IMG/VR virus record: IMGVR_UViG_3300030109_004684
Length of the DNA stretch: 64,000 nt
Reading direction: 5' to 3' (one strand)
Origin: an uncultured virus (IMG/VR IMGVR_UViG_3300030109_004684)
Taxonomy: Duplodnaviria; Heunggongvirae; Uroviricota; Caudoviricetes; Crassvirales
In this document: piece after piece, positions 1 to 64,000 of the stretch
How positions within the stretch are numbered: the first letter of the stretch is position 1
Layout of the letters: every line of letters begins with the position of its first letter
The notes under the pieces: model-generated
What the model saw: only the letters and a program-made list of their open reading frames with translations
What the model was told of the DNA's origin: nothing
Databases searched by the model: none
Translations under genes and position numbers: made by a program

Positions 1-1322
1 CCCATTTTGTATGGGTTACCTTTCATTTTAAAACCTTTTTTCATTTCTATTGGGGATTTTTGTTTTTTCATCTCTGCCGGTGAGTCAGCGGCTTGTTGTC
101 TTTCGTATTTTTGTTTACGCATTAATTGATCTTCTTCTGCCGCTGTTAAACCTTTTACATCATCTGATACAGTTGTGTAATCATCAATTTCCATCATTTT
201 TTCACTATTAGGAACGTTAGCAGAATATCCTGAACTAGTTGTATAGGTACCTGTTCTATCAATTTTATCTCTTATCTCAGCGTCTTTACCACTATATTTT
301 ACATCAAACTGATCCATACCACCTTCAAAGTTACCTTTGTCTATCTCTTCTAATTTGTCTTCTAGTGCTAGGTACGCAGGGTCGTCATTGACAGCGCTTA
401 CCGCCTCAAAGTCAGACATACCTTGGTCAAGATATTTCCTTTTTATTTTTGCTTGTTCATCAAGTACGTCTTGGTATCCTCCTGCTTTTCTATTTGCTTG
501 TATGATGTTTTCGTTCTTTGCTTCATAATCTTTCATAGCGTCTGTTACGTTTTTAACACGCTCACTACCACCTCTACTTCCAATATCCATGTCATAATAT
601 ACATCTTCTCCACCTCTTGTTACTTCAATGTCTCTTCTTTTAGCTGGAGACTTCATTTTAAAACCTTTTTTCATACCAGCAGGTGAATCAGCAGCTTCTC
701 TTCTCTTTTTTCTTTCATCACGTAGCTCTGTGTCAGTGTATGTTGTATCTATACCTATACCTGCGTCATCTGTTATACCTTCTGTCCCAACAGGGTATGT
801 AGTAGAACCTTTACCTCTTTCGTAACTATACCTATCTTTATTTAGTAGTTTTCTTTGTCTCGCGTCTTCACCGCTATATTTTACATCATATAATGATTCA
901 CCACCTTCAACGTTTTTACCTTGCTCTATTTCTTTTAGCCGTGCTTGTATTTCATCTATCCTTTTTTGTGGCATTAAATCCTCATCCTTGTACCCGCCAG
1001 CCACGTATTTGTCTGAGCTATCTTCCATCTCTTTCATTAGAGCGTCATACTCAGCTCCTGCTTTTTCTACATTTCTGTCTCTCATTCTTCGGTTTGCTCT
1101 TTCGTATTTCAACGCGTCTTGTACCCTTTTACTACGAGTTTCACCTGTTTGACCCGTATCTCTATCATACATGATTTCTTCACCATCTCTTGTAACACCT
1201 ATGTCTAGTGCTTTGTTTGGAGACTCTTCTTTCTTCATGTCCATAGCAGAAGAGTAGTCCCTTATTTTATTAGGCGATTCTCCCTTCATCGGGAACCCCT
1301 TTTTTTTCATTTTGAATGCCAT
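1..1322 (-). CDS. Late protein with two ~190-aa internal repeats and FKMK/SPxK motifs, truncated at the window edge
   Basis: My translation from the ATG at 1322 (MAFKMKKKGFPMKGESPNK...) stays open to position 3 (~440 codons). It is absent from the ORF track because it runs off the edge. Repeat pairs include EGGESLYDVKYSGEDA / EGGMDQFDVKYSGKDA and AADSPAGMKKGFKMK / AADSPAEMKK...KKGFKMK. Confidence 0.85.
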   Translation of the reverse strand, partial: MAFKMKKKGFPMKGESPNKIRDYSSAMDMKKEESPNKALDIGVTRDGEEIMYDRDTGQTGETRSKRVQDALKYERANRRMRDRNVEKAGAEYDALMKEMEDSSDKYVAGGYKDEDLMPQKRIDEIQARLKEIEQGKNVEGGESLYDVKYSGEDARQRKLLNKDRYSYERGKGSTTYPVGTEGITDDAGIGIDTTYTDTELRDERKKRREAADSPAGMKKGFKMKSPAKRRDIEVTRGGEDVYYDMDIGSRGGSERVKNVTDAMKDYEAKNENIIQANRKAGGYQDVLDEQAKIKRKYLDQGMSDFEAVSAVNDDPAYLALEDKLEEIDKGNFEGGMDQFDVKYSGKDAEIRDKIDRTGTYTTSSGYSANVPNSEKMMEIDDYTTVSDDVKGLTAAEEDQLMRKQKYERQQAADSPAEMKKQKSPIEMKKGFKMKGNPYKM

Positions 1323-1372
1323 TGTTCTTCTTTTAAATTTATTAAACGTTTAATAATTGTTAGTTAACTATT

Positions 1373-1837
1373 TTACATAGTTACAGGTGAAACAAAATAT
1401 TTAAGTGAATTTTTAATATACATGCCACGTTTAGGTATACTTTTTAATTCTCTGCCTAGCAAATCATATATCTTATTATCTTGTAGCTGAGACTGTATTT
1501 CATTAACATGTGTAATTGTATTTACTAATTGCCAAGTGAAACCGTTGAATATAACATAGTAACACTCATTGCATGACCACTGCGGTGATATATCATAACA
1601 AACCTTTACAGTATCTAGCGGGTTAACTAAAAAGAAGTATGCAGTATCACCATTTGAAGAATAACACATACTGTTATCACAAACACCCCACATAAAGTTA
1701 GTACTATCTGAAGAACTGTTTACACCTATAACCGTAAGTGCTGAGCTTGTGCTTACACTAAAAGATAGAGAGTCGCATAAGGTTTGAGCATTAACATAGT
1801 TAAAGCATAGTAGAATTATAATTAGTAGTTTCTTCAT
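1373..1837 (-). CDS. Exported protein with signal peptide and T9SS-like C-terminal sorting domain
   Basis: N-terminus MKKLLIIILLCFNYVNAQ; C-terminus KIYDLLGRELKSIPKRGMYIKN (YDLLGR-type CTD). Confidence 0.7.
   Translation of the reverse strand: MKKLLIIILLCFNYVNAQTLCDSLSFSVSTSSALTVIGVNSSSDSTNFMWGVCDNSMCYSSNGDTAYFFLVNPLDTVKVCYDISPQWSCNECYYVIFNGFTWQLVNTITHVNEIQSQLQDNKIYDLLGRELKSIPKRGMYIKNSLKYFVSPVTM
1377..1403 (-). promoter_or_regulatory. Class II (middle/late) promoter motif
   Basis: The - strand reads TAAATA-ttttgtttcacct-GTAACTAT, upstream of the ATG at 1322. It is one of 5 copies with identical spacing. Confidence 0.7.
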
Positions 1838-1843
1838 ATACTT

Positions 1844-1870
1844 ATAGTCACTCGCCTACTATTATATTTA
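1844..1870 (-). promoter_or_regulatory. Class II promoter motif
   Basis: TAAATA-taatagtaggcga-GTGACTAT, ending 6 nt before the ATG at 1837. Confidence 0.7.
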
Positions 1871-1874
1871 AAAG

Positions 1875-1922
1875 TGTGACACTTGCCTGCTACTAGTTTC
1901 CTCTTAATAGGCTAATGTCACA
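1875..1922. repeat. Inverted repeat, probable protein-binding site (copy 1)
   Basis: TGTGACActtGCC-N22-GGCtaaTGTCACA; a second copy lies at 7431-7476. Confidence 0.8.
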
Positions 1923-1943
1923 AAAAAAAGTATTACAAATTTT

Positions 1944-2012
1944 GGGGTGTAGTGTTGCCCCCACTCCACTACCCCCTCCTCCCCCTGGAAATTTACTTTT
2001 GTTTACCAGGCC
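1944..2012. other. G/C-skewed island with hairpins at the strand-switch point
   Basis: Three C5 runs (1958-1962, 1972-1976, 1981-1985) in an otherwise AT-rich genome. GGGGT-GTAGTG (1944-1954) can pair with CACTAC-CCCC (1967-1976), and there is a CCTGG...CCAGG stem. Confidence 0.7.
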
Positions 2013-2109
2013 CCGTAGTTTTATCCCGTTTTACCTCTGCGTTTCCTTCCCATTACGTTACATAATCTCTACGCTGTCATATTTCTATTACATACTAGTT
2101 TTTATTTAT

Positions 2110-2139
2110 ATTATCCACTTCGCTCGTATTTACTATGTA
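2110..2139 (-). promoter_or_regulatory. Class I (early) promoter motif, leftward copy
   Basis: The - strand reads TACATAGTAAATACG-N7-TGGATAAT, a near match to the 8 + strand copies. Confidence 0.7.
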
Positions 2140-2172
2140 TCTACATTTTCTATTATCTATTTCTTTTTACGT

Positions 2173-2202
2173 TACAAACTAAATACATATTGTTTGGATA
2201 AT
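2173..2202 (+). promoter_or_regulatory. Class I (early) promoter motif
   Basis: TACAAACTAAATACA-tattgtt-TGGATAAT. Confidence 0.8.
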
Positions 2203-2233
2203 ATTAATGAATTTAAACTAAAAACAAATAACT

Positions 2234-2347
2234 ATGAAGAATTTTAATCATTTCAAACTTTTCTCAATTACACTAAATGTAATATATGTTGTCACTCAAT
2301 TATCATTATTCACATTTGTAATTAACACAATTATGAAAACTTTTTAA
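2234..2347 (+). CDS. Small hydrophobic early peptide (37 aa)
   Basis: MKNFNHFKLFSITLNVIYVVTQLSLFTFVINTIMKTF directly follows a class I motif and an A-rich leader; below the ORF-track cutoff. Confidence 0.55.
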   Translation: MKNFNHFKLFSITLNVIYVVTQLSLFTFVINTIMKTF

Positions 2348-2418
2348 TTGTAAATGAAGAGAAGTGGAGGAATACTAGAGGTAGATTTTCTTCACATTAA
2401 CAAACAATATACTTTTAT

Positions 2419-2448
2419 TACAAAGTAAATACAACAAAAATGGATAAT
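2419..2448 (+). promoter_or_regulatory. Class I promoter motif
   Basis: TACAAAGTAAATACA-acaaaaa-TGGATAAT. Confidence 0.8.
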
Positions 2449-2462
2449 AATAATAAAAAAAT

Positions 2463-2705
2463 ATGAACAATAAAAATAATAAAAATAAATTAAAATTAAA
2501 TAATAATTCAATATTAAAATTAAATAATAATATATATATTCCTTTTCAACTTCATACTCTTCCAAAATATTTTGATGAAATAAATATAAATAATATTATA
2601 AAATATAAATCATTAATTTATATAAATATAATTGAATTAAAAAATAAAAAAACTATTTTAAATTTATTAAATAGTTCTAAATTAAATAAATATTCTTTAA
2701 ATTAA
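2463..2705 (+). CDS. Hypothetical early protein, extremely AT-rich (N/K/I/L-biased)
   Basis: The ORF sits between two class I motifs; low complexity. Confidence 0.45.
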   Translation: MNNKNNKNKLKLNNNSILKLNNNIYIPFQLHTLPKYFDEININNIIKYKSLIYINIIELKNKKTILNLLNSSKLNKYSLN

Positions 2706-2716
2706 AATAAACTATT

Positions 2717-2746
2717 TACAATGTAAATACAATAATATTGGATAAT
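2717..2746 (+). promoter_or_regulatory. Class I promoter motif
   Basis: TACAATGTAAATACA-ataatat-TGGATAAT. Confidence 0.8.
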
Positions 2747-2791
2747 ATAAACAAACAAACTAAATAAATTATTAACTAAAAAAATTAAATT

Positions 2792-3019
2792 ATGTCAAAC
2801 TTAAAATCAAAAAGATTTGTAATCAGAAAATCACTAATCGGTAAAAATTCAACAATTGAAGTAACATTCAAAAATGGTAATCAAGTTACTTACAATCACG
2901 ACAAAGTGTATGATTTACTAAAATCAAACTTATCAAAATTAAATTGTTTTGAAAAGTATGGAAGTTACACTTCAAGTACAAATATTCCAAAAGTTCTTAG
3001 AGATCAAGAATTAGTGTAA
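2792..3019 (+). CDS. Hypothetical early protein
   Basis: 75-aa ORF after a class I motif with an AT-rich leader. Confidence 0.8.
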   Translation: MSNLKSKRFVIRKSLIGKNSTIEVTFKNGNQVTYNHDKVYDLLKSNLSKLNCFEKYGSYTSSTNIPKVLRDQELV

Positions 3020-3120
3020 TATTAAAATTCCAGTTAGTTTCACTTGTTTCCTGGTAAATCAAAAATGAATGAGTAAATGTAGTAATGGTTTTTGTGAGTT
3101 CGATTCTCACACTACAACTA
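3020..3120 (+). ncRNA. tRNA-like mini-element (T-arm plus acceptor-like stem)
   Basis: GTGAG-TTCGATT-CTCAC (3094-3110) is followed by ACTACA (3111-3116), complementary to TGTAGT (3078-3083). No D or anticodon arm is recognisable. Confidence 0.5.
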
Positions 3121-3137
3121 ATATAAAATATAAAATT

Positions 3138-3368
3138 ATGACTAAAAATGAATTAAAAGAATTATGGTGGGGATTACCACATAAAGAAAAGAAAAAAGAA
3201 ATGAAATTAATAGTAATTTCTTTTGAGTACAAAATGGTAAAAGTGATAACTGATGTAGAAGGTTATTATCAGTCTTCATCACATTTTCCAAAAAATGATT
3301 TAACTGAGTTCGCACTCAACTTAAAAAATCATACAAGATTTAGTGATTACAATATAGTATGTATGTAA
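3138..3368 (+). CDS. Hypothetical early protein
   Basis: Track ORF 3069..3368; the likelier start is the ATG at 3138 (MTKNELKELWWG) after an A-rich leader and downstream of the tRNA-like element. Confidence 0.7.
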   Translation: MTKNELKELWWGLPHKEKKKEMKLIVISFEYKMVKVITDVEGYYQSSSHFPKNDLTEFALNLKNHTRFSDYNIVCM

Positions 3369-3398
3369 TACAAAGTAAATACAAACTAATTGGATAAT
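3369..3398 (+). promoter_or_regulatory. Class I promoter motif
   Basis: TACAAAGTAAATACA-aactaat-TGGATAAT. Confidence 0.8.
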
Positions 3399-3430
3399 AT
3401 AAACAAAAATATTAATTAAATAAATAAACT

Positions 3431-3616
3431 ATGTCAAAAAATAAAATAATAGAAGAAACAGTAGAAACTATAATAGATAATATAGAAGAAAAATTAGTAG
3501 ATTATATGTTTGAGTATGGTAATTATAGTGATTCAAATGATATATTCTATAAAGACAAAGAAGAATTATTCTCACAAGTAATAGAAGAAATAAATAACAG
3601 ATTAAAAAATAAATAA
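3431..3616 (+). CDS. Small acidic hypothetical protein
   Basis: 61-aa E/D-rich ORF following a class I motif. Confidence 0.75.
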   Translation: MSKNKIIEETVETIIDNIEEKLVDYMFEYGNYSDSNDIFYKDKEELFSQVIEEINNRLKNK

Positions 3617-3617
3617 T

Positions 3618-3863
3618 ATGTCAAGAAAAATTAACATAAACAAGTATGAAGGTAATACACATTATAGTGTATCAGTAACAGACAAATATGGTCAAGAACA
3701 TCATATTGGTTACTACAAACACCTTTATACTAACAAATTACAGGAAAAGGCGGAAAAAATATGGTCAAATGAAGTTAAACCCGAGGTAGATTTACTTAGT
3801 GAGGCGATATCTGACTGTATTAAAATAGATATTAACAATAATTTAACACCTATATTAGATTAA
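3618..3863 (+). CDS. Hypothetical protein
   Basis: Tightly packed ORF in the early operon. Confidence 0.75.
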   Translation: MSRKININKYEGNTHYSVSVTDKYGQEHHIGYYKHLYTNKLQEKAEKIWSNEVKPEVDLLSEAISDCIKIDINNNLTPILD

Positions 3864-3866
3864 ACT

Positions 3867-4190
3867 ATGACAAAACAAGATAAAAAGAATAAAATGGATG
3901 AATTTATCCATGTAGGTATGGTATCTTCTTACTTAATGTTGATAGAAGATAAAACTTATGGTGATGTACGAAAATTACAACAAGAAAAAGGAGTAAAATC
4001 TGTGTTCTTTTTGTCTCCGATGGACGTAGATACGGGTGATATACAAAAATGTGACTTAGAATCTATGATAGAACACTTTGTAGAGCGAGAAGATTATAAG
4101 AAATGTGCGAAAATAAAGTGGTTAATAGACAATAATAAGTGTGATGAAGATGGTTGGTTATTCTTAACTAACAGACTTAATACAAACTAA
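3867..4190 (+). CDS. Hypothetical protein with a UVR-like motif
   Basis: MIEHFVEREDYKKCAKIK resembles the UVR-type E-x-YE-x-CA motif. Confidence 0.65.
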   Translation: MTKQDKKNKMDEFIHVGMVSSYLMLIEDKTYGDVRKLQQEKGVKSVFFLSPMDVDTGDIQKCDLESMIEHFVEREDYKKCAKIKWLIDNNKCDEDGWLFLTNRLNTN

Positions 4191-4210
4191 ATACACGATA
4201 ATTGGATAAT
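4181..4210 (+). promoter_or_regulatory. Class I promoter motif
   Basis: TACAAACTAAATACA-cgataat-TGGATAAT. Confidence 0.8.
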
Positions 4211-4221
4211 ATAAATAAAAT

Positions 4222-4431
4222 ATGAAATGTAAATGTAATAAAATAATACCTCAAGGCAGAGTTAATCTTGGTTTTACAACTTGTGTTGACTGTTCTAAGA
4301 CCGAAAAATATGGTTGTGCACCACTAATCAACCACAAAACCGGTAATTCCATACAGATTATGTCAAGCAGTGATGCAAAGCGTATCGCTAAGTTGACTCA
4401 GCGTAGAGGTTATGGTACAATGTTAGGATAA
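4222..4431 (+). CDS. DksA/TraR-type C4 zinc-finger protein
   Basis: CKCNKIIPQGRVNLGFTTCVDC matches the C..C..IP..R......C..C pattern. Confidence 0.7.
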   Translation: MKCKCNKIIPQGRVNLGFTTCVDCSKTEKYGCAPLINHKTGNSIQIMSSSDAKRIAKLTQRRGYGTMLG

Positions 4432-4446
4432 AATAAATAAATTACA

Positions 4447-4623
4447 ATGAAATTATTTAAAAAAAAATTAAATCAAAACGAAAAACTATTAAAAAACATA
4501 GAAGAATATGACAAAAAAAAGAAAGCTAAACAGCAAAAATCCAAAATATTGGGACAAAAGCCAGTTAAAGGAAAAACCAATAAAAGAAAAGAAACTACTA
4601 TGTACGACACACCACGGGTGTAA
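4447..4623 (+). CDS. Small Lys-rich protein (58 aa)
   Basis: MKLFKKKLNQNEKLLKNIEEYDKKKKAK...TPRV, my translation; fills the gap between neighbouring genes. Confidence 0.6.
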   Translation: MKLFKKKLNQNEKLLKNIEEYDKKKKAKQQKSKILGQKPVKGKTNKRKETTMYDTPRV

Positions 4624-4648
4624 AGTATACGGAATATGGTATGAATAA

Positions 4649-4678
4649 TACAAACTAAATACATTACAAATGGATAAT
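4649..4678 (+). promoter_or_regulatory. Class I promoter motif
   Basis: TACAAACTAAATACA-ttacaaa-TGGATAAT. Confidence 0.8.
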
Positions 4679-4701
4679 AATAACAAATAAAATTAAATAA
4701 T

Positions 4702-5043
4702 ATGTCAGAAACAAAAGAACTGTTAGAAGCTACAGTAAAAGGCTTACAAGACAAAGTCAATCAATTAAATATAGACTTAAAAGCTAAACAACAAGAACTA
4801 CAAGATGTTAATAAACCAGAATTATCAAATGATACTTATGCTGAGCTCGAAGATATTATAGGCAATACTATCGGCGATTATCAGTTTGAGTGTGGTGAGT
4901 TTGATTATGAGTTTAACTTAGATTATGATAACAAGCTAGAACTCAGTGACTTACAATTTAATGATCACTACAACTTAGCAGAAGCAGTTATGAAAGCAAT
5001 TACTAACCATTTTAAAATAGCAGAAGATGAAACTAACGAGTAA
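4702..5043 (+). CDS. Coiled-coil/acidic hypothetical protein
   Basis: N-terminal heptads and an acidic C-terminal half. Confidence 0.8.
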   Translation: MSETKELLEATVKGLQDKVNQLNIDLKAKQQELQDVNKPELSNDTYAELEDIIGNTIGDYQFECGEFDYEFNLDYDNKLELSDLQFNDHYNLAEAVMKAITNHFKIAEDETNE

Positions 5044-5308
5044 AAAAGTTAAAGAATATATGACGTGGCGTACGGATGAAAATTTTACACATTGTCCTGA
5101 AGCTACAGCAGCCGCTTGCAACGATTTAGCAAATAAATTTAAAAATGAGTTTACAGCGCCTAAAATAAAAGCTGAAGACTTTATGAAGTTGTTATACTTC
5201 AACGAACCAATACCTGAGCTACATACACATAGCTATGGCTTTAACACAGCTACAGGTAGAGCAATTATTAAATCACTAAAAATGAAATATTATGAAAATA
5301 AAAAGTAA
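5027..5308 (+). CDS. Hypothetical protein
   Basis: Overlap-coupled ORF in the operon. Confidence 0.75.
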   Translation: MKLTSKKVKEYMTWRTDENFTHCPEATAAACNDLANKFKNEFTAPKIKAEDFMKLLYFNEPIPELHTHSYGFNTATGRAIIKSLKMKYYENKK

Positions 5309-5555
5309 TCAACCAATTCCTGATTGGTTCAATGGTAGAATCTATAAAGATGGTGCTACAGTTAGAAACAGATTTTCAGGAGAAGAATATGAACTAAATA
5401 ATGTAGAGTTAAGTATTTATGACTTTGTGATGGGCGCAACTATAGTAGTTGAAATGGGTATGTTTAATACACCTCAACACATACAAGACCTTAGAAAAGG
5501 TTTAAACTGGTTTAGACAATACAACGCTAAAGCTTATATGACTTTACTAGACTAA
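5292..5555 (+). CDS. Hypothetical protein
   Basis: Overlap-coupled ORF ending LNWFRQYNAKAYMTLLD. Confidence 0.8.
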   Translation: MKIKSNQPIPDWFNGRIYKDGATVRNRFSGEEYELNNVELSIYDFVMGATIVVEMGMFNTPQHIQDLRKGLNWFRQYNAKAYMTLLD

Positions 5556-5569
5556 AAAAAAATTAAATT

Positions 5570-5956
5570 ATGAGTACAAGAGCACAAGTAAGATTCGCAA
5601 CACGCGAAGATGGTGTATCGTTTAGCGAACACCCAGAAAAATTTCACGCACAATTTTATAAACATCACGATGGTTATCCCGAGGGTCTAGGCGTAGATCT
5701 AGCTAAAACACTATTAAATAGTGGTAGTTGGAACGGTGTATCGCTAGAAATAGATAGTTTAGATACCAGAAGATCTGATACAGAATATATGTATTATATA
5801 TGGCAAGCGCCATTAAAGACTACGTGGATAAGTATTTTCGAGCTAAATCCTTGGTCAGAAAAAGGTGACGAATGTATATTTGTAGGTGAACCACAAAAAC
5901 TATTAAACAAATACAAACTAAATACAAGCAATATGGATAATAATATAAACAATTAA
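5570..5956 (+). CDS. Conserved phage hypothetical protein (MSTRA...YxHxDGYP type)
   Basis: MSTRAQV and FYKHHDGYPEGLG motifs are typical of a widespread phage early protein family. Confidence 0.75.
   Translation: MSTRAQVRFATREDGVSFSEHPEKFHAQFYKHHDGYPEGLGVDLAKTLLNSGSWNGVSLEIDSLDTRRSDTEYMYYIWQAPLKTTWISIFELNPWSEKGDECIFVGEPQKLLNKYKLNTSNMDNNINN
5912..5941 (+). promoter_or_regulatory. Class I promoter motif upstream of the ligase
   Basis: TACAAACTAAATACA-agcaata-TGGATAAT. Confidence 0.8.
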
Positions 5957-5958
5957 AT

Positions 5959-6840
5959 ATGATGAGACACAAACCAATGCTAGCATACCCTGTTAGCGAA
6001 AAACCAATTGATTACAGTAAACCAGTATTTATGCAACCAAAACTAGATGGTGTTAGATGTGTAATACAAAGTGAATACGTTGAATTTTATAGACCAGGAA
6101 GCAGTCAACTTATTAAAGCTGACGCTGTAAAAGCTTATTCACGTACAGGTAAAGAGTGGAAAAATATAGATCATATATTAAAGGAATTAGTACCATTTTT
6201 TGCAAAATATCCTAATGTTATACTTGATGGCGAACTGTATAATCACAGTCTAAAAGACGATTTTGAAAAGATCATATCATTGGTCAGAAAAACAAAACCA
6301 ACTGATAAGGATCGTCTAGAAGCTGCCCAGTACACAGAATTTCATTGCTATGATATAATTGATGAAACTAAAACGTTTAAAGAGCGTAATAAATTTATTA
6401 CACAAAACGTACCACGCAACCATTGTATTAAACACGTTAAAACTTACAATGTTGTTACTGAATCACTAGCTAAAGTTGTACATCAACAAAATCTAGACAA
6501 TGGCTACGAAGGCTCTATATTACGTACTAACGATACATATCAATGTAAACGTTCACATAGCTTACGTAAATTCAAAGACTTTCACGATACTGAGGCTACT
6601 ATTACAGGTTGGGTTGAAGGCAAAGGTAAACGTAAAGGTACTATCGGTAAGTTTCTAGCTATTGATGCTGAAGGTATAACGTTCGGTATGCCTGTTATGG
6701 ATAAGTTTAAGTATTTACAAAACAATTTCAAAAAAATGCAAGGCTATGTAGGTAAAACTGCTACCTTTACATACTTCGAACGAACAAAAGCAAATAGCTA
6801 CAGACACCCATTATTTAAATGTATTAGAGATTATGAATAG
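5959..6840 (+). CDS. ATP-dependent DNA ligase
   Basis: Motif I KLDGVR, motif III LDGELY, motif IV EGSIL, motif V KFK, and a C-terminal OB fold with RHP. Confidence 0.93.
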   Translation: MMRHKPMLAYPVSEKPIDYSKPVFMQPKLDGVRCVIQSEYVEFYRPGSSQLIKADAVKAYSRTGKEWKNIDHILKELVPFFAKYPNVILDGELYNHSLKDDFEKIISLVRKTKPTDKDRLEAAQYTEFHCYDIIDETKTFKERNKFITQNVPRNHCIKHVKTYNVVTESLAKVVHQQNLDNGYEGSILRTNDTYQCKRSHSLRKFKDFHDTEATITGWVEGKGKRKGTIGKFLAIDAEGITFGMPVMDKFKYLQNNFKKMQGYVGKTATFTYFERTKANSYRHPLFKCIRDYE

Positions 6841-6940
6841 AAACCAACAACAAATGTATAAGGACATTAGCGACTTAACTAAAGCCTTAACTAAACTAGT
6901 AAAAGTAATAGAAAAACTAGCAAAACAACAATATGACTAG
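6833..6940 (+). CDS. Small helical protein (35 aa)
   Basis: MNRNQQQMYKDISDLTKALTKLVKVIEKLAKQQYD overlaps both neighbouring genes. Confidence 0.5.
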   Translation: MNRNQQQMYKDISDLTKALTKLVKVIEKLAKQQYD

Positions 6941-7301
6941 AATAAATGTAGGCATACCGCCAGCTGAATTAACAGATAAACACTTGTTAGCTGAACACAG
7001 AGAAATAAAACGTATACCAAATTGTATTGCTAAAGGTAAGTACAATATGGAAGGAATACCTGACAAGTTTAAATTAGGCACAGGTCACGTTAAGTTTTTT
7101 TATAATAAATTAGAATATTTATTTACAAGATATGTTAAGTTATATCTTGAATGTAAAGACAGAGGATTTAACGTGCAAAATTATTCCAAAGCATGGGATA
7201 ATTTACCAGAAGAATTATTAAACCATTATGAACCAACAGATGCCGATAGGCAAATTATAAGACAAAGAATAAATGACAGACAAACTAAAGCAAAGAATTA
7301 A
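6933..7301 (+). CDS. denV: Pyrimidine-dimer DNA glycosylase (T4 endonuclease V family)
   Basis: MTRIN...LTDKHLLAEHREIKRI and FKLGTGHVKFFYNKL closely match T4 DenV motifs. Confidence 0.93.
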   Translation: MTRINVGIPPAELTDKHLLAEHREIKRIPNCIAKGKYNMEGIPDKFKLGTGHVKFFYNKLEYLFTRYVKLYLECKDRGFNVQNYSKAWDNLPEELLNHYEPTDADRQIIRQRINDRQTKAKN

Positions 7302-7461
7302 AGAATTTAATGATATTAAATATCCTAATGATAATGAGACAAGAATTGTATTTACAACATTAAAACCAAGTAATGGTTATACATGGAAACAAGAAGCTGA
7401 TGATATGATTGAAGAGTATAACCGAGGGACTGTGACAACAGCCCCTAAATATAAAGAGTAA
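7273..7461 (+). CDS. Hypothetical protein
   Basis: 62-aa coupled ORF. Confidence 0.6.
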   Translation: MTDKLKQRIKEFNDIKYPNDNETRIVFTTLKPSNGYTWKQEADDMIEEYNRGTVTTAPKYKE

Positions 7462-7476
7462 CAGGCTAATGTCACA
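7431..7476. repeat. Inverted repeat (copy 2) overlapping the start codon at 7469
   Basis: TGTGACAacaGCC-N20-GGCtaATGTCACA. Confidence 0.8.
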
Positions 7477-8089
7477 CGAAAGAAATTTAAAATATTTAAA
7501 TAATAACCGCATCGTATACCGTAGACACCCGGTAACAGATAAACCAGACATAGATAATGAAGTGTATATGTTTTATCTAAACGGTACATATGAGTGCTAT
7601 GAGCTATTTAGATCTTCAGCAAAGATAACAACATACAGATCTTTAAAGTGGCATCTATTAGTATTATGGTATTTAAACCCTCAATTTGACGATGCTGATA
7701 TGATGGACTTAGCAAGATATATAACTAATAAGCAAAATGGTTTTGTAGCTTTTAATATAAATAGATGGGACCTTGCTAAAATAGTATACGAAGTTAGTGT
7801 ATGTGATTTAGATGAGCCACCAAAGAATAAGCTACGTAAAGTTATATTTAAACCGTTTACACTTATAAGCAAAGAAGAAAAGTTACGTATTGTAGGTGAA
7901 TTAATAGGTAGAAGTAAACTTATTACAAAAGGTGATATATATGACTGTATGTTAGAAATAAATAACAACAAAGAAAAAATAACAATAACTAAATTATCTA
8001 AGTTATTGAAATGTGCAACTAGAACAATACATAGAAATATGTGTTTAGAATTAAAACGAGAAAAAGAACTTTTAAATAAACAACTATGA
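7469..8089 (+). CDS. DNA-binding protein with C-terminal HTH (possible PriCT-1-like middle region)
   Basis: ITITKLSKLLKCATRTIHRNM is HTH-like. Confidence 0.7.
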   Translation: MSHERNLKYLNNNRIVYRRHPVTDKPDIDNEVYMFYLNGTYECYELFRSSAKITTYRSLKWHLLVLWYLNPQFDDADMMDLARYITNKQNGFVAFNINRWDLAKIVYEVSVCDLDEPPKNKLRKVIFKPFTLISKEEKLRIVGELIGRSKLITKGDIYDCMLEINNNKEKITITKLSKLLKCATRTIHRNMCLELKREKELLNKQL

Positions 8090-8841
8090 AATACTATAAT
8101 GTAGAAAATTATGTAAGATATAAACAAGAAGTGTTAACGGCTGTTAAAAGACTGCCTAAAATACCCGTAACAGAGTATAGTGATGAACAACTTAATATTA
8201 AATTTCTACCTCTTGTAGAAAATTTAGCAAGAAAGTTTAGCACTACACAACAAGCATCAGGTGTTATGTCTATTATGGATATGATACAATGCGGTAATAT
8301 AGGTTTAACACAATCAATAAAAAAATTAGACAGAGATAAACTAAAAGAATCAGATGATATAGATAAAACATTAAAATCTTTCTTTTCAAAAAGAATTAAA
8401 GGCACTATACGAAGACAAATAGATTATAATAGAGGTAATATAAGAATACCAGAACACAAGATGAACGAGATACGTAAAAACTTTGGTAAAGACAAACGAA
8501 TGGTTGAAATGTTTTTTAATAGTGTATTTTTAAGTATTGATGCTAACCCATCAGATGAAAATATGGTTTATCAAATACCTGACCAATCAGAACCTTACAA
8601 TATAGATATGATGAATATATATTTAACTTCTTTATTACGACAACATTTAACAGTGAAAGAGTTTGATGTATTAAGATTAAGCTACGGATTAAACTGTGAC
8701 AAACACTCTGCTAGTGAAATAGCTAAACATTTAAATATTGAGGGTAGCAGTGCTTATGTGCGTGTTTCACAATTAAAAAAGCAAGCTGTAGATAAACTAA
8801 TAGAAAACGTAGATCACTCGCAAGTGCTTGATTTTCTATAG
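8086..8841 (+). CDS. Sigma70-family RNA polymerase sigma factor
   Basis: Region 2 (LPLVENLARKF...DMIQCGNIGL...RIKGTIRRQID, IRIPEH) and region 4 (VLRLSYGL...SASEIAKHL...VRVSQLKKQAVDKL). Confidence 0.88.
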   Translation: MKYYNVENYVRYKQEVLTAVKRLPKIPVTEYSDEQLNIKFLPLVENLARKFSTTQQASGVMSIMDMIQCGNIGLTQSIKKLDRDKLKESDDIDKTLKSFFSKRIKGTIRRQIDYNRGNIRIPEHKMNEIRKNFGKDKRMVEMFFNSVFLSIDANPSDENMVYQIPDQSEPYNIDMMNIYLTSLLRQHLTVKEFDVLRLSYGLNCDKHSASEIAKHLNIEGSSAYVRVSQLKKQAVDKLIENVDHSQVLDFL

Positions 8842-8851
8842 GTTATATAGT

Positions 8852-8878
8852 TAAATATGAATAATAATGTGTGATTAT
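8852..8878 (+). promoter_or_regulatory. Class II promoter motif upstream of the recombination/replication genes
   Basis: TAAATA-tgaataataatgt-GTGATTAT immediately after the sigma gene. Confidence 0.7.
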
Positions 8879-8902
8879 AATAATATACCAAATACCAATA
8901 AT

Positions 8903-9457
8903 ATGAAAGAATTAAACCAAAAACTAGCTAAAATTCAAACTGAATTAAAAGTTAAAAAATCAAGTTACAACAGCTTTGGTAAATACAATTTTCGTAAAGC
9001 TGAAGATATCCTAGAGGCTACAAAGCCTTTCTTACTGAAACATGGCGTTACAGTTACTATTAACGAAGAGTTTATAATGACTGACCCTGTTCCAACAATA
9101 AAATCAATAGCAACAATAACAGACGGTAAAGACAGTATAAATGCTACTGCTATAGTCGGTGTAGACTTAAATCAAAAAGGTATGCAAACAGCACAACAGT
9201 TTGGTGCAGCATCATCTTATGGTAAAAAGTATGCGCTAGGTAATTTATTTTTAATTGACGACACGGCAGATGCAGACGCAACTAATAACCACGCTAATTC
9301 TAGCGCTGTAAATAAAATAAAACAAGCTGCAAAGCCAGCTATTACTACAGAGCAAATGAATAAAGCAAAAGATTATATAAAATCAGGCGGTGATATAAAA
9401 GCTATTGAGTCTAAGTACAAATTAACACAACAACAAATTAAACAATTAACATTATGA
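8903..9457 (+). CDS. ERF-family ssDNA annealing protein
   Basis: KSSYNSFGKYNFRKAEDILEA and QQFGAASSYGKKYALGNLFLIDD are ERF signatures; likelier start 8903. Confidence 0.9.
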   Translation: MKELNQKLAKIQTELKVKKSSYNSFGKYNFRKAEDILEATKPFLLKHGVTVTINEEFIMTDPVPTIKSIATITDGKDSINATAIVGVDLNQKGMQTAQQFGAASSYGKKYALGNLFLIDDTADADATNNHANSSAVNKIKQAAKPAITTEQMNKAKDYIKSGGDIKAIESKYKLTQQQIKQLTL

Positions 9458-9834
9458 AAACAATTAAAATAACACTTTTATGTTTATTTATATCTGTTTT
9501 ATCTTACAGTCAAGATACTATTTGGGTAATGGTTAACGGTACTAATATGCATTACTTTAGTAAAAACATGAAGATAATAAAAAGTACAGATCACTATAAC
9601 GACTATGATTATAAAGATTATAAAATAACAATAAAAAAAAATCAGATACTAGTTCTTGACTTATATGATAGCTGTGTATATTGTAAACGTAAATACATAA
9701 ACTATAGAGATTTATTAATAGAAGGTAGAGTGTTTGACGAAGTAATAAAAAAAAGCTACGCAAGTTCTGACAATACTTATTATATAAACGGTAGTAAAAT
9801 AAAATCAATAACAGTACTAAAACCAAATGAATAA
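9454..9834 (+). CDS. Exported hypothetical protein
   Basis: Signal peptide MKTIKITLLCLFISVLSYSQ. Confidence 0.7.
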   Translation: MKTIKITLLCLFISVLSYSQDTIWVMVNGTNMHYFSKNMKIIKSTDHYNDYDYKDYKITIKKNQILVLDLYDSCVYCKRKYINYRDLLIEGRVFDEVIKKSYASSDNTYYINGSKIKSITVLKPNE

Positions 9835-10558
9835 AAAACAAATATTAAAAAAGCTTGAACAAGATGAACATTATTATGGTGACTTTGGTAATCAATATTT
9901 ATCTAACTCACATGTTAGTAGACTATTAAAAGATCCATTAAATGTTTTCAAGCCTAGTAAGCCATCGCCAGCGTTTTTAGTTGGTGGGTATTTCCATACG
10001 TGTATATTAGAACCAAACAAGATAGATAAATATAAAGTTGTTAAGTCTAGTACTAGAAATACAAAAGAATATAAAGATGTAAGTGGTGGTGAGCTATGTC
10101 TACTACAACACGAAGTAGACACAATTGAATTAATGAGAGAAAAAGTAATGAACAATGATATATGTAAAGATCTTATACAATTAGGCAATGTTGAATATGA
10201 GGTGCCAGGTATTACAGATTTATTTAGTAATAAATGGAAAGGTAAAGCAGATATTGTTAATCACGATGAAAAGTTAATCATTGATTTAAAAACAACTGCA
10301 GACATTGATAAGTTTCAATGGTCAGCGTCTAAGTATAACTATGATTCACAGGCTTATATTTATAGTAAGCTGTTCGGATATGAGATGTTATTTATAGTTA
10401 TCGATAAAGCTACACATAAAATAGGTATGTTTGACTGTTCACCAGAATTTTATGCCCGTGGCGAAGACAAGGTGCGTAGAGCAAGTGAAGCTTATGACTT
10501 GTTTTACAAGACCAAGGATTTTGATCCTAAACAGTATTTCATAAGCAAAACCTTATAA
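9827..10558 (+). CDS. PD-(D/E)XK exonuclease, RecE/exonuclease VIII-like
   Basis: LSNSHVS, GGYFHTCILEP, KGKADIV, IIDLKTT and YDSQAYIY motifs. Confidence 0.85.
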   Translation: MNKKQILKKLEQDEHYYGDFGNQYLSNSHVSRLLKDPLNVFKPSKPSPAFLVGGYFHTCILEPNKIDKYKVVKSSTRNTKEYKDVSGGELCLLQHEVDTIELMREKVMNNDICKDLIQLGNVEYEVPGITDLFSNKWKGKADIVNHDEKLIIDLKTTADIDKFQWSASKYNYDSQAYIYSKLFGYEMLFIVIDKATHKIGMFDCSPEFYARGEDKVRRASEAYDLFYKTKDFDPKQYFISKTL

Positions 10559-10567
10559 ACCTAAATT

Positions 10568-10732
10568 ATGCCAAATAGACAAAAAACATGTAGCGTAACT
10601 GGTGTTAAAACTTCTATACATAACTTCTATCAGAATCAAAATCATTTGAAAGCTGTAGATAATTTAAGAAGAAATACTGGTGCTACAAAAGAACAAATAA
10701 CAAGAATGTTTAACCAAATAAATAATTATTAA
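10568..10732 (+). CDS. Small hypothetical protein (54 aa)
   Basis: MPNRQKTCSVTGVKTSIHNFY...; fills the gap up to the SSB start. Confidence 0.6.
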   Translation: MPNRQKTCSVTGVKTSIHNFYQNQNHLKAVDNLRRNTGATKEQITRMFNQINNY

Positions 10733-11041
10733 ATGGCAAGTATTATTAAAACAAGTATTAACCTTAACAATATACCTAAAGATAAAATATTTGAAGGTAA
10801 AAAAGGTAAATACTTACCAATCACAATTACAATAAATGATGAAACAGATCAGTTTGGTAATCAAGGACCTGTAGTTGTAGAACAAACTAAGGAAGAAAGA
10901 GATGCTAAGGCAGCTAAAACTTATCTTGGTAATGTAAAAGTAGTTTGGACTAATGGTCAAAATGTTGACACAGCTCCAAGAGATAACAACTCAGCACCAG
11001 CAACTGCTCCTGCTGCTGCTGAACAAGACTTACCGTTTTAA
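10733..11041 (+). CDS. Single-stranded DNA-binding protein (putative)
   Basis: Beta-rich body, flexible linker and acidic tip EQDLPF; lies between the nuclease and the primase-helicase. Confidence 0.75.
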   Translation: MASIIKTSINLNNIPKDKIFEGKKGKYLPITITINDETDQFGNQGPVVVEQTKEERDAKAAKTYLGNVKVVWTNGQNVDTAPRDNNSAPATAPAAAEQDLPF

Positions 11042-12750
11042 TGAATAAAGAAGAGATCAATGGATTTGTTATTGACCAGTTCAATCAACATGGCCTGAAA
11101 GAAGGTGCCTCACAGGGGGTTTGTCCTTTGTGTTCGCATACCAGGAAACCTAAAAATCAAAAAGCACAGTGTGCTAGTTATGATTGGGAACGTGGTCTCG
11201 GTACATGTCACAACTGTAACAAAACATTTCAATTACATACTTATCAACGTAAAGGTGTTAGTGAAAGAGTTTATGTAAGACCAGAAACTCCAGAACAATT
11301 TAATGAGATAAGTACAAATGTTGAAACATGGTTTGGTACAAGAGGTATATCAAAACAAACACTCAAAGACCTTCGTGTAAATGAAGGTCTTGAGTTTATG
11401 CCTCAAACTGGTAAAAAAGAAAATACAATACAATTTAACTATTATATAGGTGATCAACTTATTAATATTAAATATCGTGATGGTAGAAAAAACTTTAAGC
11501 TTTATAAAGGCGCTGAAAAAGTATTTTATAATATTGATTCAATAGTAGGGTATGACACTTGCGTTATAACTGAAGGTGAAATGGATGTGTTAGCTTTACA
11601 CGAAGCCGGTATACCAAATGTTATTTCAGTGCCAAATGGTGCCACATTAAATAATAATAACTTAGATTATTTAGATAATTGTATTGATTATTTTGATGAC
11701 AAGACTAGAATTATATTAGCTGTTGATGCTGATGAACCCGGTCAAATGTTACAACGAGAGTTGGTTAGACGTCTTGGAGCAGAAGTATGTTATCTTATAG
11801 ACTTTAACGGTAATAAAGATGCTAACGACTTTTTATTAGAGCACGGAGCTGAAGCATTGCGTAGTGCTATACATAATTCAAGACCAGTGCCACTTGAAAA
11901 TGTATCAACCTTAAAAGACGTAGAAGATGAACTTAGAGACTTTGTTAAAAATGGATTTAAACCTGGTTTCCAAATCGGACTTCAAAACTTTGATAAAATA
12001 TTTAGTACATACACTGGTCAGTTTATTACTGTTACTGGTATCCCTAGTTCTGGTAAGTCTGATTTTGTCGATCAAATGGTTGTCGGTTATAATAATTTAT
12101 ATGGTTGGAAAACTGCGTACGCAAGTCCAGAAAACCAACCGGTATATTTACACGCTCATAAACTAATGCGTAAAACATGGCAAGACATGCCTTCACCAGG
12201 TGATATCGGAGGAGGTAAATGGAAAGAAGTAGCAGACCACGTAAACGATAATTACTTCTTTATTGACATGGACAAATACAGTTTAGATTCTGTATTACGT
12301 AAAGGTGCTGAGCTTGTGAAACGTAAAGGTATTAAATGTTTAGTTATTGATCCGTTTAATAAGATCAGAGACACTAACGCTGCGTCAGATGATGTAAACC
12401 GTTATACAATGGATTACTTAGCTAAGATCGAAACTTTTTGTAAAAAATATGATGTGTTAACTTTTATAGTTGCTCACCCAACTAAAATGTACAAGGGTCA
12501 AGATGGTAAAATAGAAGAACCTACAATGTATAATATTAAAGGTGGTGGTGAATGGTACGATGCTAGTTACCACGGCTTGTTAGTACATAGAGACTATGAT
12601 GCAAGAACTACAAAAGTAAAAGTACTTAAAGTTAAGTTTCAAAACTTAGGTGAAAATGGTGCTGAATCACATTTTACTTGGGAACCAAGGTCTGGTAGTT
12701 TTATACCTCATGAAACAGTAGATGAAAACGAACCAATGCCTTGGGAATAA
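11041..12750 (+). CDS. Bifunctional primase-helicase (T7 gp4/Twinkle-like)
   Basis: Zn finger CPLC...CHNC, TOPRIM motifs ITEGEMD, DADEPG and KDAND, Walker A GIPSSGKS, LVIDP, VAHP. Confidence 0.93.
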   Translation: MNKEEINGFVIDQFNQHGLKEGASQGVCPLCSHTRKPKNQKAQCASYDWERGLGTCHNCNKTFQLHTYQRKGVSERVYVRPETPEQFNEISTNVETWFGTRGISKQTLKDLRVNEGLEFMPQTGKKENTIQFNYYIGDQLINIKYRDGRKNFKLYKGAEKVFYNIDSIVGYDTCVITEGEMDVLALHEAGIPNVISVPNGATLNNNNLDYLDNCIDYFDDKTRIILAVDADEPGQMLQRELVRRLGAEVCYLIDFNGNKDANDFLLEHGAEALRSAIHNSRPVPLENVSTLKDVEDELRDFVKNGFKPGFQIGLQNFDKIFSTYTGQFITVTGIPSSGKSDFVDQMVVGYNNLYGWKTAYASPENQPVYLHAHKLMRKTWQDMPSPGDIGGGKWKEVADHVNDNYFFIDMDKYSLDSVLRKGAELVKRKGIKCLVIDPFNKIRDTNAASDDVNRYTMDYLAKIETFCKKYDVLTFIVAHPTKMYKGQDGKIEEPTMYNIKGGGEWYDASYHGLLVHRDYDARTTKVKVLKVKFQNLGENGAESHFTWEPRSGSFIPHETVDENEPMPWE

Positions 12751-12780
12751 TACAAACTAAATACAAACCAATTGGATAAT
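12751..12780 (+). promoter_or_regulatory. Class I promoter motif upstream of the nucleotide-metabolism cluster
   Basis: TACAAACTAAATACA-aaccaat-TGGATAAT. Confidence 0.8.
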
Positions 12781-12784
12781 ATAT

Positions 12785-13048
12785 ATGTATAAAAACTGGC
12801 ACAGAGCACCAAGTAAAAAACCACCGCAAAGGTCTTGGTTAGACGAAGAAATAAAAATAATAAGCTGGTGTATGAATAAAAATATAAAAGTATCTATAAG
12901 TCCTGATTGGAAAGACGAACTATTAAGATGGAAAATTGAAATAAATATAAACGGCAAAGTACACACAGATCCAAATAGATATGATGACAATGTTGTTTAT
13001 AATAAGTTTAACGAATATTATAAATACTACTATGACAAATATAATTAA
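12785..13048 (+). CDS. Hypothetical protein
   Basis: 87-aa ORF starting 4 nt after a class I motif. Confidence 0.7.
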   Translation: MYKNWHRAPSKKPPQRSWLDEEIKIISWCMNKNIKVSISPDWKDELLRWKIEININGKVHTDPNRYDDNVVYNKFNEYYKYYYDKYN

Positions 13049-13161
13049 AGAAATTAATGATAATCAAATTAAAACAACAGAAAAAGGTGTTGATAAAATA
13101 TATACAAAAATAAAATACAATAAATACTACAATTATTATATTAAATACAAGGAAGAATATT

Positions 13162-13800
13162 ATGCTTAAATTTAGAAATGCAAATGAAGCTTATGAGTAC
13201 ATGCACGACCGTATTATACAAGACGGCGTAGACTTTGCTGGTACAAAAGCTTTATTTAATGTAGGGTTTTATATAACAGATCCTATGGATAACAAAATAA
13301 TAAACAGAGAACGTAACTGGAAACAAGATTATGCTGAGGCTGAATGGCAATGGTATTTATCTGGCGATCCTAATATAAGTAAGCTAGGAGATATATACGG
13401 TAAAATTCCAGAGATATGGAAACGTATGGCTGACGACGAGGGTAATGTAAACTCTAACTATGGTTATCAATGGCAAAGAAGTGATCAACTTAGAAAAGTT
13501 ATAGCTGACTTAAAAGAAAACCCTGAGACTAGACAAGCTGCAATATCTATTTATGATGCTAAAGAAAAAGCAGCTTATCAACACGACACGCCTTGCACTT
13601 ATGCAGTACAATTTACAATATTACATGGTAGACTTGATATGTGTGTAACGATGCGTAGCAATGATCTTTGGTATGGTTTTTGTAATGATCAGTATTGTTT
13701 TTCTATGTTACAAGGTTTAGTCGCATATGAATTAAATGTTGAACCTGGTGTGTATTATCACTTTGCGCATAATATGCACCTATATAATGATAAAATATGA
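13162..13800 (+). CDS. Thymidylate-synthase-family enzyme, probably a dCMP hydroxymethylase/methylase
   Basis: Catalytic PC (DTPCTYAVQF) and MRSNDLWYGFCND, with Asp where ThyA has the dUMP-specifying Asn; resembles T4 gp42 MRSNDVVFGFRND. Confidence 0.8.
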   Translation: MLKFRNANEAYEYMHDRIIQDGVDFAGTKALFNVGFYITDPMDNKIINRERNWKQDYAEAEWQWYLSGDPNISKLGDIYGKIPEIWKRMADDEGNVNSNYGYQWQRSDQLRKVIADLKENPETRQAAISIYDAKEKAAYQHDTPCTYAVQFTILHGRLDMCVTMRSNDLWYGFCNDQYCFSMLQGLVAYELNVEPGVYYHFAHNMHLYNDKI

Positions 13801-14606
13801 CTTATTGTATTTACCATATACCGGGTGTAAAAATAGGTGTAACAAACAACGTTAAGTACCGTGTTGAACAACAACAAGGTTATTATGAAGACGAGTATGA
13901 AATAATTGAAATGTCAGAAGATATAAACTATATATCTAAAAGAGAGCTCGAGCTACAAAGACAATATGGTTATAGCGTTGATGAAGAACTTTATAGTAAA
14001 TTAAAATGTAATCAAATGAAAATAAACGTAACAGAAATGACTACGACATTCCCTTGTCCGGTCAATAAATTAAAAGGCAGACTACTAGATAATGTAGGCA
14101 TGTCATGGGAAACTTCTTTTGGCCATTGTATAATAACAGAAAAATCTATAGAGTGGATAATGAATAATATATCATCATCTAAATATAGCAACGAAAGATG
14201 TTATGTATACAATAGGGCTTTTGCTAGATGGTTTGATAACAATAGTGTTCACAAAACTAGAACTGGCGGTATTATGTCTGATCACAGAATCACAAACTGT
14301 ACACCAAAATGTGAAATCAGTAGATTTGATAAAATAAGATTATGGGCTAATGAAAGAGGTTTGTATGACAAAGGTGATGCTAAAACACAAACATTAAAAC
14401 TTATGGAAGAAGCTGGTGAAATATGTAGGGCTGTGATTAAAAACGATAAACCAGAAGTTATAGATGGTATTGGTGATTGTGTAGTTGTATTAACTAATCT
14501 AGCTGAGCTAGCAGGTACTACTATTGAAAACTGTATTGATGCAGCGTACAACGAGATAAAAGATAGAACAGGTAAAATGAGTAATGGAACATTTAAAAAA
14601 GATTAA
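13797..14606 (+). CDS. MazG-like NTP pyrophosphohydrolase with an N-terminal GIY-YIG-like domain
   Basis: C-terminal KLMEEAGE...IDGIGDCVVVL; N-terminal YCIYHIPGVKIGVTNNVKYRVEQQ. Confidence 0.8.
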   Translation: MTYCIYHIPGVKIGVTNNVKYRVEQQQGYYEDEYEIIEMSEDINYISKRELELQRQYGYSVDEELYSKLKCNQMKINVTEMTTTFPCPVNKLKGRLLDNVGMSWETSFGHCIITEKSIEWIMNNISSSKYSNERCYVYNRAFARWFDNNSVHKTRTGGIMSDHRITNCTPKCEISRFDKIRLWANERGLYDKGDAKTQTLKLMEEAGEICRAVIKNDKPEVIDGIGDCVVVLTNLAELAGTTIENCIDAAYNEIKDRTGKMSNGTFKKD

Positions 14607-14916
14607 TATGAGTGAAAGAGAAATTATGGATGCCAAAAACGGTATCGAATCAAGAAAAGAATATGCATTTAGAGATCCAGTCGTTAGACACGTTTGCGAT
14701 AAGTTTGTAAAACGATCTAACGTAGGTTATGAAAAGTATAACAATACTTTAGATGACGAGCGTAGGTTTAAAATGAAAAACCTACAAGGTTATTTAAATG
14801 ATATACAAGAAGAACTTATGGATGCGATATTATATATACAAACAGCCAGAGAAGAGCTTCGTGATTTATCTGAGGAAGCTTTAATTGATAAGTTTAAGTA
14901 TGATGAAGAAATTTAA
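14584..14916 (+). CDS. All-alpha NTP-pyrophosphatase-like protein
   Basis: RSNVGYEKYNNTL...IQEELMDAILY (EExxD metal-binding pattern); true start may be 14608. Confidence 0.6.
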   Translation: MEHLKKINMSEREIMDAKNGIESRKEYAFRDPVVRHVCDKFVKRSNVGYEKYNNTLDDERRFKMKNLQGYLNDIQEELMDAILYIQTAREELRDLSEEALIDKFKYDEEI

Positions 14917-15349
14917 ACGTAAACGTGGTCCCGTTAGAAGTAAAAAAGTCACATATGACGGGATCAAATTTGCTTCTGGTTTAGAACGTTATATGTATCA
15001 AGCTTTAAAAAAAGCTAAGATAAAAGCTAAGTATGAAGGACAAACATATATACTACAAGAGGCTTTTAGTTTTAAAGTTGATTCATTTGAAAGACAAAGT
15101 AATGGTAAAGGTGATATGGTAAATAGAGGACAAAAGAAAATTTTAAATATAAAATATACACCAGACTTTGTATCTGAAACATTTATAATTGAATGTAAAG
15201 GTAGAGCTAATGAAAGCTTTCCAATAAGATGGAAAATGTTTAAGAAATATGTTAATGATAATTTAAAACATGTGACTTTATATAAACCTCAAAACCAGAA
15301 AGAGTGTGACAAAGTAATAGAGTTAATAATTAAAAATAAAAACAAATGA
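14885..15349 (+). CDS. PD-(D/E)XK endonuclease (T7 endonuclease I/Holliday resolvase-like)
   Basis: YDGIKFASGLE, YTPDF and IIECKG motifs. Confidence 0.8.
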   Translation: MISLSMMKKFKRKRGPVRSKKVTYDGIKFASGLERYMYQALKKAKIKAKYEGQTYILQEAFSFKVDSFERQSNGKGDMVNRGQKKILNIKYTPDFVSETFIIECKGRANESFPIRWKMFKKYVNDNLKHVTLYKPQNQKECDKVIELIIKNKNK

Positions 15350-15483
15350 AAAATTGGGAATTAAGTTTTGGGTTTTACCCAGGTATAATCGTAGGTTTTA
15401 GAACCTATAATGAAGTTAAAAAGAATAATCACGTATTGTATGTGCCATTTGTTGACATATGTTTAACTACATATAATGACTAA
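15346..15483 (+). CDS. Small hypothetical protein (45 aa)
   Basis: MKNWELSFGFYPGIIVGFRTY...; bridges the endonuclease and RNR genes with overlaps. Confidence 0.55.
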   Translation: MKNWELSFGFYPGIIVGFRTYNEVKKNNHVLYVPFVDICLTTYND

Positions 15484-17350
15484 AGATTTAAATAAAAAAA
15501 TACTTTCGGACTTAACAGTTCACATGAAGTATGCTAAGTATCTTCCTGAGTTAAACAGAAGAGAAACTTGGGAAGAACTAGTAACAAGAAATAAAGAGAT
15601 GCATCAAAAGAGGTATCCACAATTAACAGATCAAATACAATTAGCTTACAAATATGTCTATGAAAAAAAAGTTTTACCATCTATGCGCTCGCTTCAGTTC
15701 AGCGGTAAGCCGATCGAAATTAGCCCAAATAGATTATACAATTGCAGTTACTTACCTATTGATCATGTTGATAGCTTCAGTGAATGCATGTTTCTTCTTC
15801 TCTCTGGTTGTGGAGTGGGTTATTCAGTTCAAAAACACCATATTAACTTACTCCCTTGCATAACAAAACCATTTAAAGGTAGAACAAGAAGGTTTGTTAT
15901 TGGTGATAGTATTGAGGGTTGGTCTGATTCAATTAAAGTTTTAATCAAGTCTTATTTAGGCTCTAAGAGATCATCTAAGATTAAATTTGATTATTCTGAT
16001 ATCAGACCAAAGGGAGCAAGGCTTGTAACCTCAGGCGGTAAAGCACCAGGGCCACAACCGTTAAAAGAATGTTTAGTAAAAATTAAAGGAATATTAGATG
16101 CGAAAGAAGATGGAACAAAGCTTACTACACTTGAAGTACACGATATCGTTTGTCACGTGGCTGACGCAGTACTTGCTGGCGGAATACGTCGTGCAGCCCT
16201 TATATCGTTGTTTTCAGCGTATGATGAAGAAATGATATCTTGTAAGTCAGGTAATTGGTGGGAAACAAACCCACAACGTGGTAGAGCTAACAACTCTGCA
16301 GTATTAATGAGACATAAAATAACAAAGGAATTTTTCTTAGATTTGTGGAAACGTATTGAATTATCCGGAGCTGGTGAACCAGGCATATACTTTAATCACG
16401 ATAAAGATTGGGGTACAAACCCTTGTTGTGAGATTGCACTGCGACCATATCAGTTCTGTAACTTGTGCGAAGTTAATGTAAGTGACGTCACGAACCAGGA
16501 AGACCTTAACGACCGCGTTAAAGCAGCCGCCTTCATTGGTACGCTTCAAGCAGGTTATACGGAGTTCCACTATCTAAGAGAAATATGGCAAGAAACAACA
16601 GAACGAGACGCGCTTATAGGTGTGTCAATGACAGGAATAGGGAGTGCCGCTGTGCTCCCGCTGGATATGAAGGCCGCTGCAAGTACAGTAAAAAGAGAAA
16701 ACACGAGGGTAGCAAAGTTAATAGGAATAAACCAAGCTGCTAGAACAACGTGTATAAAACCCGCAGGGACAACATCTCTTGTACTTGGAACATCGTCTGG
16801 TATACATGCTTGGCACAATGATTATTATATACGTAGACTGCGCGTAGGCAAAAACGAACCTATATATAATTATCTAAAAACACATAATCCAGATTTAATA
16901 GAAGATGAGTATTTTAGACCGCATGACACTGCTGTTATAGAAATACCACAATCAGCACCACAGGGCTCTATATTAAGAACTGAGTCTGCATTTGATTTAC
17001 TTAAACGTGTAAAGAAAGTAGCCACAGAGTGGGTTAAACCAGGTCACAGAAAAGGATCAAACACGCATAATGTATCTGCAACAATAAGTTTAAAGAAAGA
17101 AGACTGGAAAAAAGCTGGTGAATGGATGTGGGAAAATAGAGAGTGTTACAATGGTTTATCTGTATTACCTTACGATGGTGGTACTTACACTCAAGCTCCG
17201 TTTGAAGATATAACAAAAACAGAGTTTAATAAAAGAGTCAAAAGTTTAAATGATATAGATTTATCTAATATTGTAGAAGCTACTGACGAAACAGATTTAT
17301 CTGGCGAATTAGCCTGTGCCGGTGGATCTTGTGAAGTAACAGGCTTATAA
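15476..17350 (+). CDS. nrdJ: Class II (B12-dependent) ribonucleotide reductase
   Basis: LPSMRSLQ, NC, TNPCCEI, FCNL, TCIKPAGTTS and C-terminal CAGGSC; no NrdB partner present. Confidence 0.9.
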   Translation: MTKDLNKKILSDLTVHMKYAKYLPELNRRETWEELVTRNKEMHQKRYPQLTDQIQLAYKYVYEKKVLPSMRSLQFSGKPIEISPNRLYNCSYLPIDHVDSFSECMFLLLSGCGVGYSVQKHHINLLPCITKPFKGRTRRFVIGDSIEGWSDSIKVLIKSYLGSKRSSKIKFDYSDIRPKGARLVTSGGKAPGPQPLKECLVKIKGILDAKEDGTKLTTLEVHDIVCHVADAVLAGGIRRAALISLFSAYDEEMISCKSGNWWETNPQRGRANNSAVLMRHKITKEFFLDLWKRIELSGAGEPGIYFNHDKDWGTNPCCEIALRPYQFCNLCEVNVSDVTNQEDLNDRVKAAAFIGTLQAGYTEFHYLREIWQETTERDALIGVSMTGIGSAAVLPLDMKAAASTVKRENTRVAKLIGINQAARTTCIKPAGTTSLVLGTSSGIHAWHNDYYIRRLRVGKNEPIYNYLKTHNPDLIEDEYFRPHDTAVIEIPQSAPQGSILRTESAFDLLKRVKKVATEWVKPGHRKGSNTHNVSATISLKKEDWKKAGEWMWENRECYNGLSVLPYDGGTYTQAPFEDITKTEFNKRVKSLNDIDLSNIVEATDETDLSGELACAGGSCEVTGL

Positions 17351-17365
17351 TTTAAATTAAATAAA

Positions 17366-17560
17366 ATGAGTTTTAATAAATTAGATTCTTTATTCGATGA
17401 TTTACAAGATGTTGTAAATGATTGTCAAACAGATATTATAAAATTTGTTGAAGGAAATAACTCCGCTGGAACGCGAGTTAGAAAAGCTATGCAGGCTGTA
17501 AAGTCTCTAGCACAAGAAGTCAGGGTCGAAGTTCAAGACCAAAAGAATGCCAAATTCTAA
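17366..17560 (+). CDS. Hc1/histone H1-like small protein
   Basis: FVEGNNSAGTRVRKAMQAVKSLAQEVR matches the Hc1-family GNxxAGTRxRK motif. Confidence 0.75.
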   Translation: MSFNKLDSLFDDLQDVVNDCQTDIIKFVEGNNSAGTRVRKAMQAVKSLAQEVRVEVQDQKNAKF

Positions 17561-17565
17561 ATAAT

Positions 17566-17593
17566 AAAGGGAGCTTTTTAGCTCCCTTTTTTT
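17566..17593. terminator. Bidirectional intrinsic terminator between the converging arms
   Basis: AAAGGGAGC-ttttta-GCTCCCTTTTTTT. Confidence 0.85.
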
Positions 17594-18047
17594 ATATTGT
17601 TTTGTATTTAGTTCTTCCTTTATCTTTGTAAGCTTTTAAACAAACTTTCCTATTTTTATCAAGCGACACGTAACTAACGTGTACCCAATTAGGATTTTTA
17701 TCATCACCAAACTCCCATATCATTTGATCAAAGCTTAAGTTTTCTTTTATCCAATTATACATTTTAGCATTACTCATTTTACCAAATGTATCATCAATAT
17801 CCATAGCTTGACCTTTGCAATGTTGTGATCTAGTACTACCACCTATAGCCGTGTTAAGCTCCGCACTTCTAAAAAAACTATTTATTTTTATTGGCCCACC
17901 AACATAAACCCTTAGTGGTTCAAATACTTTTTCAGCCAACACTTTCATGTTTGCTAATTGTATTTCGTTGGGTTTATTTTCTATTCCTCTTCTTAAAGCT
18001 GTGGCACTATACGTGCCTTCTTTATAACTTATGTGATCACTTATCAT
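17592..18047 (-). CDS. Peptidase M15-family endolysin
   Basis: SFFRSAELNTAIGG...SQHCKGQAMDI...WVHVSY (H-x6-D...H zinc site). Confidence 0.88.
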   Translation of the reverse strand: MISDHISYKEGTYSATALRRGIENKPNEIQLANMKVLAEKVFEPLRVYVGGPIKINSFFRSAELNTAIGGSTRSQHCKGQAMDIDDTFGKMSNAKMYNWIKENLSFDQMIWEFGDDKNPNWVHVSYVSLDKNRKVCLKAYKDKGRTKYKTI

Positions 18048-18049
18048 AA

Positions 18050-19135
18050 TTAAAATATTGTATAGTTCATGCCTATTTTAAAATCATACCACTCACGGTT
18101 CCAGTACTTATTATATTTACCCTCTACAAAATAACCTAGCTGTTTGTTTTCTTTTAATCCAAATATAAAACCAAAAGAATAATCATACCATTGACCATCA
18201 ACATAGTTATGATAACTAAACTCACTACCATCATCATAATGGTAAGGCATTAAATTACCCCAAGCGTGTAGCCAAGTATTTTTGTTATATTTATAATAGT
18301 CAAACCCAACAACAAAAGAGTGTTGTATTGTTTTTTCTAATTCATTTCTTTTCTTTTGTGTATAATCAGCTAGTACTTGTGGTATAACAACTGCTTCCCA
18401 AACTTCTGAGCTAGTAGCTACCAACTCACCAGTAGGACTATAGTAGTTGCTATTAGCAACATCAACATTATAACCTTCTTCTAAAGCTAAATAAGTATAA
18501 TGTATATTACCATTACTTAACATCCACTCATCTAGAGCGTTGTAACCATACGGCTCAGCAAGTCTATGAACAAGTCCTACATTCCAAGATAAATGTTTCC
18601 CATCACGATGCCTATATCTTTCTGATGCTTCAAAATATTTTATATCTGCAAAACCATCTTCAAGGTACTCTACTTTTAAAGCAAAAAAGTTTACACACAG
18701 CTCATCAGGGCAACCTTCGTCAGAGCTAAATCTAACAAAATGATGTTGGTCCATATAGTTAACGCCTTCTTGTCTTTTATAATCTACTTCAAATAAATAC
18801 TCAACTCCTCTAACTTTACCAACAGTTGCCGCATCACTGTAATTAGACTCTGTACCGTCATAAAAAGTCTGTGCTTTATTCTCATATCCGAACCTAGCTA
18901 TCTTACGAAGTCCTATAGTAAAGTTATAATCATATGGAGTTGAAACAGTTTGTGTAGATAAACCATTATCTATTGAAAACACTTTAACATCAGACAAAGA
19001 TGTACCTCCATTTACCGCGGCATAAAACGTAGAAAACTTTAATAACTCTTTAGTATCTATAGTTTGACCACAACAAGGTTTAGGTGTTATGCAAGATGTT
19101 ATTATAAGCAATAGTATTATAAATAATTTTTTCAT
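18050..19135 (-). CDS. Putative outer-membrane beta-barrel protein
   Basis: Likely start 19135 (MKKLFIILLLIITSC); aromatic-rich alternating strands; C-terminal ...KIGMNYTIF beta-signal-like end. Confidence 0.65.
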   Translation of the reverse strand: MKKLFIILLLIITSCITPKPCCGQTIDTKELLKFSTFYAAVNGGTSLSDVKVFSIDNGLSTQTVSTPYDYNFTIGLRKIARFGYENKAQTFYDGTESNYSDAATVGKVRGVEYLFEVDYKRQEGVNYMDQHHFVRFSSDEGCPDELCVNFFALKVEYLEDGFADIKYFEASERYRHRDGKHLSWNVGLVHRLAEPYGYNALDEWMLSNGNIHYTYLALEEGYNVDVANSNYYSPTGELVATSSEVWEAVVIPQVLADYTQKKRNELEKTIQHSFVVGFDYYKYNKNTWLHAWGNLMPYHYDDGSEFSYHNYVDGQWYDYSFGFIFGLKENKQLGYFVEGKYNKYWNREWYDFKIGMNYTIF

Positions 19136-19136
19136 A

Positions 19137-19529
19137 TTATCCTCTAGTAAAAAAAGCATATTCAACTTGTACTGTGTTAGCTGATGTTTGAAGCTGTAGC
19201 TTACCAGCGCCACCCGCATAAAAAGGGAAAAAAGCAAACTCTTCAATTTTTAACTCAAGTATTTGAGTACCATCTGCTGTTTCAACCACCACTTTATCAG
19301 TACCAGAACTTGATCCAGCTGAATTTAAACCTAAGTGTTTTATATAAACATACCTAGGTGAATCTACATTAGGAACTATAATATTATCACCACCTGTAGT
19401 TGTAGCTGTTATTTTTGATATGTTAACTATTGGTGATACCACAGTTAAACTATCGGTTACAGTCATACTAAGAGTATCACTAGATATGTCTGAACTTGCT
19501 AATGTTAATGTTGCATTTAATGTTGCCAT
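19137..19529 (-). CDS. Beta-rich probable structural protein
   Basis: T/S/V-rich 130-aa ORF with no signal peptide. Confidence 0.65.
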   Translation of the reverse strand: MATLNATLTLASSDISSDTLSMTVTDSLTVVSPIVNISKITATTTGGDNIIVPNVDSPRYVYIKHLGLNSAGSSSGTDKVVVETADGTQILELKIEEFAFFPFYAGGAGKLQLQTSANTVQVEYAFFTRG

Positions 19530-19532
19530 AAT

Positions 19533-21248
19533 TTATTTTGTTATTAATTTTCTTTCAACTGTTCCATCGTCATATATAAACAATAAAACTTTATTTATTT
19601 CTATTTTTGTTGGTCTACCTAGTAAATCTGTAACACCTACTAAGTTAGCTATACGTTTAGGTACAGGACCAACCCACGTGCCTTGACAGTAGTCATAAGT
19701 TGCTTGACATATATTATCCCACTCATTTTCACAGCAATAAGCATCTACATCTATTACCCAAGCATAACATGGGTCATTTAACCAATAAGGATTACCAGGA
19801 CCAGTAATACAATTAGCATCATACAAACAAGCGCTAGTATCACTGACGTTCGCCATGATATCGTAGTTCCAAGCGTCCGGGTCCATGCAGCCATTAACAA
19901 TTTGGACACAAGAACCGTTGTCAGCATTAGCATCTGGATTATAATTAAAAGCAGTAGAGTCAGTACAACCATAGTTATATGGTATACAGTTTCCATTATC
20001 TGTGTTAGCATTTGGATCATAATTAAACATTGTTGGGTCTATACAACCGTATATATAAGGTACGCAGCTTCCGTCATCTGTATTTGCATTAGCATTATAA
20101 TTAAAAGCCAAAGGCTGCATACAACCTAATATTACAGGCACACAACCACCATTATCTAAATTAGCTAAACTATCATAATTAAACGCAGCGCTATCAGTAC
20201 AACCCCATACAGCTTGTGTTATACAAGAACCATCATTAAAGTCAGCCACATAACCTTGAGTGTAATATTCTAAGTAACTTGAGTTAGTACAGCCAGGAGA
20301 GTAATAGCAGCTACCATCGTCAGTATTAGCAGTATCACTATAGTTTATAGCTAAACTATCCATGCAGCCAAATATTTTTTCAATACATAAATCACCACAA
20401 TATGTAGGTACTTTATATTTATACATAGGTTGTATAAACGGTGGTAACACTTCTATTATAGTATTACCAAGTGGATTAGTAAGTTTAAATCCGCAGTGCG
20501 GTGTTGTAAGTTGAGCTTGTGATGTAACGTAAAACCTAAACTCAACTGGCATAGGTGATTTTAAATTTATAATAAAGTCTTGAGTATAAGCAGCTGTGTC
20601 TATAAAGAACTGATATACATTTGTATCTTGTGTAACTTCTAAATAAGAACCTACCCAACCATCACCTATTAAATCATAAAGCGTTAATACAAAATCACAA
20701 TTAGGTATTAAAGCCATTGTGTTTGCATTAGGATCGTAGTTATACATTGTTGAATCAATACAACCAAATATTTTTAAAGTTGTGCATGAACCATCATCTG
20801 TGTCAGCTAAAGGATTAAACTCTACATATGCAGGGTCCATACACCCAAGGACGGGAGGACACGCATCAGATACAAAAACATGTATTGAGTCATTGTCAAA
20901 AGCAGGGTCTGTACCATATATTAAGGTATCATTACACTGTATTAAATAATAAGAACCATCTAAACCACCCCACAAAGCACCGTTTAAACCATCTCCGTAA
21001 GTATCATATATTGTAAATATTAAGTTTCCTTCTGGTAAACACCTCTGCTCTACAACAGAAGCGTAATCAGGTTGTGAACCATAGTTAGTACCATAAGTAA
21101 GCATGTTACCATTAGTGTCTTCTATAGTCCAATATGTTTCACTTTGATACTGATCAAGGTTTATAACGATAGTAGTGGGCACACAGTTAGGTGGTCCTTG
21201 TGCTAATGTTATAAACGGTAATAATAGTAATAATAATATTTTTTTCAT
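19533..21248 (-). CDS. Secreted Cys-repeat surface protein with T9SS-like CTD
   Basis: Signal peptide MKKILLLLLLPFITLAQ; nine GC[TMI]x-type repeats (consensus GCxDxxAxNYxxxAxxDDGSC); C-terminus VTDLLGRPT...FIYDDGTVERK. Confidence 0.8.
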   Translation of the reverse strand: MKKILLLLLLPFITLAQGPPNCVPTTIVINLDQYQSETYWTIEDTNGNMLTYGTNYGSQPDYASVVEQRCLPEGNLIFTIYDTYGDGLNGALWGGLDGSYYLIQCNDTLIYGTDPAFDNDSIHVFVSDACPPVLGCMDPAYVEFNPLADTDDGSCTTLKIFGCIDSTMYNYDPNANTMALIPNCDFVLTLYDLIGDGWVGSYLEVTQDTNVYQFFIDTAAYTQDFIINLKSPMPVEFRFYVTSQAQLTTPHCGFKLTNPLGNTIIEVLPPFIQPMYKYKVPTYCGDLCIEKIFGCMDSLAINYSDTANTDDGSCYYSPGCTNSSYLEYYTQGYVADFNDGSCITQAVWGCTDSAAFNYDSLANLDNGGCVPVILGCMQPLAFNYNANANTDDGSCVPYIYGCIDPTMFNYDPNANTDNGNCIPYNYGCTDSTAFNYNPDANADNGSCVQIVNGCMDPDAWNYDIMANVSDTSACLYDANCITGPGNPYWLNDPCYAWVIDVDAYCCENEWDNICQATYDYCQGTWVGPVPKRIANLVGVTDLLGRPTKIEINKVLLFIYDDGTVERKLITK

Positions 21249-21250
21249 AT

Positions 21251-21622
21251 TTATTTTTCTCCGCATTTTTTACTTGGGTTACCAACTTGTCTCCAGTCTT
21301 GTTTAACCCAATCTCTTAAACCATCGCTCTTAGTGCCAGTAACATTACTTTTACTTGAGCGTTTATATTTACCAGCTTTACCTGCAGTTCGTTTAGCTCT
21401 TATAACTTTTTGTTTTTCAGAACTACTCATGCTAGCTATTTTAGCTTTAGGCAAACAAACCTTAGTTGTGCCTCCACCTTTTTGTTTTGCTTTGCTTGGT
21501 GATGATTTACGACAACTACCTTTAGCACCTTTGGCTGTACCAGGTACTCTTTCATATCCTTTCCAACAAGGCAAAGGACTGTTGTCTATAAATTTAGCTT
21601 TAATATCGTAGGCCATTAACAC
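21251..21622 (-). CDS. Small basic Cys-containing protein
   Basis: NSPLPCWKGYERVPG...GSC and LRDWVKQDW...KCG; very Lys-rich. Confidence 0.75.
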   Translation of the reverse strand: MLMAYDIKAKFIDNSPLPCWKGYERVPGTAKGAKGSCRKSSPSKAKQKGGGTTKVCLPKAKIASMSSSEKQKVIRAKRTAGKAGKYKRSSKSNVTGTKSDGLRDWVKQDWRQVGNPSKKCGEK

Positions 21623-21861
21623 TTATGATTTGATGCCCACATATTAGCATAAGCACTTGGGTATACTTTAAATTTCTTTTTAGCCGCCGCTTTTTGACAA
21701 GGCTTTAGTTTACCTTTTACTGGTGATGCAAAAGCTTTTAGTGGTGCGTTTCTCATTGGCATACCTTTAGCTATGTTTTTTAATTGTGTAGCTTGGCCAG
21801 CGTGTGCGTTGCTAGCTTTTTCTAGCTTACCAACTATATTCATTATTTTTTGCTTGCTCAT
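21616..21861 (-). CDS. Small basic protein
   Basis: ASPVKGK...AKKKFKVYPSAYANMWAS..C. Confidence 0.75.
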   Translation of the reverse strand: MSKQKIMNIVGKLEKASNAHAGQATQLKNIAKGMPMRNAPLKAFASPVKGKLKPCQKAAAKKKFKVYPSAYANMWASNHKC

Positions 21862-22385
21862 ATTTTGTCTTTTATATAGTTATACATGTCTTTACCTATT
21901 TGCTCACCAAACAAAGAGTCTGATTTATAGTGAGCTCTAGCAGATCTTCTACTGTAAGATATATCTCTACCCATTTTTTTTAATTTATCTTTTTTGTTTG
22001 GGTATTTATCAGCTAAAACATTAGCTATTAATACACCTTGAACAGAGTGGCCTGATGGATAAGATGGTGTTTTCATAGAAGCCATTTCCATATCTTCCAT
22101 TTTTGTTTTCATTTTTTTAGCCATTACTTTTGGTCTTGGCCTATCATGATGTTTTTTAATTTTCATTATAATAGGCGCGGACTCATTAATTAACTTTTGT
22201 ATTATTTCATCTTTACCAACAATACTTTCAAAAGATTTTTTAATATCATCTTTTTCTTTTATAAACTTTTCTCTTATAGGTAGTTTAGATAATTCTTTTA
22301 CTTCACCTTTTGTCGTTACAGAGTTTTCGCTAGGTGGTTTTTTATCTAAATACTTTTGTATAGGAAAACCCTTTAACATTTCCAT
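21858..22385 (-). CDS. PAP2-superfamily phosphatase/haloperoxidase-like protein
   Basis: All three motifs present: K-x6-RP (KKHHDRPRP), PSGH (YPSGHS) and SR-x5-H-x3-D (SRRSARAHYKSD). Confidence 0.85.
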   Translation of the reverse strand: MEMLKGFPIQKYLDKKPPSENSVTTKGEVKELSKLPIREKFIKEKDDIKKSFESIVGKDEIIQKLINESAPIIMKIKKHHDRPRPKVMAKKMKTKMEDMEMASMKTPSYPSGHSVQGVLIANVLADKYPNKKDKLKKMGRDISYSRRSARAHYKSDSLFGEQIGKDMYNYIKDKI

Positions 22386-22771
22386 CTTCTTCTAGCTGCT
22401 TTACCTCTTTCACCAGTCCAACCTTTTGATCTAGCACAAAACGACTTTCTACGTTTAGCCGCTTTACTACCTGGTTTAACTTTTCCAGTTACAGCAGTTT
22501 TAAGCTTACTTCCGGGGTTTTTACGACGATAATCTTTAACGCCCTTAGAAGTCATCCCAGCACCCTCCTTGACCGTTCTAAAGTTACGTCCCTTACCTTT
22601 CGTTGTTTTTCTAGGTTCGTTGCTTTTATTAAACGGACTTTCTTTAGTTCTGTCTTCAGGTGGCTTGTTTATCATTTTAACAGCGTTGTCGTTCATAAAC
22701 GTTCTACGTCTACCACAACTTGTTACAGGAAAAGGATTATTTTTTTGTACGTATGCCATGTTAAAAGTCAC
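22373..22771 (-). CDS. Small basic protein
   Basis: KESPFNK...NPGSKLKTAVTG...RRKSFCARSKG...ARRRWKC. Confidence 0.75.
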   Translation of the reverse strand: MTFNMAYVQKNNPFPVTSCGRRRTFMNDNAVKMINKPPEDRTKESPFNKSNEPRKTTKGKGRNFRTVKEGAGMTSKGVKDYRRKNPGSKLKTAVTGKVKPGSKAAKRRKSFCARSKGWTGERGKAARRRWKC

Positions 22772-23120
22772 TCATTATTATATTATCTATTTCCTCTTGC
22801 ACTTCTTCTTTAGTTGCTACTAATGTAAAACTAAGATCAGCTTGAAACCTAGCAACTTCTTCTCCATCTTTAAATATTATTATTGTAGGAACGGAAGCTA
22901 TTTTATATTTTGTTTGTGCTTTTTTATCACTACCAACATCTGTGTAACCTATAGTTTTACAGTCTTTCAAGCTCATTACCCACGGCACATCATTAGACTT
23001 GTTCCAACCAGCATTAAACTGTATTACTTTTATTTGGCTAAAACAAACACTACACAATAGCATGAAGACAATTATCAACATGTACATAGCTCGTGTTTGC
23101 CAGTTAATATTATCTATCAT
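22761..23120 (-). CDS. Exported thioredoxin-fold protein lacking CxxC
   Basis: Hydrophobic N-terminus; VIQFNAGWN in place of DFxAxWC; YKIASVPTIIIFKDGEEVARF cis-Pro region. Confidence 0.75.
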   Translation of the reverse strand: MIDNINWQTRAMYMLIIVFMLLCSVCFSQIKVIQFNAGWNKSNDVPWVMSLKDCKTIGYTDVGSDKKAQTKYKIASVPTIIIFKDGEEVARFQADLSFTLVATKEEVQEEIDNIIMSDF

Positions 23121-23421
23121 AAAGCTTGTCTTCTATTTTTTCTAGTGTTTCTTTTATTTCAGTAACATCTTCTTGTGTAGTCATAATAGTATTACGTATC
23201 ATTTGATCCTTCATATCAAACTCCATACGTGTAACTTCTGCGTCAGGTAGTTTTTCTTCCCACTCAGGATTCCACTTGTTAGCAGGTAACTCTTTTGCTT
23301 CTGATATATCAGCTTGCAAAGTAAACCACATACCACACAAAGTTGCTATTAATGCAGCAATACCACCTAGTGTTTTTAAGCTTAGCTTAAACGCTGTATC
23401 TTCATTTAATTCTTTTGCCAT
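23110..23421 (-). CDS. Single-TM coiled-coil protein
   Basis: TLGGIAALIATLCGMWFTL followed by a coiled coil. Confidence 0.7.
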   Translation of the reverse strand: MAKELNEDTAFKLSLKTLGGIAALIATLCGMWFTLQADISEAKELPANKWNPEWEEKLPDAEVTRMEFDMKDQMIRNTIMTTQEDVTEIKETLEKIEDKLYDR

Positions 23422-23446
23422 TTTATTCGCTTTATTGTATTATTTA

Positions 23447-23473
23447 AATATCACTTGTTTTTTAAATTATTTA
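23447..23473 (-). promoter_or_regulatory. Class II promoter motif
   Basis: TAAATA-atttaaaaaacaa-GTGATATT heads the envelope/lysis cassette. Confidence 0.7.
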
Positions 23474-23474
23474 C

Positions 23475-26400
23475 TTAATCATGATAATAACATTTACCAG
23501 ATTTGTTTGACGTTTTCATTTTACATCTATCACCATCTGATTTTATTTGACTACACTGCACCTTAGTACCATCTGCTCTTTGTTCTACTTTATCGTGTAT
23601 TGTACAATAGTTTTTACCAGGTAAAGCTTCATTTTTACATCTTTCACCTTTTCTATTTATAGCTATACACCCACCATCTTCTTTTTTCTTATTCTCTTCT
23701 TCTTTAACTTTATTTTCTTCTTCTTGTTCTTTTTTCTTTTCTTGTTTCTTTTTATCAGATTTTTCTTTTCTTTGTTTGTCTTTGTCTTTTTTAATTTCTT
23801 CTTCAATAGCTATTATATCTTGATCTTCAATACCTAAGTCCCACGTATTCCAACCTAACAACAAAGCTATTCTTTCAACCATTGAAATATCTTCTGTGAT
23901 AGCGGCGTCTATATTATCTACTTTTTTAACTAAACGGTCTAAAGGTATATTTGTTACACCAGATATAACATTTGCAAGAGCACTATACACAGGGTTGTCT
24001 ATATCTAACAAATCCATTTTCTTTATAACATCTTCATTAAATTTTTCTGTTTGTATACCAGAGTATATTTTTCTAAGCTTAGATCCTATAGTAGGAGAAA
24101 AACTAACTAACTGCAACATTGTATATGTATGATCAGCGCCCCAGCCTTTATTTTTTTGTTTTAAATATTCTCTTATACTATTTTTAATAGTAACAACAGC
24201 GTTACCACCAAAACCTAAACCACCAAGTACAGAATCAAGCATACCGTTTAAAACTCTTTCATATGTTTTAGCATCTTTTTCCTCGTCATCATCACCAACT
24301 AAGGCACCTAACGCCGCTTGTAAACCGTTGAATATTAAATTTTGAACCATACCGTAGTATATTATTTTACTAAGATTTGATTTAAAATCTCCTCTACCGT
24401 TTTTAATATCTAAAAAAGCTTTTTTCATTAACCTAGCGTACTGCATAGGTGTGTTTTTAAATGCTAATATATATCTACCAAGGGGTGACGCTTGTTGTTG
24501 TGATATTAAATCTGGTCTTGAAGACTGTTGTGATTCTTCTGCTATTTCCTGAAAGTCATTAAACGCTTTTGCTTGTGCCTCTTGTTGTGATAAACCTTGT
24601 TTTAAATAAGTATTAACTCTGTTTCTATAAAACGTAGCGCCACCACTAGCAATAGCAAAACTATCCGCTATTTGTGTAGGCAAAAAACCTTTTGTTAACA
24701 ACCAGTTTAAAGCTGCTTTAGCTTTGTTTGTTGAGCCAGCAATAGCAGCTGCAAGCTCGGCTTCGTTAATACCTCTTTGATTACCAGCACGTCTTTGCTT
24801 TAACATGTCGGAATTAAATATCATGCTAAAATCTTTCCAAAATTGTTTTTGATTAGCAAATGCAGTTGCTGCTTTTAAAGGATTATTATCTGACCAGTTT
24901 ACAAAGTTTATAGACGATATAGTTTGTAGTAAAGCAGACCTCATATTAAAGAACATGATAGCACCAACAGACTGATTAGCCCAGTTGTTAAACGCATTAA
25001 CAAGTTTATTTTTACCTTGCTCTCTTTTTCTACCATACTCCATACGGTATAATATATCTTGCAAAGCATCTCTGTAGTTAGTACCATATAGAGCTTCTAG
25101 TTTGTTCATGTTTTCACCAACTAGATTATCGCCCTGCCACTCACCAAATATTTTAGCTCTATTTTGTTTAAACTCTGCTAGGTGCTCATCTCTTGTTACC
25201 TCGTTGTTTAAAGTTTGTATATCACTTAATATGTTTTCAACTAACCAAAACTCCGTAGGTGGTGTATAACCAACAGGTTGATTCATTAATTTACTTAATT
25301 GCTCAGAAAAAGCTTTTAAACCATCACTTGCGCTAACCCAAGACGTAAGTCTATTTAAATCAGTTTGCGATAAACCAGGTACATCATAACCAGCTTTGTT
25401 CCACAAATAAACTCTAACAGCTTGCTCTTGTGTAAACTGCGTACCGGGTACGTTTTCTTTTAATTGTTTTTTAACTTCTGGAAAAGCTTTTAATATTTGT
25501 CTATATGAACTTTGTACTTGTTGTGTACTTCTGTTTATATTTGTGTAAGCTCTAGCAAAAGGATCTAATAATGATCTTTTAAAAAATGCAATATGTTGTT
25601 CACCTTGTCTACCTTTACCAACAAGCCTATATAATAAACCTTTAAAATCTTCTGCTGATGGTGGTACAAAGAAATTAAATCTACCTTTTTTACTACCACG
25701 TATTTTAGCTTGAGCATTTGAATATCTTTTTTCAGCAGCATCACCCATTGTTTGCTCTATAATTCTGTTTAAATCAAGCTCTTGACCAGTTTGACCATCT
25801 ATTTGTCTACTAAATTGATCAGGCATTGATCTACTAAAATTTATTCTAGCTTGTACAGAACTACCTTTTATATCTAATTGATCCATTATGTTAGCAACCG
25901 CTTCAACATTTGGCAACGCGTCATCAACAAAATAAACATCATTATAACCTTGAGAAAATTTATCAGCTATCCACAATGCTTTTGCTTCACCTGTACTATT
26001 ACCTAAACCTGTTATATTTTCTATAGGCATATCAATACCCTGTGTTTCTAACCAAGCTTTAATAGCTGGAGCAGATTCTGGAGGTCTAGCTGTTAATATA
26101 TAGTTGTTTTCAATACCATATTTTTCTATTCTGTTTCTAAGCTTTTGCATTAGCGGTCCTTCAACACCGCCTCTTACGTTTACAAAATCTGTAAAATCAA
26201 ACTCGTAGCCTTGCTCAGCTAACAAAGGCCCTTGTATAGGCCATTGTGCAGATCCTATTCTAACAACATCATCTCCTCTTTTTGCTATAATAAAATTATC
26301 ACCTTTGTCAATTAATGTTTCATCAAAGTCAAAAGCAGACATACCTCTTGCTGGTGTATTTTCATCAATAGTACGACTAAGTTGTACAGCTTTGGTTACA

Positions 26401-29400
26401 ACTTTATCATTTCTAGACTGAGCACCAGTCATTCTTACAACTTCGTTTATAGCTTGTATTATACCATCTGTTTCAGACAAATAGTCAACAACGTTTTTAC
26501 CAGAAAAATGATATATACCTTTGTCTTTTCCTTTTGTAAATTTAACTAATCTATAATCGGCTTCTAAACTTGTTTTGTTATCTACCTCTTTACCAGCAAT
26601 ATTTACTTTTGCATCAATAAATTCTGGTGATGCTAGAACTTTTGTTAACCAACCCGACTCGTGATTAAAACCTACATTGTCTAGACTTATTGACTGACCA
26701 TTACTATAAACATGTGAAACTAATTCCGCGTTAGAAGTAGCAGAAGCACCGACGTGTTCGTTTTTAAACAACAAATCATTTATTGTAGCAACTTCTACAG
26801 CTGCTTTCATAGATATATCTTTGCCTATTTCCACTGACTTATTACCAACTTTTACTTTACCGGCTTGCCCTAATAGTTTTTCGTTTTTAGTTTTAAACTC
26901 TTGCCACTCTGTTGTTTGTTCCCATGAAGATATATAGTTATTCCAATCATTACTTGTGTAATATTCTTGATTACTTCTTTTGTTTACGTCTGGTTTTTTT
27001 AGTAAAACTTTTTTACCAGATCTATTTGTTGAAAATGGTAATTGTAAACCGTCTGTAAGATAAACATATTTAAAAGAAGACAATGCTCTTAGGCCTTCAA
27101 CTATATTTGTTTGAACTTGACCAAGAGTAAACACAAATTGAGCATCTATAGTGCCATCTCTATTATAAGCTTCTTTCATTTTAGCAGCAACGTACCTAAA
27201 CGCTATATGATTTGCTTCATTTATTTTTGCTATTTCATCTTGAAGCTCTGTCATTTTTGCTAGTTTAGCTGCTCTGGTTGAATTACCGTTTTCGTCTGTA
27301 GCAAAATGTATTTCTTCTAGTATTTTTTTTATTCTACCATCAAACACCATTGGTTGAATATTTTTTAAAGCTTCTAAATCACCACGTTTAAAACCATTTC
27401 TCTCTAAAAACTCTAACTCTGCTTGCTCATTAAATTCTTGGCTTCTGTTTTCAATAGCAGTAACATTTTCAACATGATCTTTTTTATTGAGTGTTCTACC
27501 TTGTTTATATCCTAGTAAAAATAATAACGTTTTAGTTGGAAAGTTAGGGTGAAAAGACATACCTAAATCTCTTGTTTGGTTAGAATATTTTTCTATATAA
27601 GATTTATTTTTAGGATCTTTAGGGTTTATTTTACCACCTTTCCATATCGCCCTAGCACCTTGAGTTTCAATTAATTCTTTAATAGCAGTAGGTGTAAACT
27701 TATCATCTCTTACAAAAGGTATGTAATTTTTACCAGCACCTAAACTTTCGTTTACGTTTTGTAAAAATTGATCCACAAGTGTTGCTACTTCAGGATATAC
27801 ACCTGCCATATAATCGTATTGCTTAGGATCTTGTCTTAAAGCCATTATCATTAAAGTGGCTACATCTGCTTCTCTTTGATTATAACCTGGCTCTATTTCG
27901 TTTGTAACAGGGTTTACATCGTTATCAACAGCTGTTCTAGAAAATACTAAATTAGATTTACCGTTTGCTATTTCATTAATTTGTTCTTGTGGTATACCTT
28001 TTTGTTCTAAACGATTTCTAACTTGTTGGTTTGTTGCTACTCTACCATGTTGTTCAATTAGTGCTTTTACTCTTTGACTAACATTGCTTTCTTTACCTGT
28101 TATATTTATTTCACCAGCTGGCGTTATACCAAATACGTTTAAAAACTCTGTAACACCTATATCAGTTCTTTTACGTTGCGGAAATAAATTACCAACTCTT
28201 TTACCTTTAATATAAAAAGGTTCTAATAAAACATTTTGTACACCAGTAGCTTTTGTAGGTCTATTATTTTTATCAGTCATAAACCCTTGTGGTAAACTTA
28301 TTTTTAACGTAGACGCATGTTTGCTAATATAAGGCTGTAAAGCTTTTATATCTTGCTGGTTTAAATTGTCATTGTTAGTTAACTTTTTTAATATACCATC
28401 TACAATAGGTGTTCCAAGTTGTCTTTTACCTTTAGTTGTTTTCCAAAACGGACTACCGTTGTCGACATAAACTTTACCATAAGCACCATTGACCATTTGA
28501 TCATTAACCATACGCTCTATGGTTTTTCTAGGATTTAAATCTTTTAAAGTTTTATATGTTTTACTAGTATATATACTTGGGTCTTGGTCTATTTGATTAT
28601 TTATATCTTCATTATACTCGTTAATTTGTCTTTTTAAATTTTCATTAAAAGGATCATTTTGAGTAAGCTTGTTGGTAACCACTATTTGACCAGCTGCAAA
28701 TTGATTGTCTTCGTTTAAATCAGCTTCTTGAGCTTCGGTTTCTTGCAAAGAACCTTGAGCTTCTTCAAACTGTTGTTTAAACATTTTATCTTTAGTAATT
28801 TTAGATATAGCTTCATAAGCTCTAACTCTAAAATATTTATTTATATAAGCAGCTATATTTCTATATTTTTGTTTTTCAACTTCAAAATCTCTTACTAAAC
28901 CTAAAACATTTCTAGCTTTATTTTTACCGTCACCTGGGTCATATAACATTTCTGCTATAACATCTTCCTTGTTGTTAATTAATATATCTCTTATTTGTTG
29001 TGATGGCGCTGTTGCTACAGCTACTTCAAATCTAACCTCTGCCATGCCTCTGTACTCTTCAGCTATTAAGCCAGCTTTTTCATCTACAGACATGTTAGGG
29101 TCTGCGTATATATCATTAACTCTTTGTACTAATCTTTCTCTTTGTTCGTTGCCAAACTCTTCGTTTACCGCTGCTTCAGATCTTGAAAATTGAGTTCTAG
29201 AAAGTGGTCTTGCTGGGTCTTCCAATATAGGCGTTGTTTCTGCATAAAGCTTTGAACTAGACGTAGCCATATCTACAAGTTGATCACTAAACTTACCTTC
29301 AATAGCTTGTTTGTTATAAGTATTTAAAAAATCTAAAAGCTGTTGAGGTGTTTTTATGTTAATGTCAATTACTTCGTGTACGTCTTCTTCTACTTTTGTT

Positions 29401-32400
29401 TTCAAAAAGTCCTTAAAATAATCTACAACTTTTCTAACAACTGATCTATTATCTGGTTGAGTTATATCAATTTTTAATTCACCTTTTTCAGAAACAACTA
29501 AATCATGATAATGTGTTAAATATTCTTCTGCATAAACTTCAAACGGTAGTTCTGCTCCGTTTTCTTTATCAAAGTTTTCATTTTTATATCCGTTTCTATA
29601 AACAACTGTTTCTAATTTATTTCTATGATCTGCCGGTAGTAAATCTAAAAATCCTTGTATTAATTTAGCGCCTTCTTCTGTTAATCTTGTTTGGTAGTTT
29701 CTGCCGTCAGGACCTTTAACTGTTCTTATAGGACCGTTTAAAACAGAAAATAAAACCATATGTAATAGCTCGTGTGACGCAGCTGTGTTTCTTTTATACT
29801 TTTTAGCCATGTCTTTGTTAACAACCACTACTCTTTCAGGTTTACCATCTCTAACAATTTCATGTATAAAAGCATTAACGCCTTCTTCAGCGAACACCTC
29901 GTCTAATTCACCAGCAGCAACAGCTTCATCTATTTGTTCTTGAGTTAATGCAGCCATACCAAGACCTGCTTGCCCTAAAACATCTTGAACAGCACCAAGG
30001 TTTCTTTGTATTTCTTGATCTTCAAGTGATTTTAACGCTTGGTTTTCTCTACCTTTTATAATCATACCACCAGCTTGCTCGTCTAGTTCATAACCTCTAC
30101 CTTGAAGCTCTATTAGTTTTACAGCATTTTGTAAATCATTTATACGGTTTGTATTTGGATTTTTTTTACGTCTTTCTTCTAGTAACTCTTGTCTAAGTTG
30201 GCTTATTGTTTTGCCTTGATTGTCAGGGCTTGTTAAAAATTCTGAAGTTTCTTGAACATCGTTAGCACTCATTAAAACCTCGCCTTTTTTAAACAAACTT
30301 TTACCAGTTAAATCATTAACCATACCAGCTACATAAGCTGCTTTTTTAGAATTAACTTTATTGCTTATACGTATTTTAGGTACTTTACCTTTATCAAAAT
30401 AACCATTTGCTTTTGCCTTTTGTAAGGCCGCTATAAATTTAGAAGCACTGTTAAAATGCTTGCCATTAAACTCATATAAAGAAGCTTTTTCTCTAAGATC
30501 ATTACGTTCTTTTATAGCTTTTTGTATTTTAACTTTTAAATCTTGTCTTTTCTTAGAACCAAGTTCAGAATTTTTCCATTGAGCTTTTAAGTTTACTACC
30601 TGAAACTCTTTAGCTTGTTGCTCTCTTGATACATAACCAGTCTCAACTGTTTTAGCTACTCTTTTTATATCTAGCTCTACATTTTTTAAATCTCTTCTTA
30701 ACTTTTCTGTTTGCGTAGGATCTGTACTTTCTTTGATTGATTTTTGTAATTCATTTTTAGCGTATAACAAACTTAACGTTTCTTGTCTTTCTATATTTGT
30801 CATGTTAGCATATTGCTCTGGATCAATGCTATTTTTAGCTAAATTAAAGCCATTAACAGTTTGCATTATGTTCATGTAGTTGTCTGCGTCTATATCACCG
30901 TTGTTATATCGCTTTAACATTTCACTACTAAAACCATCAAAATCTTCTATAGCTGCAGTATATAAACTTGAATCAGGTTTACCTCTTCTAAAACCCCTTG
31001 TTCTTACCGCACCCATTGAAAGTATAGAGGCAGGTGTAATTAAACCTAATTCTTTAAAACTATCAAGTCCTGGTAATTCAAAGTTTGTATTGTATTTTTG
31101 ATTACGATAAGCATTGTGTAAACCACTAGCAGCTTCTTGTGAAAATTCTTCTAATATTTCTGCGGGTATTTGTTTAATACTTTGTTTAAAAAGATTAATA
31201 GTTTTAGTAGCATTAGTACCATTTTTCCATAACTTGTAATTACCCCAGCCAGGTGTTTGCTTAAATTTATTTAATTTTGGAAACATAGCAATATCAGGAT
31301 TAAACATCTCTATAGCAGACTCTGTTGCTGTTTTCCAAAAAGCTCCTTTCATAGCATCTTCAGCTGTAAAATCATCATCTATTTGTGATACTGCTTCTTG
31401 AACGTTTTTAGGAAAAATAACAAGACTAGAACCACTAAACTGTGCTGCTCTATTTGCTATTTGTGCTTTTGAAGAAAGTTTACCAATTCTATTAATAGCT
31501 GGATTTAGTTTTGTTAAGCCAACAGTTGGAATTTTAAGAGTTTTACCTAGTCTAAGGGCAGTTTTACTAGCAAGTTTAGATGTTGCACTTACAGCTCCTT
31601 TTATAAGTCCACCAGTCCTCATCATCATGACCATGTCTACAACCACAGCGGCTGTTGTTGGTGCTATATTAGTCCATTGTATTTCGCCAGTTTCTTCGTC
31701 TATAACACTTCCTTCACCAACAGCATCCCATGTTACTTGTTCAGCACCAAGGCTATACATGTTATATACTTGAGCTCTACCTTTAGCGTCTTTACCCATA
31801 CCTACTAATCTTGGTACTTCCGCCTCAATCATACCCGCTAAACCAAATACAGTATTAGCAAGAGCACCCCAACCACTTTCAGCTATATTTGCTATTTGCC
31901 AACCTACATGACCGTTTTGTGCTTTATGAAGTCTTTCTTGTTTTTTCATTTCATCATCATAAAGCTCTTTAGCTATATTTTTTATACCATAAGGTTCGTC
32001 TTTGTTTGGTGTTATTAAATTATTAAACGATTGTATAAGATTTTGATCTTTTTCTACTAAATCATTGTATTTATTAAATAGCTCTTGGTTATACTCGTTA
32101 TTAGCAGTTTCATTGTAAACACCAACAAAATGCTCCAACATCTTGCTTTTACCATTTATATCTGCAGATAGCTCTTCTAGTTTACTTTTACTTTCTTCAT
32201 CGTCTTTTACTTTACCAGATTTAATATCTTCTTGTAATGTTTTGTATTCTTCTAACAAAGACTTTACATCAGTATCAAGCTCAGCAACAACAGCCGAGCT
32301 AGAATCTAAAGAGTTTGACGCGCTAATAATACCAGCGTCAGCGTAATTGTTTACTACTTCTCTGTTTTTACCTATACGATCAGTAAGGTACATTTGTAAA

Positions 32401-34568
32401 GCTTGTGCTTTAAATTTATCTACTTGTAGATAATCGTAACCATCAGCAACAGTACCACCTGAATAAAAGAACTTTCCTTTTTTTTCATCCCATTGAAGTG
32501 ACGCGCTTTCATAAACGTCTTCATCTTTTTTATAACCGTATGTAGAAATATCAAGATTTTTAAACAAACCATTTTTCATTTGCTCTTCAACAAACATTTC
32601 AAAATCTTGCATGTCATCAACACCTATACCGCTAAGATCGTTGTCATCATAAAAATAAGACCATTTAGGTTGTTTCTTTTTTATTTCATCTTTTATACTT
32701 TGTTTGTTATCCGAAGTTTTTAAGTTTTGCACACTTTCTACATACCATGACTTATCTTTAAAACTATTGTAACGCTCATCCCACTCTTTTTTTTCTTTTT
32801 CATGGTTAGACCATTTCTCTTCATTTTTACTGTGGTCACCATTTATTTCGTAGTTACCATACCACTTGTTGTAATAATCTATATCTTGTTGTGTAACTTT
32901 TATATTTTCACCATTAAGGTTGTATTCGCCTGGTACAAAGTTTATTTGCTCTGAACTACCAAACGCTCTACCTTCTTCACCGTTTTCTATTAAATAATTT
33001 TCTTTATTTTTTTCAGATAATTGACTAGCTATTTGTACAACTTGACTTACTGAGCTGTTACCATTGTATTCTCCACTCCAAAAAGCTTCTATAGATTTAG
33101 TGTCTGTTGATGATATACTTTTTTTATGATCTAATAATTTAAAATCATAATCTTTTTGACTAATTTTTATTTGATCTTTAGCCGGTCTAACACCAATACT
33201 TTTTAATCTTTCAACTTCTTCGTCAGTTATTTTGTAAGTACCATCATCTTGTAAAGTATAAACTTCAGGACTAGTAATATCATTATCAACAATATCATCC
33301 ATACCACCTTCTTTTTTACCAGGCGCTGCTTCATTTATATAAGCTTGGTAATCGTTTTTTACTGTGTTAAACGTACTCGCTTCACTAGCAATACCAGTAG
33401 CGCTAAGAAAATTTTTCCAACCTTTTGATGTTACTATAGATTTTAATCTTGTTTTTGACCCAGCCTCACCAACATTTTTAGGGTACCAAACATCTTGATA
33501 ATATTTTTCCCAGCCCATGTCTTTTCTTCTGGTGTACTCTTGTTCTTTCTTTTGGTAAGCTTTTTTTTCTGTTACTCTTGCTGTACTTAACCTATATATC
33601 TGTGAGTTTTCTTGGCCTTCTTTTCTATTTTCAACCTCGTACAATGCTTTAGGCCCATGTAAAAGATTCATAGAATTTTGTTCCTCTTTTGAAGCTATTA
33701 CTGTTTTACCGTTTTCATCTACATATGACCATACCACCTCTGCATCTATATCTATATCAGCATCTAAAAACTCTTGGTCCATTCCAGCCATAAGTTCTTC
33801 TTTAGACCTAGCTGTATATTGTTTGTATCTATTTTTATTTAAAGCTTCTGGATTTGTTGTTTTAAGACCATCTAGTAAGTATTTGTTTTTTACTTTACCC
33901 TTAGAGTTACCATCAGCATCTATATAATGCCATTCTAGTTTACCATTTTTATTTGCTATAGCTCTATAGTTATTACCACTACCACCTATTTGGTATTTAT
34001 CATCTAATTGTTTTTTCATCCATTTTTGTAGTCTTTCGGATTCGGCAATATCATCTTTTTCATAAACATGATCTGTACTAATCTTAATAGATGATCCTCC
34101 AAAAGTAACAGTTATCTGATCGTTACCAGTATCTTTAAATTTAAAACCTTGTTTTGAAAAGGTTCTGTTTAAAGTACCAGCAACAAAATCATCATCTCCA
34201 TAGCTTAATAAATAATCTTTAGGCTGACGGTCGTCTGAGTTGTTGTACTTTCCATCTTGTTTAGTTAACCTAGCTAAATCATCATTAATACCTTTTGTAA
34301 CGGCGTCATTACCTTTTTTAACTAAATCTTGCATTTCTTCACTATCATACTCTCCATATATAGAAGCCTGCTCTAATTTTTGTTCTTCAAAAGCTGCTTT
34401 TTCTGCTTCTTCTTGTTTTTTAATCGCTTCAGCTATTTTTGCTTGTCTAGCAGCTTCTGCTTTAGCTTTTTCTCTACGTAACTGCAAAGCGTCAATTATA
34501 ACTTGATCGCCATAACCTTTTGCCCTTAAATTCTTAGCTATTTTTAATTCTTCTTGAGTCGCTGCCAT
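23475..34568 (-). CDS. Giant (3697 aa) internal-virion/ejection polyvalent protein: zincin, sigma-2-like, HAD and C-terminal Zn-finger modules
   Basis: Last gene of the virion block. Contains HELLH...AEEY, FDFDETL...ILTAR...K...FVDD, two C-terminal CCCH fingers, and hydrophobic A/G-rich stretches. Confidence 0.8.
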   Translation of the reverse strand: MAATQEELKIAKNLRAKGYGDQVIIDALQLRREKAKAEAARQAKIAEAIKKQEEAEKAAFEEQKLEQASIYGEYDSEEMQDLVKKGNDAVTKGINDDLARLTKQDGKYNNSDDRQPKDYLLSYGDDDFVAGTLNRTFSKQGFKFKDTGNDQITVTFGGSSIKISTDHVYEKDDIAESERLQKWMKKQLDDKYQIGGSGNNYRAIANKNGKLEWHYIDADGNSKGKVKNKYLLDGLKTTNPEALNKNRYKQYTARSKEELMAGMDQEFLDADIDIDAEVVWSYVDENGKTVIASKEEQNSMNLLHGPKALYEVENRKEGQENSQIYRLSTARVTEKKAYQKKEQEYTRRKDMGWEKYYQDVWYPKNVGEAGSKTRLKSIVTSKGWKNFLSATGIASEASTFNTVKNDYQAYINEAAPGKKEGGMDDIVDNDITSPEVYTLQDDGTYKITDEEVERLKSIGVRPAKDQIKISQKDYDFKLLDHKKSISSTDTKSIEAFWSGEYNGNSSVSQVVQIASQLSEKNKENYLIENGEEGRAFGSSEQINFVPGEYNLNGENIKVTQQDIDYYNKWYGNYEINGDHSKNEEKWSNHEKEKKEWDERYNSFKDKSWYVESVQNLKTSDNKQSIKDEIKKKQPKWSYFYDDNDLSGIGVDDMQDFEMFVEEQMKNGLFKNLDISTYGYKKDEDVYESASLQWDEKKGKFFYSGGTVADGYDYLQVDKFKAQALQMYLTDRIGKNREVVNNYADAGIISASNSLDSSSAVVAELDTDVKSLLEEYKTLQEDIKSGKVKDDEESKSKLEELSADINGKSKMLEHFVGVYNETANNEYNQELFNKYNDLVEKDQNLIQSFNNLITPNKDEPYGIKNIAKELYDDEMKKQERLHKAQNGHVGWQIANIAESGWGALANTVFGLAGMIEAEVPRLVGMGKDAKGRAQVYNMYSLGAEQVTWDAVGEGSVIDEETGEIQWTNIAPTTAAVVVDMVMMMRTGGLIKGAVSATSKLASKTALRLGKTLKIPTVGLTKLNPAINRIGKLSSKAQIANRAAQFSGSSLVIFPKNVQEAVSQIDDDFTAEDAMKGAFWKTATESAIEMFNPDIAMFPKLNKFKQTPGWGNYKLWKNGTNATKTINLFKQSIKQIPAEILEEFSQEAASGLHNAYRNQKYNTNFELPGLDSFKELGLITPASILSMGAVRTRGFRRGKPDSSLYTAAIEDFDGFSSEMLKRYNNGDIDADNYMNIMQTVNGFNLAKNSIDPEQYANMTNIERQETLSLLYAKNELQKSIKESTDPTQTEKLRRDLKNVELDIKRVAKTVETGYVSREQQAKEFQVVNLKAQWKNSELGSKKRQDLKVKIQKAIKERNDLREKASLYEFNGKHFNSASKFIAALQKAKANGYFDKGKVPKIRISNKVNSKKAAYVAGMVNDLTGKSLFKKGEVLMSANDVQETSEFLTSPDNQGKTISQLRQELLEERRKKNPNTNRINDLQNAVKLIELQGRGYELDEQAGGMIIKGRENQALKSLEDQEIQRNLGAVQDVLGQAGLGMAALTQEQIDEAVAAGELDEVFAEEGVNAFIHEIVRDGKPERVVVVNKDMAKKYKRNTAASHELLHMVLFSVLNGPIRTVKGPDGRNYQTRLTEEGAKLIQGFLDLLPADHRNKLETVVYRNGYKNENFDKENGAELPFEVYAEEYLTHYHDLVVSEKGELKIDITQPDNRSVVRKVVDYFKDFLKTKVEEDVHEVIDINIKTPQQLLDFLNTYNKQAIEGKFSDQLVDMATSSSKLYAETTPILEDPARPLSRTQFSRSEAAVNEEFGNEQRERLVQRVNDIYADPNMSVDEKAGLIAEEYRGMAEVRFEVAVATAPSQQIRDILINNKEDVIAEMLYDPGDGKNKARNVLGLVRDFEVEKQKYRNIAAYINKYFRVRAYEAISKITKDKMFKQQFEEAQGSLQETEAQEADLNEDNQFAAGQIVVTNKLTQNDPFNENLKRQINEYNEDINNQIDQDPSIYTSKTYKTLKDLNPRKTIERMVNDQMVNGAYGKVYVDNGSPFWKTTKGKRQLGTPIVDGILKKLTNNDNLNQQDIKALQPYISKHASTLKISLPQGFMTDKNNRPTKATGVQNVLLEPFYIKGKRVGNLFPQRKRTDIGVTEFLNVFGITPAGEINITGKESNVSQRVKALIEQHGRVATNQQVRNRLEQKGIPQEQINEIANGKSNLVFSRTAVDNDVNPVTNEIEPGYNQREADVATLMIMALRQDPKQYDYMAGVYPEVATLVDQFLQNVNESLGAGKNYIPFVRDDKFTPTAIKELIETQGARAIWKGGKINPKDPKNKSYIEKYSNQTRDLGMSFHPNFPTKTLLFLLGYKQGRTLNKKDHVENVTAIENRSQEFNEQAELEFLERNGFKRGDLEALKNIQPMVFDGRIKKILEEIHFATDENGNSTRAAKLAKMTELQDEIAKINEANHIAFRYVAAKMKEAYNRDGTIDAQFVFTLGQVQTNIVEGLRALSSFKYVYLTDGLQLPFSTNRSGKKVLLKKPDVNKRSNQEYYTSNDWNNYISSWEQTTEWQEFKTKNEKLLGQAGKVKVGNKSVEIGKDISMKAAVEVATINDLLFKNEHVGASATSNAELVSHVYSNGQSISLDNVGFNHESGWLTKVLASPEFIDAKVNIAGKEVDNKTSLEADYRLVKFTKGKDKGIYHFSGKNVVDYLSETDGIIQAINEVVRMTGAQSRNDKVVTKAVQLSRTIDENTPARGMSAFDFDETLIDKGDNFIIAKRGDDVVRIGSAQWPIQGPLLAEQGYEFDFTDFVNVRGGVEGPLMQKLRNRIEKYGIENNYILTARPPESAPAIKAWLETQGIDMPIENITGLGNSTGEAKALWIADKFSQGYNDVYFVDDALPNVEAVANIMDQLDIKGSSVQARINFSRSMPDQFSRQIDGQTGQELDLNRIIEQTMGDAAEKRYSNAQAKIRGSKKGRFNFFVPPSAEDFKGLLYRLVGKGRQGEQHIAFFKRSLLDPFARAYTNINRSTQQVQSSYRQILKAFPEVKKQLKENVPGTQFTQEQAVRVYLWNKAGYDVPGLSQTDLNRLTSWVSASDGLKAFSEQLSKLMNQPVGYTPPTEFWLVENILSDIQTLNNEVTRDEHLAEFKQNRAKIFGEWQGDNLVGENMNKLEALYGTNYRDALQDILYRMEYGRKREQGKNKLVNAFNNWANQSVGAIMFFNMRSALLQTISSINFVNWSDNNPLKAATAFANQKQFWKDFSMIFNSDMLKQRRAGNQRGINEAELAAAIAGSTNKAKAALNWLLTKGFLPTQIADSFAIASGGATFYRNRVNTYLKQGLSQQEAQAKAFNDFQEIAEESQQSSRPDLISQQQASPLGRYILAFKNTPMQYARLMKKAFLDIKNGRGDFKSNLSKIIYYGMVQNLIFNGLQAALGALVGDDDEEKDAKTYERVLNGMLDSVLGGLGFGGNAVVTIKNSIREYLKQKNKGWGADHTYTMLQLVSFSPTIGSKLRKIYSGIQTEKFNEDVIKKMDLLDIDNPVYSALANVISGVTNIPLDRLVKKVDNIDAAITEDISMVERIALLLGWNTWDLGIEDQDIIAIEEEIKKDKDKQRKEKSDKKKQEKKKEQEEENKVKEEENKKKEDGGCIAINRKGERCKNEALPGKNYCTIHDKVEQRADGTKVQCSQIKSDGDRCKMKTSNKSGKCYYHD

Positions 34569-34572
34569 ATTA

Positions 34573-36453
34573 TTAGTTTAAACCTTCTTCTAAGACGTCT
34601 TCTAAGTTAACATTACTTTTTTGTTGCCACATGTTTGTTTCTTTATTAAAGTACACACCGGTTCTTGCGTTGCTATACATACCCATGATACCACCATCAT
34701 TTAAAAACTCATCCATTGTTTCACCAGGTATAGGTTTTCTATTAGGATCACTATCACCATAAAAACGTTTTTTCTGATTCATAGTTAGGTAATCAGCTAA
34801 AATAGCCTGAGAAGTGTTAAAATCATACAAAGGGTGTGATCTATCTGTTATTGCTCTATATAACTTATCTCTATCTTCTTCATCCATAAAATCATTTGCG
34901 TCTACAATACCTTCTCCAGTTTTATCAAATTGAGCAGGGTCTAAACCTAAGTTAGCATAATCAACTTGCTCTAAGTAACTACCTATTTGTTTTGCAAAAG
35001 TATTTTGAGTACCAGTGCCTCTATAATCATCATGCATCATAGAAGATATATTGTCTTCTGTTATAAAGTCTAAGTTTTTACTTTTAATTCTATCTTCTTC
35101 AAAAGCACTGGCACCTTCTACACCGTTAATAAAATCAGAACCTGCATTTGTAAAGTTTTCTTCATACTCTATATAACTTTTCATACCCGCTCTATCTATT
35201 TCTTTTAACGAACCAGAAAAATCATCTTGATCAAAAAACTCTTTAGAGTTTTCTACATTAGGATCATACTCTGGGTTTTTCCATACAAACTCTCCGTTTT
35301 GATAAACAAGGTTGTTAGGATCTGTACATGTAGCTAAAATCATTTTTTCTTGCTCTGTCATACCAGCTGACAAATCACTTTTACCCTGCTCATTGTTTTG
35401 CATTTCAGAAACTAAGTTTAAGCCTTCTTTTAACGTACCAACACTTGTAGATAAACCTTGAAGTTGTAATTTTATTTCTGCTTGTTTCTTTTTATCATTG
35501 TTTCTAACAGCTTCCATGTACTGCTCTTGTAATACTGATGCTTGGTCGAAAGCTATGTTATAATATTCTTTACCTAGACCACCAGCTCCTTCAGCTATTT
35601 TATCTACATTACCTTGTAACATATTTTCATAACTTTCTATTCTAGTTTTTTCAGCTTCTTTTTGTTGCATTAAACCTCCCGTTATATCTTCAGCAATATA
35701 AGAAAGAGCGCCAAGCGTGTTGCCTTGTGCTCTATTCTGTGCATTCATTGCTTCTTGGTAATATTTAGGATCCCAAGTACCAGCGCTTAAAACACCACCT
35801 TTAAAAGGGGATCTCATTTTTAATGAACTATTTTTTTTACGCATACCAAGTCCAGATGCAAGATTACCAACGCTTGTACCCATACTTGTAATTCCAGCCG
35901 CCATTTGTTGATCTGCAGCCATCATTTGCCCAGCTGTATTTGAAACATCAATAGATGCCATATCTAAACCAACTTGAGCTTGTTTTTGTTTTAAATTCCT
36001 AGACTGTATTTCACCTTCTCTTTCTAAATTTTGTATTTTAGATGCTTGAGCACGTTCAGCTTTTTGATTCATAGCTTCTTGGTCTGCTATAGACACAGAG
36101 GCTTTTTGTGCACCTATTTGTTGTTGATTAGCCAAAGCTTGTGCAAGTGCAGCCACGCCAGAACCACCAGCTGCTTTATTCATATTGTTTAATATGTTAG
36201 CTTCACTTTGTGCGGATTTGGTTGCTGCAAAATCAGCTGCTTGTTGATTTACAGTTAAATCTTCCATAGTATTTTCCATGTTTAAATATGGATTACTAGT
36301 ATCAAGATTCATGTACTTTTCTTTAGCAGCCTCCATTTCTTGTCTTGCTTGTGCGTTAGCTGCTTTAGCTGCTTTTTTCTTTTTCCACCCAGATATAGCG
36401 TTAGCGGCTCCTGCCGCTATACCTACACCAGCTGCTACTGCTATAAAACTCAT
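34573..36453 (-). CDS. Internal virion/ejection protein
   Basis: N-terminus MSFIAVAAGVGIAAGAANAISG and an A/Q-rich helical region typical of podovirus ejection proteins; immediately upstream of the giant protein. Confidence 0.7.
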   Translation of the reverse strand: MSFIAVAAGVGIAAGAANAISGWKKKKAAKAANAQARQEMEAAKEKYMNLDTSNPYLNMENTMEDLTVNQQAADFAATKSAQSEANILNNMNKAAGGSGVAALAQALANQQQIGAQKASVSIADQEAMNQKAERAQASKIQNLEREGEIQSRNLKQKQAQVGLDMASIDVSNTAGQMMAADQQMAAGITSMGTSVGNLASGLGMRKKNSSLKMRSPFKGGVLSAGTWDPKYYQEAMNAQNRAQGNTLGALSYIAEDITGGLMQQKEAEKTRIESYENMLQGNVDKIAEGAGGLGKEYYNIAFDQASVLQEQYMEAVRNNDKKKQAEIKLQLQGLSTSVGTLKEGLNLVSEMQNNEQGKSDLSAGMTEQEKMILATCTDPNNLVYQNGEFVWKNPEYDPNVENSKEFFDQDDFSGSLKEIDRAGMKSYIEYEENFTNAGSDFINGVEGASAFEEDRIKSKNLDFITEDNISSMMHDDYRGTGTQNTFAKQIGSYLEQVDYANLGLDPAQFDKTGEGIVDANDFMDEEDRDKLYRAITDRSHPLYDFNTSQAILADYLTMNQKKRFYGDSDPNRKPIPGETMDEFLNDGGIMGMYSNARTGVYFNKETNMWQQKSNVNLEDVLEEGLN

Positions 36454-36456
36454 AAT

Positions 36457-36918
36457 CTATTTATTTTTATTAATGTATTCTTCATATTTTTCAAATGTTG
36501 TAGAAACAATATCTTTTTCTAATTCTTCTATGTTTTTTGTGTTACTAGGGTTTTTGTGTATATTAACAAATATAGAGTCTTCTAAAGCATATATAACTCT
36601 TTTACTACCTGGTTGCGCGATAACATAACAAGGTGCTACATACTCTTCAACTGTTTTTTCTGTAGCTACAGCTAAACCACCGGTTAATAAAAACCAAACG
36701 TGTTCGTGGTTATGTATATGACCAACAACTGCAGATCCTTTTTTCATGTCCATTTGTCTAATATAAACACCATCTGCAAAACTATGCTTCAAAGGGAACT
36801 CATCACAATGAACAACAGTTGTACCATCTCCTATAATATTAACTCCATCAGCAATAGACACCCAGTTGTCTTGTAATTTTTGTATTTCTTTTCTTTTATT
36901 TAAAGTTATATTTTTCAC
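36457..36918 (-). CDS. Cupin-fold protein
   Basis: HSFADGVYIRQMDMKKGSAVVGHIHNHEHVWFLLTG. Confidence 0.75.
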   Translation of the reverse strand: MKNITLNKRKEIQKLQDNWVSIADGVNIIGDGTTVVHCDEFPLKHSFADGVYIRQMDMKKGSAVVGHIHNHEHVWFLLTGGLAVATEKTVEEYVAPCYVIAQPGSKRVIYALEDSIFVNIHKNPSNTKNIEELEKDIVSTTFEKYEEYINKNK

Positions 36919-36940
36919 TATTATATTTTATTATAGTGAT

Positions 36941-36967
36941 ATAATCACACTTCTTATCAATTATTTA
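36941..36967 (-). promoter_or_regulatory. Class II promoter motif
   Basis: TAAATA-attgataagaagt-GTGATTAT heads the cupin/ejection-protein operon. Confidence 0.7.
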
Positions 36968-37341
36968 CTACTTTCACCTGCAACACAACCTATACTATAC
37001 AACTCTGCTTCTGTAGTAGAATTGTTTTTAAAAGTAACTTCTGCATAATAACCTAATATACTACTGGAATTAACTTTATTATCTTTACTAAAAAATATAT
37101 AACTACTAGTGGTTGGTAGTTGATTTGATTGCAAAGTGTTTGTTGCTATTGTTATTGTATTAGTTGTTTGGTTAATAGCTGATACAACACCTATTTTAAC
37201 TATTGTTTCTTCGTTTGTATTACCAGACTGTTGTGTGGTTAAAAAACCACCTTTAGTATTAGTCGCCACATAATAAGCTGTATCACCAATTGCTAGCGAT
37301 ACATTTAAAGGATCTGGAAAAGTTAATGATAATGAAGCCAT
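36961..37341 (-). CDS. Probable tail/structural protein
   Basis: T/S-rich beta protein in the tail block. Confidence 0.65.
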   Translation of the reverse strand: MASLSLTFPDPLNVSLAIGDTAYYVATNTKGGFLTTQQSGNTNEETIVKIGVVSAINQTTNTITIATNTLQSNQLPTTSSYIFFSKDNKVNSSSILGYYAEVTFKNNSTTEAELYSIGCVAGESSK

Positions 37342-37342
37342 A

Positions 37343-39346
37343 TTATGATATTGTTATTAATTCGTTTAAGTCTAGTTTTACTGTTTCTGAAGATGTACCA
37401 AAACTATATATACATAAAGTACCTGCTATTATTACGTTAGAGCTGCTTTGTGTTACAGTGGCACTTTTCACGGTGGCACTTGTAGACCCAGCAGTTGCAG
37501 AACCTATTCTTATTGTTAAATCATTTTGTGCTAAAGGTATTGTTTGTGATAAGACTAAAGTGTTACTATCTGTAACAGAAGACACAGTTATTCCTGATGT
37601 GTTAAAATTTACAGCTGATCTACTAGTTAATTCTATGTTTTGATTTACATCTATTAAACTTGCGCTAACACGTGTTATCACTGTTCCAACAGGTACACCT
37701 TCACCAGTTACCTCCATACCAACAACTAAATTTGTATGATCAGTAGCTACAACCTCGCCTTCTGCTGGTGCTAAACCACCCGAACCTGTTCCTGTTACTG
37801 TAAAACTTCTAGACCCAGCAAGACCAACAAATCTAGTTATTGTATCCCAATTAACAGAGTCTCCGGCTGTAACACCAGTTGTAGTATCAACATCTACAGA
37901 TGTAGTGCTTGAAGTTCCGTCTAATTGTGTTTCTATTTGTTGTGTTGTATCTAAAGTAAAATCTAAAGATGATTTTGGTGCTATACTTCCACTACCAGCT
38001 GTTATCATGTCTGGTTGTATAGTGTAAGAAAAAGTTCTTTCAATTGATGAAGAGTATTGTTTACCAGCTTGACCTTTTATTGTTATAGCAGTGTTTGGAC
38101 TACCATCTAATAACTCACTATCATCATAAACGTTAGCTCCATCTAGCAAGCCTAAAGTTACTACTACAGGTGCAAACTCTAATACTTTAAATTCACCAGT
38201 TGTAGTTGGTATTATTTCTTTTGCTTTTGTTGTACCTTCTGGTGTTATTACAAAATTGTAATTTAAATCAGATGATGTTGATGGAAATGTTATTTTAAAA
38301 TTTTGCACACCACTTGTTGGTATTGTTATTGTACCTGAATCAGTAGCGCTAGCTGTAAATGTGTTATCTGTAAAATCATATGTTTTACTAGAGTCTGAAC
38401 TTGTTATAGCTAATTTAAATTGTGCTCCAGAATCTCCCGTAGCTGTGTAATTACGTATATCACCGTCAGAACTTACATAATCTTGATTACCAGTAAATGT
38501 TTTTATTTCTGTTGTTGTTCCAGGTTGTACGGCTACTAATTGGTTTAATGTGTGTCTAAATACTATATTATGACCTAGCTCACACATGTTAGATATATCT
38601 TCTAAGCCTTGAACGTTTACTGGTGGATTGTAAAATACTTTAAAAGTTACACTTGTTAAATTATTGCTAGAGTCATAAACTTCACTACTTGTAGTTACAG
38701 TATAATAACTACCATAGTTTGGTGTTGTAATTATAAAATCTGGCGTTGCTACATAATAATAACCGTTAATAGTATTTGTTGCAAAGACTTTTGTTAAAAC
38801 TAAAGTGCCAGGAGGCGTTACACCTTCAGCAACATTACCTTGATGATTAACATGAAGAACAGCCGTACCAGTACTTTGTAAAGTACTTGATATTTGACTT
38901 GTATTATCTGTCTGTGTTATACCTGTATTACTTGTTGTTGTAACAGTATGTTTATCTACAGCAGCACTATCTTGCTCTAAAGTATGAAATGTATTTATAC
39001 AAACAGATCTTGATAAAGAGGTTGTAGCTGCTATTTCATCTATATCAATATATAAAAACTTATCAGAACCTGGCATAGAGAAGCTATCAAAGTTTACAGT
39101 AGCTGTTACCGTATTACCTACCGTATTAGCTGTACCTGTATCTGCAAAAGTTACCTTGTTAACACCTATGTCTACATTACCACCGGTCCACTCGTTAGTT
39201 GCTGTATTGCTAGCTCCACCTATTTTAAAATTACTCGCAGCTACAACGTAACCAGAGTTTGGTGTTATAGTTAATACAACATCTGAGGAAACTGTTACTC
39301 CTTGTGTTGTTGCTACTGATGATTCTGATACTGTCCAATTTGCCAT
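37343..39346 (-). CDS. Probable tail fibre/appendage protein
   Basis: T/S/G/V-rich; likely start 39346 (MANWTVSES). Confidence 0.65.
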   Translation of the reverse strand: MANWTVSESSVATTQGVTVSSDVVLTITPNSGYVVAASNFKIGGASNTATNEWTGGNVDIGVNKVTFADTGTANTVGNTVTATVNFDSFSMPGSDKFLYIDIDEIAATTSLSRSVCINTFHTLEQDSAAVDKHTVTTTSNTGITQTDNTSQISSTLQSTGTAVLHVNHQGNVAEGVTPPGTLVLTKVFATNTINGYYYVATPDFIITTPNYGSYYTVTTSSEVYDSSNNLTSVTFKVFYNPPVNVQGLEDISNMCELGHNIVFRHTLNQLVAVQPGTTTEIKTFTGNQDYVSSDGDIRNYTATGDSGAQFKLAITSSDSSKTYDFTDNTFTASATDSGTITIPTSGVQNFKITFPSTSSDLNYNFVITPEGTTKAKEIIPTTTGEFKVLEFAPVVVTLGLLDGANVYDDSELLDGSPNTAITIKGQAGKQYSSSIERTFSYTIQPDMITAGSGSIAPKSSLDFTLDTTQQIETQLDGTSSTTSVDVDTTTGVTAGDSVNWDTITRFVGLAGSRSFTVTGTGSGGLAPAEGEVVATDHTNLVVGMEVTGEGVPVGTVITRVSASLIDVNQNIELTSRSAVNFNTSGITVSSVTDSNTLVLSQTIPLAQNDLTIRIGSATAGSTSATVKSATVTQSSSNVIIAGTLCIYSFGTSSETVKLDLNELITIS

Positions 39347-39347
39347 A

Positions 39348-42300
39348 TTAATCCGCTGTTGAATCCCAAACACCGTCAGCAGCACCATCTGTATTGCTGT
39401 CTATTTCTGTGTCTGGATTATAAGTTGTACTTTCGTTATTTTTTACTACAAATTTATATCTTCTAGTATCTCCAGATCCACTTACAGAGCTTGGTACACC
39501 AAGTCCTTGTACTGAAAATTCTTTTTGGTCCAAGTTACTAGAGGTTACAGATAAATCAATTTCATCATTTACATGTGAAGTTGTTTCACCTTTTAAATAG
39601 TTATACCATTTACCTTCTTTTTCTATAAAGTTTGGTATACTTGCTGTTTGTTCATTTGTTACAAAGTTATCTAAATACCAACCAGTAAAATCTTTTAAAT
39701 TATAATAATTACTATCTGTTAATTCTTTTGTTATTTTAGCTTGCGTGCCCTCGTAATTTACACTTGTAAAACTTTTTATACTTCCTGGTTGATCATTAAA
39801 TATAGCTGTTAAAGAAGACTCGTACTGTACACCATAAAAATTATTTCTAGTATCGTTAGAATATTCTTTCCATAAAGCACCAAACTTAAATGTATAAAAG
39901 TCATTGTTTATACTTAAACCGTTTTCTGGATCTATATCTCTAAAACTAACCCAACCTTTTGAATTTTCACTATATGATAAAGTATAAACAGTTGTTGTTG
40001 GTGCGGCATAAGCTTTTGCGTTGTTATCATTTTTAGGTACCTCAAATTGCTGTGTTATACTAACATTGTACAAAGATTTTCTATCATCAAAAGTTCCTAT
40101 TATTTTTTTAATAGTTGTTTGTGTACCGTCTACAGTGCCAGGTTTTAAATTATCAGCAAACCAATCATGCATACCTTGTGATGATATTGGTGTTACACCA
40201 TCATTTGATAATCTACAAACTTGACCTCTAGCCGCGTCTACAAAATAAGATCTAAAATTATCAATTGTAAATGATTCTGGGTTTTTAGTACCATAATCTC
40301 CTTGGTAAGTTGTTACCGATCCTAGCACTACACTTTTTGAAATTAAATCAGCACTACCATCAGCTTTAAATAAAGCATCTTTATCTGCTATTATACTAAA
40401 ACATTTATCTTCTGTAACAACAGCTAAATTTGTATCTCTACTTTTTACAACTTGTATAGAACCATGTCTAGGATTTAAGTCCTTTGTTATTTTTTTACCT
40501 GCTAAAAATTGATTTGTTTCGTTTATACCACTAACTGAATTGTATATACCAGAGTGTATTAAGCCTGTTGCTTTTCTTTCTTCTTCATAATGCTTTGCTA
40601 GTACAGTAGAAGCTTTAACACCATTTTTAATATAAGGTTGATTAAAGTCATCTCTTATTCTATTAGATTCAACACCATTACCAAAAGAATAACAATTGCT
40701 ATAAGCTAAATCAAACGTTTGTTTATGTGGCATTTTATCTGGATCTGTTTCTTGATCTCTAAGCGTACCATAAAAAGTTATTGTTAAATCACCTATAGCA
40801 GAAGCCTGTTTGGCTACTAGTCTATTTACAGCACCATCATCAGTTGTAAATGTAATTACATCATTCACACTAACCGCTTCGTCAATGGCGGTATCTAAAG
40901 TAACTGTTTGGCTACTCCAACTTTGAACTTTAGTAGTTACACCAAAAGCAACACCAGTTGTTACGCCAAAAACATTAGTTGGTTGTTTGTTAACAACAGC
41001 ACCTATTTTACCATACTGCTCATTAGTATCAGCGTCTAACACAAAAGGATATGCTTGACTAGCTTCATAGTAAATATCTAAACCAACATCTTCTTTAGGT
41101 TCTGTTTCCCATATAGCTGGATTTGTACTTGATAATCTACCATCAAAAGGATCAAACTGTTCTACAAACTCTATAACACCGTTGTTTCTATAATCTACAG
41201 CTGTACCCCACTCAGCACCGTTTGCTGTCGTGTGGTCGTATGGATGAAAACTAGTTCCGTTACCATTAGCGTTTCCAATACCAAAACCATCTCTATCTTC
41301 AATAATTAATTCAACAGACCATCTGTGGTTTGATCCGTGTTCAAAGTCATCATAACCAAAGTAACCAAGATTGTTTTCAGGATCGTAATTAAATCTACGA
41401 GGTAAAACCCTATGGCTTTTTACAGTATAAACTATTTGATCTGGATCATTTCTAAATCTAAACATCCTACCTGTTTGTAAAAAACTAACTATCTCAGCTT
41501 GATCCGTTTCATTTCCAATACTAAAATCATCAGGCATAGCGCCTCTATGTGTCATTTTACCAGTAAAAACACCTCTTTGACCGTCTTGATATACACCTGC
41601 GTATGACATCAATACAGCTGTACCTGGACCTGTTACCCCAGCTGGGTTAACGCTAGCTAAACTAGCATCAAATATACCGTGCTGCCCGTTTGCTATATTA
41701 GTTTGGTGATTAAAGTAACTAGTAGCGCCAAAACTACTAGGTGGTATTTGAGTATTATCCGTGCCTCCTTGGTTTTGTACATCTTCGTTAGCTGTTATAG
41801 CACTATCTATAAACCAACCCGAACCTCCCTGCGCGTAAGCTGTCCACCAGGCTGCGGTTGCTCTTCTTCTTCTACCCCTAATGTTTATTCTAAGACCTTC
41901 TTCTAAAGCTGATATTGCATCACTACCGCTAGAATTATCAGTAAAACCAGCAGGGTGGAAATGATAGTCTGAATCACCACCTGGATAATTCCCGTCAACA
42001 GCTTTTAAAAGGTATATATTACTACCAGAAGTAGCATCTGGACTATTTATCCCTAAACTGTTATAAGTTAAATAATTAGTATTCATAGCCATTACAACTT
42101 GAAATCTTTGGTTTTCACTTTGTGTAAGTATGTTTTCTTCTAATACTAAATCTCTATATATTTTAACAAAAAACCTTCCATCAAACTCTGGTTTTTTAAC
42201 TGGTATTCTAGTTACCATTTCTATTCTTATGTTGCTAACAGCATTACCTATAGTTTGACCTGGCGCTAAAAAATCTACATCAGGACCTAATATACCGTCA

Positions 42301-45131
42301 ACATTTATAGTGTGAAAACTAGGATCATCAAAAGACTGTTTTATAGACGCAACGTTATAGTACTTGCTAGTAACACCAGAAACATTAAATCTAATATAAA
42401 CTTGACCAGCGTAAAGCGCTTGTAAAATATTTGGGTCTAAACCAGCAGAACCACTTTGTGTTGTTGACATAGAGGTGTAAAACGGAGCTGCCGCTATATC
42501 AAACTCTGTGTATCCTTCAAAAGGAAAACCATTTGTTGTAGTTCTTACAATTTGAGTATAGTTAGGGAAATTTGCAGGATCAACTGTACCTATTAATTTT
42601 TGATCTAACGTTATAAACAATGGCGCTTCATTAGATATAGCAATAACTTTATATCTAGCAAGGTCTGATACAGGCACGTTGTTTTCATGCTGTTTTTTAA
42701 GTATTAAAAAAGTATCTTCATCAATTTTATTTCTCTCAGCAGAAGCAAAGCTAATCCAAACGTTACCATCTTCAGCGTTGTACCAACGATCCATTGCCAT
42801 GTTATAGTATTCGTTAGAAGTTTCTTTTACAAAAAATTTCCATGAGTGTGCAAAGTCAGGTGCTTCTGTAGATATTTGCGCTGTTAATTTATTTATTTTA
42901 AATGCTTCTTCTTTTTCAAGTTTTAACGTTGAATCTTTACCACCTGTAAGCACTGGTGTTTCTCTACCATATTCATCTCTATATACAACACCAAGTTGAT
43001 ATGTTCTTATTGTCTTTACAGACTTAAAAGCATCAGCACTAGGCATAGGATCAAAATTAGTTTCATTAGCAAATACTTGTCCTAATTCACTTAAAGTTGA
43101 TGTGGCTGATAATTTTACTTGTGGCAGTATCTCTACACCATTTTTTGATATATTAAAGTTCTGTAAATAATTTGCATACACAAGTCTATTAGCTACTATT
43201 TCTTGAGCTAATGCTTTTCTAGGTACATTGTCAAAAGGTCTTATTAATTGATCTTCTGGTAGTAAAGCGTGTATTAACTCTGATGTTAATTCATAAACAC
43301 CTCTTTCATATACACCTCCTGGCCATCTAGGTGATTCGTCTGATATTTTTATAGACTCAACAGTATATATCTGTGGCTTACCTTCTTCTTTATATAATAT
43401 ATCTATTTCAACAACATCTCTACCACGAGTTGAATCTTCAACAACATAATCAGTTATTTTTAAATTTCTTAACTGGTTAGTCATGCCAAGGTTGTAAGCT
43501 TGTACTGGTGCATAATTAAATTCACCAGGTTTAAAAGCTATTTCAGAGTATGGTGATATAACTGAATATTCACCATCTTTATATTTATATCTATACGCAA
43601 ATCTAACAAATTTATTTTCAAACAAAGGTCTACTTTGCTGTAGTCTACATCTGTAAGTAACTTCAGATGTTGGTACTGATTGGTCTATGCCAAGCACTAT
43701 GTATGTAAAAGCATCACCAGCGGCACCTGATAATATAGTATCTGGTGCACTATGACCTGATGGTACATCTTCTATACGTATTCTAACTTCATGTTCTATA
43801 AAAGTATCTTCGTCTGCATCTTCATCAGAAGTAAATATTAAAACATCACCAGGTCTAAAATCAACAGGTTCATTAAAAAATATTTCAAAAGGACCATCAC
43901 CAGCTGATAATAGTTCAGAGTTACCACTTACGGGGTTTACATCTGAAAAAGCAAAATCAATTATTGTTGATGTATTGTTGGCTACACCTGTTGTAGAGTT
44001 ATTTCTTTCTGCCTCTGTGATAGACATATCTAAGTGTGGAGGTGTTAAAGGTGCTTTTCTTAAAACTGTTATATGTTCTTCTTCTAAAAACACCGCTTTG
44101 TTACCAGCGAAATTAGTAACTACTTCTAAGTTAAAACCATCTATAGAAGAGACTAATCTAGTGTGAAAGTGATCGGTTCTATCACTTGTTGGAAAACCGT
44201 GTGTTGCGTCTAATTGAAAAAATAAATCTGAAGTAGGTGAGCCTGCTGCAAAACCAGCTGTACCTCCACCTTTTAAATACTCTGTACCACCAGTACCCAA
44301 AGCACATCTTTCAATATTTATTTTTTTAGGTTCAGTATGATTATCTGTCCAGAACAACATACCATCCATAACATTTATACCTGTTATTAATCTATCTTTG
44401 TGATAATTTAAAACTCTAGGCGCTGAAAATATTATGTTATCATCTTGAGATATTTCTATGTCTTTAGATAAAGATATTGCCCAATCAGAAGGACTACCAG
44501 CATCTTTAATAATATCAGTTACAAATACATCGTCTATTTCTGACACAGAATAAGTTTGTCCGTTAGCAACACTTGTGCCGTCTGGCGCTGTTATAGTACT
44601 ACCACTACCATTTGTAAAAAGTCCTGTTAGTTTCATACCTATTCTAACACCAGTAATATTAATAGTACTAGTACCCATATCTGGAATATGTACGTGATTT
44701 TTATTACTAGCATGGCTACCTGAAACTTCTTTTGTTACAACTTTATGTATATCAACAACAATGTATCTATAGTTGGTTGTTTGTATATTGTACTCTAAAA
44801 TATAATCTTTGTATACTTGTGCACCGCCAGTAAAGCTACCTGTTTCTGTTGTTATATTAGATGCTTCACCAGTTTCTGGACCGGTAACCATCCAGTATAT
44901 TTTATCGTTTTTATGATCAGCTATAGACCCAACACAATCAAAGTCATTGCTTGAAAAAATATCATCAAGCTTTGTGTTGCCTTTTACAGTTTGCACAGTA
45001 CCCACGTTTGATCCTTCAGATGTATTTATTTCTACGTTTTGCGCGTCTCTATATTCACCACTTGGGACAAGTCTTTCATCTATGTCCTTGTTCATTTTAC
45101 TAGCGCCAAACTGTCTTTTTATTTCTGGCAT
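39348..45131 (-). CDS. Large tail protein (stabilization/nozzle-like)
   Basis: N-terminus KMNKDIDERLVPSGEYRDAQN and LFWTDN..EPKKINI resemble tail stabilization proteins of Bacteroidota podoviruses; follows the tubular proteins. Confidence 0.7.
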   Translation of the reverse strand: MPEIKRQFGASKMNKDIDERLVPSGEYRDAQNVEINTSEGSNVGTVQTVKGNTKLDDIFSSNDFDCVGSIADHKNDKIYWMVTGPETGEASNITTETGSFTGGAQVYKDYILEYNIQTTNYRYIVVDIHKVVTKEVSGSHASNKNHVHIPDMGTSTINITGVRIGMKLTGLFTNGSGSTITAPDGTSVANGQTYSVSEIDDVFVTDIIKDAGSPSDWAISLSKDIEISQDDNIIFSAPRVLNYHKDRLITGINVMDGMLFWTDNHTEPKKINIERCALGTGGTEYLKGGGTAGFAAGSPTSDLFFQLDATHGFPTSDRTDHFHTRLVSSIDGFNLEVVTNFAGNKAVFLEEEHITVLRKAPLTPPHLDMSITEAERNNSTTGVANNTSTIIDFAFSDVNPVSGNSELLSAGDGPFEIFFNEPVDFRPGDVLIFTSDEDADEDTFIEHEVRIRIEDVPSGHSAPDTILSGAAGDAFTYIVLGIDQSVPTSEVTYRCRLQQSRPLFENKFVRFAYRYKYKDGEYSVISPYSEIAFKPGEFNYAPVQAYNLGMTNQLRNLKITDYVVEDSTRGRDVVEIDILYKEEGKPQIYTVESIKISDESPRWPGGVYERGVYELTSELIHALLPEDQLIRPFDNVPRKALAQEIVANRLVYANYLQNFNISKNGVEILPQVKLSATSTLSELGQVFANETNFDPMPSADAFKSVKTIRTYQLGVVYRDEYGRETPVLTGGKDSTLKLEKEEAFKINKLTAQISTEAPDFAHSWKFFVKETSNEYYNMAMDRWYNAEDGNVWISFASAERNKIDEDTFLILKKQHENNVPVSDLARYKVIAISNEAPLFITLDQKLIGTVDPANFPNYTQIVRTTTNGFPFEGYTEFDIAAAPFYTSMSTTQSGSAGLDPNILQALYAGQVYIRFNVSGVTSKYYNVASIKQSFDDPSFHTINVDGILGPDVDFLAPGQTIGNAVSNIRIEMVTRIPVKKPEFDGRFFVKIYRDLVLEENILTQSENQRFQVVMAMNTNYLTYNSLGINSPDATSGSNIYLLKAVDGNYPGGDSDYHFHPAGFTDNSSGSDAISALEEGLRINIRGRRRRATAAWWTAYAQGGSGWFIDSAITANEDVQNQGGTDNTQIPPSSFGATSYFNHQTNIANGQHGIFDASLASVNPAGVTGPGTAVLMSYAGVYQDGQRGVFTGKMTHRGAMPDDFSIGNETDQAEIVSFLQTGRMFRFRNDPDQIVYTVKSHRVLPRRFNYDPENNLGYFGYDDFEHGSNHRWSVELIIEDRDGFGIGNANGNGTSFHPYDHTTANGAEWGTAVDYRNNGVIEFVEQFDPFDGRLSSTNPAIWETEPKEDVGLDIYYEASQAYPFVLDADTNEQYGKIGAVVNKQPTNVFGVTTGVAFGVTTKVQSWSSQTVTLDTAIDEAVSVNDVITFTTDDGAVNRLVAKQASAIGDLTITFYGTLRDQETDPDKMPHKQTFDLAYSNCYSFGNGVESNRIRDDFNQPYIKNGVKASTVLAKHYEEERKATGLIHSGIYNSVSGINETNQFLAGKKITKDLNPRHGSIQVVKSRDTNLAVVTEDKCFSIIADKDALFKADGSADLISKSVVLGSVTTYQGDYGTKNPESFTIDNFRSYFVDAARGQVCRLSNDGVTPISSQGMHDWFADNLKPGTVDGTQTTIKKIIGTFDDRKSLYNVSITQQFEVPKNDNNAKAYAAPTTTVYTLSYSENSKGWVSFRDIDPENGLSINNDFYTFKFGALWKEYSNDTRNNFYGVQYESSLTAIFNDQPGSIKSFTSVNYEGTQAKITKELTDSNYYNLKDFTGWYLDNFVTNEQTASIPNFIEKEGKWYNYLKGETTSHVNDEIDLSVTSSNLDQKEFSVQGLGVPSSVSGSGDTRRYKFVVKNNESTTYNPDTEIDSNTDGAADGVWDSTAD

Positions 45132-45135
45132 TTAA

Positions 45136-46062
45136 TTAGTGTTTTATCCATTTAGACTTACCTCTCATTATTTGTGTAAGTTCACCTATTTTTAAATTTG
45201 ATAATCTTAATTTTGCTTTACGTTGTTCTGCAAATCTTTCTTTTTTAAGTAACGCCAACATACTTGGATTACTATCGTTCCTAGCGCTTAACACCCCATA
45301 CGCTATATATTTATAAATTGCTTCTTCAGCAAATTTGTGTATTTTTGTAGCACTTAAATCTAGAGCTGTGTTAGCAGCATTTGTTACTAGACCATCGCTA
45401 ATGTATTTTAATATTAATGTTTTTCCTGATAAGTTTGAGCTAAAATGAAATTTACCAGCATCTTCATCTATGTAAAACGATCCATTTACTTGAGCGTGTT
45501 CTGGGCTAATACCAAACCTACCACCAGGATAAGGCCAATATGTATCATCATCATAGTCGTCTATTTCATTTATCGTAGTATCTCCTGATTTGTAATTTTC
45601 ATAAGTTGTAGACGTATCATTACCATCACTATCAACTGTACCGTCTAAATCTTCATTAGCGCCATCTGTAGCAAAACCACCAAAGTTAGTTATTGATTCT
45701 TCTATTTTTTTAGGATTAGAAGTGTATCTTGTAGGATATATAATATGTTCTATACCAGAAGCGTCACTCCAAGCTAATTTTGTATAGTTAACATAATCAA
45801 CAGGCATAACCATAACTAATGTAGCTGGAACAACTATTTCCCAGTCTTTAGTACACTTTAACGTATCGTAACTTAATTCTTGTATACCTCTTGTTGCGAA
45901 AAAAGTTACATCTGTATCTAGCACATTTTGACATATTTTATTTTCACCAACATATGTTGCTTTAAATGTATCTATAATTTCTTGTAAACTTATAAACTGA
46001 TAACTACCATGATCGCCACCAGTTGCATAATAAGCTTGTTCGTCATTTGTTATTATTGCCAT
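45136..46062 (-). CDS. Tail tubular/ring protein (putative)
   Basis: Position, plus MPVDYVNYTKL and LKYISDGL segments. Confidence 0.6.
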   Translation of the reverse strand: MAIITNDEQAYYATGGDHGSYQFISLQEIIDTFKATYVGENKICQNVLDTDVTFFATRGIQELSYDTLKCTKDWEIVVPATLVMVMPVDYVNYTKLAWSDASGIEHIIYPTRYTSNPKKIEESITNFGGFATDGANEDLDGTVDSDGNDTSTTYENYKSGDTTINEIDDYDDDTYWPYPGGRFGISPEHAQVNGSFYIDEDAGKFHFSSNLSGKTLILKYISDGLVTNAANTALDLSATKIHKFAEEAIYKYIAYGVLSARNDSNPSMLALLKKERFAEQRKAKLRLSNLKIGELTQIMRGKSKWIKH

Positions 46063-46065
46063 GTA

Positions 46066-46797
46066 TTATTGTTTTACTTTTTGTTCTACTTGTGTTGCTT
46101 TTGTGCTACCTAAAGTAGCTACATCTGGACTATTGATTATTACACCAGATAATTCTAGTATTTTAAAAACTAAAAGCCCACCTTCTACCTTGTGTAATTC
46201 AAAGTCTTGTAAGTCACTAGCTGATGCATTATATAAAGCTTGGTTGTTTACTACTGTATAAGCCCAGTTAACTGTTTTTGGTATTCTAAAACACTCAACA
46301 GTAACGTTAGATGTTTTTTCAGTAGTAGAACCAGCGTATACAACTATATCTCTACCTGTAACTCTATTATCTGCATATATTGGATCTGTATCAATCATAT
46401 GTCTAACAGACTTTTTTAATCTTTCAGCTTCATTAATTGTAACCTTTCTACAAACTTGATCGTTAAAAAAAACTTGACCATATTGAAATATATCAATAGC
46501 AGCACCACTTACAGTTGTAGTTGCTGGAAACGTATGTCCGCTTGTTACGGGTAAACTTTCTTTAAAAGGGGATAATTTTCTGTCGATTAACTCAGATATA
46601 TTAGTTTCGTCAGTTTCAGGATTAACTACAGGTTCTAATCTTTCTCTTGTGTTTTTGTCAAAAAAGTAAGATTGAAATATAGACATTTGAGCTTGGTTTG
46701 CAAGTAAGTTAAACTCTTGAGGTGTAATATAACCTCTTTGTTCTTTATTAGCTATTGCTAAAACTCTTTGATATATTGTATCTACACTTATAGCCAT
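46066..46797 (-). CDS. Head-tail adaptor/tubular protein (putative)
   Basis: NKEQRGYITPQEFNLLANQAQ; located downstream of the capsid gene. Confidence 0.6.
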   Translation of the reverse strand: MAISVDTIYQRVLAIANKEQRGYITPQEFNLLANQAQMSIFQSYFFDKNTRERLEPVVNPETDETNISELIDRKLSPFKESLPVTSGHTFPATTTVSGAAIDIFQYGQVFFNDQVCRKVTINEAERLKKSVRHMIDTDPIYADNRVTGRDIVVYAGSTTEKTSNVTVECFRIPKTVNWAYTVVNNQALYNASASDLQDFELHKVEGGLLVFKILELSGVIINSPDVATLGSTKATQVEQKVKQ

Positions 46798-46819
46798 TAT
46801 ATTTTTTTATTTTTGTATT

Positions 46820-46845
46820 TGCAATCGCCCCGTAGAGCGACTGCA
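46820..46845 (-). other. Stable stem-loop with a cUACGg tetraloop and no U-tract
   Basis: The - strand reads TGCAGTCGCTC-TACG-GGGCGATTGCA, followed by A-rich sequence. Confidence 0.65.
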
Positions 46846-46857
46846 TCTACAAGTTGA

Positions 46858-47661
46858 TTATTTTAATCTTTTTTCTATTTGAGAATAAACCTCAACACCT
46901 TCATCAGTTTTAAACCAAGCGGCTAAAGCTGAATATGGATTTTCATCAAATGGAACCGTCATTAGTTTTCTACCAGTACTTTTCCAAGTGAAAGTTCTTT
47001 GATCTTGAGATAACTCTATAATATGAGCCTCACAAGATTTAACCGCCATATTTCTTAGTTCTATATTTTCATCAGTAACTAATTCTAAGAATAATTGTGG
47101 TTTTCTTTTAGCAAATAATAGTAAATCTCTTTTAAGTTCCTTAGAACTCATCTTAGACACTTCAGAACCTACTTCTACACGCATGATAGCTTCCATCATA
47201 TCAATATCTAAATTATTCGCTGCATTCATAGCTGCTATTTCAAATTCTAACCAGTCTAAGTGATCTTCTGCTCTTTCAACAGGTTTATCTTCATAAAAAA
47301 TAACATCTTTATCTGGGTGGTACATTGAAAGAAATTTTTGTAATACTACTTTTTCTTTTGGAAGATATAAATTACCACCTCTAAAAATAATGTGTGATAA
47401 TCTTTGATCTCCTTTCATTTCATCTACAAAAACTGTTTTTTGGTTTTCACAGTATTTTATTTCTCTTTCATAACCTTTTTCTTCATCAAACCAAAATAAG
47501 TTTGCTGATCTAATGCTTCTTGATATAGGTTTTTTACTACCTTTTAGATAATACAATCTATCTTTTATTTCCCAGGTATCTTTTTTTGGCATTGGTGTTT
47601 CAACTACAGGAGTATCAACAACAGGTGCCACTTCTTTTTTTGTTTGTTTTTTCTTTGCCAT
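46858..47661 (-). CDS. Conserved hypothetical protein downstream of the capsid gene
   Basis: 267-aa ORF in the virion block. Confidence 0.8.
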   Translation of the reverse strand: MAKKKQTKKEVAPVVDTPVVETPMPKKDTWEIKDRLYYLKGSKKPISRSIRSANLFWFDEEKGYEREIKYCENQKTVFVDEMKGDQRLSHIIFRGGNLYLPKEKVVLQKFLSMYHPDKDVIFYEDKPVERAEDHLDWLEFEIAAMNAANNLDIDMMEAIMRVEVGSEVSKMSSKELKRDLLLFAKRKPQLFLELVTDENIELRNMAVKSCEAHIIELSQDQRTFTWKSTGRKLMTVPFDENPYSALAAWFKTDEGVEVYSQIEKRLK

Positions 47662-47683
47662 AATATAATATATAATAAAATTA

Positions 47684-47722
47684 ATAAAAATAAAGGGTCG
47701 AGGCCGAAGCCCCGACTCTTTA
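47684..47722 (-). terminator. Intrinsic terminator after the major capsid gene
   Basis: The - strand reads AAGAGTCGGGGC-TTCG-GCCTCGACCCTTT-ATTTTT (UUCG tetraloop plus U-rich tail). Confidence 0.85.
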
Positions 47723-47734
47723 AAATAATTGTGC

Positions 47735-49228
47735 TTACTTCATTAACATGAAATTGTTAGCACCTTGTACAACTAAACATCTTTCAGATAAGTAATGTAT
47801 TTGCATTGCATCTAAAGCAGATGTAGTAGCTCCTACAGAACCAGTAACCCAAGTTTTCATTTTTCTATTGTCAGTTTGAGAAGCTCTAAATCTAACATGT
47901 AAAAATGGTCGCTTAAGGTTTTTACCTAATGATTGGTCATAAACAGTTGATACACCAGCTGGAATAATAACCCCACGGATAGCTGCGCTACCTGCTACGT
48001 CATTAATACCACCTCTTGTAGCTTTGTCATTTAAGTATCTAAAGTCAGACTTGTAGAAGTCATAAGAACCTCTTCGGAAACCAGAGAAACCTAAATTAAG
48101 TGCCATATCTTCTTCGTTGTCAAATACACCGTAAGAAGTACCACCAGCACCATAAGAGTTCATTGAAGCTAACATATCATCCATTGCTAAACTAGTAGCT
48201 CTGTTTACAAACATCATGTTTTCTTCAATAGCACCTTGCTTATCAAACTCAGCAAGTATCGCATCAAACTCAGCTAAATCAGTAGCAGCGTTAACACCAG
48301 TAACGCCAGAAGTTATATTACCTCTAGCCTCAATAGCTGCAAATAAACCTTCAGTACCAGCACCACCAGCTCCTGCGTCAGCAGCACCTCTAATTTGTCC
48401 GTCATCACCAAAACCAATAACAGAGTTAGCAACTGTTTTCTCAGCTTCTAACATTGTCATTTCTAAATAATCAGTGAAACGAGCTCTAGTGTCTCCTTCA
48501 GCTTTTAAGTACCATAAGTAACCAGATTGTCCTTCTTCACCAGATATTTCAACCCAACCAATTTGAGATGCATCAGATCCAGAGATCTCATAGTAATCTT
48601 TCATAATGATTGGCTTGTTAGTAAATGATTTGAAAGTTGGTGTTAAAGCTGTTCTTTTGTCAGATTTGAACGTACCAGTTTTATCAGTGTAAGATTGTCC
48701 TTTTCCATACTCAGAACCTATAACTAATAAAGTAGATCCACTAGCTGTTGTAGCATGACCAGTTAAATCAGCTTTATCATAAGGCTCAACTGTAACAACA
48801 GCTGAATCTGGAGTTTCTACTACTAAACACTTAGTAACGATACCAGCACTTGCAATAAGTACAATATCATTAGTTCTAATACCGTGAGTAGTAGTTAATG
48901 CATTACCATCAATATCAGTAACAACAGTAAACGTACCATTTGTATCACCTGCTGTAGCTACTGTACCTTTGTAAGATAAATGTAATCTTGACTGCTCAGA
49001 CCAAATAACTTGATCAGCTGTCATAGATTCTTCAGCCCCAACTTGTGATAAGAAACCTGAAATAGTTCTCGGTCCGAAAACCTCAGCTTCTTTCTCCATT
49101 AGGTCTGGTAAATATTGTTGTGCCCACCCTGCGGTATCAGCACTTGTAAAATCAATGTAATTTGAAGATAGCGTTTGTTGCTGCGAAGCAGCTACACTAT
49201 TCAAATCACTTCCTGCCGTAATTGCCAT
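47735..49228 (-). CDS. Major capsid protein
   Basis: 497 aa; order portal-scaffold-this gene; followed by a strong terminator; composition typical of a capsid protein. Confidence 0.8.
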   Translation of the reverse strand: MAITAGSDLNSVAASQQQTLSSNYIDFTSADTAGWAQQYLPDLMEKEAEVFGPRTISGFLSQVGAEESMTADQVIWSEQSRLHLSYKGTVATAGDTNGTFTVVTDIDGNALTTTHGIRTNDIVLIASAGIVTKCLVVETPDSAVVTVEPYDKADLTGHATTASGSTLLVIGSEYGKGQSYTDKTGTFKSDKRTALTPTFKSFTNKPIIMKDYYEISGSDASQIGWVEISGEEGQSGYLWYLKAEGDTRARFTDYLEMTMLEAEKTVANSVIGFGDDGQIRGAADAGAGGAGTEGLFAAIEARGNITSGVTGVNAATDLAEFDAILAEFDKQGAIEENMMFVNRATSLAMDDMLASMNSYGAGGTSYGVFDNEEDMALNLGFSGFRRGSYDFYKSDFRYLNDKATRGGINDVAGSAAIRGVIIPAGVSTVYDQSLGKNLKRPFLHVRFRASQTDNRKMKTWVTGSVGATTSALDAMQIHYLSERCLVVQGANNFMLMK

Positions 49229-49248
49229 AATTTTTAAATTTTAAATTG

Positions 49249-50403
49249 TTATTTATTTTTTTTTCTAATTTTAAACTTAAAATCATTAGAGTTATTTCCT
49301 AACGCTCTAACTTTTAAACCTGAATTTACAATAGTATCACTATGTGATTCTCTTGGGTTCATGTCTATATTTTTAGATTTAGCAACACTATCTTTTAAAG
49401 CATCAGCTTTGCCTTGCTCGTAAAAATGTTTCGCTATTGCATCGGAGTTCATAGCAGTATATAAAGCTTTGTGATAGCCTTTAGCATCTTCTATTTGGTT
49501 ATTGTCATTAAGAAACTTTCCAATGAAATTACCAATATCGCTTTGTTTTTCTTTTATTTCACCAGCATTATTAACATTAAACCTAAATCTTTTATCTCCA
49601 ACGCTATATTCAAAACCTTTGAACTCATCGTTAAAAACTGTATCTGTTTTTTGTTTAAATGCTGAATGAGCTTGTTCTTCTGCTTGTTTTAACTCTTCAG
49701 ATTCTTTGTTATATCTATTGAAGAAATCAACAGCTTTCTTTGCTTCGTCTGGAAGCTTAGAACCCATTTTAATATCTTCATAGTATTTGGACTTTAGCCC
49801 GTCCAGATGGCTTTTAGCGCTGGCAACTTGCTCTTTTAACGCTAATTTTTTTCTTTTTATTTCTTTTTCCTCATCAGAATCCTCGTTGTAAGAAAACTGA
49901 TCTTCCATTAAAAAATCAATTTCATCTGTTTTTAAATGAGGTTTTGTTGTTTTATAATATTCTTTAAGTAAAGTGTGGTTATCCATATCAGAATAATCTT
50001 TATTTAACTTTACATAATCGTTTATATTACCACCAGTTTCCTTCATGAAACTAACAAGCTTTTCTACATTTTCTGGTAAAACAGGTTTTTCTGGTTGTTT
50101 TACTTCTTGTTTTACAGGTGCTGGTTTTGGTTCTACTTTTTTCTCATTTGTTACTTCTTCAACAACTGGAGCTTGTTTTGTTTCAGTAGTTTTTTCTTCA
50201 ACTGGTTTTTCTTGGGCCTTTATATCTTCAACTGGTTTTTTTAAATCTACCTTGGTTATTTCTTCGGCCTTTTCTTTTAATTCTTTTAAATCAACTTTAA
50301 CAGGTCCACTGTCTTGTTGTTTAAATACTTTCTTTTTAGGTTTTTTAACCTTCAATTTTTCTACTGTATCGTCTACAATAGGTTGTTCTTTTTTTTCTGC
50401 CAT
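49249..50403 (-). CDS. Scaffolding-like protein
   Basis: E/K/P-rich disordered N-terminus and helical remainder; lies between portal and capsid genes. Confidence 0.65.
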   Translation of the reverse strand: MAEKKEQPIVDDTVEKLKVKKPKKKVFKQQDSGPVKVDLKELKEKAEEITKVDLKKPVEDIKAQEKPVEEKTTETKQAPVVEEVTNEKKVEPKPAPVKQEVKQPEKPVLPENVEKLVSFMKETGGNINDYVKLNKDYSDMDNHTLLKEYYKTTKPHLKTDEIDFLMEDQFSYNEDSDEEKEIKRKKLALKEQVASAKSHLDGLKSKYYEDIKMGSKLPDEAKKAVDFFNRYNKESEELKQAEEQAHSAFKQKTDTVFNDEFKGFEYSVGDKRFRFNVNNAGEIKEKQSDIGNFIGKFLNDNNQIEDAKGYHKALYTAMNSDAIAKHFYEQGKADALKDSVAKSKNIDMNPRESHSDTIVNSGLKVRALGNNSNDFKFKIRKKNK

Positions 50404-50433
50404 AATAAAATATTATATAATTAATAAAATTGT

Positions 50434-52842
50434 TTACTTAGGTTCAAACGCACCTAATCTCATACCTCCACCAATAACATCGTTACCAGCTGATTCAAAT
50501 GGTTTTTCTTTAATTGATTCTCTTTCTTTCATTAAATCTTTTTGTTGATCACCACTCATTATTGTTCTTTTGTCTTGCCTGTCTTGTCTTACTTCTTCGT
50601 TTTGCCTTTTGCTATCAACATCCATTTGTTTTAATTTCATGTTTATTTCGAACTCATGATCCATTAAAGCTTTTTTTACTTCAGCTTCCATTTGCAGTTT
50701 GTCTTGAGCTAGTTTGCCTTTAGCTTGCTCTATTTGTATCTGCATTTGTATTAATTGGTTTTGTTTTTCAACCTCTGCTTGAGCCGCCGCCTGTTGTTGT
50801 TGAGCATTAGCATCGGCTTGAGCCTTCATATTTTGCTGTTGCATTTCTTGCTCTTTTTGTTGTTTTTTCTTTCTGCGAAGTTTTAACAATTGATTAGCTA
50901 GTTTTGTATTTTTAATTTCTCTAAGATCAATAGCATCTTCCAAGTCTATACTTTGTTGTTGTAGCGCCATTTGAATATTATTTTCTAGTTTTGCTTTTTC
51001 TTCTTCGTCTGGCATTAATTCTAAAAATATACCAAAATCATACAAATGTAATTCTGACATTTCTTCAAGTGTAGCTACATTATGTGCGCCTATGGCTTGT
51101 ATAAAAGCATCTTTTGTAGGTGAATACTCTATAATGTCTGATATTCTAAGAGACAAAGCTTCACATATTTCTGCCGATATAAATAAACCAGCATTTAGTA
51201 TATGTCTTGTTGCTGTATTTGAATTTGCAGCTGCCATTTTCTGAACACCTACTAAAGATCTTTCATCTGGCATACTACCATCTCTAGCTTCGTTTAAACC
51301 TGTAGTGTCTCTTATCATTTGTAAGTAATAATTATAAGTACCAATTAAACTTTGCATTTTAGCACCGCCACCTGATTGTATTTCTTGTATAGGTATTTTA
51401 CCAGCATTAGGATCGCCATCAGCAGTATAACTTCTACCTATAATACTACCAGTTTGGAAAAACATATTTAAAGCTTCTTGTGGATTGTAGTTTGTGCCAT
51501 TACCTAAATCTATTTCAGCTAAACCATCTGCGTCTAAATATATACCATCTGGTATCATCCTAGACATTACTTGTTGTAATTTTAAATGTGTTAACTGTAT
51601 CATATCAGCAAAACCAGTTATCCTACTAACTAAACTCTCTATTTTACCGTTATACATTCTAGGCGCACATATACTATAGTTCATTTTTACTTTAGTAAAA
51701 TCTGACTTAGGACGCATCATGTTCTTTGCTTTCTCCCACTTCAAGATAATATCAGTACCAATTATCATTGCTCCTTCAAATAAACACTCTATTTTTCTGT
51801 CTAGTTTATCAAAGCTTCCTTCTTTGTTTTCTGGTGGATTAAAGTTATCATCTTTTTGTATTGCTCTTTCACCACCCGTACCAGTTTCTTTTACTTTGTA
51901 AACTTCATTTGTATAAGTTTTATAATTAAAATATAAAACAGTAACTTTATTGTAATCGTTATCATCTCGATATCCATAACCATGAACTTTGTGTCCTGGT
52001 CTATTAGATTTACTTTGTTGTATATCTTTTATTTGTTCTTCTGTTAAATGTGGAAATTGTTTAACTAATTCGTTTATAGGTATGTTTTTCACTTCACCAA
52101 CATAATAACAATCTTCAAAATACGGAGAATTAGTTTTAGAATAAACTAAATCTGCTGGGTCTACATAGTCAATAGTAACACCTTCAGATTTATTAAAAGA
52201 TGTTTTACAAGCAGAAATACCTAAAACTGTTAAATCATAATATAATCTTTTTCTTATAAGATCATAATTATTACCTTTTAGTAAAGTGTTTATAGCTTGT
52301 TCTTCTGCTATTTCTACAGCCTGTTTGTAATTAAGCTGCATATGTAAAGCTAACTCATCTTGGTTTTCTGGTAAATCTTCTTTTTTGTTTTCATAAAGAT
52401 CCATGTTCATAAGATTTTGAGCCATATCATTAAACTCTTTAGTCTCCATATCTTTCTGTATAGACTCCATGTATTTTGTTCTCTTTTCAACACCAAATGG
52501 ATCTTGTGAATAAGCATTTACATTAAACACTCTTTCATTCATACCGTTAACAACAATATCAACAAATTTAGGTATTATCGGCACTGGTTTCCAGTCTAAG
52601 TTTAAATAAGATAAATCACCATTAATTGACAATTCATCTTTATACTTTTGTATACTTTGCTCTCCTCTTGCGTATAATCTTAATTTATGAAAACTATTTA
52701 TATCGTTTAAATATCTATTATTATAACCAGAATCATCAAACCACTCTAATTCAATAGCTCTAGCTACTTTAAGCCCATATTCAACAGACAGTTTTTCACT
52801 GTCACTTACTACTTGGCTTGGAAAATTTGAATAACTTCTCAT
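50434..52842 (-). CDS. Portal protein
   Basis: 802 aa immediately after TerL; PVPIIPKFVDIVVNG and TGLNEARDG segments; long Q-rich C-terminal coiled coil. Confidence 0.85.
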   Translation of the reverse strand: MRSYSNFPSQVVSDSEKLSVEYGLKVARAIELEWFDDSGYNNRYLNDINSFHKLRLYARGEQSIQKYKDELSINGDLSYLNLDWKPVPIIPKFVDIVVNGMNERVFNVNAYSQDPFGVEKRTKYMESIQKDMETKEFNDMAQNLMNMDLYENKKEDLPENQDELALHMQLNYKQAVEIAEEQAINTLLKGNNYDLIRKRLYYDLTVLGISACKTSFNKSEGVTIDYVDPADLVYSKTNSPYFEDCYYVGEVKNIPINELVKQFPHLTEEQIKDIQQSKSNRPGHKVHGYGYRDDNDYNKVTVLYFNYKTYTNEVYKVKETGTGGERAIQKDDNFNPPENKEGSFDKLDRKIECLFEGAMIIGTDIILKWEKAKNMMRPKSDFTKVKMNYSICAPRMYNGKIESLVSRITGFADMIQLTHLKLQQVMSRMIPDGIYLDADGLAEIDLGNGTNYNPQEALNMFFQTGSIIGRSYTADGDPNAGKIPIQEIQSGGGAKMQSLIGTYNYYLQMIRDTTGLNEARDGSMPDERSLVGVQKMAAANSNTATRHILNAGLFISAEICEALSLRISDIIEYSPTKDAFIQAIGAHNVATLEEMSELHLYDFGIFLELMPDEEEKAKLENNIQMALQQQSIDLEDAIDLREIKNTKLANQLLKLRRKKKQQKEQEMQQQNMKAQADANAQQQQAAAQAEVEKQNQLIQMQIQIEQAKGKLAQDKLQMEAEVKKALMDHEFEINMKLKQMDVDSKRQNEEVRQDRQDKRTIMSGDQQKDLMKERESIKEKPFESAGNDVIGGGMRLGAFEPK

Positions 52843-52843
52843 A

Positions 52844-55063
52844 TTATTTTTTAATTAATTTTGACGTACTGCCTTTATTTGTATACCTGCCTATATTTAA
52901 ATTTATTGGTTGTTTTTCTACTTTAGCGTTTGGCGCATATAAATTTCTATTGCAAGCCATAATAGCAAGACCAGAACTTATAGATGCATCAAACTTTGTT
53001 CTTTTATTTATATCAAACTTTGCCCAATCATTTAATGTTCTATTAAAATACATATTACCCCAGTTTCCATTACCTATATCACCTACATATTGTTGTATAT
53101 ACATTTCAATAGCAGCAGCGTGTGCTTGTTTTATATCTTCACTTGAATTTGGTATACCACCTATTTCTTTTTCAGTTGTTGATAGTTTATTCCATATTTT
53201 ATCAGGCCTATTCATACTAAAACCTCTGTAACCTCTACGTCTTATATAATAAAGTAATCTAGGTTTGTTGTTTTCTGCTAGTATTGGCATCCCGTAAAAT
53301 ATTAAAGCCATTAACATATCTTCAAAAAATATTTCTGCGGTTTGTGGTCTAGCTATATATTCTAAAAAAAATTGATTAGGAGGAGCGTCTTCCATACTGA
53401 ACTTAGTTAAACCGTGTAATGATCCATTAGAGCCTCTACCATCTACTGTTCCTGATATATCATAACTATCACAACCAAAAGCGCCCATATGTTCATTACC
53501 AGGATATTTTATACCGTTTTTAATTATAATACGGTTTTGTAGGTTTTGAGGTGGTACCCAACTAATTTTAAATCTACCTTTTGGGTCTGGATAAAATATA
53601 ACTTGTGTGTCTTTGATACCGTTAACCCATTGAAAATTACCTGTAGATATAGTAGATGATGTTCCTCTACCTTCGTTGTAATCTATTTGATCATATATTC
53701 TTACTAAATTAAATATACTGTTTCTTGTTTCATCTCTAAACGCATGTTCTTCTGTTCTTGGGAACTGCCTGTAAAACTCATTTAAAGCATCATGATCATC
53801 TTTAAGCCCAGCAGCTTCATTATCCCAATGCTCTATAATACCATAATCTATTAGTTCACCGTCTGGTCCGAGTACATCATTATTTGGATTATCAAAGACT
53901 GGATATCCATGTTCGTCAATAAATCCCTCGTAGTTCCATTCCATTGGGATAAAGAGAGAATAAAGACCAGACTTTGTCTGTCCATTACGATTTCGTCTTG
54001 TAACATCCGATGCATTGTATAATTTTTTAAAGTTATCACCTCCTTTTTCTAAAGCGTTAGACGTTGAACCCATCATGCACTTACCTACTATTCTACTACC
54101 TAGTCTTAGACATGTTTTAGTTACTCGCCAGTTGTTTAATATATTATCAGGTCTTTCCCACTTACCGCTTTCATCGTGTACAAGTAAATTAAGTTTTTCA
54201 CCATCATAACTATTGTCTCCTGTATTTTTCCAGTCAATAGTTGTATCTAATCCTTGTATTTCTTCTAGACCATCTGTTGCTGTCATTTTTTTTCTTGTAA
54301 ACTTACTAGCTGGTACCCTATATGCTAGTTCTGATTTTGGCCTGTCCATACCATCTTGGATAGGTTTAAAGAAAAATGGATAATTAATACTAATAGGTAC
54401 AACTTTGTCTGTAAACATTTTTTTAGCATCATTACCAGTTTTAGATAATATTCCATATCTACTATCACTTGCGAGAGTGGCTAAATTAACTGTTTCAGCT
54501 GAAGACATGAAACTAAAACCACTACGCCTATTTTTTAAATAACACATACCATAACATCTGTTATCTGCTTTGCAAGCTTCCCAGAATATATAAAATAATC
54601 TGTTTGCTTCTCTAAAATCTGGAGCACCTACGTCTATTTTACTCCATTGCAAGTACATGTAATGTGTACCTGTTATATAAGTTGGCTTATTATTATTCAT
54701 AAACCAAAAACCTTCTTCTCTTCTTTTGAATTCTTGGTCTATATAATCAAACCAATACTCTTTGTTTTCTTCTGGATAATCTCTCCAGTCAAATATATTT
54801 TTTAATCTACCTAATTCTTTTGGGTATTCTATTTTTTCCCATTTGTTTTTTCCATTGGTATACACGTGCACTGGCAGCAGCGGCAAAGCAATGCGCAGAT
54901 TTTGTATCTCAAGTATTTCACCAATTCTACCGCTTTTCGATATAACGATAACGTCATGTTCTTTATTGTATCCATATTTCCATTTTTTAGATTTGTTAAG
55001 ACGACTTATAGTCGTTTTTTTAATCGGTTCTATTATTTTAACTAAACTTTGCTCGTACATCAT
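52844..55063 (-). CDS. terL: Terminase large subunit
   Basis: Walker A-like KNRRSGFS, Walker B LLVHDE, motif C GSTSN and nuclease FGCDSYD. Confidence 0.9.
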   Translation of the reverse strand: MMYEQSLVKIIEPIKKTTISRLNKSKKWKYGYNKEHDVIVISKSGRIGEILEIQNLRIALPLLPVHVYTNGKNKWEKIEYPKELGRLKNIFDWRDYPEENKEYWFDYIDQEFKRREEGFWFMNNNKPTYITGTHYMYLQWSKIDVGAPDFREANRLFYIFWEACKADNRCYGMCYLKNRRSGFSFMSSAETVNLATLASDSRYGILSKTGNDAKKMFTDKVVPISINYPFFFKPIQDGMDRPKSELAYRVPASKFTRKKMTATDGLEEIQGLDTTIDWKNTGDNSYDGEKLNLLVHDESGKWERPDNILNNWRVTKTCLRLGSRIVGKCMMGSTSNALEKGGDNFKKLYNASDVTRRNRNGQTKSGLYSLFIPMEWNYEGFIDEHGYPVFDNPNNDVLGPDGELIDYGIIEHWDNEAAGLKDDHDALNEFYRQFPRTEEHAFRDETRNSIFNLVRIYDQIDYNEGRGTSSTISTGNFQWVNGIKDTQVIFYPDPKGRFKISWVPPQNLQNRIIIKNGIKYPGNEHMGAFGCDSYDISGTVDGRGSNGSLHGLTKFSMEDAPPNQFFLEYIARPQTAEIFFEDMLMALIFYGMPILAENNKPRLLYYIRRRGYRGFSMNRPDKIWNKLSTTEKEIGGIPNSSEDIKQAHAAAIEMYIQQYVGDIGNGNWGNMYFNRTLNDWAKFDINKRTKFDASISSGLAIMACNRNLYAPNAKVEKQPINLNIGRYTNKGSTSKLIKK

Positions 55064-55338
55064 TTAGACCTTCCTTCTGCGAAACCTTTAAAAGTTTTCT
55101 TTTTTACTTCTTCGGTTGTTTTTCCTTCAAGTAAATTTTCTTCTTCTTGGATTCTGTTTAATATTTCAAACGCATCAAATATAGCTAGCTTTTTAGTAGC
55201 TGCAGCGTTTTTTAATCTATCAGCACTAACATCATCTTCTGTGTTTGTGATAATTTTTTCTTGTGCAACTTTTATTAACTCATCAACTGCTTTGCGCCCA
55301 GCTTGGATTATATTCTTCTTCGTTTCCTTGATATTCAT
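55060..55338 (-). CDS. Small helical protein, candidate terminase small subunit
   Basis: Coupled immediately upstream of TerL; call is positional only. Confidence 0.5.
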   Translation of the reverse strand: MNIKETKKNIIQAGRKAVDELIKVAQEKIITNTEDDVSADRLKNAAATKKLAIFDAFEILNRIQEEENLLEGKTTEEVKKKTFKGFAEGRSK

Positions 55339-55873
55339 ATTTAATTGTAATAAATTTATTCATAACTCTATACAAACGTTTACCGTTTATTATAAACTCA
55401 TATTCTGAAAATGGAGTAAAACCTACAAGTTCATTTTTATTAAACTCACCATCAGTATATTTTATTATACCTACACATCTTTCTTCTTTTTCAATATTTA
55501 AAAATTGTCTATCTTTTATAGGTTGTACAAAACAATAACCATCTAAAGGCTTCCATTCGTTATTTGTTTTATATAAAAATATTTGATCTTGTTTTACTAA
55601 ATAAGTATTTTCATTAAAATAGCTTCTACTATTTTTTTCTCTACCTTTCACGTCATGCCAACGTCTAAAAACATTATGATGTACTATAATTGTATCTCCA
55701 GGTTTTATTTTTGTTTTAAAAGCTGTAGGAACTGATTTAACAATAGCTTCTCTATTTACAAACTCATGATTATAAACTTCTGTGTTTATTATTAACTCTG
55801 AGTTATCTATTTTAACTGTATTGTTATATCTTTTTCCTTTTGGCTCTATAACAAAGTCAAAAGGTGCTTTCAT
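55283..55873 (-). CDS. GroES-like fold protein (possibly tandem)
   Basis: KAPFDFVIEP...AIVKSVP...IKPGDTIIV, and a second unit KPLDGYCFVQP...GIIKY. Confidence 0.55.
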   Translation of the reverse strand: MKAPFDFVIEPKGKRYNNTVKIDNSELIINTEVYNHEFVNREAIVKSVPTAFKTKIKPGDTIIVHHNVFRRWHDVKGREKNSRSYFNENTYLVKQDQIFLYKTNNEWKPLDGYCFVQPIKDRQFLNIEKEERCVGIIKYTDGEFNKNELVGFTPFSEYEFIINGKRLYRVMNKFITIKYEYQGNEEEYNPSWAQSS

Positions 55874-56091
55874 TAGTATTCTAAGTTATATTCAATAGAT
55901 ATAGCCATATTTTTATTAAAGTCTTTCCACGGTAAAACCTCTTTACCTTTTCTAATATAAATAGAATATTTATCTTCTTCTTCTATAATATCACATATTG
56001 TATGTCCACCGTAAACCTCTTGACCAACAGCATAATGCATGGCATCATTTTTATAGTCTTTTCCTATTGTAATTTTTCTAATTAATTTCAT
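55873..56091 (-). CDS. Hypothetical protein
   Basis: Coupled ORF. Confidence 0.75.
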   Translation of the reverse strand: MKLIRKITIGKDYKNDAMHYAVGQEVYGGHTICDIIEEEDKYSIYIRKGKEVLPWKDFNKNMAISIEYNLEY

Positions 56092-56335
56092 TGTAATTTA
56101 TTGTTCCATCAGCAATGTTTATATCTTCCGTGCCGTAATTTTTCTTAAAACTATCTCTCATTAAAACTAACTCTTCGTTTAGTTTTGCTAAACCGTGAAG
56201 TATACTATGCTTTTGTGTTTCTATTTGCCCTACTTGTAAGTAGTTTTGATTTATTGCGTTTACTAAATTTTGAAGACTATTCAGTTCTTCATTAGTTATT
56301 TTTGAGGCTTTCTTTGCCTTTTTTGTTTTTGCCAT
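56078..56335 (-). CDS. Small coiled-coil protein
   Basis: Heptad pattern ending KNYGTEDINIADGTI. Confidence 0.75.
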   Translation of the reverse strand: MAKTKKAKKASKITNEELNSLQNLVNAINQNYLQVGQIETQKHSILHGLAKLNEELVLMRDSFKKNYGTEDINIADGTINYNEIN

Positions 56336-56355
56336 TTTATTTAATTTAAATTAAT

Positions 56356-56583
56356 TTAATCTTCTATTATCCACTCTGATTTACCAAGCTCTGTTAGTAT
56401 TTCATCGTTTGTATATTGTGTTTTACCATTTAAAAAGCTTGGAGTATCACCTTCAAACTTTACAAATGTTTTTGTGCCATCATTGTTATACCTTAATGTA
56501 TTTATTGATGTTTCATCTACTTGACTAAAGTCAACACTTGCAACTTCGTCTTTTGTTATTATTATGTATTTTTTATTATTCAT
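56356..56583 (-). CDS. Hypothetical protein
   Basis: 75-aa ORF adjacent to the LamG protein. Confidence 0.75.
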   Translation of the reverse strand: MNNKKYIIITKDEVASVDFSQVDETSINTLRYNNDGTKTFVKFEGDTPSFLNGKTQYTNDEILTELGKSEWIIED

Positions 56584-56584
56584 A

Positions 56585-57313
56585 TTATGGTACGTCTTCT
56601 ACACCTTGTGCTGGTGTGTTTATTGGAACACCATCTGCTCCTGTACTTGTTCTGTCTATAAAATTACCACTTGTTTCGTCTAAAGGTAGCCAAGCTACTA
56701 AACTAGATATACCGCTAGCTGAAACATCACCTGGTTTACCACTATTGTAAAGCGTTGTAACATTACCAGGTGATAAAACCGCGTCAAACAAAGAAAGACT
56801 ACTTAAATGCCCATCAAAAAAAGCATTGTCAGCATTACCAGGTTTACCTAGATATATCTTATTAGCAGTAGTTGCAAAATTAGTTATTGCATTTGTACCT
56901 GTTTCTATGCTATCACCGTTTATATATATAGCCATTTTGTTAGCAGTTCTATCCCAAGTGGCTACAACATGAACCCAGTTAGAAGTATTAATAGTGTGAT
57001 CTGCGTTTATAATAGTGTTGGTACTACCACCTCTACAATTTAGTCTTATTTCGTTACTAGTACTTATATGTAATAATGCTATTTTATTATCGTTGCTTGT
57101 GTCTGTATGTAAGTTAAAAAGAGTGTCATTTTGAAAAGCTGCATCTGCTTTAAACCATATAGAAACACTACCTATGTTTTTAATATCATCTGCTACAGAG
57201 TTAGTGATTATAATATGTTGGTTTGTACCATCTAAATCTACAGATCTAGTAACAGCATATGCTGTCTTTGAATATGCAGGGCTTGATAATGAACTACCTA
57301 ATCCTAAACCCAT
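56585..57313 (-). CDS. LamG/concanavalin-A-like lectin-domain virion protein
   Basis: SVSIWFK, WVHVVATWD, IYING, FFDGHLSSLSLFDAVLS and LVAWLPLDE motifs. Confidence 0.85.
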   Translation of the reverse strand: MGLGLGSSLSSPAYSKTAYAVTRSVDLDGTNQHIIITNSVADDIKNIGSVSIWFKADAAFQNDTLFNLHTDTSNDNKIALLHISTSNEIRLNCRGGSTNTIINADHTINTSNWVHVVATWDRTANKMAIYINGDSIETGTNAITNFATTANKIYLGKPGNADNAFFDGHLSSLSLFDAVLSPGNVTTLYNSGKPGDVSASGISSLVAWLPLDETSGNFIDRTSTGADGVPINTPAQGVEDVP

Positions 57314-57948
57314 TACTTACCGAAATAACAAATTATACCACCATCAGAATCAGCTTCTGGAATTACTTTTGTCCATCTACCGTATATTGTTAACCCTGCT
57401 GGGTATTTAGCACCTACAGCTGTAGTACCACCAGCACCATGGTATTCGTCTAAAAACACTAAAGTTTGAGATGTTGTTGGTGAAATTTCTGTATCTAAAA
57501 CTAAATTATCTGTACCACCATCATAAGAAACAACTCTAACACCTTGTTGGTTTGGACCGTTATATACAGGCGTTTTTGTTTCAGAATCTACAGTTAAACC
57601 AGTATCTATATCGTCACCATCGTTTACTAACAACACATATTGACCAGGTTTTATTTTAGAATTTGCCGCTGATAACTCTGGAGTTGTTGTGGTTGCGCCT
57701 GTAGCAACAGCAGCTTCAGTTACACCTAAATAGTTGGCAGCTGTAGCCTCCGTGGCGTTTGTACCAAAATATTGAGGCCCATGAGTATCTAATTTTTCTG
57801 TTTGAAGAGCGGTTGGAGTGTTATCAGCTAAAAATGTAATAGCTATAATAACATGATCTTTAGGTGGATAAACTGGTTTTGCTAAGTTTTGAAAAGCACT
57901 ACCTAATTGTCCAAACCCATATGCTATTTCTGTTGAATTTTGTCCCAT
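57313..57948 (-). CDS. Probable structural protein
   Basis: T/A/G-rich; C-terminal YPAGLTIYGRWT. Confidence 0.65.
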   Translation of the reverse strand: MGQNSTEIAYGFGQLGSAFQNLAKPVYPPKDHVIIAITFLADNTPTALQTEKLDTHGPQYFGTNATEATAANYLGVTEAAVATGATTTTPELSAANSKIKPGQYVLLVNDGDDIDTGLTVDSETKTPVYNGPNQQGVRVVSYDGGTDNLVLDTEISPTTSQTLVFLDEYHGAGGTTAVGAKYPAGLTIYGRWTKVIPEADSDGGIICYFGK

Positions 57949-57952
57949 AATT

Positions 57953-58339
57953 TTATTTTTTTACTTTTTCTAGTGATCTACCACCGAAGTAGGCACCGAT
58001 CACCGTTATTAATACTAATTGTAATAAGTCCACCCAAGTATCTTTTACTTCAAAAGCAATAACACCAGCATCAATAAATATCATTAACACTGTTGAAACT
58101 ACTAAAAATATAAGTACTAAAGGTCTTATGTTTTTACTAAGCCATGAATCAGAGTTCATATCAACGTTCCACCTGTTGGTTACTTCTTTTTGCATTTGTG
58201 CTTCGTAACCCATGATCATGTCTTTAATTTGTTTTTCTGCTTCTAGTTTTTCTTCTTTAGATGTATGTAAATTATCTATAACACCGCCTACACTTTTTAC
58301 GAGGTCAGCAGCACCACCTCCGAATATTTTATCTAACAT
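57953..58339 (-). CDS. Holin (GTA 3TM-type)
   Basis: RWNVDMNSDSWLSKNIRPL, two hydrophobic helices, and GAYFGGRSLEK. Confidence 0.85.
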   Translation of the reverse strand: MLDKIFGGGAADLVKSVGGVIDNLHTSKEEKLEAEKQIKDMIMGYEAQMQKEVTNRWNVDMNSDSWLSKNIRPLVLIFLVVSTVLMIFIDAGVIAFEVKDTWVDLLQLVLITVIGAYFGGRSLEKVKK

Positions 58340-58351
58340 AATTTTTTATTT

Positions 58352-59002
58352 TTAACCCATATCAGGATCTGAAGAATCTTCATAATCTTTAAATCCTTCG
58401 TCTTGATCTGGCTTGTCTTTTAAACCTGTAATTATATGTCTACCGTCTTTGTCAACATTATAAGTATAATCATTATCTACAACCATACCTTCTTCATTTA
58501 ATTCTATAACGTTGTTAGGATCAGTAAATGTTTTCATTGAACCATCTGAGTCTTCATAACTGTATGTTACTTTTCCAGATTCATCTTTATTCATTTTTAA
58601 ATATTGTCCAGCTATACTACCTTTACTTGCTGGGCTTTGTTCGTCATCAGCATCTCCTTCTGCTTGCATAGGTGATTGAACTGGTTGTTGAACTGGTTGA
58701 ACAACTTGATTACCAGGATTCATTTGTTGACCAGCAGCGCCTTGACCTAAGTTAACAGCTTGATTTGCCATGCCCATAACTTGTTGGTCAGCATTACCTA
58801 AACCAAACATACCACCAAATGCTTGTCCTATTTTTTTACCAAAAAATATTTTATTTGGACTATCTTCTTCTTTCATTTGAAATGGAGCGGATGTAGCTCT
58901 ACCGTCTGTAGTTCTTAGACCAGCTTCACTAGCTGAGTCTATACCTGGAATATTATTTTTCTTTTTAAAATACTCCATGTTTTTAATTACTTTATTTTCC
59001 AT
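58352..59002 (-). CDS. Late protein with SPxK-type motifs
   Basis: APFQMKEEDSPNK, QSPMQ and QSPASK. Confidence 0.75.
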   Translation of the reverse strand: MENKVIKNMEYFKKKNNIPGIDSASEAGLRTTDGRATSAPFQMKEEDSPNKIFFGKKIGQAFGGMFGLGNADQQVMGMANQAVNLGQGAAGQQMNPGNQVVQPVQQPVQSPMQAEGDADDEQSPASKGSIAGQYLKMNKDESGKVTYSYEDSDGSMKTFTDPNNVIELNEEGMVVDNDYTYNVDKDGRHIITGLKDKPDQDEGFKDYEDSSDPDMG

Positions 59003-59426
59003 ATTTATCTTTTAATTGTTTAACAGCGGCATTGCCAGCTTTGTAAGCTCTTTTTTCCCAAGGAAAATCTTTATAGCCTTCTTCAACCCACTTGCCATTA
59101 TACTTTATTTTACCATCTTTTCTTGGGTATCTTTTACCCTTCCATTCTATCCAATCATCTCCATAATCTAATAGACCTTCGTCCATATCTTTCATGTGCT
59201 TACCTTCATGCGCAACAACCTCCGCTTCATCTATGCTGTTGTCAGGTATATTTTTATCTACAAATATAGTACCATCGTTATTAGCTTCACCAGCTATACC
59301 AGGCTCTAGCTCTACTTTAAGAACAGTAAATTCAACACCTTCAACCTCAACTTCTTTTCCATTTGGATAAGAGTGTGGTTTTGAAGCGCCTTGACCAGGA
59401 AACGGTGGTGTTAGTTTAAATCCCAT
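58992..59426 (-). CDS. Small zincin-like metallopeptidase
   Basis: VVAHEGKH (HExxH) plus a downstream PWEKRAY third-ligand motif. Confidence 0.75.
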   Translation of the reverse strand: MGFKLTPPFPGQGASKPHSYPNGKEVEVEGVEFTVLKVELEPGIAGEANNDGTIFVDKNIPDNSIDEAEVVAHEGKHMKDMDEGLLDYGDDWIEWKGKRYPRKDGKIKYNGKWVEEGYKDFPWEKRAYKAGNAAVKQLKDKYGK

Positions 59427-59866
59427 TATCTATCTTTGTCTTTTATCATATCATCTATAGCTTTGTTAAATACTTTATCTGTATATGATTTGTTATTATA
59501 AAAAACACTTCTTTCTGAAAAAGGTAAATCTTCTTGAGCAAGAAGTATTCTATATATTCTACTAATTAACTGAGAGCATTTAAAAGAAGTTTTAAATATA
59601 GAATACTTTATTGTAGTTCTATTTCTGTGTCTCCATACTTCTATCCAACCTTCACTTCTTAATCTCTCCCATCTGTTTTTATCCCATGAGTACGTATATG
59701 TACCATCTATAAAATCGTTTCGTGTAAATCTTTCTTTACAATCTAAGTAAATTAATAATTCTAAGTCTGCGTCTGTTAACCCGTAAGTCTTACAGGCCCA
59801 TTTTCTAACGAGCCTGTAATACTTAAGGATATTTAATTCACGCAGATCATGCGCGGTTAATCTCAA
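59426..59866 (-). CDS. Winged-helix-like DNA-binding protein (putative)
   Basis: GLTDADLELLIYL...RLRSEGWIEV pattern. Confidence 0.55.
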   Translation of the reverse strand: MRLTAHDLRELNILKYYRLVRKWACKTYGLTDADLELLIYLDCKERFTRNDFIDGTYTYSWDKNRWERLRSEGWIEVWRHRNRTTIKYSIFKTSFKCSQLISRIYRILLAQEDLPFSERSVFYNNKSYTDKVFNKAIDDMIKDKDR

Positions 59867-59868
59867 TT

Positions 59869-60204
59869 CTATGTATCAAGAGTAATAGCGCAAGCTGTGA
59901 TATTAGAGTCTAAATAAATAGAATTAACGTCATCAGCAACAACTATAAGACCATCGTTGTAACCAGGTCCTGTAGCGTGGATAGATCTAGCTATTTTTGA
60001 CATTACAGCTTTTTCTGAGTCGTCAGCAATTGTAAGATGAACACTATCGTGCTCAGCTCCAGTTCTACCACCAATAGATGACTTAAACTGTAATTCAAGT
60101 ACACCGTTAGAAGCACAAGTCATAGCCAGTAAATTTGCAGCTGGATATGTAGCCGCATCGTCACCATCGTCGATAAACATTAAAAATTTTTGTACATCTG
60201 CCAT
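59869..60204 (-). CDS. Probable structural protein
   Basis: Acidic beta-rich 111-aa ORF. Confidence 0.7.
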   Translation of the reverse strand: MADVQKFLMFIDDGDDAATYPAANLLAMTCASNGVLELQFKSSIGGRTGAEHDSVHLTIADDSEKAVMSKIARSIHATGPGYNDGLIVVADDVNSIYLDSNITACAITLDT

Positions 60205-60285
60205 TTTTTTTGTTTTAAGTTAATAATTCGTTTTAAGTTTTAAGTTTAAGGTTTTAGTTTATGGTTTGGGTTTAATCTGTTAAGA

Positions 60286-60699
60286 TTAAGCTAATGATAT
60301 ACCACCATCAAGTTTAGTTTGACCATTGATGAAGATATTTGTACCATCACACATTAGCTCAACATAGTCTCCTAGTGTTTCAGCACCAAGCTCAAAAGTT
60401 ATTGTAGTACCACCAACAGTTGAAGGACCATCATCTGATGTGTCTACTTCTAATTCGTTGATACCTCCTTTCATAACAGCAGCTGTAGCAGTAACTACCC
60501 AGTCAGTTGTTGCGAAAGCAGTTCCTACAATAAATCTACAGTTCCATCCTTCGCCCATATTAGCAACTGATGGTAATGTGATAGCTGCACCAGCAGCCGC
60601 GTTTAGTATAAACTCTTTGTTAGAGTCGCTAGCTAAAACAGTGTACGCGCCTGTTAAGCTGTGTACATTTTTTCTTGTATTAAAAAATACTCTTCCCAT
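60286..60699 (-). CDS. Probable virion decoration/fibre protein
   Basis: YTVLASDS...AITLPS...GDYVELMCDGTN pattern common in phage fibre and decoration domains. Confidence 0.65.
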   Translation of the reverse strand: MGRVFFNTRKNVHSLTGAYTVLASDSNKEFILNAAAGAAITLPSVANMGEGWNCRFIVGTAFATTDWVVTATAAVMKGGINELEVDTSDDGPSTVGGTTITFELGAETLGDYVELMCDGTNIFINGQTKLDGGISLA

Positions 60700-60758
60700 T
60701 TTTTTTATTTTTATAATTAATAATTTGGTTAAGCGATTAAGTGTCGGGTTGTAACAAC

Positions 60759-61016
60759 TTAATCTAATAGTACAACATCTTGTTGTTTTATAACGTTGTA
60801 AAATTTATCTTTATGCTGTATACCGTGTCCTGCATGTTTATCATAGTATACAACATCATTTTCTTTTATTCCTTCTACAAGGTTACCAACAGATATAACT
60901 TTTGCTTTTAAATACCTGTTGTCCTCGTCTGTTTTTTCTGTTAGTATTAAGCCAGCTACTTTTTTCGTCTCACTTTTAATACGATCTATTATAATGTAGT
61001 AATTAACTGCTTTCAT
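60759..61016 (-). CDS. groES: Co-chaperonin GroES
   Basis: KKVAGLIL mobile loop, AKVISVG, IKENDVVYY; adjacent to GroEL. Confidence 0.88.
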   Translation of the reverse strand: MKAVNYYIIIDRIKSETKKVAGLILTEKTDEDNRYLKAKVISVGNLVEGIKENDVVYYDKHAGHGIQHKDKFYNVIKQQDVVLLD

Positions 61017-62571
61017 TGACTCTTATGTTTGAGATTACACAATCAGCAGATATAATAGTAGTCACCACAGAAACCGCATTTTTAAGTGCAGTCTTGGTTA
61101 CAAGCACTGGATCTATAATACCTTGGTCCACCATATTAACTTCTTTACCTGATACAACATCTATTCCTAAGCCGTTAACAGGCTCTGGTCCTACTTGTTC
61201 GAAACCAGCGTTTGATAATATAGTTTTAAACGGAGCTTGTATTGCTTTTGACAATATTTCTTCTCCGCAGCCTTCAGTTTTTGTATTTTGAGATGCGTTT
61301 AATAGTGCTATACCACCACCTGGTACAATACCTTCTTTTAAAGCAGCTTTTGTAGCGTATATTGCATCTTCAACTCTATCTTTTTTTTCTTTTAGCTCAA
61401 CTTTTGAATCAGCACCTACACGTATAATACCTACACTACCTGATAACATTGCTATTCTTTGATCTAAAAACTTCTTTAAGAACCCGTTTTTCTCGTTCTT
61501 TCTTATTTTTTGTACTTCTTTTATTCTTTCAGCTACATCTTCATGTGTTTCAAGTGTAGTAATTATTGTATTTTTACTATCTGTTACAGTTTTTTCAACT
61601 TCTCCTAAAACATCTAGCGATATCCCGTCTAAATCATCGCCTAACTCTTCGTTTATTACTCTAGCACCTGTTAAAATAGCTAGATCTTTTACAGTTTCAG
61701 ACCTTGTTGGTCCAAAACCAGGTGTGTCTATAATATTTATTTTGATATTACCCTTAACTTTGTTCATAAGTAATGCGCTTTTCACTTGTTGTGACACTGG
61801 CGCTACTATTAAAAGTGATTTATTGTTCTTTATAACAAACTCTAGTATGCTTTGTATTTTTCTAACATTAGGTATTTCTGATTCTACAATTAAAACTAGT
61901 GGATTATCAAGCACACATCGTTGTTTATCTGTGTCTGTAACAAAATGAGGTGATGTTAAACCACACTCCACCTGTACACCATCAACTATTTCTATAAAAG
62001 TACTTTCGGTTGGTGATTGTTCCATAATAACTACACCATCTTTACCTACTTTTTTGTATGCTTCTGATATTATTTTACCTAATTCAATATCATTGTTGCA
62101 ACTAATAGAGCTTACATTGTCTAACATATCACCTTCTACGGGTATTGATATGTTTTCTAGGTATTTATTTACTTTTAACAAGTAATTACTTATACCTGTT
62201 TTTATATCTCTAATAGAGTTGCTGTTATATTTTTCAAGATTAACTTCTTTTATTAAAGCTTCAGCTAAAACAGTGGCCGTAGTAGTACCATCGCCTGCTT
62301 CGGTTACTGTTTTTTGTGCTGCTTCTTTAACTAGTGTTGCGCCCATGTTTTCAACCGGGTCAAACAAGACAACAGATTCTGCTACTGTTACACCGTCTTT
62401 TGTAATAACCGGTTTACCGCGTCCATCTTCGTATATGACGCACTTCCCTGAAGCGCCAAGTGTGGACTTAACGGCTTGTGCTAGCTTATCAACACCAGCT
62501 ATTATTCTTTTCTTAGCGTTATCGCCAAAGTTCAGGTCTTTGACAATTTCGCTAGGTAAATTGTATTCCAT
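61003..62571 (-). CDS. groEL: Chaperonin GroEL
   Basis: TLG, ITKDGVTVA, AGDGTTTATVLA, PGFG, GIVPGGG and GIIDP motifs; no GGM tail. Confidence 0.96.
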   Translation of the reverse strand: MEYNLPSEIVKDLNFGDNAKKRIIAGVDKLAQAVKSTLGASGKCVIYEDGRGKPVITKDGVTVAESVVLFDPVENMGATLVKEAAQKTVTEAGDGTTTATVLAEALIKEVNLEKYNSNSIRDIKTGISNYLLKVNKYLENISIPVEGDMLDNVSSISCNNDIELGKIISEAYKKVGKDGVVIMEQSPTESTFIEIVDGVQVECGLTSPHFVTDTDKQRCVLDNPLVLIVESEIPNVRKIQSILEFVIKNNKSLLIVAPVSQQVKSALLMNKVKGNIKINIIDTPGFGPTRSETVKDLAILTGARVINEELGDDLDGISLDVLGEVEKTVTDSKNTIITTLETHEDVAERIKEVQKIRKNEKNGFLKKFLDQRIAMLSGSVGIIRVGADSKVELKEKKDRVEDAIYATKAALKEGIVPGGGIALLNASQNTKTEGCGEEILSKAIQAPFKTILSNAGFEQVGPEPVNGLGIDVVSGKEVNMVDQGIIDPVLVTKTALKNAVSVVTTIISADCVISNIRVNESS

Positions 62572-62593
62572 TTAATTAAATTTAATTTATTAT

Positions 62594-62884
62594 TTATTCA
62601 AAAGTTTTAACTACTTTAGGCCCTTTTGTTGCCTCAAGTTTTTTAGTAAAGTGCTCTATGCTACCGTTTATTGCGGTTTCAGCACCTTCTAAAGTTTCTC
62701 TTCTAGTAATAGCGTGCCACTCATCATTTTCAGGATTAGAACACTCTGTTTGATAAAAACCGTTTGGTAATTGTGTTATCCTCCAGTTTTTCTTTGCTGA
62801 AAGATGTTTCCATTGGTTGATAGTTTTTTCACTAGGTTTTTGGTTGCTAGTATATGTACTAGTCTTGTAATATAAATACGTCAT
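62594..62884 (-). CDS. Hypothetical protein
   Basis: 96-aa ORF containing WRITQLPNGFYQTE. Confidence 0.75.
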   Translation of the reverse strand: MTYLYYKTSTYTSNQKPSEKTINQWKHLSAKKNWRITQLPNGFYQTECSNPENDEWHAITRRETLEGAETAINGSIEHFTKKLEATKGPKVVKTFE

Positions 62885-62920
62885 TTTTTGGTTTGGTTTG
62901 GTTAATATTAATTTTTATAC

Positions 62921-63538
62921 TTAGTATCTAACGTTACTACCGTATAACTCGTTTATTTTGTTTTGTATCTTTGCGTGCTCAGGATTAGTTTTTGGATTCC
63001 AAGTTCCCATGTCTTGAATTGAAGATCTTAAATCAGTCATTTCATTTTTGTTGTCAGTAATTTTATAATCTTCTGGTGTTACCTTTATCTCTTCTAAATT
63101 TTTTCTTATTGGTTCAGGTTCTTCGGTTTCTATAGGATTACCAAACTCATCTTTAGTAGGATCATAAACATCACCCATTTGATATTTGTTTTCAAGATGT
63201 GATTGATCTATGGCTTCTTCGTTCATTTTATCTAACTCTTCTTGTTCAGCAAGAGCATCTTTAGCTTTAGCAGCTTTTCTTCTTTTAGCTAGTTGTGCTA
63301 ACTCAAAAGCAGCATAGCCCCAACCTTGTTTCGTGCCGGAAAATTCTTTTTGACCATCTTCTACATCAAAGTTTAATTTAGGATCGTAATCATCTACATC
63401 ACCTAACTTTGTTTTTGGCACGTCTACAGGATCTTCCTCTTGTTGGAAAGCGGAAGAACCAGGTCTTCCGTCTTCCAAGTTATTTGAAGGAAAACCCTTG
63501 CGTTTCATTATGAATTTTGCTTTTGATTTTCTAGCCAT
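62921..63538 (-). CDS. Late protein with a basic FxMKxKGFP N-terminus and acidic body
   Basis: MARKSKAKFIMKRKGFPS...DGRPGSSAFQ. Confidence 0.75.
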   Translation of the reverse strand: MARKSKAKFIMKRKGFPSNNLEDGRPGSSAFQQEEDPVDVPKTKLGDVDDYDPKLNFDVEDGQKEFSGTKQGWGYAAFELAQLAKRRKAAKAKDALAEQEELDKMNEEAIDQSHLENKYQMGDVYDPTKDEFGNPIETEEPEPIRKNLEEIKVTPEDYKITDNKNEMTDLRSSIQDMGTWNPKTNPEHAKIQNKINELYGSNVRY

Positions 63539-64000
63539 TTTTCTTTTTCATCTTGTTTGGATTACCTTTACCACCATCAGCTTTACTAGCATGTACTGCT
63601 TTTCTTTGTGCTGCTGATTTATATTTCTTATTAGGTGAATCTTCTTTTTTCATCTTAGCAACTGCTTTACCTCTTTTTTTAATAGCTTCCATCATTTCAG
63701 GCGTCATCTTTTTATCACCTTTAGCCATTCTAGTTCTTTCTTCTTTAGTTGCTCTCTTTAATTTATTAGGCCCTGCTTTTTTATCAGCAGCAGCTTGCTT
63801 CATTGATTCAGTAGTGTTACCGTCACCATCGATGTCTGGATAATCTGGTTTAGCAGCTTTAGCAGGAGAATCAGCTGCTTTTGTTTTAACAGTATATTTT
63901 GAACCGTCTGCTCTTTGATAAACTTTCGTGTTACCCGCTTTAACTCCTTTAGAAATTTTTTCATTAAAACCACCTTGCGAAGTAATATCTTTGTGTTTTG
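63531..64000 (-). CDS. Basic SPxK-motif protein, 5'-truncated at the window edge
   Basis: The frame is open from 63998 (KHKDITSQGG...AADSPAKAAKPDYPDIDGDGNTTESMKQ...EDSPNKK), so it extends beyond the track ORF start at 63803. Confidence 0.8.
   Translation of the reverse strand, partial: KHKDITSQGGFNEKISKGVKAGNTKVYQRADGSKYTVKTKAADSPAKAAKPDYPDIDGDGNTTESMKQAAADKKAGPNKLKRATKEERTRMAKGDKKMTPEMMEAIKKRGKAVAKMKKEDSPNKKYKSAAQRKAVHASKADGGKGNPNKMKKKNG

Follow-up and report, generated by a model that had tools for sequence, protein, structure and literature searches.

The window analyzed in this work is a stretch of 64,000 nucleotides that forms bases 1–64,000 of one single contig of 65,819 bases. The genome is that of a podophage with two diverging arms. 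On the rightward arm, which extends from about 2.2 to 17.4 kb, genes were found for ligase, a sigma factor, Erf, exonuclease, primase-helicase, thymidylate synthase and ribonucleotide reductase; the leftward arm encodes terminase, portal, virion genes and GroEL/ES. The site under study (1923..2139) is located at the divergence of the two arms, as a previous sequence-only reading had placed it, and contigs from two runs of one study, which is possibly the source, cross it without differences. Its features are listed in Table 1. An exact terminal repeat was not found in the contig, and bases 639–1376 are 90% identical to the contig end at 65,082–65,819. These two copies are alleles of a repetitive Lys/Met-rich gene that encodes 753 aa in the end copy. 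We hence read the contig as a circular assembly of mixed strains, in which the 90% end repeat is probably a strain mosaic.

Table 1. Features at the arm divergence and related features elsewhere in the window
Feature	Position	Strand	Remark
154-aa ORF	1373..1837	-	first gene downstream of the reverse promoter; signal-peptide-like start
Late-type promoter-like motif	1844..1871	-	directly ahead of the first left-arm gene; another at 1377-1404
Polar palindrome, 48 bp	1875..1922		separate, movable element
Box A	1931..1962	+	family-wide conserved block, from column profile and pattern searches
G-tract, 28 nt (C-tract on +)	1958..1985	-	length-constrained spacer from box A to box B
Box B, A-run	1989..1991	+	+38 to +40 from 1951
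Box C, GC block	2006..2014	+	+55 to +63 from 1951
10-codon ORF	2021..2053	-	longest ATG ORF in 1923-2108 minus
Reverse class I promoter-like motif	2105..2139, core 2109-2131	-	directed across boxes C, B and A toward the left arm
First three forward class I promoter-like motifs of the early arm	2173..2747 (2173, 2419, 2717)	+	
Second palindrome copy	7431..7476		covers the start codon of the gene for the 206-aa HTH protein
206-aa protein, C-terminal HTH	7469..8089	+	candidate binder of the palindrome
Terminase large subunit	52844..55063	-	protein comparison ties the phage to Elemovirus, Panino, Pachyviridae and Pervagoviridae

The terminase matches only 87 phage records, with identities of 64% to MW202828, 46% to Elemovirus, 41% to Panino, 38% to Cellulophaga Pachyviridae and Pervagoviridae (32–38%) and 32% to Gundel_1. 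Portal identities to relatives range from 26 to 49%, and both GroES and GroEL are encoded; these comparisons with Pachyviridae, Pervagoviridae and Elemovirus concern single genes rather than whole-proteome clustering. All named hosts of the related phages are Flavobacteriaceae, from which a flavobacterial host may be assumed for the window phage as well. A single-subunit RNA polymerase was not found in the phage, which encodes a sigma factor instead. Furthermore, the 42 ORFs scanned contained no DNA polymerase, with some smaller ORFs lying outside the scan, although primase-helicase, ligase and ribonucleotide reductase are encoded on the plus strand at 2200–17350. On the minus strand, at 39348–45131, a 1,927-aa virion protein carries a crAssvirus muzzle C-terminal domain (E 1.2e-8). 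A tRNA scan of the window returned none. Amid the early genes, at about 3078–3118 on the plus strand, lies a tRNA-like minihelix with an acceptor-like stem and a T-arm with TTCGA loop, lacking D and anticodon arms. Of 27 relatives whose sequence was long enough, 21 have a similar hairpin among their early genes, as judged by a loose test without shuffle control, and by eye it is also seen in Gundel and Panino. The minihelix is possibly an RNA processing site.

Family-wide comparison revealed a three-box DNA element at the divergence, whose boxes hold a nearly fixed spacing throughout a large family of marine phages. Altogether, 194 family loci were gathered via an early protein (20), via the HTH protein (12 of 22, which reached the site) and via sequence patterns, and merging of near-identical loci at 88% left 139 distinct ones. 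Most loci stem from patterns that required both box A and box C, which inflates the conservation and C-richness of both; because of this bias, 30 distinct protein-anchored loci were counted apart. Pattern matches judged false (7 of 80 and 9 of 80) were dropped before counting, as were loci too short for a given test. Box A is the unique best profile match in the genome, scoring 64.0 versus 16.9 for the next one with a profile that includes the window locus itself. Counted from position 1951, 111 of the 139 loci have their first AAA at +37 to +40, a spacing that is partly imposed by the patterns and also seen in the protein-anchored loci. RGSCC follows at +57 to +60 in 102 of 139 loci. The same box layout is present in the 30 protein-anchored loci, and the distance from box A to box B is retained where the C-tract is lost, e.g., in loci L004, L139 and L153. 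What is conserved is sequence and distance, not base pairing.

The element is single-copy in the genome, non-coding and directly upstream of the earliest promoters. With a loose pattern placed to the right of the predicted cut (see below), 73 of 80 and 71 of 80 matches were judged real by the upstream half of box A, for which the pattern had not searched. Outside the family loci, the box A profile picks the arm divergence of MW202828 (34.1) and, weakly, that of elemoA, where it ranks second in 40 kb; it does not pick the arm divergences of Panino, phi38:1 and phi18:3. A search of GTDB genomes with the box A pattern was blank, and among cultured phages the region had only chance matches by blastn. 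No description of the box element was found in the literature searched, most subscription papers being outside the reach of that search. A plus-strand ORF of 110 aa at 1915–2247 was considered as a gene and rejected, as it is not conserved; it is the longest of 65, with a median of about 10 codons. Conserved boxes at a fixed distance with a free spacer point to proteins that read double-stranded DNA, and we infer that packaging proteins recognize the boxes in this form. The element is a real, family-wide cis element, most likely a signal of an ordinary type that belongs to a new phage family.

The spacer between boxes A and B is usually G4-prone yet dispensable, and free in sequence. The sequence-only reading had described this area as the most G/C-skewed tract, which holds for stretches of 30, 50 and 100 nt in the window; at 190 nt, however, the skew only ties with that at 59,048. 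Its G4Hunter score of −2.32 is likewise the strongest that the window offers, followed by −1.16. The G-tract contains only three runs of at least three G and is thus not a canonical four-run G4. Across the family, G4Hunter scores reach at least 1.5 in 97 of 135 loci and stay below 1.2 in 21; for the protein-anchored loci, the corresponding counts are 18 and 6 of 30. A canonical four-run G4 is found in 37 of 135 loci.

From their position ahead of early genes, the class I motifs are presumed to be promoters. Eight of the nine in the window lie on the plus strand, so that the single reverse class I motif that had been noticed from the letters is indeed the only one; its score of 37.3 equals the median of 258 forward copies (37.2). 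It did not arise by chance. Where it recurs, it always lies at +66 to +154 inside box A, and control stretches contained it in 0 of 136 and 0 of 71 cases. It is strong in 16 of 131 distinct loci and weak in 6, whereas about four fifths are without it, and it beats its own shuffles at p ≤ 0.05 in 30 of 132 loci. The reverse motif is therefore real and position-specific but optional; in a minority of the family, it likely serves as an accessory promoter. For 15 of the 16 strong loci, the first leftward ORF begins 211–490 nt downstream of the motif and no terminator intervenes; in the window, the distance to the 154-aa gene is 267 nt. As no terminator was found, the simplest product of a leftward promoter would be a long leader that reads through into the first left-arm gene, not a discrete RNA. 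The 154-aa ORF itself is missing from strains in two runs, where 1413 is joined to 1870, and hence was probably inserted as an accessory gene at the start of the late arm.

Around the boxes, 98 of 137 loci carry a late-type motif no more than 200 nt from box A, and in 120 of 131 a class I motif first appears within 500 nt. This position between late and early promoter-like motifs, together with the fixed spacing, which is consistent with protein binding, could indicate a transcription control block. Boxes A–C would then be a binding array for a regulator or a barrier, through which late-promoter activity is set and the early promoters are insulated; genome ends and replication would not involve them. 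However, the other late-type motifs of the genome are without boxes, and a control function would leave the corresponding genome ends of two relatives, discussed below, unexplained. We therefore regard it as an unlikely function of the element. Further to the right, at about 2355–2375 on the plus strand, a conserved purine-rich motif precedes the second early promoter; it comes after the relocated palindrome in loci L003, L010 and L025. Loci L002, L004–L006, L008 and L020 contain at least two paralogues of a small early gene (2792–3019 in the window), each behind its own class I motif.

The proposal that the leftward promoter yields a structured RNA of about 190 nt ending at the palindrome rested on elements that do exist in the window: the CCTGG/CCAGG pair, the hairpin, the A8 run (1922–1929) and the palindrome are all where they had been described. 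As described, the longest ATG-initiated ORF on the minus strand of the region has 10 codons; the place of its ATG (2053) differs in two contigs of a related strain, and it is probably not a gene. An end of the transcript at the palindrome, in contrast, found no support. Hairpin and U8 are separated by 14 nt, and a scan for intrinsic terminators was negative both for the region and for all 16 loci with a strong reverse promoter. Only 2 of 139 loci share the CCUGG/CCAGG stem and 1 of 139 the hairpin, both being private to the window genome. Minus-strand 1860–2115 folds at a z of −2.85, but without most of the palindrome (1926–2020) z is only −1.29, and the family mean over the first 70 loci is −0.49, with 9 of 70 below −2. 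Among 111 ungapped loci, the top covarying column pairs are not Watson–Crick partners in a helix. Among the 16 promoter loci, a 4-bp G-C stem at box A does outscore 99 of 100 column shuffles, but its two sides are blocks that are conserved in sequence anyway. Rfam gave no credible match, the one match with an E of 0.86 lying outside the interval. A discrete structured ncRNA is thus extremely unlikely, even though the region is non-coding and folds well in the window.

Could leftward transcription instead prime replication? Over the G-tract, it might form a persistent R-loop or an RNA–DNA G4 that acts as a primer. R-loop-primed origins feature a promoter upstream of a G-rich non-template tract, according to the part of the source available (PMC5333043), and this order is shared by ColE1 RNA II, the T4 origins, mitochondrial CSB2 and the site described here. 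The leftward RNA would be G-rich, and the full-strength reverse motif recurs nowhere but at this site; all 16 strong-motif loci have G4Hunter scores of at least 1.44. If the palindrome were a promoter as well, 31 of 67 loci would have some left-facing element to the right of box C. In the known R-loop origins, however, the transcript is obligatory, whereas here promoter and RNA fold are not conserved and the G-runs only incompletely so. The reverse motif is missing from most loci, G-runs are weak in 6 of the 30 protein-anchored ones, the would-be primer has a structure conservation index of 0.22, and the phage encodes its own primase. Where the G-spacer is lost, the box spacing is kept. Nor does GC skew provide independent support. 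Cumulative skew turns near the divergence and a second time where the arms converge (17,573); at the antipode, about 34.2 kb, the skew is still negative. Given that its other turn is at the convergence and none occurs at the antipode, the skew tracks the coding strand and is silent on replication forks, so that the check suggested with the original proposal did not speak for forks starting at the site. As the leftward motif and the G-rich tract are optional, an RNA-primed replication origin is unlikely, and its R-loop/G4 version very much so.

The palindrome next to box A behaves as an element of its own. It exists in exactly two copies in the genome, with a span of 46–48 bp. In 52 of 77 loci it adjoins box A on its left side, and in 12 of the other 25 it is shifted by 150–700 bp to the right, early side. 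Copies that adjoin box A are oriented left in 52 cases, both ways in 41 and right in 2; for the shifted copies, the counts are 16, 8 and 1. At the HTH gene, the orientation is right in 16 of 21 copies, with 5 uncalled. There, 21 of 21 relatives carry the right arm of the palindrome at the start of the gene, including those that use TTG as start codon. The palindrome is likely a protein-binding site or a promoter-operator, and the copy at the HTH gene together with its twin at the divergence likely represents an autoregulated promoter-operator. Possibly, it also serves as an initiator site.

The protein encoded at the second copy matches HTH_11 in 21 of 21 members of its family, with scores below the curated cut-off. 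Neither tblastn against cultured phages nor sequence and Foldseek searches against the PDB gave a clear match for the 206-aa protein, blanks that do not exclude a family. A model of its N terminus weakly resembles five primase helix-bundle or Rep proteins, with Z-scores of 3.6–4.6 that are within the noise range of the tool: pRN1 (Z 4.6, rmsd 3.2, 81 aligned), a PriSLX chain (Z 4.2), NrS-1 (Z 4.0), ColE2-P9 Rep (3vw4; Z 4.0, rmsd 6.1, 65 aligned) and RepB' (Z 3.6). An N-terminal primase-type helix bundle is hence a weak lead to an initiator. The domain order would be similar to that of ColE2-type Rep, with a helix bundle and an HTH, although the structural match is at noise level and the 206-aa protein appears to offer little room for a catalytic primase domain. 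One might thus speculate on a protein-initiated origin, in which the 206-aa protein binds the palindrome and loads the phage primase-helicase nearby, boxes A–C are part of the origin and the copy at the HTH gene is autoregulatory. The presence of exactly two palindromes, one of them over this gene start in 21 of 21 relatives, is in agreement with such a role, as are the primase-helicase on the early arm and the lack of a DNA polymerase among the ORFs scanned. But the palindrome shifts independently of boxes A–C, which therefore need a role of their own, and the skew has no inflection at the antipode. Taken with the noise-level matches, this leaves an origin of the protein-initiated type rather improbable. 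Palindrome and HTH gene form a separate, testable protein–site pair, and our analysis gives no support for a new kind of replication origin.

For boxes A–C, we lean toward a signal for terminase cutting or packaging with which a short direct terminal repeat would begin, judged from position. The element sits between the late promoter-like motif and the first early promoter-like motifs, and two distant cultured relatives have their predicted or assembled genome ends at the corresponding spot, which makes this the best supported reading. Gundel_1, a Tenacibaculum phage of the Pachyviridae with a terminase identity of 32%, has a 322-bp repeat between a leftward gene block and early small genes; this repeat is a PhageTerm prediction, as given in the part of the source available (PMC8776804). 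Panino was assembled by Canu from Nanopore reads of virion DNA, according to the excerpt at hand (PMC11590407). Its 77-kb linear record starts just before the early region and ends about 240 bp to the right of a similar-looking C-rich block at the divergence; by eye, no repeat was seen at the record ends. The packaging or terminus site, which had been named as the alternative to an origin, thus came out ahead through these two distant phages only, and for the window phage itself it is a prediction.

In this packaging model, terminase would recognize boxes A–C on the concatemer and cut near 1951–1958, which would yield the early end of the virion chromosome and the start of the short terminal repeat. 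A repeat of about 200–350 bp would include the G-tract and the leftward motif, duplicated as in T7, and the duplication would place the early promoters at the chromosome end that enters first. Transcription from the leftward motif would cross the boxes and reach the first left-arm gene, with a long leader as its product; in the left copy of the repeat, it would leave the DNA at the chromosome end. The leftward motif would not be needed for the function of the box element.

The Gundel_1 repeat shares several traits with the site. Terminase and portal are of the same families, the repeat is just upstream of early small genes at a gene divergence, and by eye it opens with AAAT-N10-AGT, with a C-run following some 55 bp further in. 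On the other hand, its arms are laid out differently, with structural genes on the early strand, it lacks a long C-tract at the repeat start and the sequence match is not significant. The box A profile ranks the Gundel repeat start only 8,270–11,642 of 123,506, so that sequence homology to the Gundel end is not shown. As the profile misses this repeat start as well as the divergences of Panino, phi38:1 and phi18:3, the link to the ends of relatives is positional. The likeness in AAAT-N10-AGT was rejected as evidence, since the pattern occurs five times in 61.8 of the 78.8 kb and is not significant by profile. A looser pattern, built after viewing Gundel, hits four divergences (Gundel, Panino, phi18:3, MW202828) but also eight other places, and was likewise set aside.

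Contig boundaries and record midpoints were also considered as signs of a terminus. No accumulation of contig starts was seen at the predicted cut: only 2 of 71 fall within 20 nt, at different places, and none of 73 IMG/VR contigs starts there. Among the latter, 33 of 73 end within 1 kb on the early side versus 1 on the late side in a hand count, and for metagenome contigs ending within about 500 nt the numbers are 29 versus 8 of 71. This early-side excess was rejected as a terminus sign, as the ends share no position, and is ascribed to variability of the early region. In favor of a terminal repeat, 93.7% of the long-read marine phage genomes in a set preselected for terminal repeats were inferred to have exact ones, as reported in the available part of that study (PMC7111524), and short-read assemblies collapse such repeats (PMC7111524, PMC10438801; both in part). 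Assemblers may also place repeats mid-contig, as stated in the portion seen of the latter source (PMC10438801). Two elemoA records of 60,073 bp do have their midpoint 25 and 115 bp from the element. In seven records of other lengths, however, the offset varies from −105 to +516, and an eighth has another rotation. The varying offsets imply that records are anchored at their start, and the midpoint argument was dropped; the Calle_1 midpoint, also in its divergence gap, was left uncounted for the same reason.

Known viral ends offer two analogies. The T7 A0 promoter faces left. It is listed together with A1–A3, and a paused polymerase at the concatemer junction starts T7 packaging, as described in the section of the source available (PMC3276506). 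Like the left end of T7 and T3, the predicted end here has tandem strong early promoters just inside, plus one extra promoter. In contrast to T7 and T3, the window phage has two diverging arms and a sigma factor, no single-subunit RNA polymerase having been found, and the leftward promoter is present in only a minority of its family. In herpesvirus pac1, a T-rich stretch is flanked by G-rich runs and cleavage takes place at a fixed distance; the site is G4-capable in vitro, a need for the G4 is not shown and a packaging link is proposed only, according to the parts of the sources available (PMC13595911, PMC13386867). Here, an A/T-rich stretch between G-tract and box C lies at a fixed distance from box A, resembling pac1/pac2; this is an analogy of layout, and G4 potential is optional at our site. 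We may thus speculate on a phage pac1-like signal, where terminase would cut at a fixed distance from the G4-prone tract and a transcription-opened R-loop or G4 would trigger cutting or repeat duplication. Transcription would come leftward from the reverse class I promoter or, in other lineages, from the relocated polar palindrome. We consider this special form quite improbable.

If the packaging reading is true, boxes A–C would be a cis-acting end signal that allows the ends of widespread uncultured marine phages to be predicted at the base level. Chromosome ends of this marine phage group, which are invisible to short-read assembly, would thereby become predictable, and a short DNA pattern finds the predicted end signals with 73 of 80 and 71 of 80 matches judged real. 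The optional leftward promoter and G-tract, in turn, provide natural variants with which one may ask if transcription or G4 aids phage packaging.

Follow-up and report, generated by a model that had tools for sequence, protein, structure and literature searches.

We propose, with moderate confidence, that the 3697-aa polyvalent protein encoded in the window (the whole 64,000-nt stretch of phage DNA analyzed) is a virion-delivered polyprotein whose own zincin would cut at short junction tags and so release three modules: one resembling sigma region 2, one enzyme-like, and one a HAD phosphatase of PNKP type. The zincin would recognize a tag centered on a nearly invariant Ser (here F/L-S-R), and the predicted cuts at or beside aa 1794, 2209, 2730, and 2911 would yield pieces of ~203, 47, 59, 20, and 89 kDa, in N-to-C order: an N-terminal ejection/protease part, the sigma-2-like module, an enzyme-like module 2, an RNA-end-healing-type HAD phosphatase, and a C-terminal domain. 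Modules could be gained, lost or swapped provided that each joint keeps its tag, and if the preference of the reader drifts, all tags of that protein would follow. We infer that the tags mean cleavage and that the zincin is their reader, and likewise when processing occurs and what the freed modules do. The features are listed in Table 1.

Table 1. Features of the polyvalent-protein gene, with positions in the window.
Feature	Position	Strand	Remark
Polyvalent-protein gene, 3697 aa	23475..34568	-	Last large gene of structural operon
C-terminal Cys/His finger pair, DUF5763-like	23478..23660	-	Pfam matches below cut-off
Helical C-terminal domain, conserved, aa ~2922-3580	23829..25805	-	Without tag enrichment
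FSR aa 2919, start of first helix of C-terminal domain	25806..25814	-	Not a conserved tag
J4, FSR aa 2911	25830..25838	-	Five residues past last HAD strand
HAD phosphatase, polynucleotide kinase/3'-phosphatase type, aa 2739-2909	25842..26354	-	DFDET
J3, LSR aa 2730	26373..26381	-	9 residues before HAD fold; loosest site
Module 2, variable slot, aa 2212-2729	26382..27935	-	
J2, FSR aa 2209	27936..27944	-	Aligned column
Conserved alpha/beta domain, C-terminal in module 1, aa ~2060-2208	27945..28391	-	
Helical domain resembling sigma-factor region 2, N-terminal in module 1, aa ~1808-1936	28761..29147	-	
J1, FSR aa 1794	29181..29189	-	End of linker after zincin
LSR aa 1789	29196..29204	-	Extra copy, non-conserved
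Zincin-like metallopeptidase domain, aa ~1517-1780	29229..30020	-	Invariant residues, weak fold alignments
HELLH zinc-binding motif, aa 1599-1603	29760..29774	-	Sole HExxH in protein

Upstream of the gene, family searches of the window ORFs identified those for terminase, portal, capsid-type, and muzzle proteins, and the N-terminal parts of family members are similar to Elemovirus gp21 and phi38:1 gp101, each of which carries a structural-protein annotation. We infer that the protein is packaged in the virion, which we regard as probable. Several unrelated enzymatic or nucleic-acid-related domains (zincin, sigma-2-like, HAD) are combined in this one polypeptide, and the modules are variable and inserted among relatives. 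Pfam and PHROGs searches with the whole protein and with pieces left the zincin, modules 1 and 2, and the HAD without a match. No relative emerged when single pieces and profiles were searched against PDB sequences, and cultured phages yielded no tblastn match to aa 1450-3000. With Foldseek, neither structural model matched a PDB entry at E <= 0.001, and two uncharacterized viral proteins were matched in BFVD.

The original prediction of a HELLH motif with a downstream AEEY was confirmed, AEEY lying at aa ~1680. HExxH is present in 117 of 117 long loci, which had been selected on the C-terminal domain and not on the zincin. In an alignment of 23 sequences N1584, H1599, E1600, H1603, and Y1661 are invariant and E1682 is near-invariant; judged by this alignment, the putative zincin retains its catalytic residues. 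In the predicted model strands precede the HExxH helix, and its residues 1-234 aligned weakly with the lethal-factor catalytic domain (Z 4.7, rmsd 4.8, 145 aligned); the model also gave a weak alignment with MATCAP (Z 4.2), the zincin-fold alignments together lying at Z 4-4.8. The Pfam MPTase-PolyVal, MuF-C, and LPD models, which divergent members can escape, did not match the protein, its pieces or the 23 aligned members. A complex prediction with zincin, J4 peptide, and Zn scored 0.02 and was uninformative in both directions.

For the N-terminal part of module 1, about half of 50 VIA rows were sigma factors, at Z 5.2-7.6 (the tool's level is 8). When the module 1 alignment was compared by hhalign with the clade's own sigma region 2, we obtained P 4e-4 and a probability of 32-35%, vs. 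0.1-0.2% for controls; alignments were needed on both sides, and the single window sigma sequence gave nothing. Searches of Pfam and PDB sequences detected no sigma region 2 in module 1 members; the sigma-like module had an atlas lead of 0.84, with PF04542 on 19% of members. The alpha/beta domain of module 1 has profile matches in 118 of 193 homologues and no solved relative by sequence search. For module 2 neither a family nor a solved relative was found, and its conserved residues (R2494, KxEH 2602-2605, D2652, and R2673) suggest that it may be an enzyme. The HAD module is most similar in fold to T4 Pnkp and the Pnkp1/Rnl/Hen1 3'-phosphatase (5uj0, 1ltq, 4xrp; Z 10.8-11.6); in VIA, Pnkp1 (4xrp) gave Z 11.6, rmsd 2.6, and 123 aligned residues, and the T4 Pnkp phosphatase (5uj0) gave Z 11.3. 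The motifs DFDET, ILTAR, and YFVDD are present and invariant in the homologue alignment. As in T4 Pnkp and Pnkp1, a P-loop kinase (AAA_33) joins the HAD module in relatives; unlike in those proteins, to which identity is 12-13%, the HAD here lies between tags in a polyprotein, with no kinase in this copy. From its fold and kinase partner, the HAD would act on 2',3'-cyclic or 3'-phosphate RNA ends. The C-terminal domain is 41-89% identical among the homologues compared, and its start is sometimes duplicated by inserted modules (L190, L222). For the finger pair, PF19067 matched one relative (P0004) at E 8e-10.

The motif [FL]SR had been predicted to occur six times, all downstream of HELLH, and the count is exact: copies start at aa 1789, 1794, 2209, 2730, 2911, and 2919 and nowhere else in the 3697 aa, against 1.0 expected, and six copies were reached in 2 of 5000 shuffles. 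Ranked by Poisson p within the protein, FSR is only the third tripeptide, behind IDA and RCK; the pattern was therefore picked post hoc, and single-protein statistics are not proof. Four sites (J1-J4) were accepted as tags because they are conserved in homologues. As module delimiters the other two did not hold: LSR 1789 has no counterpart in eight close relatives, which have a single tag near the 1794 register, and the position of aa 2919 carries [FY]S[KR] in 3 of 147 homologues and FN in 93. The family form of the motif is also not [FL]SR itself but aromatic/hydrophobic-Ser-(mostly K/R), of which FSR and LSR are this protein's versions.

Conservation in homologues, proposed earlier as a check, was clear both from enrichment of [FY]S[KR] and from aligned columns. 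Among 124 dereplicated homologues, [FY]S[KR] was found 359 times between the zincin and the C-terminal domain vs. 91 expected (4-fold), 89 vs. 71 times upstream of the module region, and 77 vs. 66 downstream, the reversed motif occurring 94 times in the module region (91 expected), and homology breakpoints lay at most 10 aa from a motif in 176 of 662 clusters vs. 5.6% for random points; these counts include related sequences, and the motifs themselves can anchor alignment ends. The J2 column (n = 89) has Ser in 86 sequences, a preceding F/Y in 78, and a following K/R in 67; the J4 column (n = 113) has Ser in 100 and FS[KR] in 79. The segment after the zincin holds [FY]S[KR] in 39 of 101 homologues (4.1 in control segments), and that before the HAD, around J3, in 34 of 113 (1.3 in controls). 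Strict [FY]S[KR] occupancy, which is incomplete, amounts to 69/193 at J1, 76/115 at J2, 54/167 at J3, and 127/172 at J4.

The tags sit just beyond predicted or stand-alone domain ends, in agreement with the proposed comparison of motifs with domain borders: they fall outside the HAD fold, which J3 and J4 bracket as closely as anticipated, and in the linker after the zincin. Neither of the two computational refutations proposed earlier, missing conservation or placement within folded domains, was borne out. The J1 linker (aa 1780-1796, model residues 264-280) has pLDDT <50, as has the chain from aa 2909 on at J4, and stand-alone HAD relatives terminate at about J4; J3 is modeled at a helix end with pLDDT about 62, not in open coil. 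In 16 of 128 proteins the last module is other than HAD, and the joint before the C-terminal domain then reads [FY]S[KR] in seven and FSE, FSN, FSL or LSK in six, three having no such tag; on this sequence comparison, tags often survive replacement of the adjoining module.

Several lineages contain proteins whose joints have all switched together, to FSE, ASK, FSAG or FSL (FSE[TS] six times in L088, FSE four times in L056, [FL]SAG four times in L058, ASK five times in L055 and four times in P0137, FSL three times in P0003/P0004). For 37 proteins with a J4 other than [FY]S[KR], the exact tripeptide recurs 15 times at their own other joints vs. 2.1 when permuted (0/3000); 26 of the 37 have no exact recurrence in the segments tested. 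FSET is spelled four ways in codons within L088, and the Ser codons of the J2 column comprise 35 AGY and 17 TCN. As codons differ among tag copies, selection acts at the peptide level, and a DNA-level site was rejected on this ground; joints that switch together with different codons indicate one protein-level reader. Internal translation starts were rejected as well: Met precedes 57 of the 359 motifs, yet none of the window's tags. As module-delimiting signals, then, the predicted motifs stand in being conserved, placed at borders and behaving as if a single factor read them; neither the C-terminal domain nor the N-terminal half of ~200 kDa is enriched.

A link of the tags to the zincin is suggested but weak. 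Zincins of variant-tag proteins lie far from any K/R-type zincin (median 2.76 vs. 0.89, p 6e-6), with weaker shifts for the C-terminal domain (0.47 vs. 0.26, p 0.004) and HAD (0.35 vs. 0.18, p 0.009), in a comparison in which some automatic tag labels are wrong and 50 unlabeled proteins are excluded. Most clear cases of variant tags (L056, L024, L058, L088, P0114) have a diverged zincin. A paired test was weak (10 of 16, p 0.05), and in the FSL-type P0003/P0004 the zincins lie near those of R type. Parsimony of tag class gave little signal on the zincin and C-terminal trees, with 14 changes on the former vs. 15.9 when shuffled and little clustering. Concerted change demands one reader per phage, not necessarily the zincin, and with a tag-zincin link this weak another protease, an unrecognized phage or host one, might cut the tags while the zincin has another job, e.g., on the cell wall or host proteins; passages of the phi24B and phi14:2 preprints raise peptidoglycan digestion for such metallopeptidases. 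We consider this unlikely: the tags start directly behind the zincin with no enrichment upstream, variant tags accompany diverged zincins as above, and no other candidate was recognized in the window, where a PHROGs scan of 65 ORFs, many of them with no assigned family, revealed no head protease and an M15 endolysin as the sole peptidase match.

The evidence presented here is of recognition rather than cleavage, so that one factor could also read the tags without cutting them, for docking or pacing during packaging, unfolding or tail passage, or for Ser modification. The same phage encodes GroEL/GroES, relatives have kinase modules, and related polyvalent proteins travel full-length: N4 virion RNAP, ArdC, and TraC1 are described in the main text of Iyer et al. 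(2017; PMC5512222) as MPTase-bearing and packaged or transferred full-length. Against this rather improbable reading, an intact peptidase immediately precedes the first tag, and a sigma-2-like module and an RNA-end phosphatase, with different cytoplasmic targets, would presumably profit from release.

A structural or historical origin, with the motif (hydrophobic-Ser-x-x) serving as N-cap to a helix that begins a module or left over from recombination or duplication of DNA at joints, is already weakened by the concerted change, and we hold it improbable. It fits the helices that follow J1 and J4, the about 2-fold enrichment of [FY]S[DE] in the middle and C-terminal region, the duplicated C-terminal-domain starts of L190 and L222, and the prevalence of one spelling (TTTAGTAAA, the most frequent, at 56 of 120 sites). 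However, an N-cap would not account for the same new residue arising at unrelated joints of a protein, nor for the location of J3 at a helix end, and the presence of both Ser codon families within single genes and within one column speaks against a relic. Nucleoporin Nup98 self-cleaves at an F/S bond by N-O acyl shift, which requires a folded, strained site; that each tag cuts itself in this way through its Ser hydroxyl, as the invariance of Ser (the most invariant tag residue) might suggest, is highly improbable, since the tags are found in linkers that are unrelated, mostly modeled at low confidence and devoid of a conserved His upstream, and self-contained chemistry would give no co-variation among sites.

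Processing by the protein's own zincin, which we favor, was anticipated in general form by Iyer et al. (2017; PMC5512222), who in the part available to us proposed MPTase processing of polyvalent proteins. Their proteins share with ours a very large multi-domain architecture in the phage structural region, and their MPTase shares HExxH with a later Glu and the likeness to the lethal-factor peptidase fold. A recognition motif, a sigma domain, and a HAD phosphatase are not described in the main text, where "sigma," "linker," "haloacid," and "phosphatase" are absent and "cleavage site" stands only in a reference. No published recognition motif for such processing was found in the literature searched (subscription papers excluded), and the accessible part of PMC7077304 held nothing relevant. 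Cellulophaga phage phi14:2 gp65-gp67 are virion-packaged giant cargo with a zincin domain, and their authors regard fused cargo forms as likely cleaved, the sections available to us giving no cleavage motif (bioRxiv 10.1101/2020.03.07.982082). Our protein is likewise giant and zincin-bearing, and the window has a crAss-type muzzle domain (PF25729); unlike that cargo, it carries a sigma-2-like module and no D[FY]DxD RNA polymerase motif, which is matched at scattered places in 5 of 124 homologues. Elemovirus gp21 (Flavobacterium phage elemoA_7-9A, NC_055852, YP_010108907), from a cultured phage, is 3694 aa long, occupies the same gene position, contains a zincin homologous to ours (profile E 1.7e-13) and is weakly similar in its N-terminal part, but it has other modules and no enrichment of [FY]S[KR] (3 vs. 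2.9 expected). R[FMQ]Q occurs three times after its zincin (aa 1683, 2079, 2302; 0.8 expected), a lead chosen post hoc.

MPTase processing of polyvalent proteins was proposed in 2017 and has since lacked named sites; here there are four exact candidate positions. Together with the predicted fragment sizes, naturally occurring specificity variants (K/R, E, L, A, and ASK types) make processing testable, and the tags show where domains begin and end in hundreds of giant phage proteins that lack annotation. More tentatively, a large clade of Bacteroidota phages may inject a polyprotein with an evolvable protease code, in which the zincin and all cis tags would co-evolve and modules would be plugged in with a tag, and the freed sigma-like piece may bring host RNA polymerase to the clade's early promoter (ACAAAnnAATAC-spacer-GATAAT); we think this possible but doubtful. 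The genome's own sigma gene (8086-8841) lies behind such promoters, and a candidate promoter repeat is at 2173-2203. With exact spacing the pattern matched 0 of 50 related records, solely on account of a spacer that is longer there by one base, and as the promoter is alike across module-1 types, it is not attributable to module 1 over the genome's sigma gene. If the proposal is true, the delivered sigma-like factor would take the place of the virion RNA polymerase known from crAss-like phages, and the first transcription of the genome's own sigma gene would be explained; module 1, as a delivered sigma factor, would represent a new route to early phage transcription.

The polyvalent giant protein of this phage (3697 aa; 23475-34568, minus strand), which occupies the same position as the large genes annotated as structural protein in phi38:1 and Elemovirus, carries a genuine, conserved junction code whose copies co-vary. 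The coordinates and counts originally noted for its zincin motif HELLH and for the [FL]SR tripeptides all proved correct on rechecking. Six [FL]SR copies were found vs. 1.0 expected, and 2 of 5000 shuffles reached six; as two other tripeptides exceed FSR in over-representation within the same protein, this number alone is not decisive. Homologues were taken from 120 of 537 listed matches, 115 matches from a second search and additional loci. Dereplication at <35% 5-mer overlap gave sets of 124 proteins and 193 of 379 pooled sequences, both with HExxH and the C-terminal domain, and 128 loci (window included) with the C-terminal domain alone; members are still related, and p values are optimistic. 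Among the 124 proteins, the family form [FY]S[KR] was enriched only from HExxH to the C-terminal domain (359 observed vs. 91 expected; 89 vs. 71 upstream, 77 vs. 66 downstream, and 94 vs. 91 for the reversed motif as a control). [FY]S[DE] and [FY]T[KR] were each about 2-fold enriched, LS[KR] 1.3-fold. Ser is almost fixed at the two alignable joints (86/89 and 100/113), and the two joints whose flanking sequences are unrelated show the motif in 39/101 and 34/113 windows vs. 4.1 and 1.3 in control windows. The motif is thus conserved in homologues. As for the idea that all six copies delimit modules, four are conserved tags (J1-J4: FSR aa 1794, FSR aa 2209, LSR aa 2730 and FSR aa 2911), whereas FSR 2919 and LSR 1789 are not. 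Strict [FY]S[KR] occupancy in the 193 set is incomplete (J1 69/193 in a wider window, J2 76/115, J3 54/167, J4 127/172); at many joints the tag is therefore looser or absent.

The tags were compared with domain borders in two AlphaFold models, aa 1517-2228 (pLDDT 77, pTM 0.43) and aa 2196-3000 (pLDDT 63, pTM 0.46). The expected coincidence held for J1, where a low-confidence linker ends, and for J4, five residues past the last strand of the HAD domain and outside it, but J3 falls at a helix end; low confidence at J2 carries no information, since this tag is close to a terminus in each construct. Four short, apparently stand-alone HAD relatives (P0246, P0247, P0267, P0268) end at about the J4 position, a few residues past the last strand. 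Local-alignment ends between homologues cluster at the motifs (176/662 within 10 aa, control 5.6%), and 217/343 motifs had an end within 25 aa (control 25.6%), although a shared motif may itself fix the alignment end. The last module is other than HAD in 16/128 loci, and there the joint before the C-terminal domain reads [FY]S[KR] in 7, FSE in 2, FSN in 2, FSL in 1 and LSK in 1; the other 3 loci have no such tag.

The strongest result is the concerted change of tags. An unusual J4 tripeptide recurred at other joints of the same protein 15 times, in 11 of 37 variant proteins, vs. 2.1 expected; in the windows used, the remaining 26 had no exact recurrence. In a wider count, observed vs. expected recurrences were 10 vs. 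1.3 for FSE, 22 vs. 11.8 for FSR and 6 vs. 1.4 for FSL. Clear cases are the FSE proteins L088 (FSE[TS] six times), L056 and L195, which are not mutual neighbours on either tree, L058 ([FL]SAG four times), L055, L045 and P0137 (ASK), and P0003/P0004 (FSL); looser series, with patterns picked by eye, occur in P0118, L063, L101 and L147. Tag copies inside one gene differ in codons, both Ser codon families included. The joint change of the tags and the differing codons of their copies imply that each phage has a single factor, which recognises the tag as a peptide at joints that are otherwise unrelated.

Some form of tag-directed cleavage is quite probable, and cleavage by the protein's own zincin, as originally proposed, is the best explanation and rather likely. 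The zincin residues N, H, E, H and Y do not vary across 23 sequences, and the Glu that would serve as third ligand hardly does; HExxH was present in 106/106 listed proteins and in 117/117 long loci picked on the C-terminal domain, and a second-look structure search gave a weak zincin-fold match (Z 4-4.8). Variant-tag proteins have unusually diverged zincins, beyond the divergence of their own C-terminal or HAD domains, most clearly in L056 and L024, where the zincin reaches the 98-99th percentile and the C-terminal domain the 19th. A paired comparison was marginal (10/16, p 0.05), with some tag labels noisy, and P0003/P0004 run against the link; the sequence data are thus only suggestive of the zincin as reader.

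This kind of system is already known as a proposal. Iyer 2017 (PMC5512222) proposes processing by MPTases, cites P1 DdrB as processed and names N4 virion RNAP, ArdC and TraC1 as full-length; no recognition motif was seen in the passages of its main text that were consulted. In two preprints, cleavage of fused cargo is called likely for phi14:2 (bioRxiv 10.1101/2020.03.07.982082) and a cargo metallopeptidase of phi24B is ascribed to peptidoglycan. Our literature search found no description of such junction tags. Cultured Elemovirus gp21 (L071, 15564-26648) has a homologous zincin, and behind it R[FMQ]Q stands at aa 1683, 2079 and 2302, possibly a different tag. The counterparts in phi38:1 (L070, 17423-22498, 1691 aa) and Panino (L068, 31774-37263, 1829 aa) are shorter, and neither has HExxH.

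Between J1 and J2, module 1 starts with a domain whose fold resembles sigma region 2; many different sigma factors were matched, at Z 5.2-7.6, which is under the tool's trust level. An alignment of this domain with the sigma of the clade itself covers region 2 (P 4e-4), and an iterated profile placed this domain in the module 1 slot of 97/193 proteins. In module 2, R, KxEH, D and R residues are conserved, and family searches gave no identified family. The best fold match of HAD is to RNA-repair 3'-phosphatases. An AAA_33 kinase is added in 6 of 14 distinct relatives scanned whole (partly picked for long inserts). In L080, L084, L105, L222 and P0052 this P-loop kinase lies at the HAD module (in L080, within the HAD sequence itself). 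These proteins also have an additional module of ~430 aa between HAD and the C-terminal domain, in most cases flanked by a tag at either end.

The window comprises all or most of a phage genome and encodes terminase, portal, capsid-type genes, crAss-type muzzle, GroEL/GroES, primase/helicase, RNR and a sigma gene. A Bacteroidota host is probable, since the closest cultured phages by a 497-aa structural protein are Maribacter phage Panino, Elemovirus and Cellulophaga phi38:1/phi40:1 (35-43% identity). On the minus strand, a 577-aa protein (19533-21266) begins with a signal-peptide-like stretch and carries numerous Cys-rich GCxDxxAxNY repeats, and a 398-aa aromatic-rich protein (18050-19246) ends, by eye, like an outer-membrane beta-barrel; neither matched a family in Pfam or PHROG.

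Coordinates of the promoter-like repeat and of neighbouring genes in the window
Feature	Position	Strand	Remark
Repeat TACAAWSTAAATAC-N8-TGGATAATA	2109-2139	-	promoter-like
Repeat TACAAWSTAAATAC-N8-TGGATAATA	2173, 2419, 2717, 3369, 4181, 4649, 5912, 12751	+	promoter-like
Genome sigma factor, phrog_351	8086-8841	+	downstream of the repeats
PAP2-family protein and thioredoxin-like protein	21858-22385, 22761-23120	-	just downstream of giant gene
GroEL, GroES, second GroES-like protein (phage-encoded)	60759-62571 and 55283-55873	-	just upstream of terminase

Nine copies of the bipartite repeat precede the early genes (0.02 expected). It recurs in 10/11 related records, eight of which have 6-9 copies; in every case the spacer there is longer by one base. 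The repeat is unlike the Bacteroidota housekeeping promoter (TTTG / TAnnTTTG). Homologues of the genome sigma occur in 8/11 related records (49-75% identical; two matches each in G008 and G011). The new elements are the tag sites, the way the tags change together, and a cargo with sigma-like and RNA-repair-like modules. As the genome sigma gene lies downstream of the repeats, a delivered sigma-like factor, for which module 1 is a candidate to which the repeat is not tied, would solve the start-up of early transcription.

Follow-up and report, generated by a model that had tools for sequence, protein, structure and literature searches.

The locus studied here raises the question of whether a phage could start its transcription with an injected sigma factor. 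Two solutions to the transcription of the first phage genes are known, namely promoters that the host recognizes and a polymerase that is injected. A sequence-only reading of the window, by which we mean the whole 64,000-nucleotide stretch of DNA that was analyzed, had proposed that a segment of a giant protein is released from a polyprotein as a sigma-like domain and redirects the host core polymerase to the early promoters. If true, this would be a third way to start phage transcription, preceding any phage gene expression, in abundant marine flavobacterial phages. We consider it more probable (about 60%) that the segment is a processed cargo module with two domains, part of a polyvalent ejection protein inside the virion, and that its likeness to sigma factors is just an arrangement of helices.

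Genome setting and predicted host

The phage is a marine one of roughly 66 kb. Since the longest record carrying the giant protein has 65,819 bases, the window holds nearly the entire genome. On the plus strand, the region from 1.9 to 17.3 kb starts with small unknown ORFs and continues with replication and nucleotide-metabolism genes; genes on this strand encode a ligase, an endonuclease V, a sigma-70-family protein (positions 8086 to 8841), Erf, an exonuclease, a primase-helicase, ThyX, MazG, a resolvase, and a ribonucleotide reductase. The minus strand carries the genes for GroEL/GroES, holin, terminase, portal, head proteins, a muzzle-type protein, tail-fiber-like proteins, the giant ORF, and an endolysin. 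The muzzle-type tail protein (1,927 aa, positions 39348 to 45131, minus strand) matched PF25729 (crAss_MUZ_C) with an E value of 1.2e-08 and phrog_14478 with an E value of 1e-124.

Among 50,697 phage records, the nearest relative of the portal protein was found in the uncultured podophage MW202828.1 (53% identity). Further relatives came from 68 Flavobacterium Elemovirus records (41%) and from Cellulophaga phages, including phi38:1 (35%), and Tenacibaculum and Maribacter phages were also represented. The nearest cultured relatives of the phage infect flavobacteria, and because the portal relatives are flavobacterial phages, the host is probably a flavobacterium as well.

Giant genes occupy the matching position in phi38:1 (gp101, 1,691 aa), in Elemovirus (gp18, 3,694 aa), and in MW202828.1 (3,859 aa), and both phi38:1 gp101 and Elemovirus gp18 carry a structural-protein annotation. 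No sequence likeness was detectable between the giant protein and these three counterparts, two of which harbor an HExxH motif at a similar position. From a single line of evidence, the match in gene order with the two proteins annotated as structural, we infer that the giant protein is packed in the particle, and it would then enter the cell alongside the DNA.

Modular layout of the giant protein

The giant ORF extends over positions 23475 to 34568 of the minus strand, within the block of particle genes and downstream of the muzzle-type tail gene. It is one ORF spanning all modules described below and encodes 3,697 aa, residue n starting at nucleotide 34568-3(n-1); all coordinates in this section refer to the minus strand. 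The sequence-only reading had delimited a segment of about 415 aa by FSR motifs at positions 27936 to 29204, which correspond to aa 1789 to 2211. The FSR-flanked segment is real and comprises aa 1797 to 2208, and the block running from LIAEEYRG (aa 1834, nucleotide 29069) to RAYEAI (ending at nucleotide 28806; aa 1834 to 1921) lies exactly where it had been placed. However, the segment is not one module but two, which we call A and B and which are separable in distant homologues.

Upstream of the segment lies a zincin-like HExxH region (aa ~1540 to 1790, positions 29199 to 29951), in which HELLH occupies aa 1599 to 1603. Residue N1584 is invariant, as are H1599, E1600, H1603, and the downstream glutamate E1682, the last four in 22 of 22 sequences; neither Pfam nor a PDB-sequence profile search gave a match for this region. 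The first boundary motif (FSR, aa 1794 to 1796, positions 29181 to 29189) is followed by module A (aa 1797 to 1958, positions 28695 to 29180), a predicted helical domain with a long helix at its end, and by module B (aa ~1978 to 2208, positions 27945 to 28637), which is predicted to mix helices and strands. The second boundary motif (FSR, aa 2209 to 2211) spans positions 27936 to 27944.

Further downstream, a HAD-phosphatase-like module (aa ~2745 to 2910, positions 25839 to 26336) harbors the motifs DFDET, LTAR, and FVDD. Its residues D2747, D2749, T2751, D2882, and D2883 are invariant in the alignment of 22 whole proteins, and it reached 15.9 bits (E value of 0.011) against the NCBIfam family TIGR01509 (HAD-IA), which is under the cut-off of 29.4. 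The third and fourth FSR motifs, at aa 2911 and 2919 (positions 25806 to 25838), include residues F2911 and S2912, invariant in 22 of 22 sequences. They precede the region of highest conservation in the entire protein (aa ~2922 to 3600, positions 23769 to 25805), which contains hydrophobic stretches and has a mean identity of 0.47 to 0.81 per 100-aa window. The C-terminal end (aa 3634 to 3697, positions 23478 to 23669) consists of two Cys/His zinc-finger-like repeats, with a match to zf-TRM13_CCCH (E value of 0.0069) that is below the cut-off. The order of modules would thus be HExxH peptidase-like, A, B, an unassigned stretch, HAD-like, a C-terminal part that is hydrophobic and very conserved, and zinc fingers.

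None of these modules reached the threshold in Pfam or PHROGs. The whole giant protein had no match among PDB sequences by phmmer, and a profile built from 22 whole proteins retrieved from them (E≤10) only CT398, at an E value of 2. The two DxDxD strings of the giant protein are not conserved in the family.

Protein family and putative cleavage sites

We found 27 homologues of aa 1780 to 2230 in proteins of 2,033 to 6,470 aa, with identities ranging from 79% to about 30%. BLAST mapping split the segment into module A (~aa 1784 to 1950) and module B (~aa 1978 to 2215), and among the distant homologues five harbored only A and six only B; one distant homologue with a separated module also carries zeta-toxin-type kinase domains. 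The giant protein therefore combines, among the portal, terminase, muzzle, and tail-fiber genes, several unrelated modules that occur independently in homologues, as polyvalent proteins do.

The alignment of 22 whole proteins showed a very conserved C-terminal 700 aa. No other part of the first 2,700 aa is conserved as well as the segment, whose mean identity is 0.36 to 0.49 compared to 0.12 to 0.33 for most of the remainder (100-residue windows). In module A, residues G1841, M1842, A1843, D1877, K1884, R1886, V1888, G1890, L1891, V1892, D1894, N1910, and R1916 are invariant. Numbered from aa 1789 as residue 1 of the segment, as is done below, these are G53, M54, A55, D89, K96, R98, V100, G102, L103, V104, D106, N122, and R128.

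A search with module A of 1.84 billion representative proteins matched 25 proteins. No free-standing module A was found among those 25, the short ones starting or stopping in the middle of the domain as contig fragments would. An HExxH motif lies about 140 to 200 aa upstream of module A in all three proteins checked, namely the giant protein and the homologues P0149 and P0154. In two of the short proteins among the 25, the distance is 140 to 180 aa. A tblastn search of the 50,697 phage records with the segment and with the C-terminal 798 aa found nothing.

The tripeptide FSR occurs four times in the giant protein (aa 1794, 2209, 2911, and 2919), while 0.34 occurrences are expected from its composition (Poisson chance of about 4 in 10,000). 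Among the 22 giant homologues, the fractions with [FY], [SA], and [RKQLN] at the three successive positions are 0.68, 0.86, and 0.68 at site 1794; 0.91, 0.77, and 0.77 at site 2209; and 1.0 for each position at site 2911. Conserved [FY][SA][RKQLN] motifs were found at exactly three module boundaries, the single additional match that passed the same filter being a YAR inside the C-terminal domain. Going by sequence, the simplest interpretation of the conserved [FY]S[RK] linkers at the three boundaries is that they are cleavage sites, which might be cut by the peptidase of the giant protein itself or by a protease of the head. Cutting at the two FSR sites flanking the segment would free aa 1797 to 2208, a fragment of about 47 kDa.

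Sequence comparison of module A with sigma factors

The by-eye alignment of this region with sigma-70 region 2, which had suggested a sigma factor, did not find statistical support. Neither the segment nor either of its modules matched a sigma family in Pfam (E≤0.1), PHROGs (E≤0.01), or NCBIfam (E≤1), and Pfam Sigma70_r2 (PF04542) found nothing in the nearest record, G001. By hhalign, module A gave a P value of 0.11 against five Escherichia coli sigmas and of 0.38 against these together with the phage's own sigma family; against the latter family, it scored 0.4%. Unrelated modules of the giant protein, which served as negative controls, gave P values of 0.13 to 0.71. As a positive control, the sigma-70-family protein encoded by the phage (ORF 8086) matched 31 NCBIfam sigma families and reached 98% by hhalign against the E. 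coli sigmas. That profiles detect the real sigma of this phage at once, yet are silent on the segment, argues against an injected sigma.

T4 gp55 allowed us to gauge the reach of these searches. This protein, annotated in its record as a late sigma, belongs by its structure to the sigma-2 type. Compared with the E. coli sigmas by hhalign, the single sequence gave a P value of 0.43 and the gp55 family one of 0.09, and with alignments including the phage's own sigma the values lay between 0.018 and 0.19. Over all sigma alignments, the gp55 family, a true remote relative, gave 0.018 to 0.09. Because gp55, a very divergent sigma, is as invisible as module A, hhalign has little power here and the sequence negatives are weak. 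Module A is hence excluded, as judged by these profiles, as an ordinary member of the sigma-70 family, in tests that are blind to relatives as divergent as gp55.

Direct comparison of module A with gp55 gave P values of 0.17 for the single sequence and of 0.07 for an 11-member gp55 family, the latter in a different register. The best local BLAST match between the two, EKQKYRNIAAYINK with DETKYKNPHAYITQ, had an E value of 0.17 in this one comparison. An insignificant hhalign alignment pairs the very blocks on which the sequence-only reading relied, IA..YRGM with IAKKY and LGLVRDF with a sigma segment. In sigma-70, conserved aromatic and basic residues of regions 2.3 and 2.4 melt and read the -10 element. 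The matching helix of module A has Y/F120, N122, and R128 as conserved residues, in a register that no significant alignment fixes.

Predicted fold of module A

AlphaFold2 gave confident models, generated from family alignments, for the 423-aa segment (pLDDT 79.5, pTM 0.59) and for module A alone (175 aa; pLDDT 81.2, pTM 0.78). The model of module A consists entirely of helices, which span residues 4-16, 19-34, 40-50, 52-64, 69-77, 79-87, 100-114, 117-137, and 140-170, and residues 88 to 99 form a loop bearing the invariant D89, K96, and R98.

Searching 350,542 PDB chains with Foldseek, we found nothing at E≤0.001 for either model; the best rows were talin (E value of 0.58) and a cyanophage A4 pre-ejectosome protein (E value of 0.76). 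The sole match in BFVD, A0A218MLT5_1 (E value of 1.5e-05), is a homologous giant protein of an uncultured virus and is functionally uninformative, and the ESM Atlas gave no usable match. A second structural comparison, with an aligner scanning all 48,161 representative chains, placed 13 sigma factors or complexes with them among the best 50 rows for module A (1rp3, 8vjl, 9m84, 8x6g, 2o7g, 6pmj, 7d7d chain F, 4cxf, 5h6x, 1sig, 6dxo, 7vpd, and 4nqw), and the 423-aa model likewise gave 13 of 50; chains 7d7d_F, 6dxo_A, and 4nqw_A are presumed to be the sigma of their entries.

Sigma-2 domains lead the structural neighbors, and the order of helices is kept from region 1.2 to region 2.4; in the case of sigma-28, it continues into the sigma-3 region. 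The superposing part of module A comprises model residues ~19 to 141 (aa 1807 to 1929, positions 28782 to 29150, minus strand), and coverage of sigma-2 was near complete for SigC (87 of 89 residues), an RpoS fragment (93 of 96), and pro-sigma-K (93 of 116). The presumed gp55 chain, 7d7d_F, had an identity of 16 to 17%, among the highest of the sigma rows, and its alignment ended with model residue 137 on chain residue 114, an offset of 23 that is the same as in the BLAST match to gp55. Leading rank, helix order, and a shared register with gp55 are what one would expect if module A descended from sigma domain 2. It would then be freed from the injected polyprotein, bind the beta' clamp helices, and direct the host core polymerase to the early promoters. 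Such a sigma would consist of domain 2 only, like T4 gp55.

Other features of the model speak against a sigma fold. The most conserved loop of the family (D89...K96-x-R98) is a 12-residue insertion that would break the helix aligned, both by eye and by hhalign, with region 2.2, the beta'-binding helix of sigma factors. Furthermore, scores equal to those of the sigma rows were obtained with prenyl synthases, Mx/dynamin stalks, nuclear-receptor domains, a T4 neck protein, and the cyanophage pre-ejectosome protein. Ten of the best 50 rows were prenyl synthases, with a better rmsd (2.8 to 3.9 Å) than the sigma rows, and four were phage neck, portal-tail, or pre-ejectosome proteins. For module B, no sigma domain 3 or 4 was matched in the structural rows or by hhalign. 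It had no row in the 50-row lists and no Pfam, NCBIfam, or hhalign match, with P values of 0.36 to 0.73 against the sigma alignments and a single weak Pfam hint (RecX_HTH1, E value of 0.048). Taken from the model, module A is predicted to be somewhat like a sigma core-binding domain, a likeness too weak to claim an injected sigma.

The same structural rows would also fit a module that binds the host polymerase without being a sigma, acting as a clamp-helix decoy or as a tether for the entering DNA end or for cargo. A conserved insertion specific to the family and the missing sigma-4 partner fit such a derived, noninitiating role, and injected modifiers of the host polymerase are known, T4 Alt being an example in the available text of PMC5512222. 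Nevertheless, this proposal draws on the same weak fold evidence, and on the basis of the model we regard it as unlikely. In the reading we prefer, module A would be a helical domain specific to this family, sharing with sigma-2 an arrangement of helices and not working as a sigma. Its invariant polar residues D89, K96, R98, D106, N122, and R128 could form a binding site for a target in the host or for nucleic acid.

Early motif and the sigma gene of the phage

The repeated early motif is real. TACAAAsTAAATACA-N7-TGGATAAT, the class I motif, occurs in seven exact copies, compared to 0 in 100 shuffles. The copies start at positions 2173, 2419, 3369, 4181, 4649, 5912, and 12751 of the plus strand (span 2173 to 12780), with a further, near-identical copy at about 2717. 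AATACA is present twice in the motif, at a spacing of 11 nucleotides, and a -10-like GATAAT follows a TG. Promoters of Bacteroidota have the consensus TAnnTTTG, which the motif lacks, as the sequence-only reading had stated.

The Bacteroidota-type pattern TTG-N17-23-TAnnTTTG matched the window 11 times on the plus strand and 8 times on the minus strand. One match (5851) lies upstream of the sigma gene, about as expected by chance. A scan of IMG/VR for TAAATACA-N7-TGGATAAT returned 102 stretches, and the 80 loci listed had one match each, which is chance-like.

The separate sigma-70-family gene (251 aa, positions 8086 to 8841, plus strand) scored 48.8 bits against TIGR02937 (cut-off of 42.9), and its product matched 31 sigma families and phrog_351. 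The gene has at least 8,000 relatives, and phages of this group are frequent in metagenomes from the ocean. As had been observed, it lies downstream of early motifs, the nearest noted copy being at 5912. Also upheld was the claim that no RNA polymerase is visible, none having been found by Pfam or PHROGs among the 64 ORFs scanned.

These observations add to what an injected sigma has in its favor: seven exact copies of a motif with a -10-like TGGATAAT and without TAnnTTTG, a sigma gene located downstream of the motif, and no polymerase found in 64 kb. The long helix that follows the sigma-2-like part might even read the TG of TGGATAAT. The argument from the position of the sigma gene, namely that something else has to read the motif first, is fair but not compelling, because the host could drive transcription at a low level at first, and the complete sigma encoded by the phage could then amplify it. 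Weighed together with the silent profiles, the interrupted region 2.2, and the equally scoring folds, an injected sigma appears quite improbable. In the reading of the segment as cargo, the class I promoters would be read first by the host polymerase and later by the phage's own sigma.

Comparison with relatives does not separate these possibilities. MW202828.1 (the whole record) and the Elemovirus record (83% of it) are devoid of a homologue of this sigma, of the motif, and of module A, and since all three are missing together, co-occurrence cannot show which protein reads the motif. The 34% of the phi38:1 record that was examined likewise showed no homologue of the sigma and no copy of the motif, which says little. 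MW202828.1 bears an early-region motif of its own.

Comparison with known systems

N4-like and crAss-like phages inject virion RNA polymerases, N4 gp50 and phi14:2 gp66 being examples. The present protein resembles these in that it is giant, encoded after the tail genes, and presumed to be injected, and in that the early motif of the phage is not host-like. Unlike them, it has no conserved metal-binding DxDxD and no polymerase match. N4 gp50 carries a fused metallopeptidase, as the giant protein may do, but the latter has no polymerase module. The likeness to the cyanophage A4 pre-ejectosome protein (PDB 9k2v and 9k3a) is limited to chance-level scores over ~105 of 973 residues.

With respect to sigma-70 domain 2 and to T4 gp55, the most reduced phage form, module A differs in several ways. 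It has no profile match to them, it contains an extra helix and the conserved 12-residue loop inside the equivalent of region 2.2, and it forms part of a particle protein of 3,697 aa, whereas sigma factors and gp55 are free early or late products. In the literature searched, we found no report of a sigma packed in a particle, and the word "sigma" has 0 occurrences in the available text of PMC5512222 and PMC5335546. Should module A nevertheless bind the host polymerase, whether in the role of a sigma or of a decoy, it would be an injected takeover factor of a new kind.

The closest resemblance is to the polyvalent proteins of phages and conjugative elements, as described in the available text of PMC5512222: giant proteins encoded among particle genes, with an HExxH...E region and unrelated modules. 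According to the same text (Iyer et al. 2017, PMC5512222), no domain is commoner in polyvalent proteins than a zincin-like peptidase, to which the N4 virion polymerase is fused as well, and autoproteolytic release of modules has been proposed for such proteins (Iyer, Burroughs, Anand, de Souza, and Aravind 2017). The invariant HExxH...E pattern of the giant protein fits this peptidase, whereas the FS[RK] boundary motif does not feature in that text. If module A does not bind the host polymerase, the giant protein would still represent a family of polyvalent particle proteins that is not yet catalogued and in which a candidate cleavage motif recurs.

Organization of the giant protein

In the C-terminal third of the giant protein, we found a HAD-phosphatase-like module (25839-26336, minus strand; aa 2745-2910) carrying invariant DxDxT and DD motifs, which TIGR01509 matched at a sub-threshold E value of 0.011. 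An invariant FS[RK] site comes directly after this module. The most conserved part of the protein follows (23769-25805, minus strand; aa ~2922-3600; mean identity, 0.47 to 0.81). This region contains several hydrophobic stretches and gave no family match, and it may represent the membrane-facing or channel part of an ejection protein. At the extreme C terminus, a Lys/Glu-rich linker leads into two Cys-x-Cys...Cys-x2-His repeats (23478-23669, minus strand; aa 3634-3697), in which distant homologues, such as P0159, likewise end.

In some homologues of the giant protein (P0019 and BFVD A0A218MLT5_1), zeta-toxin/P-loop kinase domains (PF06414, PF07931, and PF13671) replace other modules, indicating that this family swaps effector-type modules. 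Within the segment of our protein lying between FSR boundary motifs (27945-29180, minus strand), hhalign aligned module B with module A only weakly (P of 0.0058 over 104 columns). The match might stem from the long helix that the two modules share or from an ancient duplication.

Chaperonin, sigma, and early genes

The phage encodes its own GroEL (61003-62571) and two GroES-like proteins (60759-61016 and 55283-55873), all on the minus strand, and GroEL and GroES-like genes are also present in the relatives Elemovirus and MW202828.1. For the separate sigma gene (8086-8841, plus strand), the collection of metagenome proteins contains at least 8,000 relatives. Those listed, 120 in all, are 72 to 98% identical to it, and many of them come from ocean surveys. 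The number and origin of these relatives indicate that phages of this group are very common in the ocean.

On the plus strand, two gene starts have in common a 39-nt stretch (TAAyAGGCTAATGTCAC...; 1905-1943 and 7459-7497) that extends across the ribosome-binding site into the first codons, suggesting that these translation starts are duplicated or co-regulated.

Comparison with MW202828.1 and N4

In the early region of MW202828.1, the nearest relative by portal, the perfect palindrome GTGTCGTTAACGACAC occurs 13 times (positions 734-8289 of locus L123, which spans MW202828.1 43000-60850), and most copies lie ~20 to 30 nt upstream of small plus-strand genes. No counterpart of this palindrome was found in the window, and no polymerase motif was found in the giant particle protein of MW202828.1. 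The N4 virion polymerase uses hairpin promoters, and the early motif of MW202828.1, being hairpin-forming, is reminiscent of them; the phage with this motif carries a giant particle protein different from that of the window.
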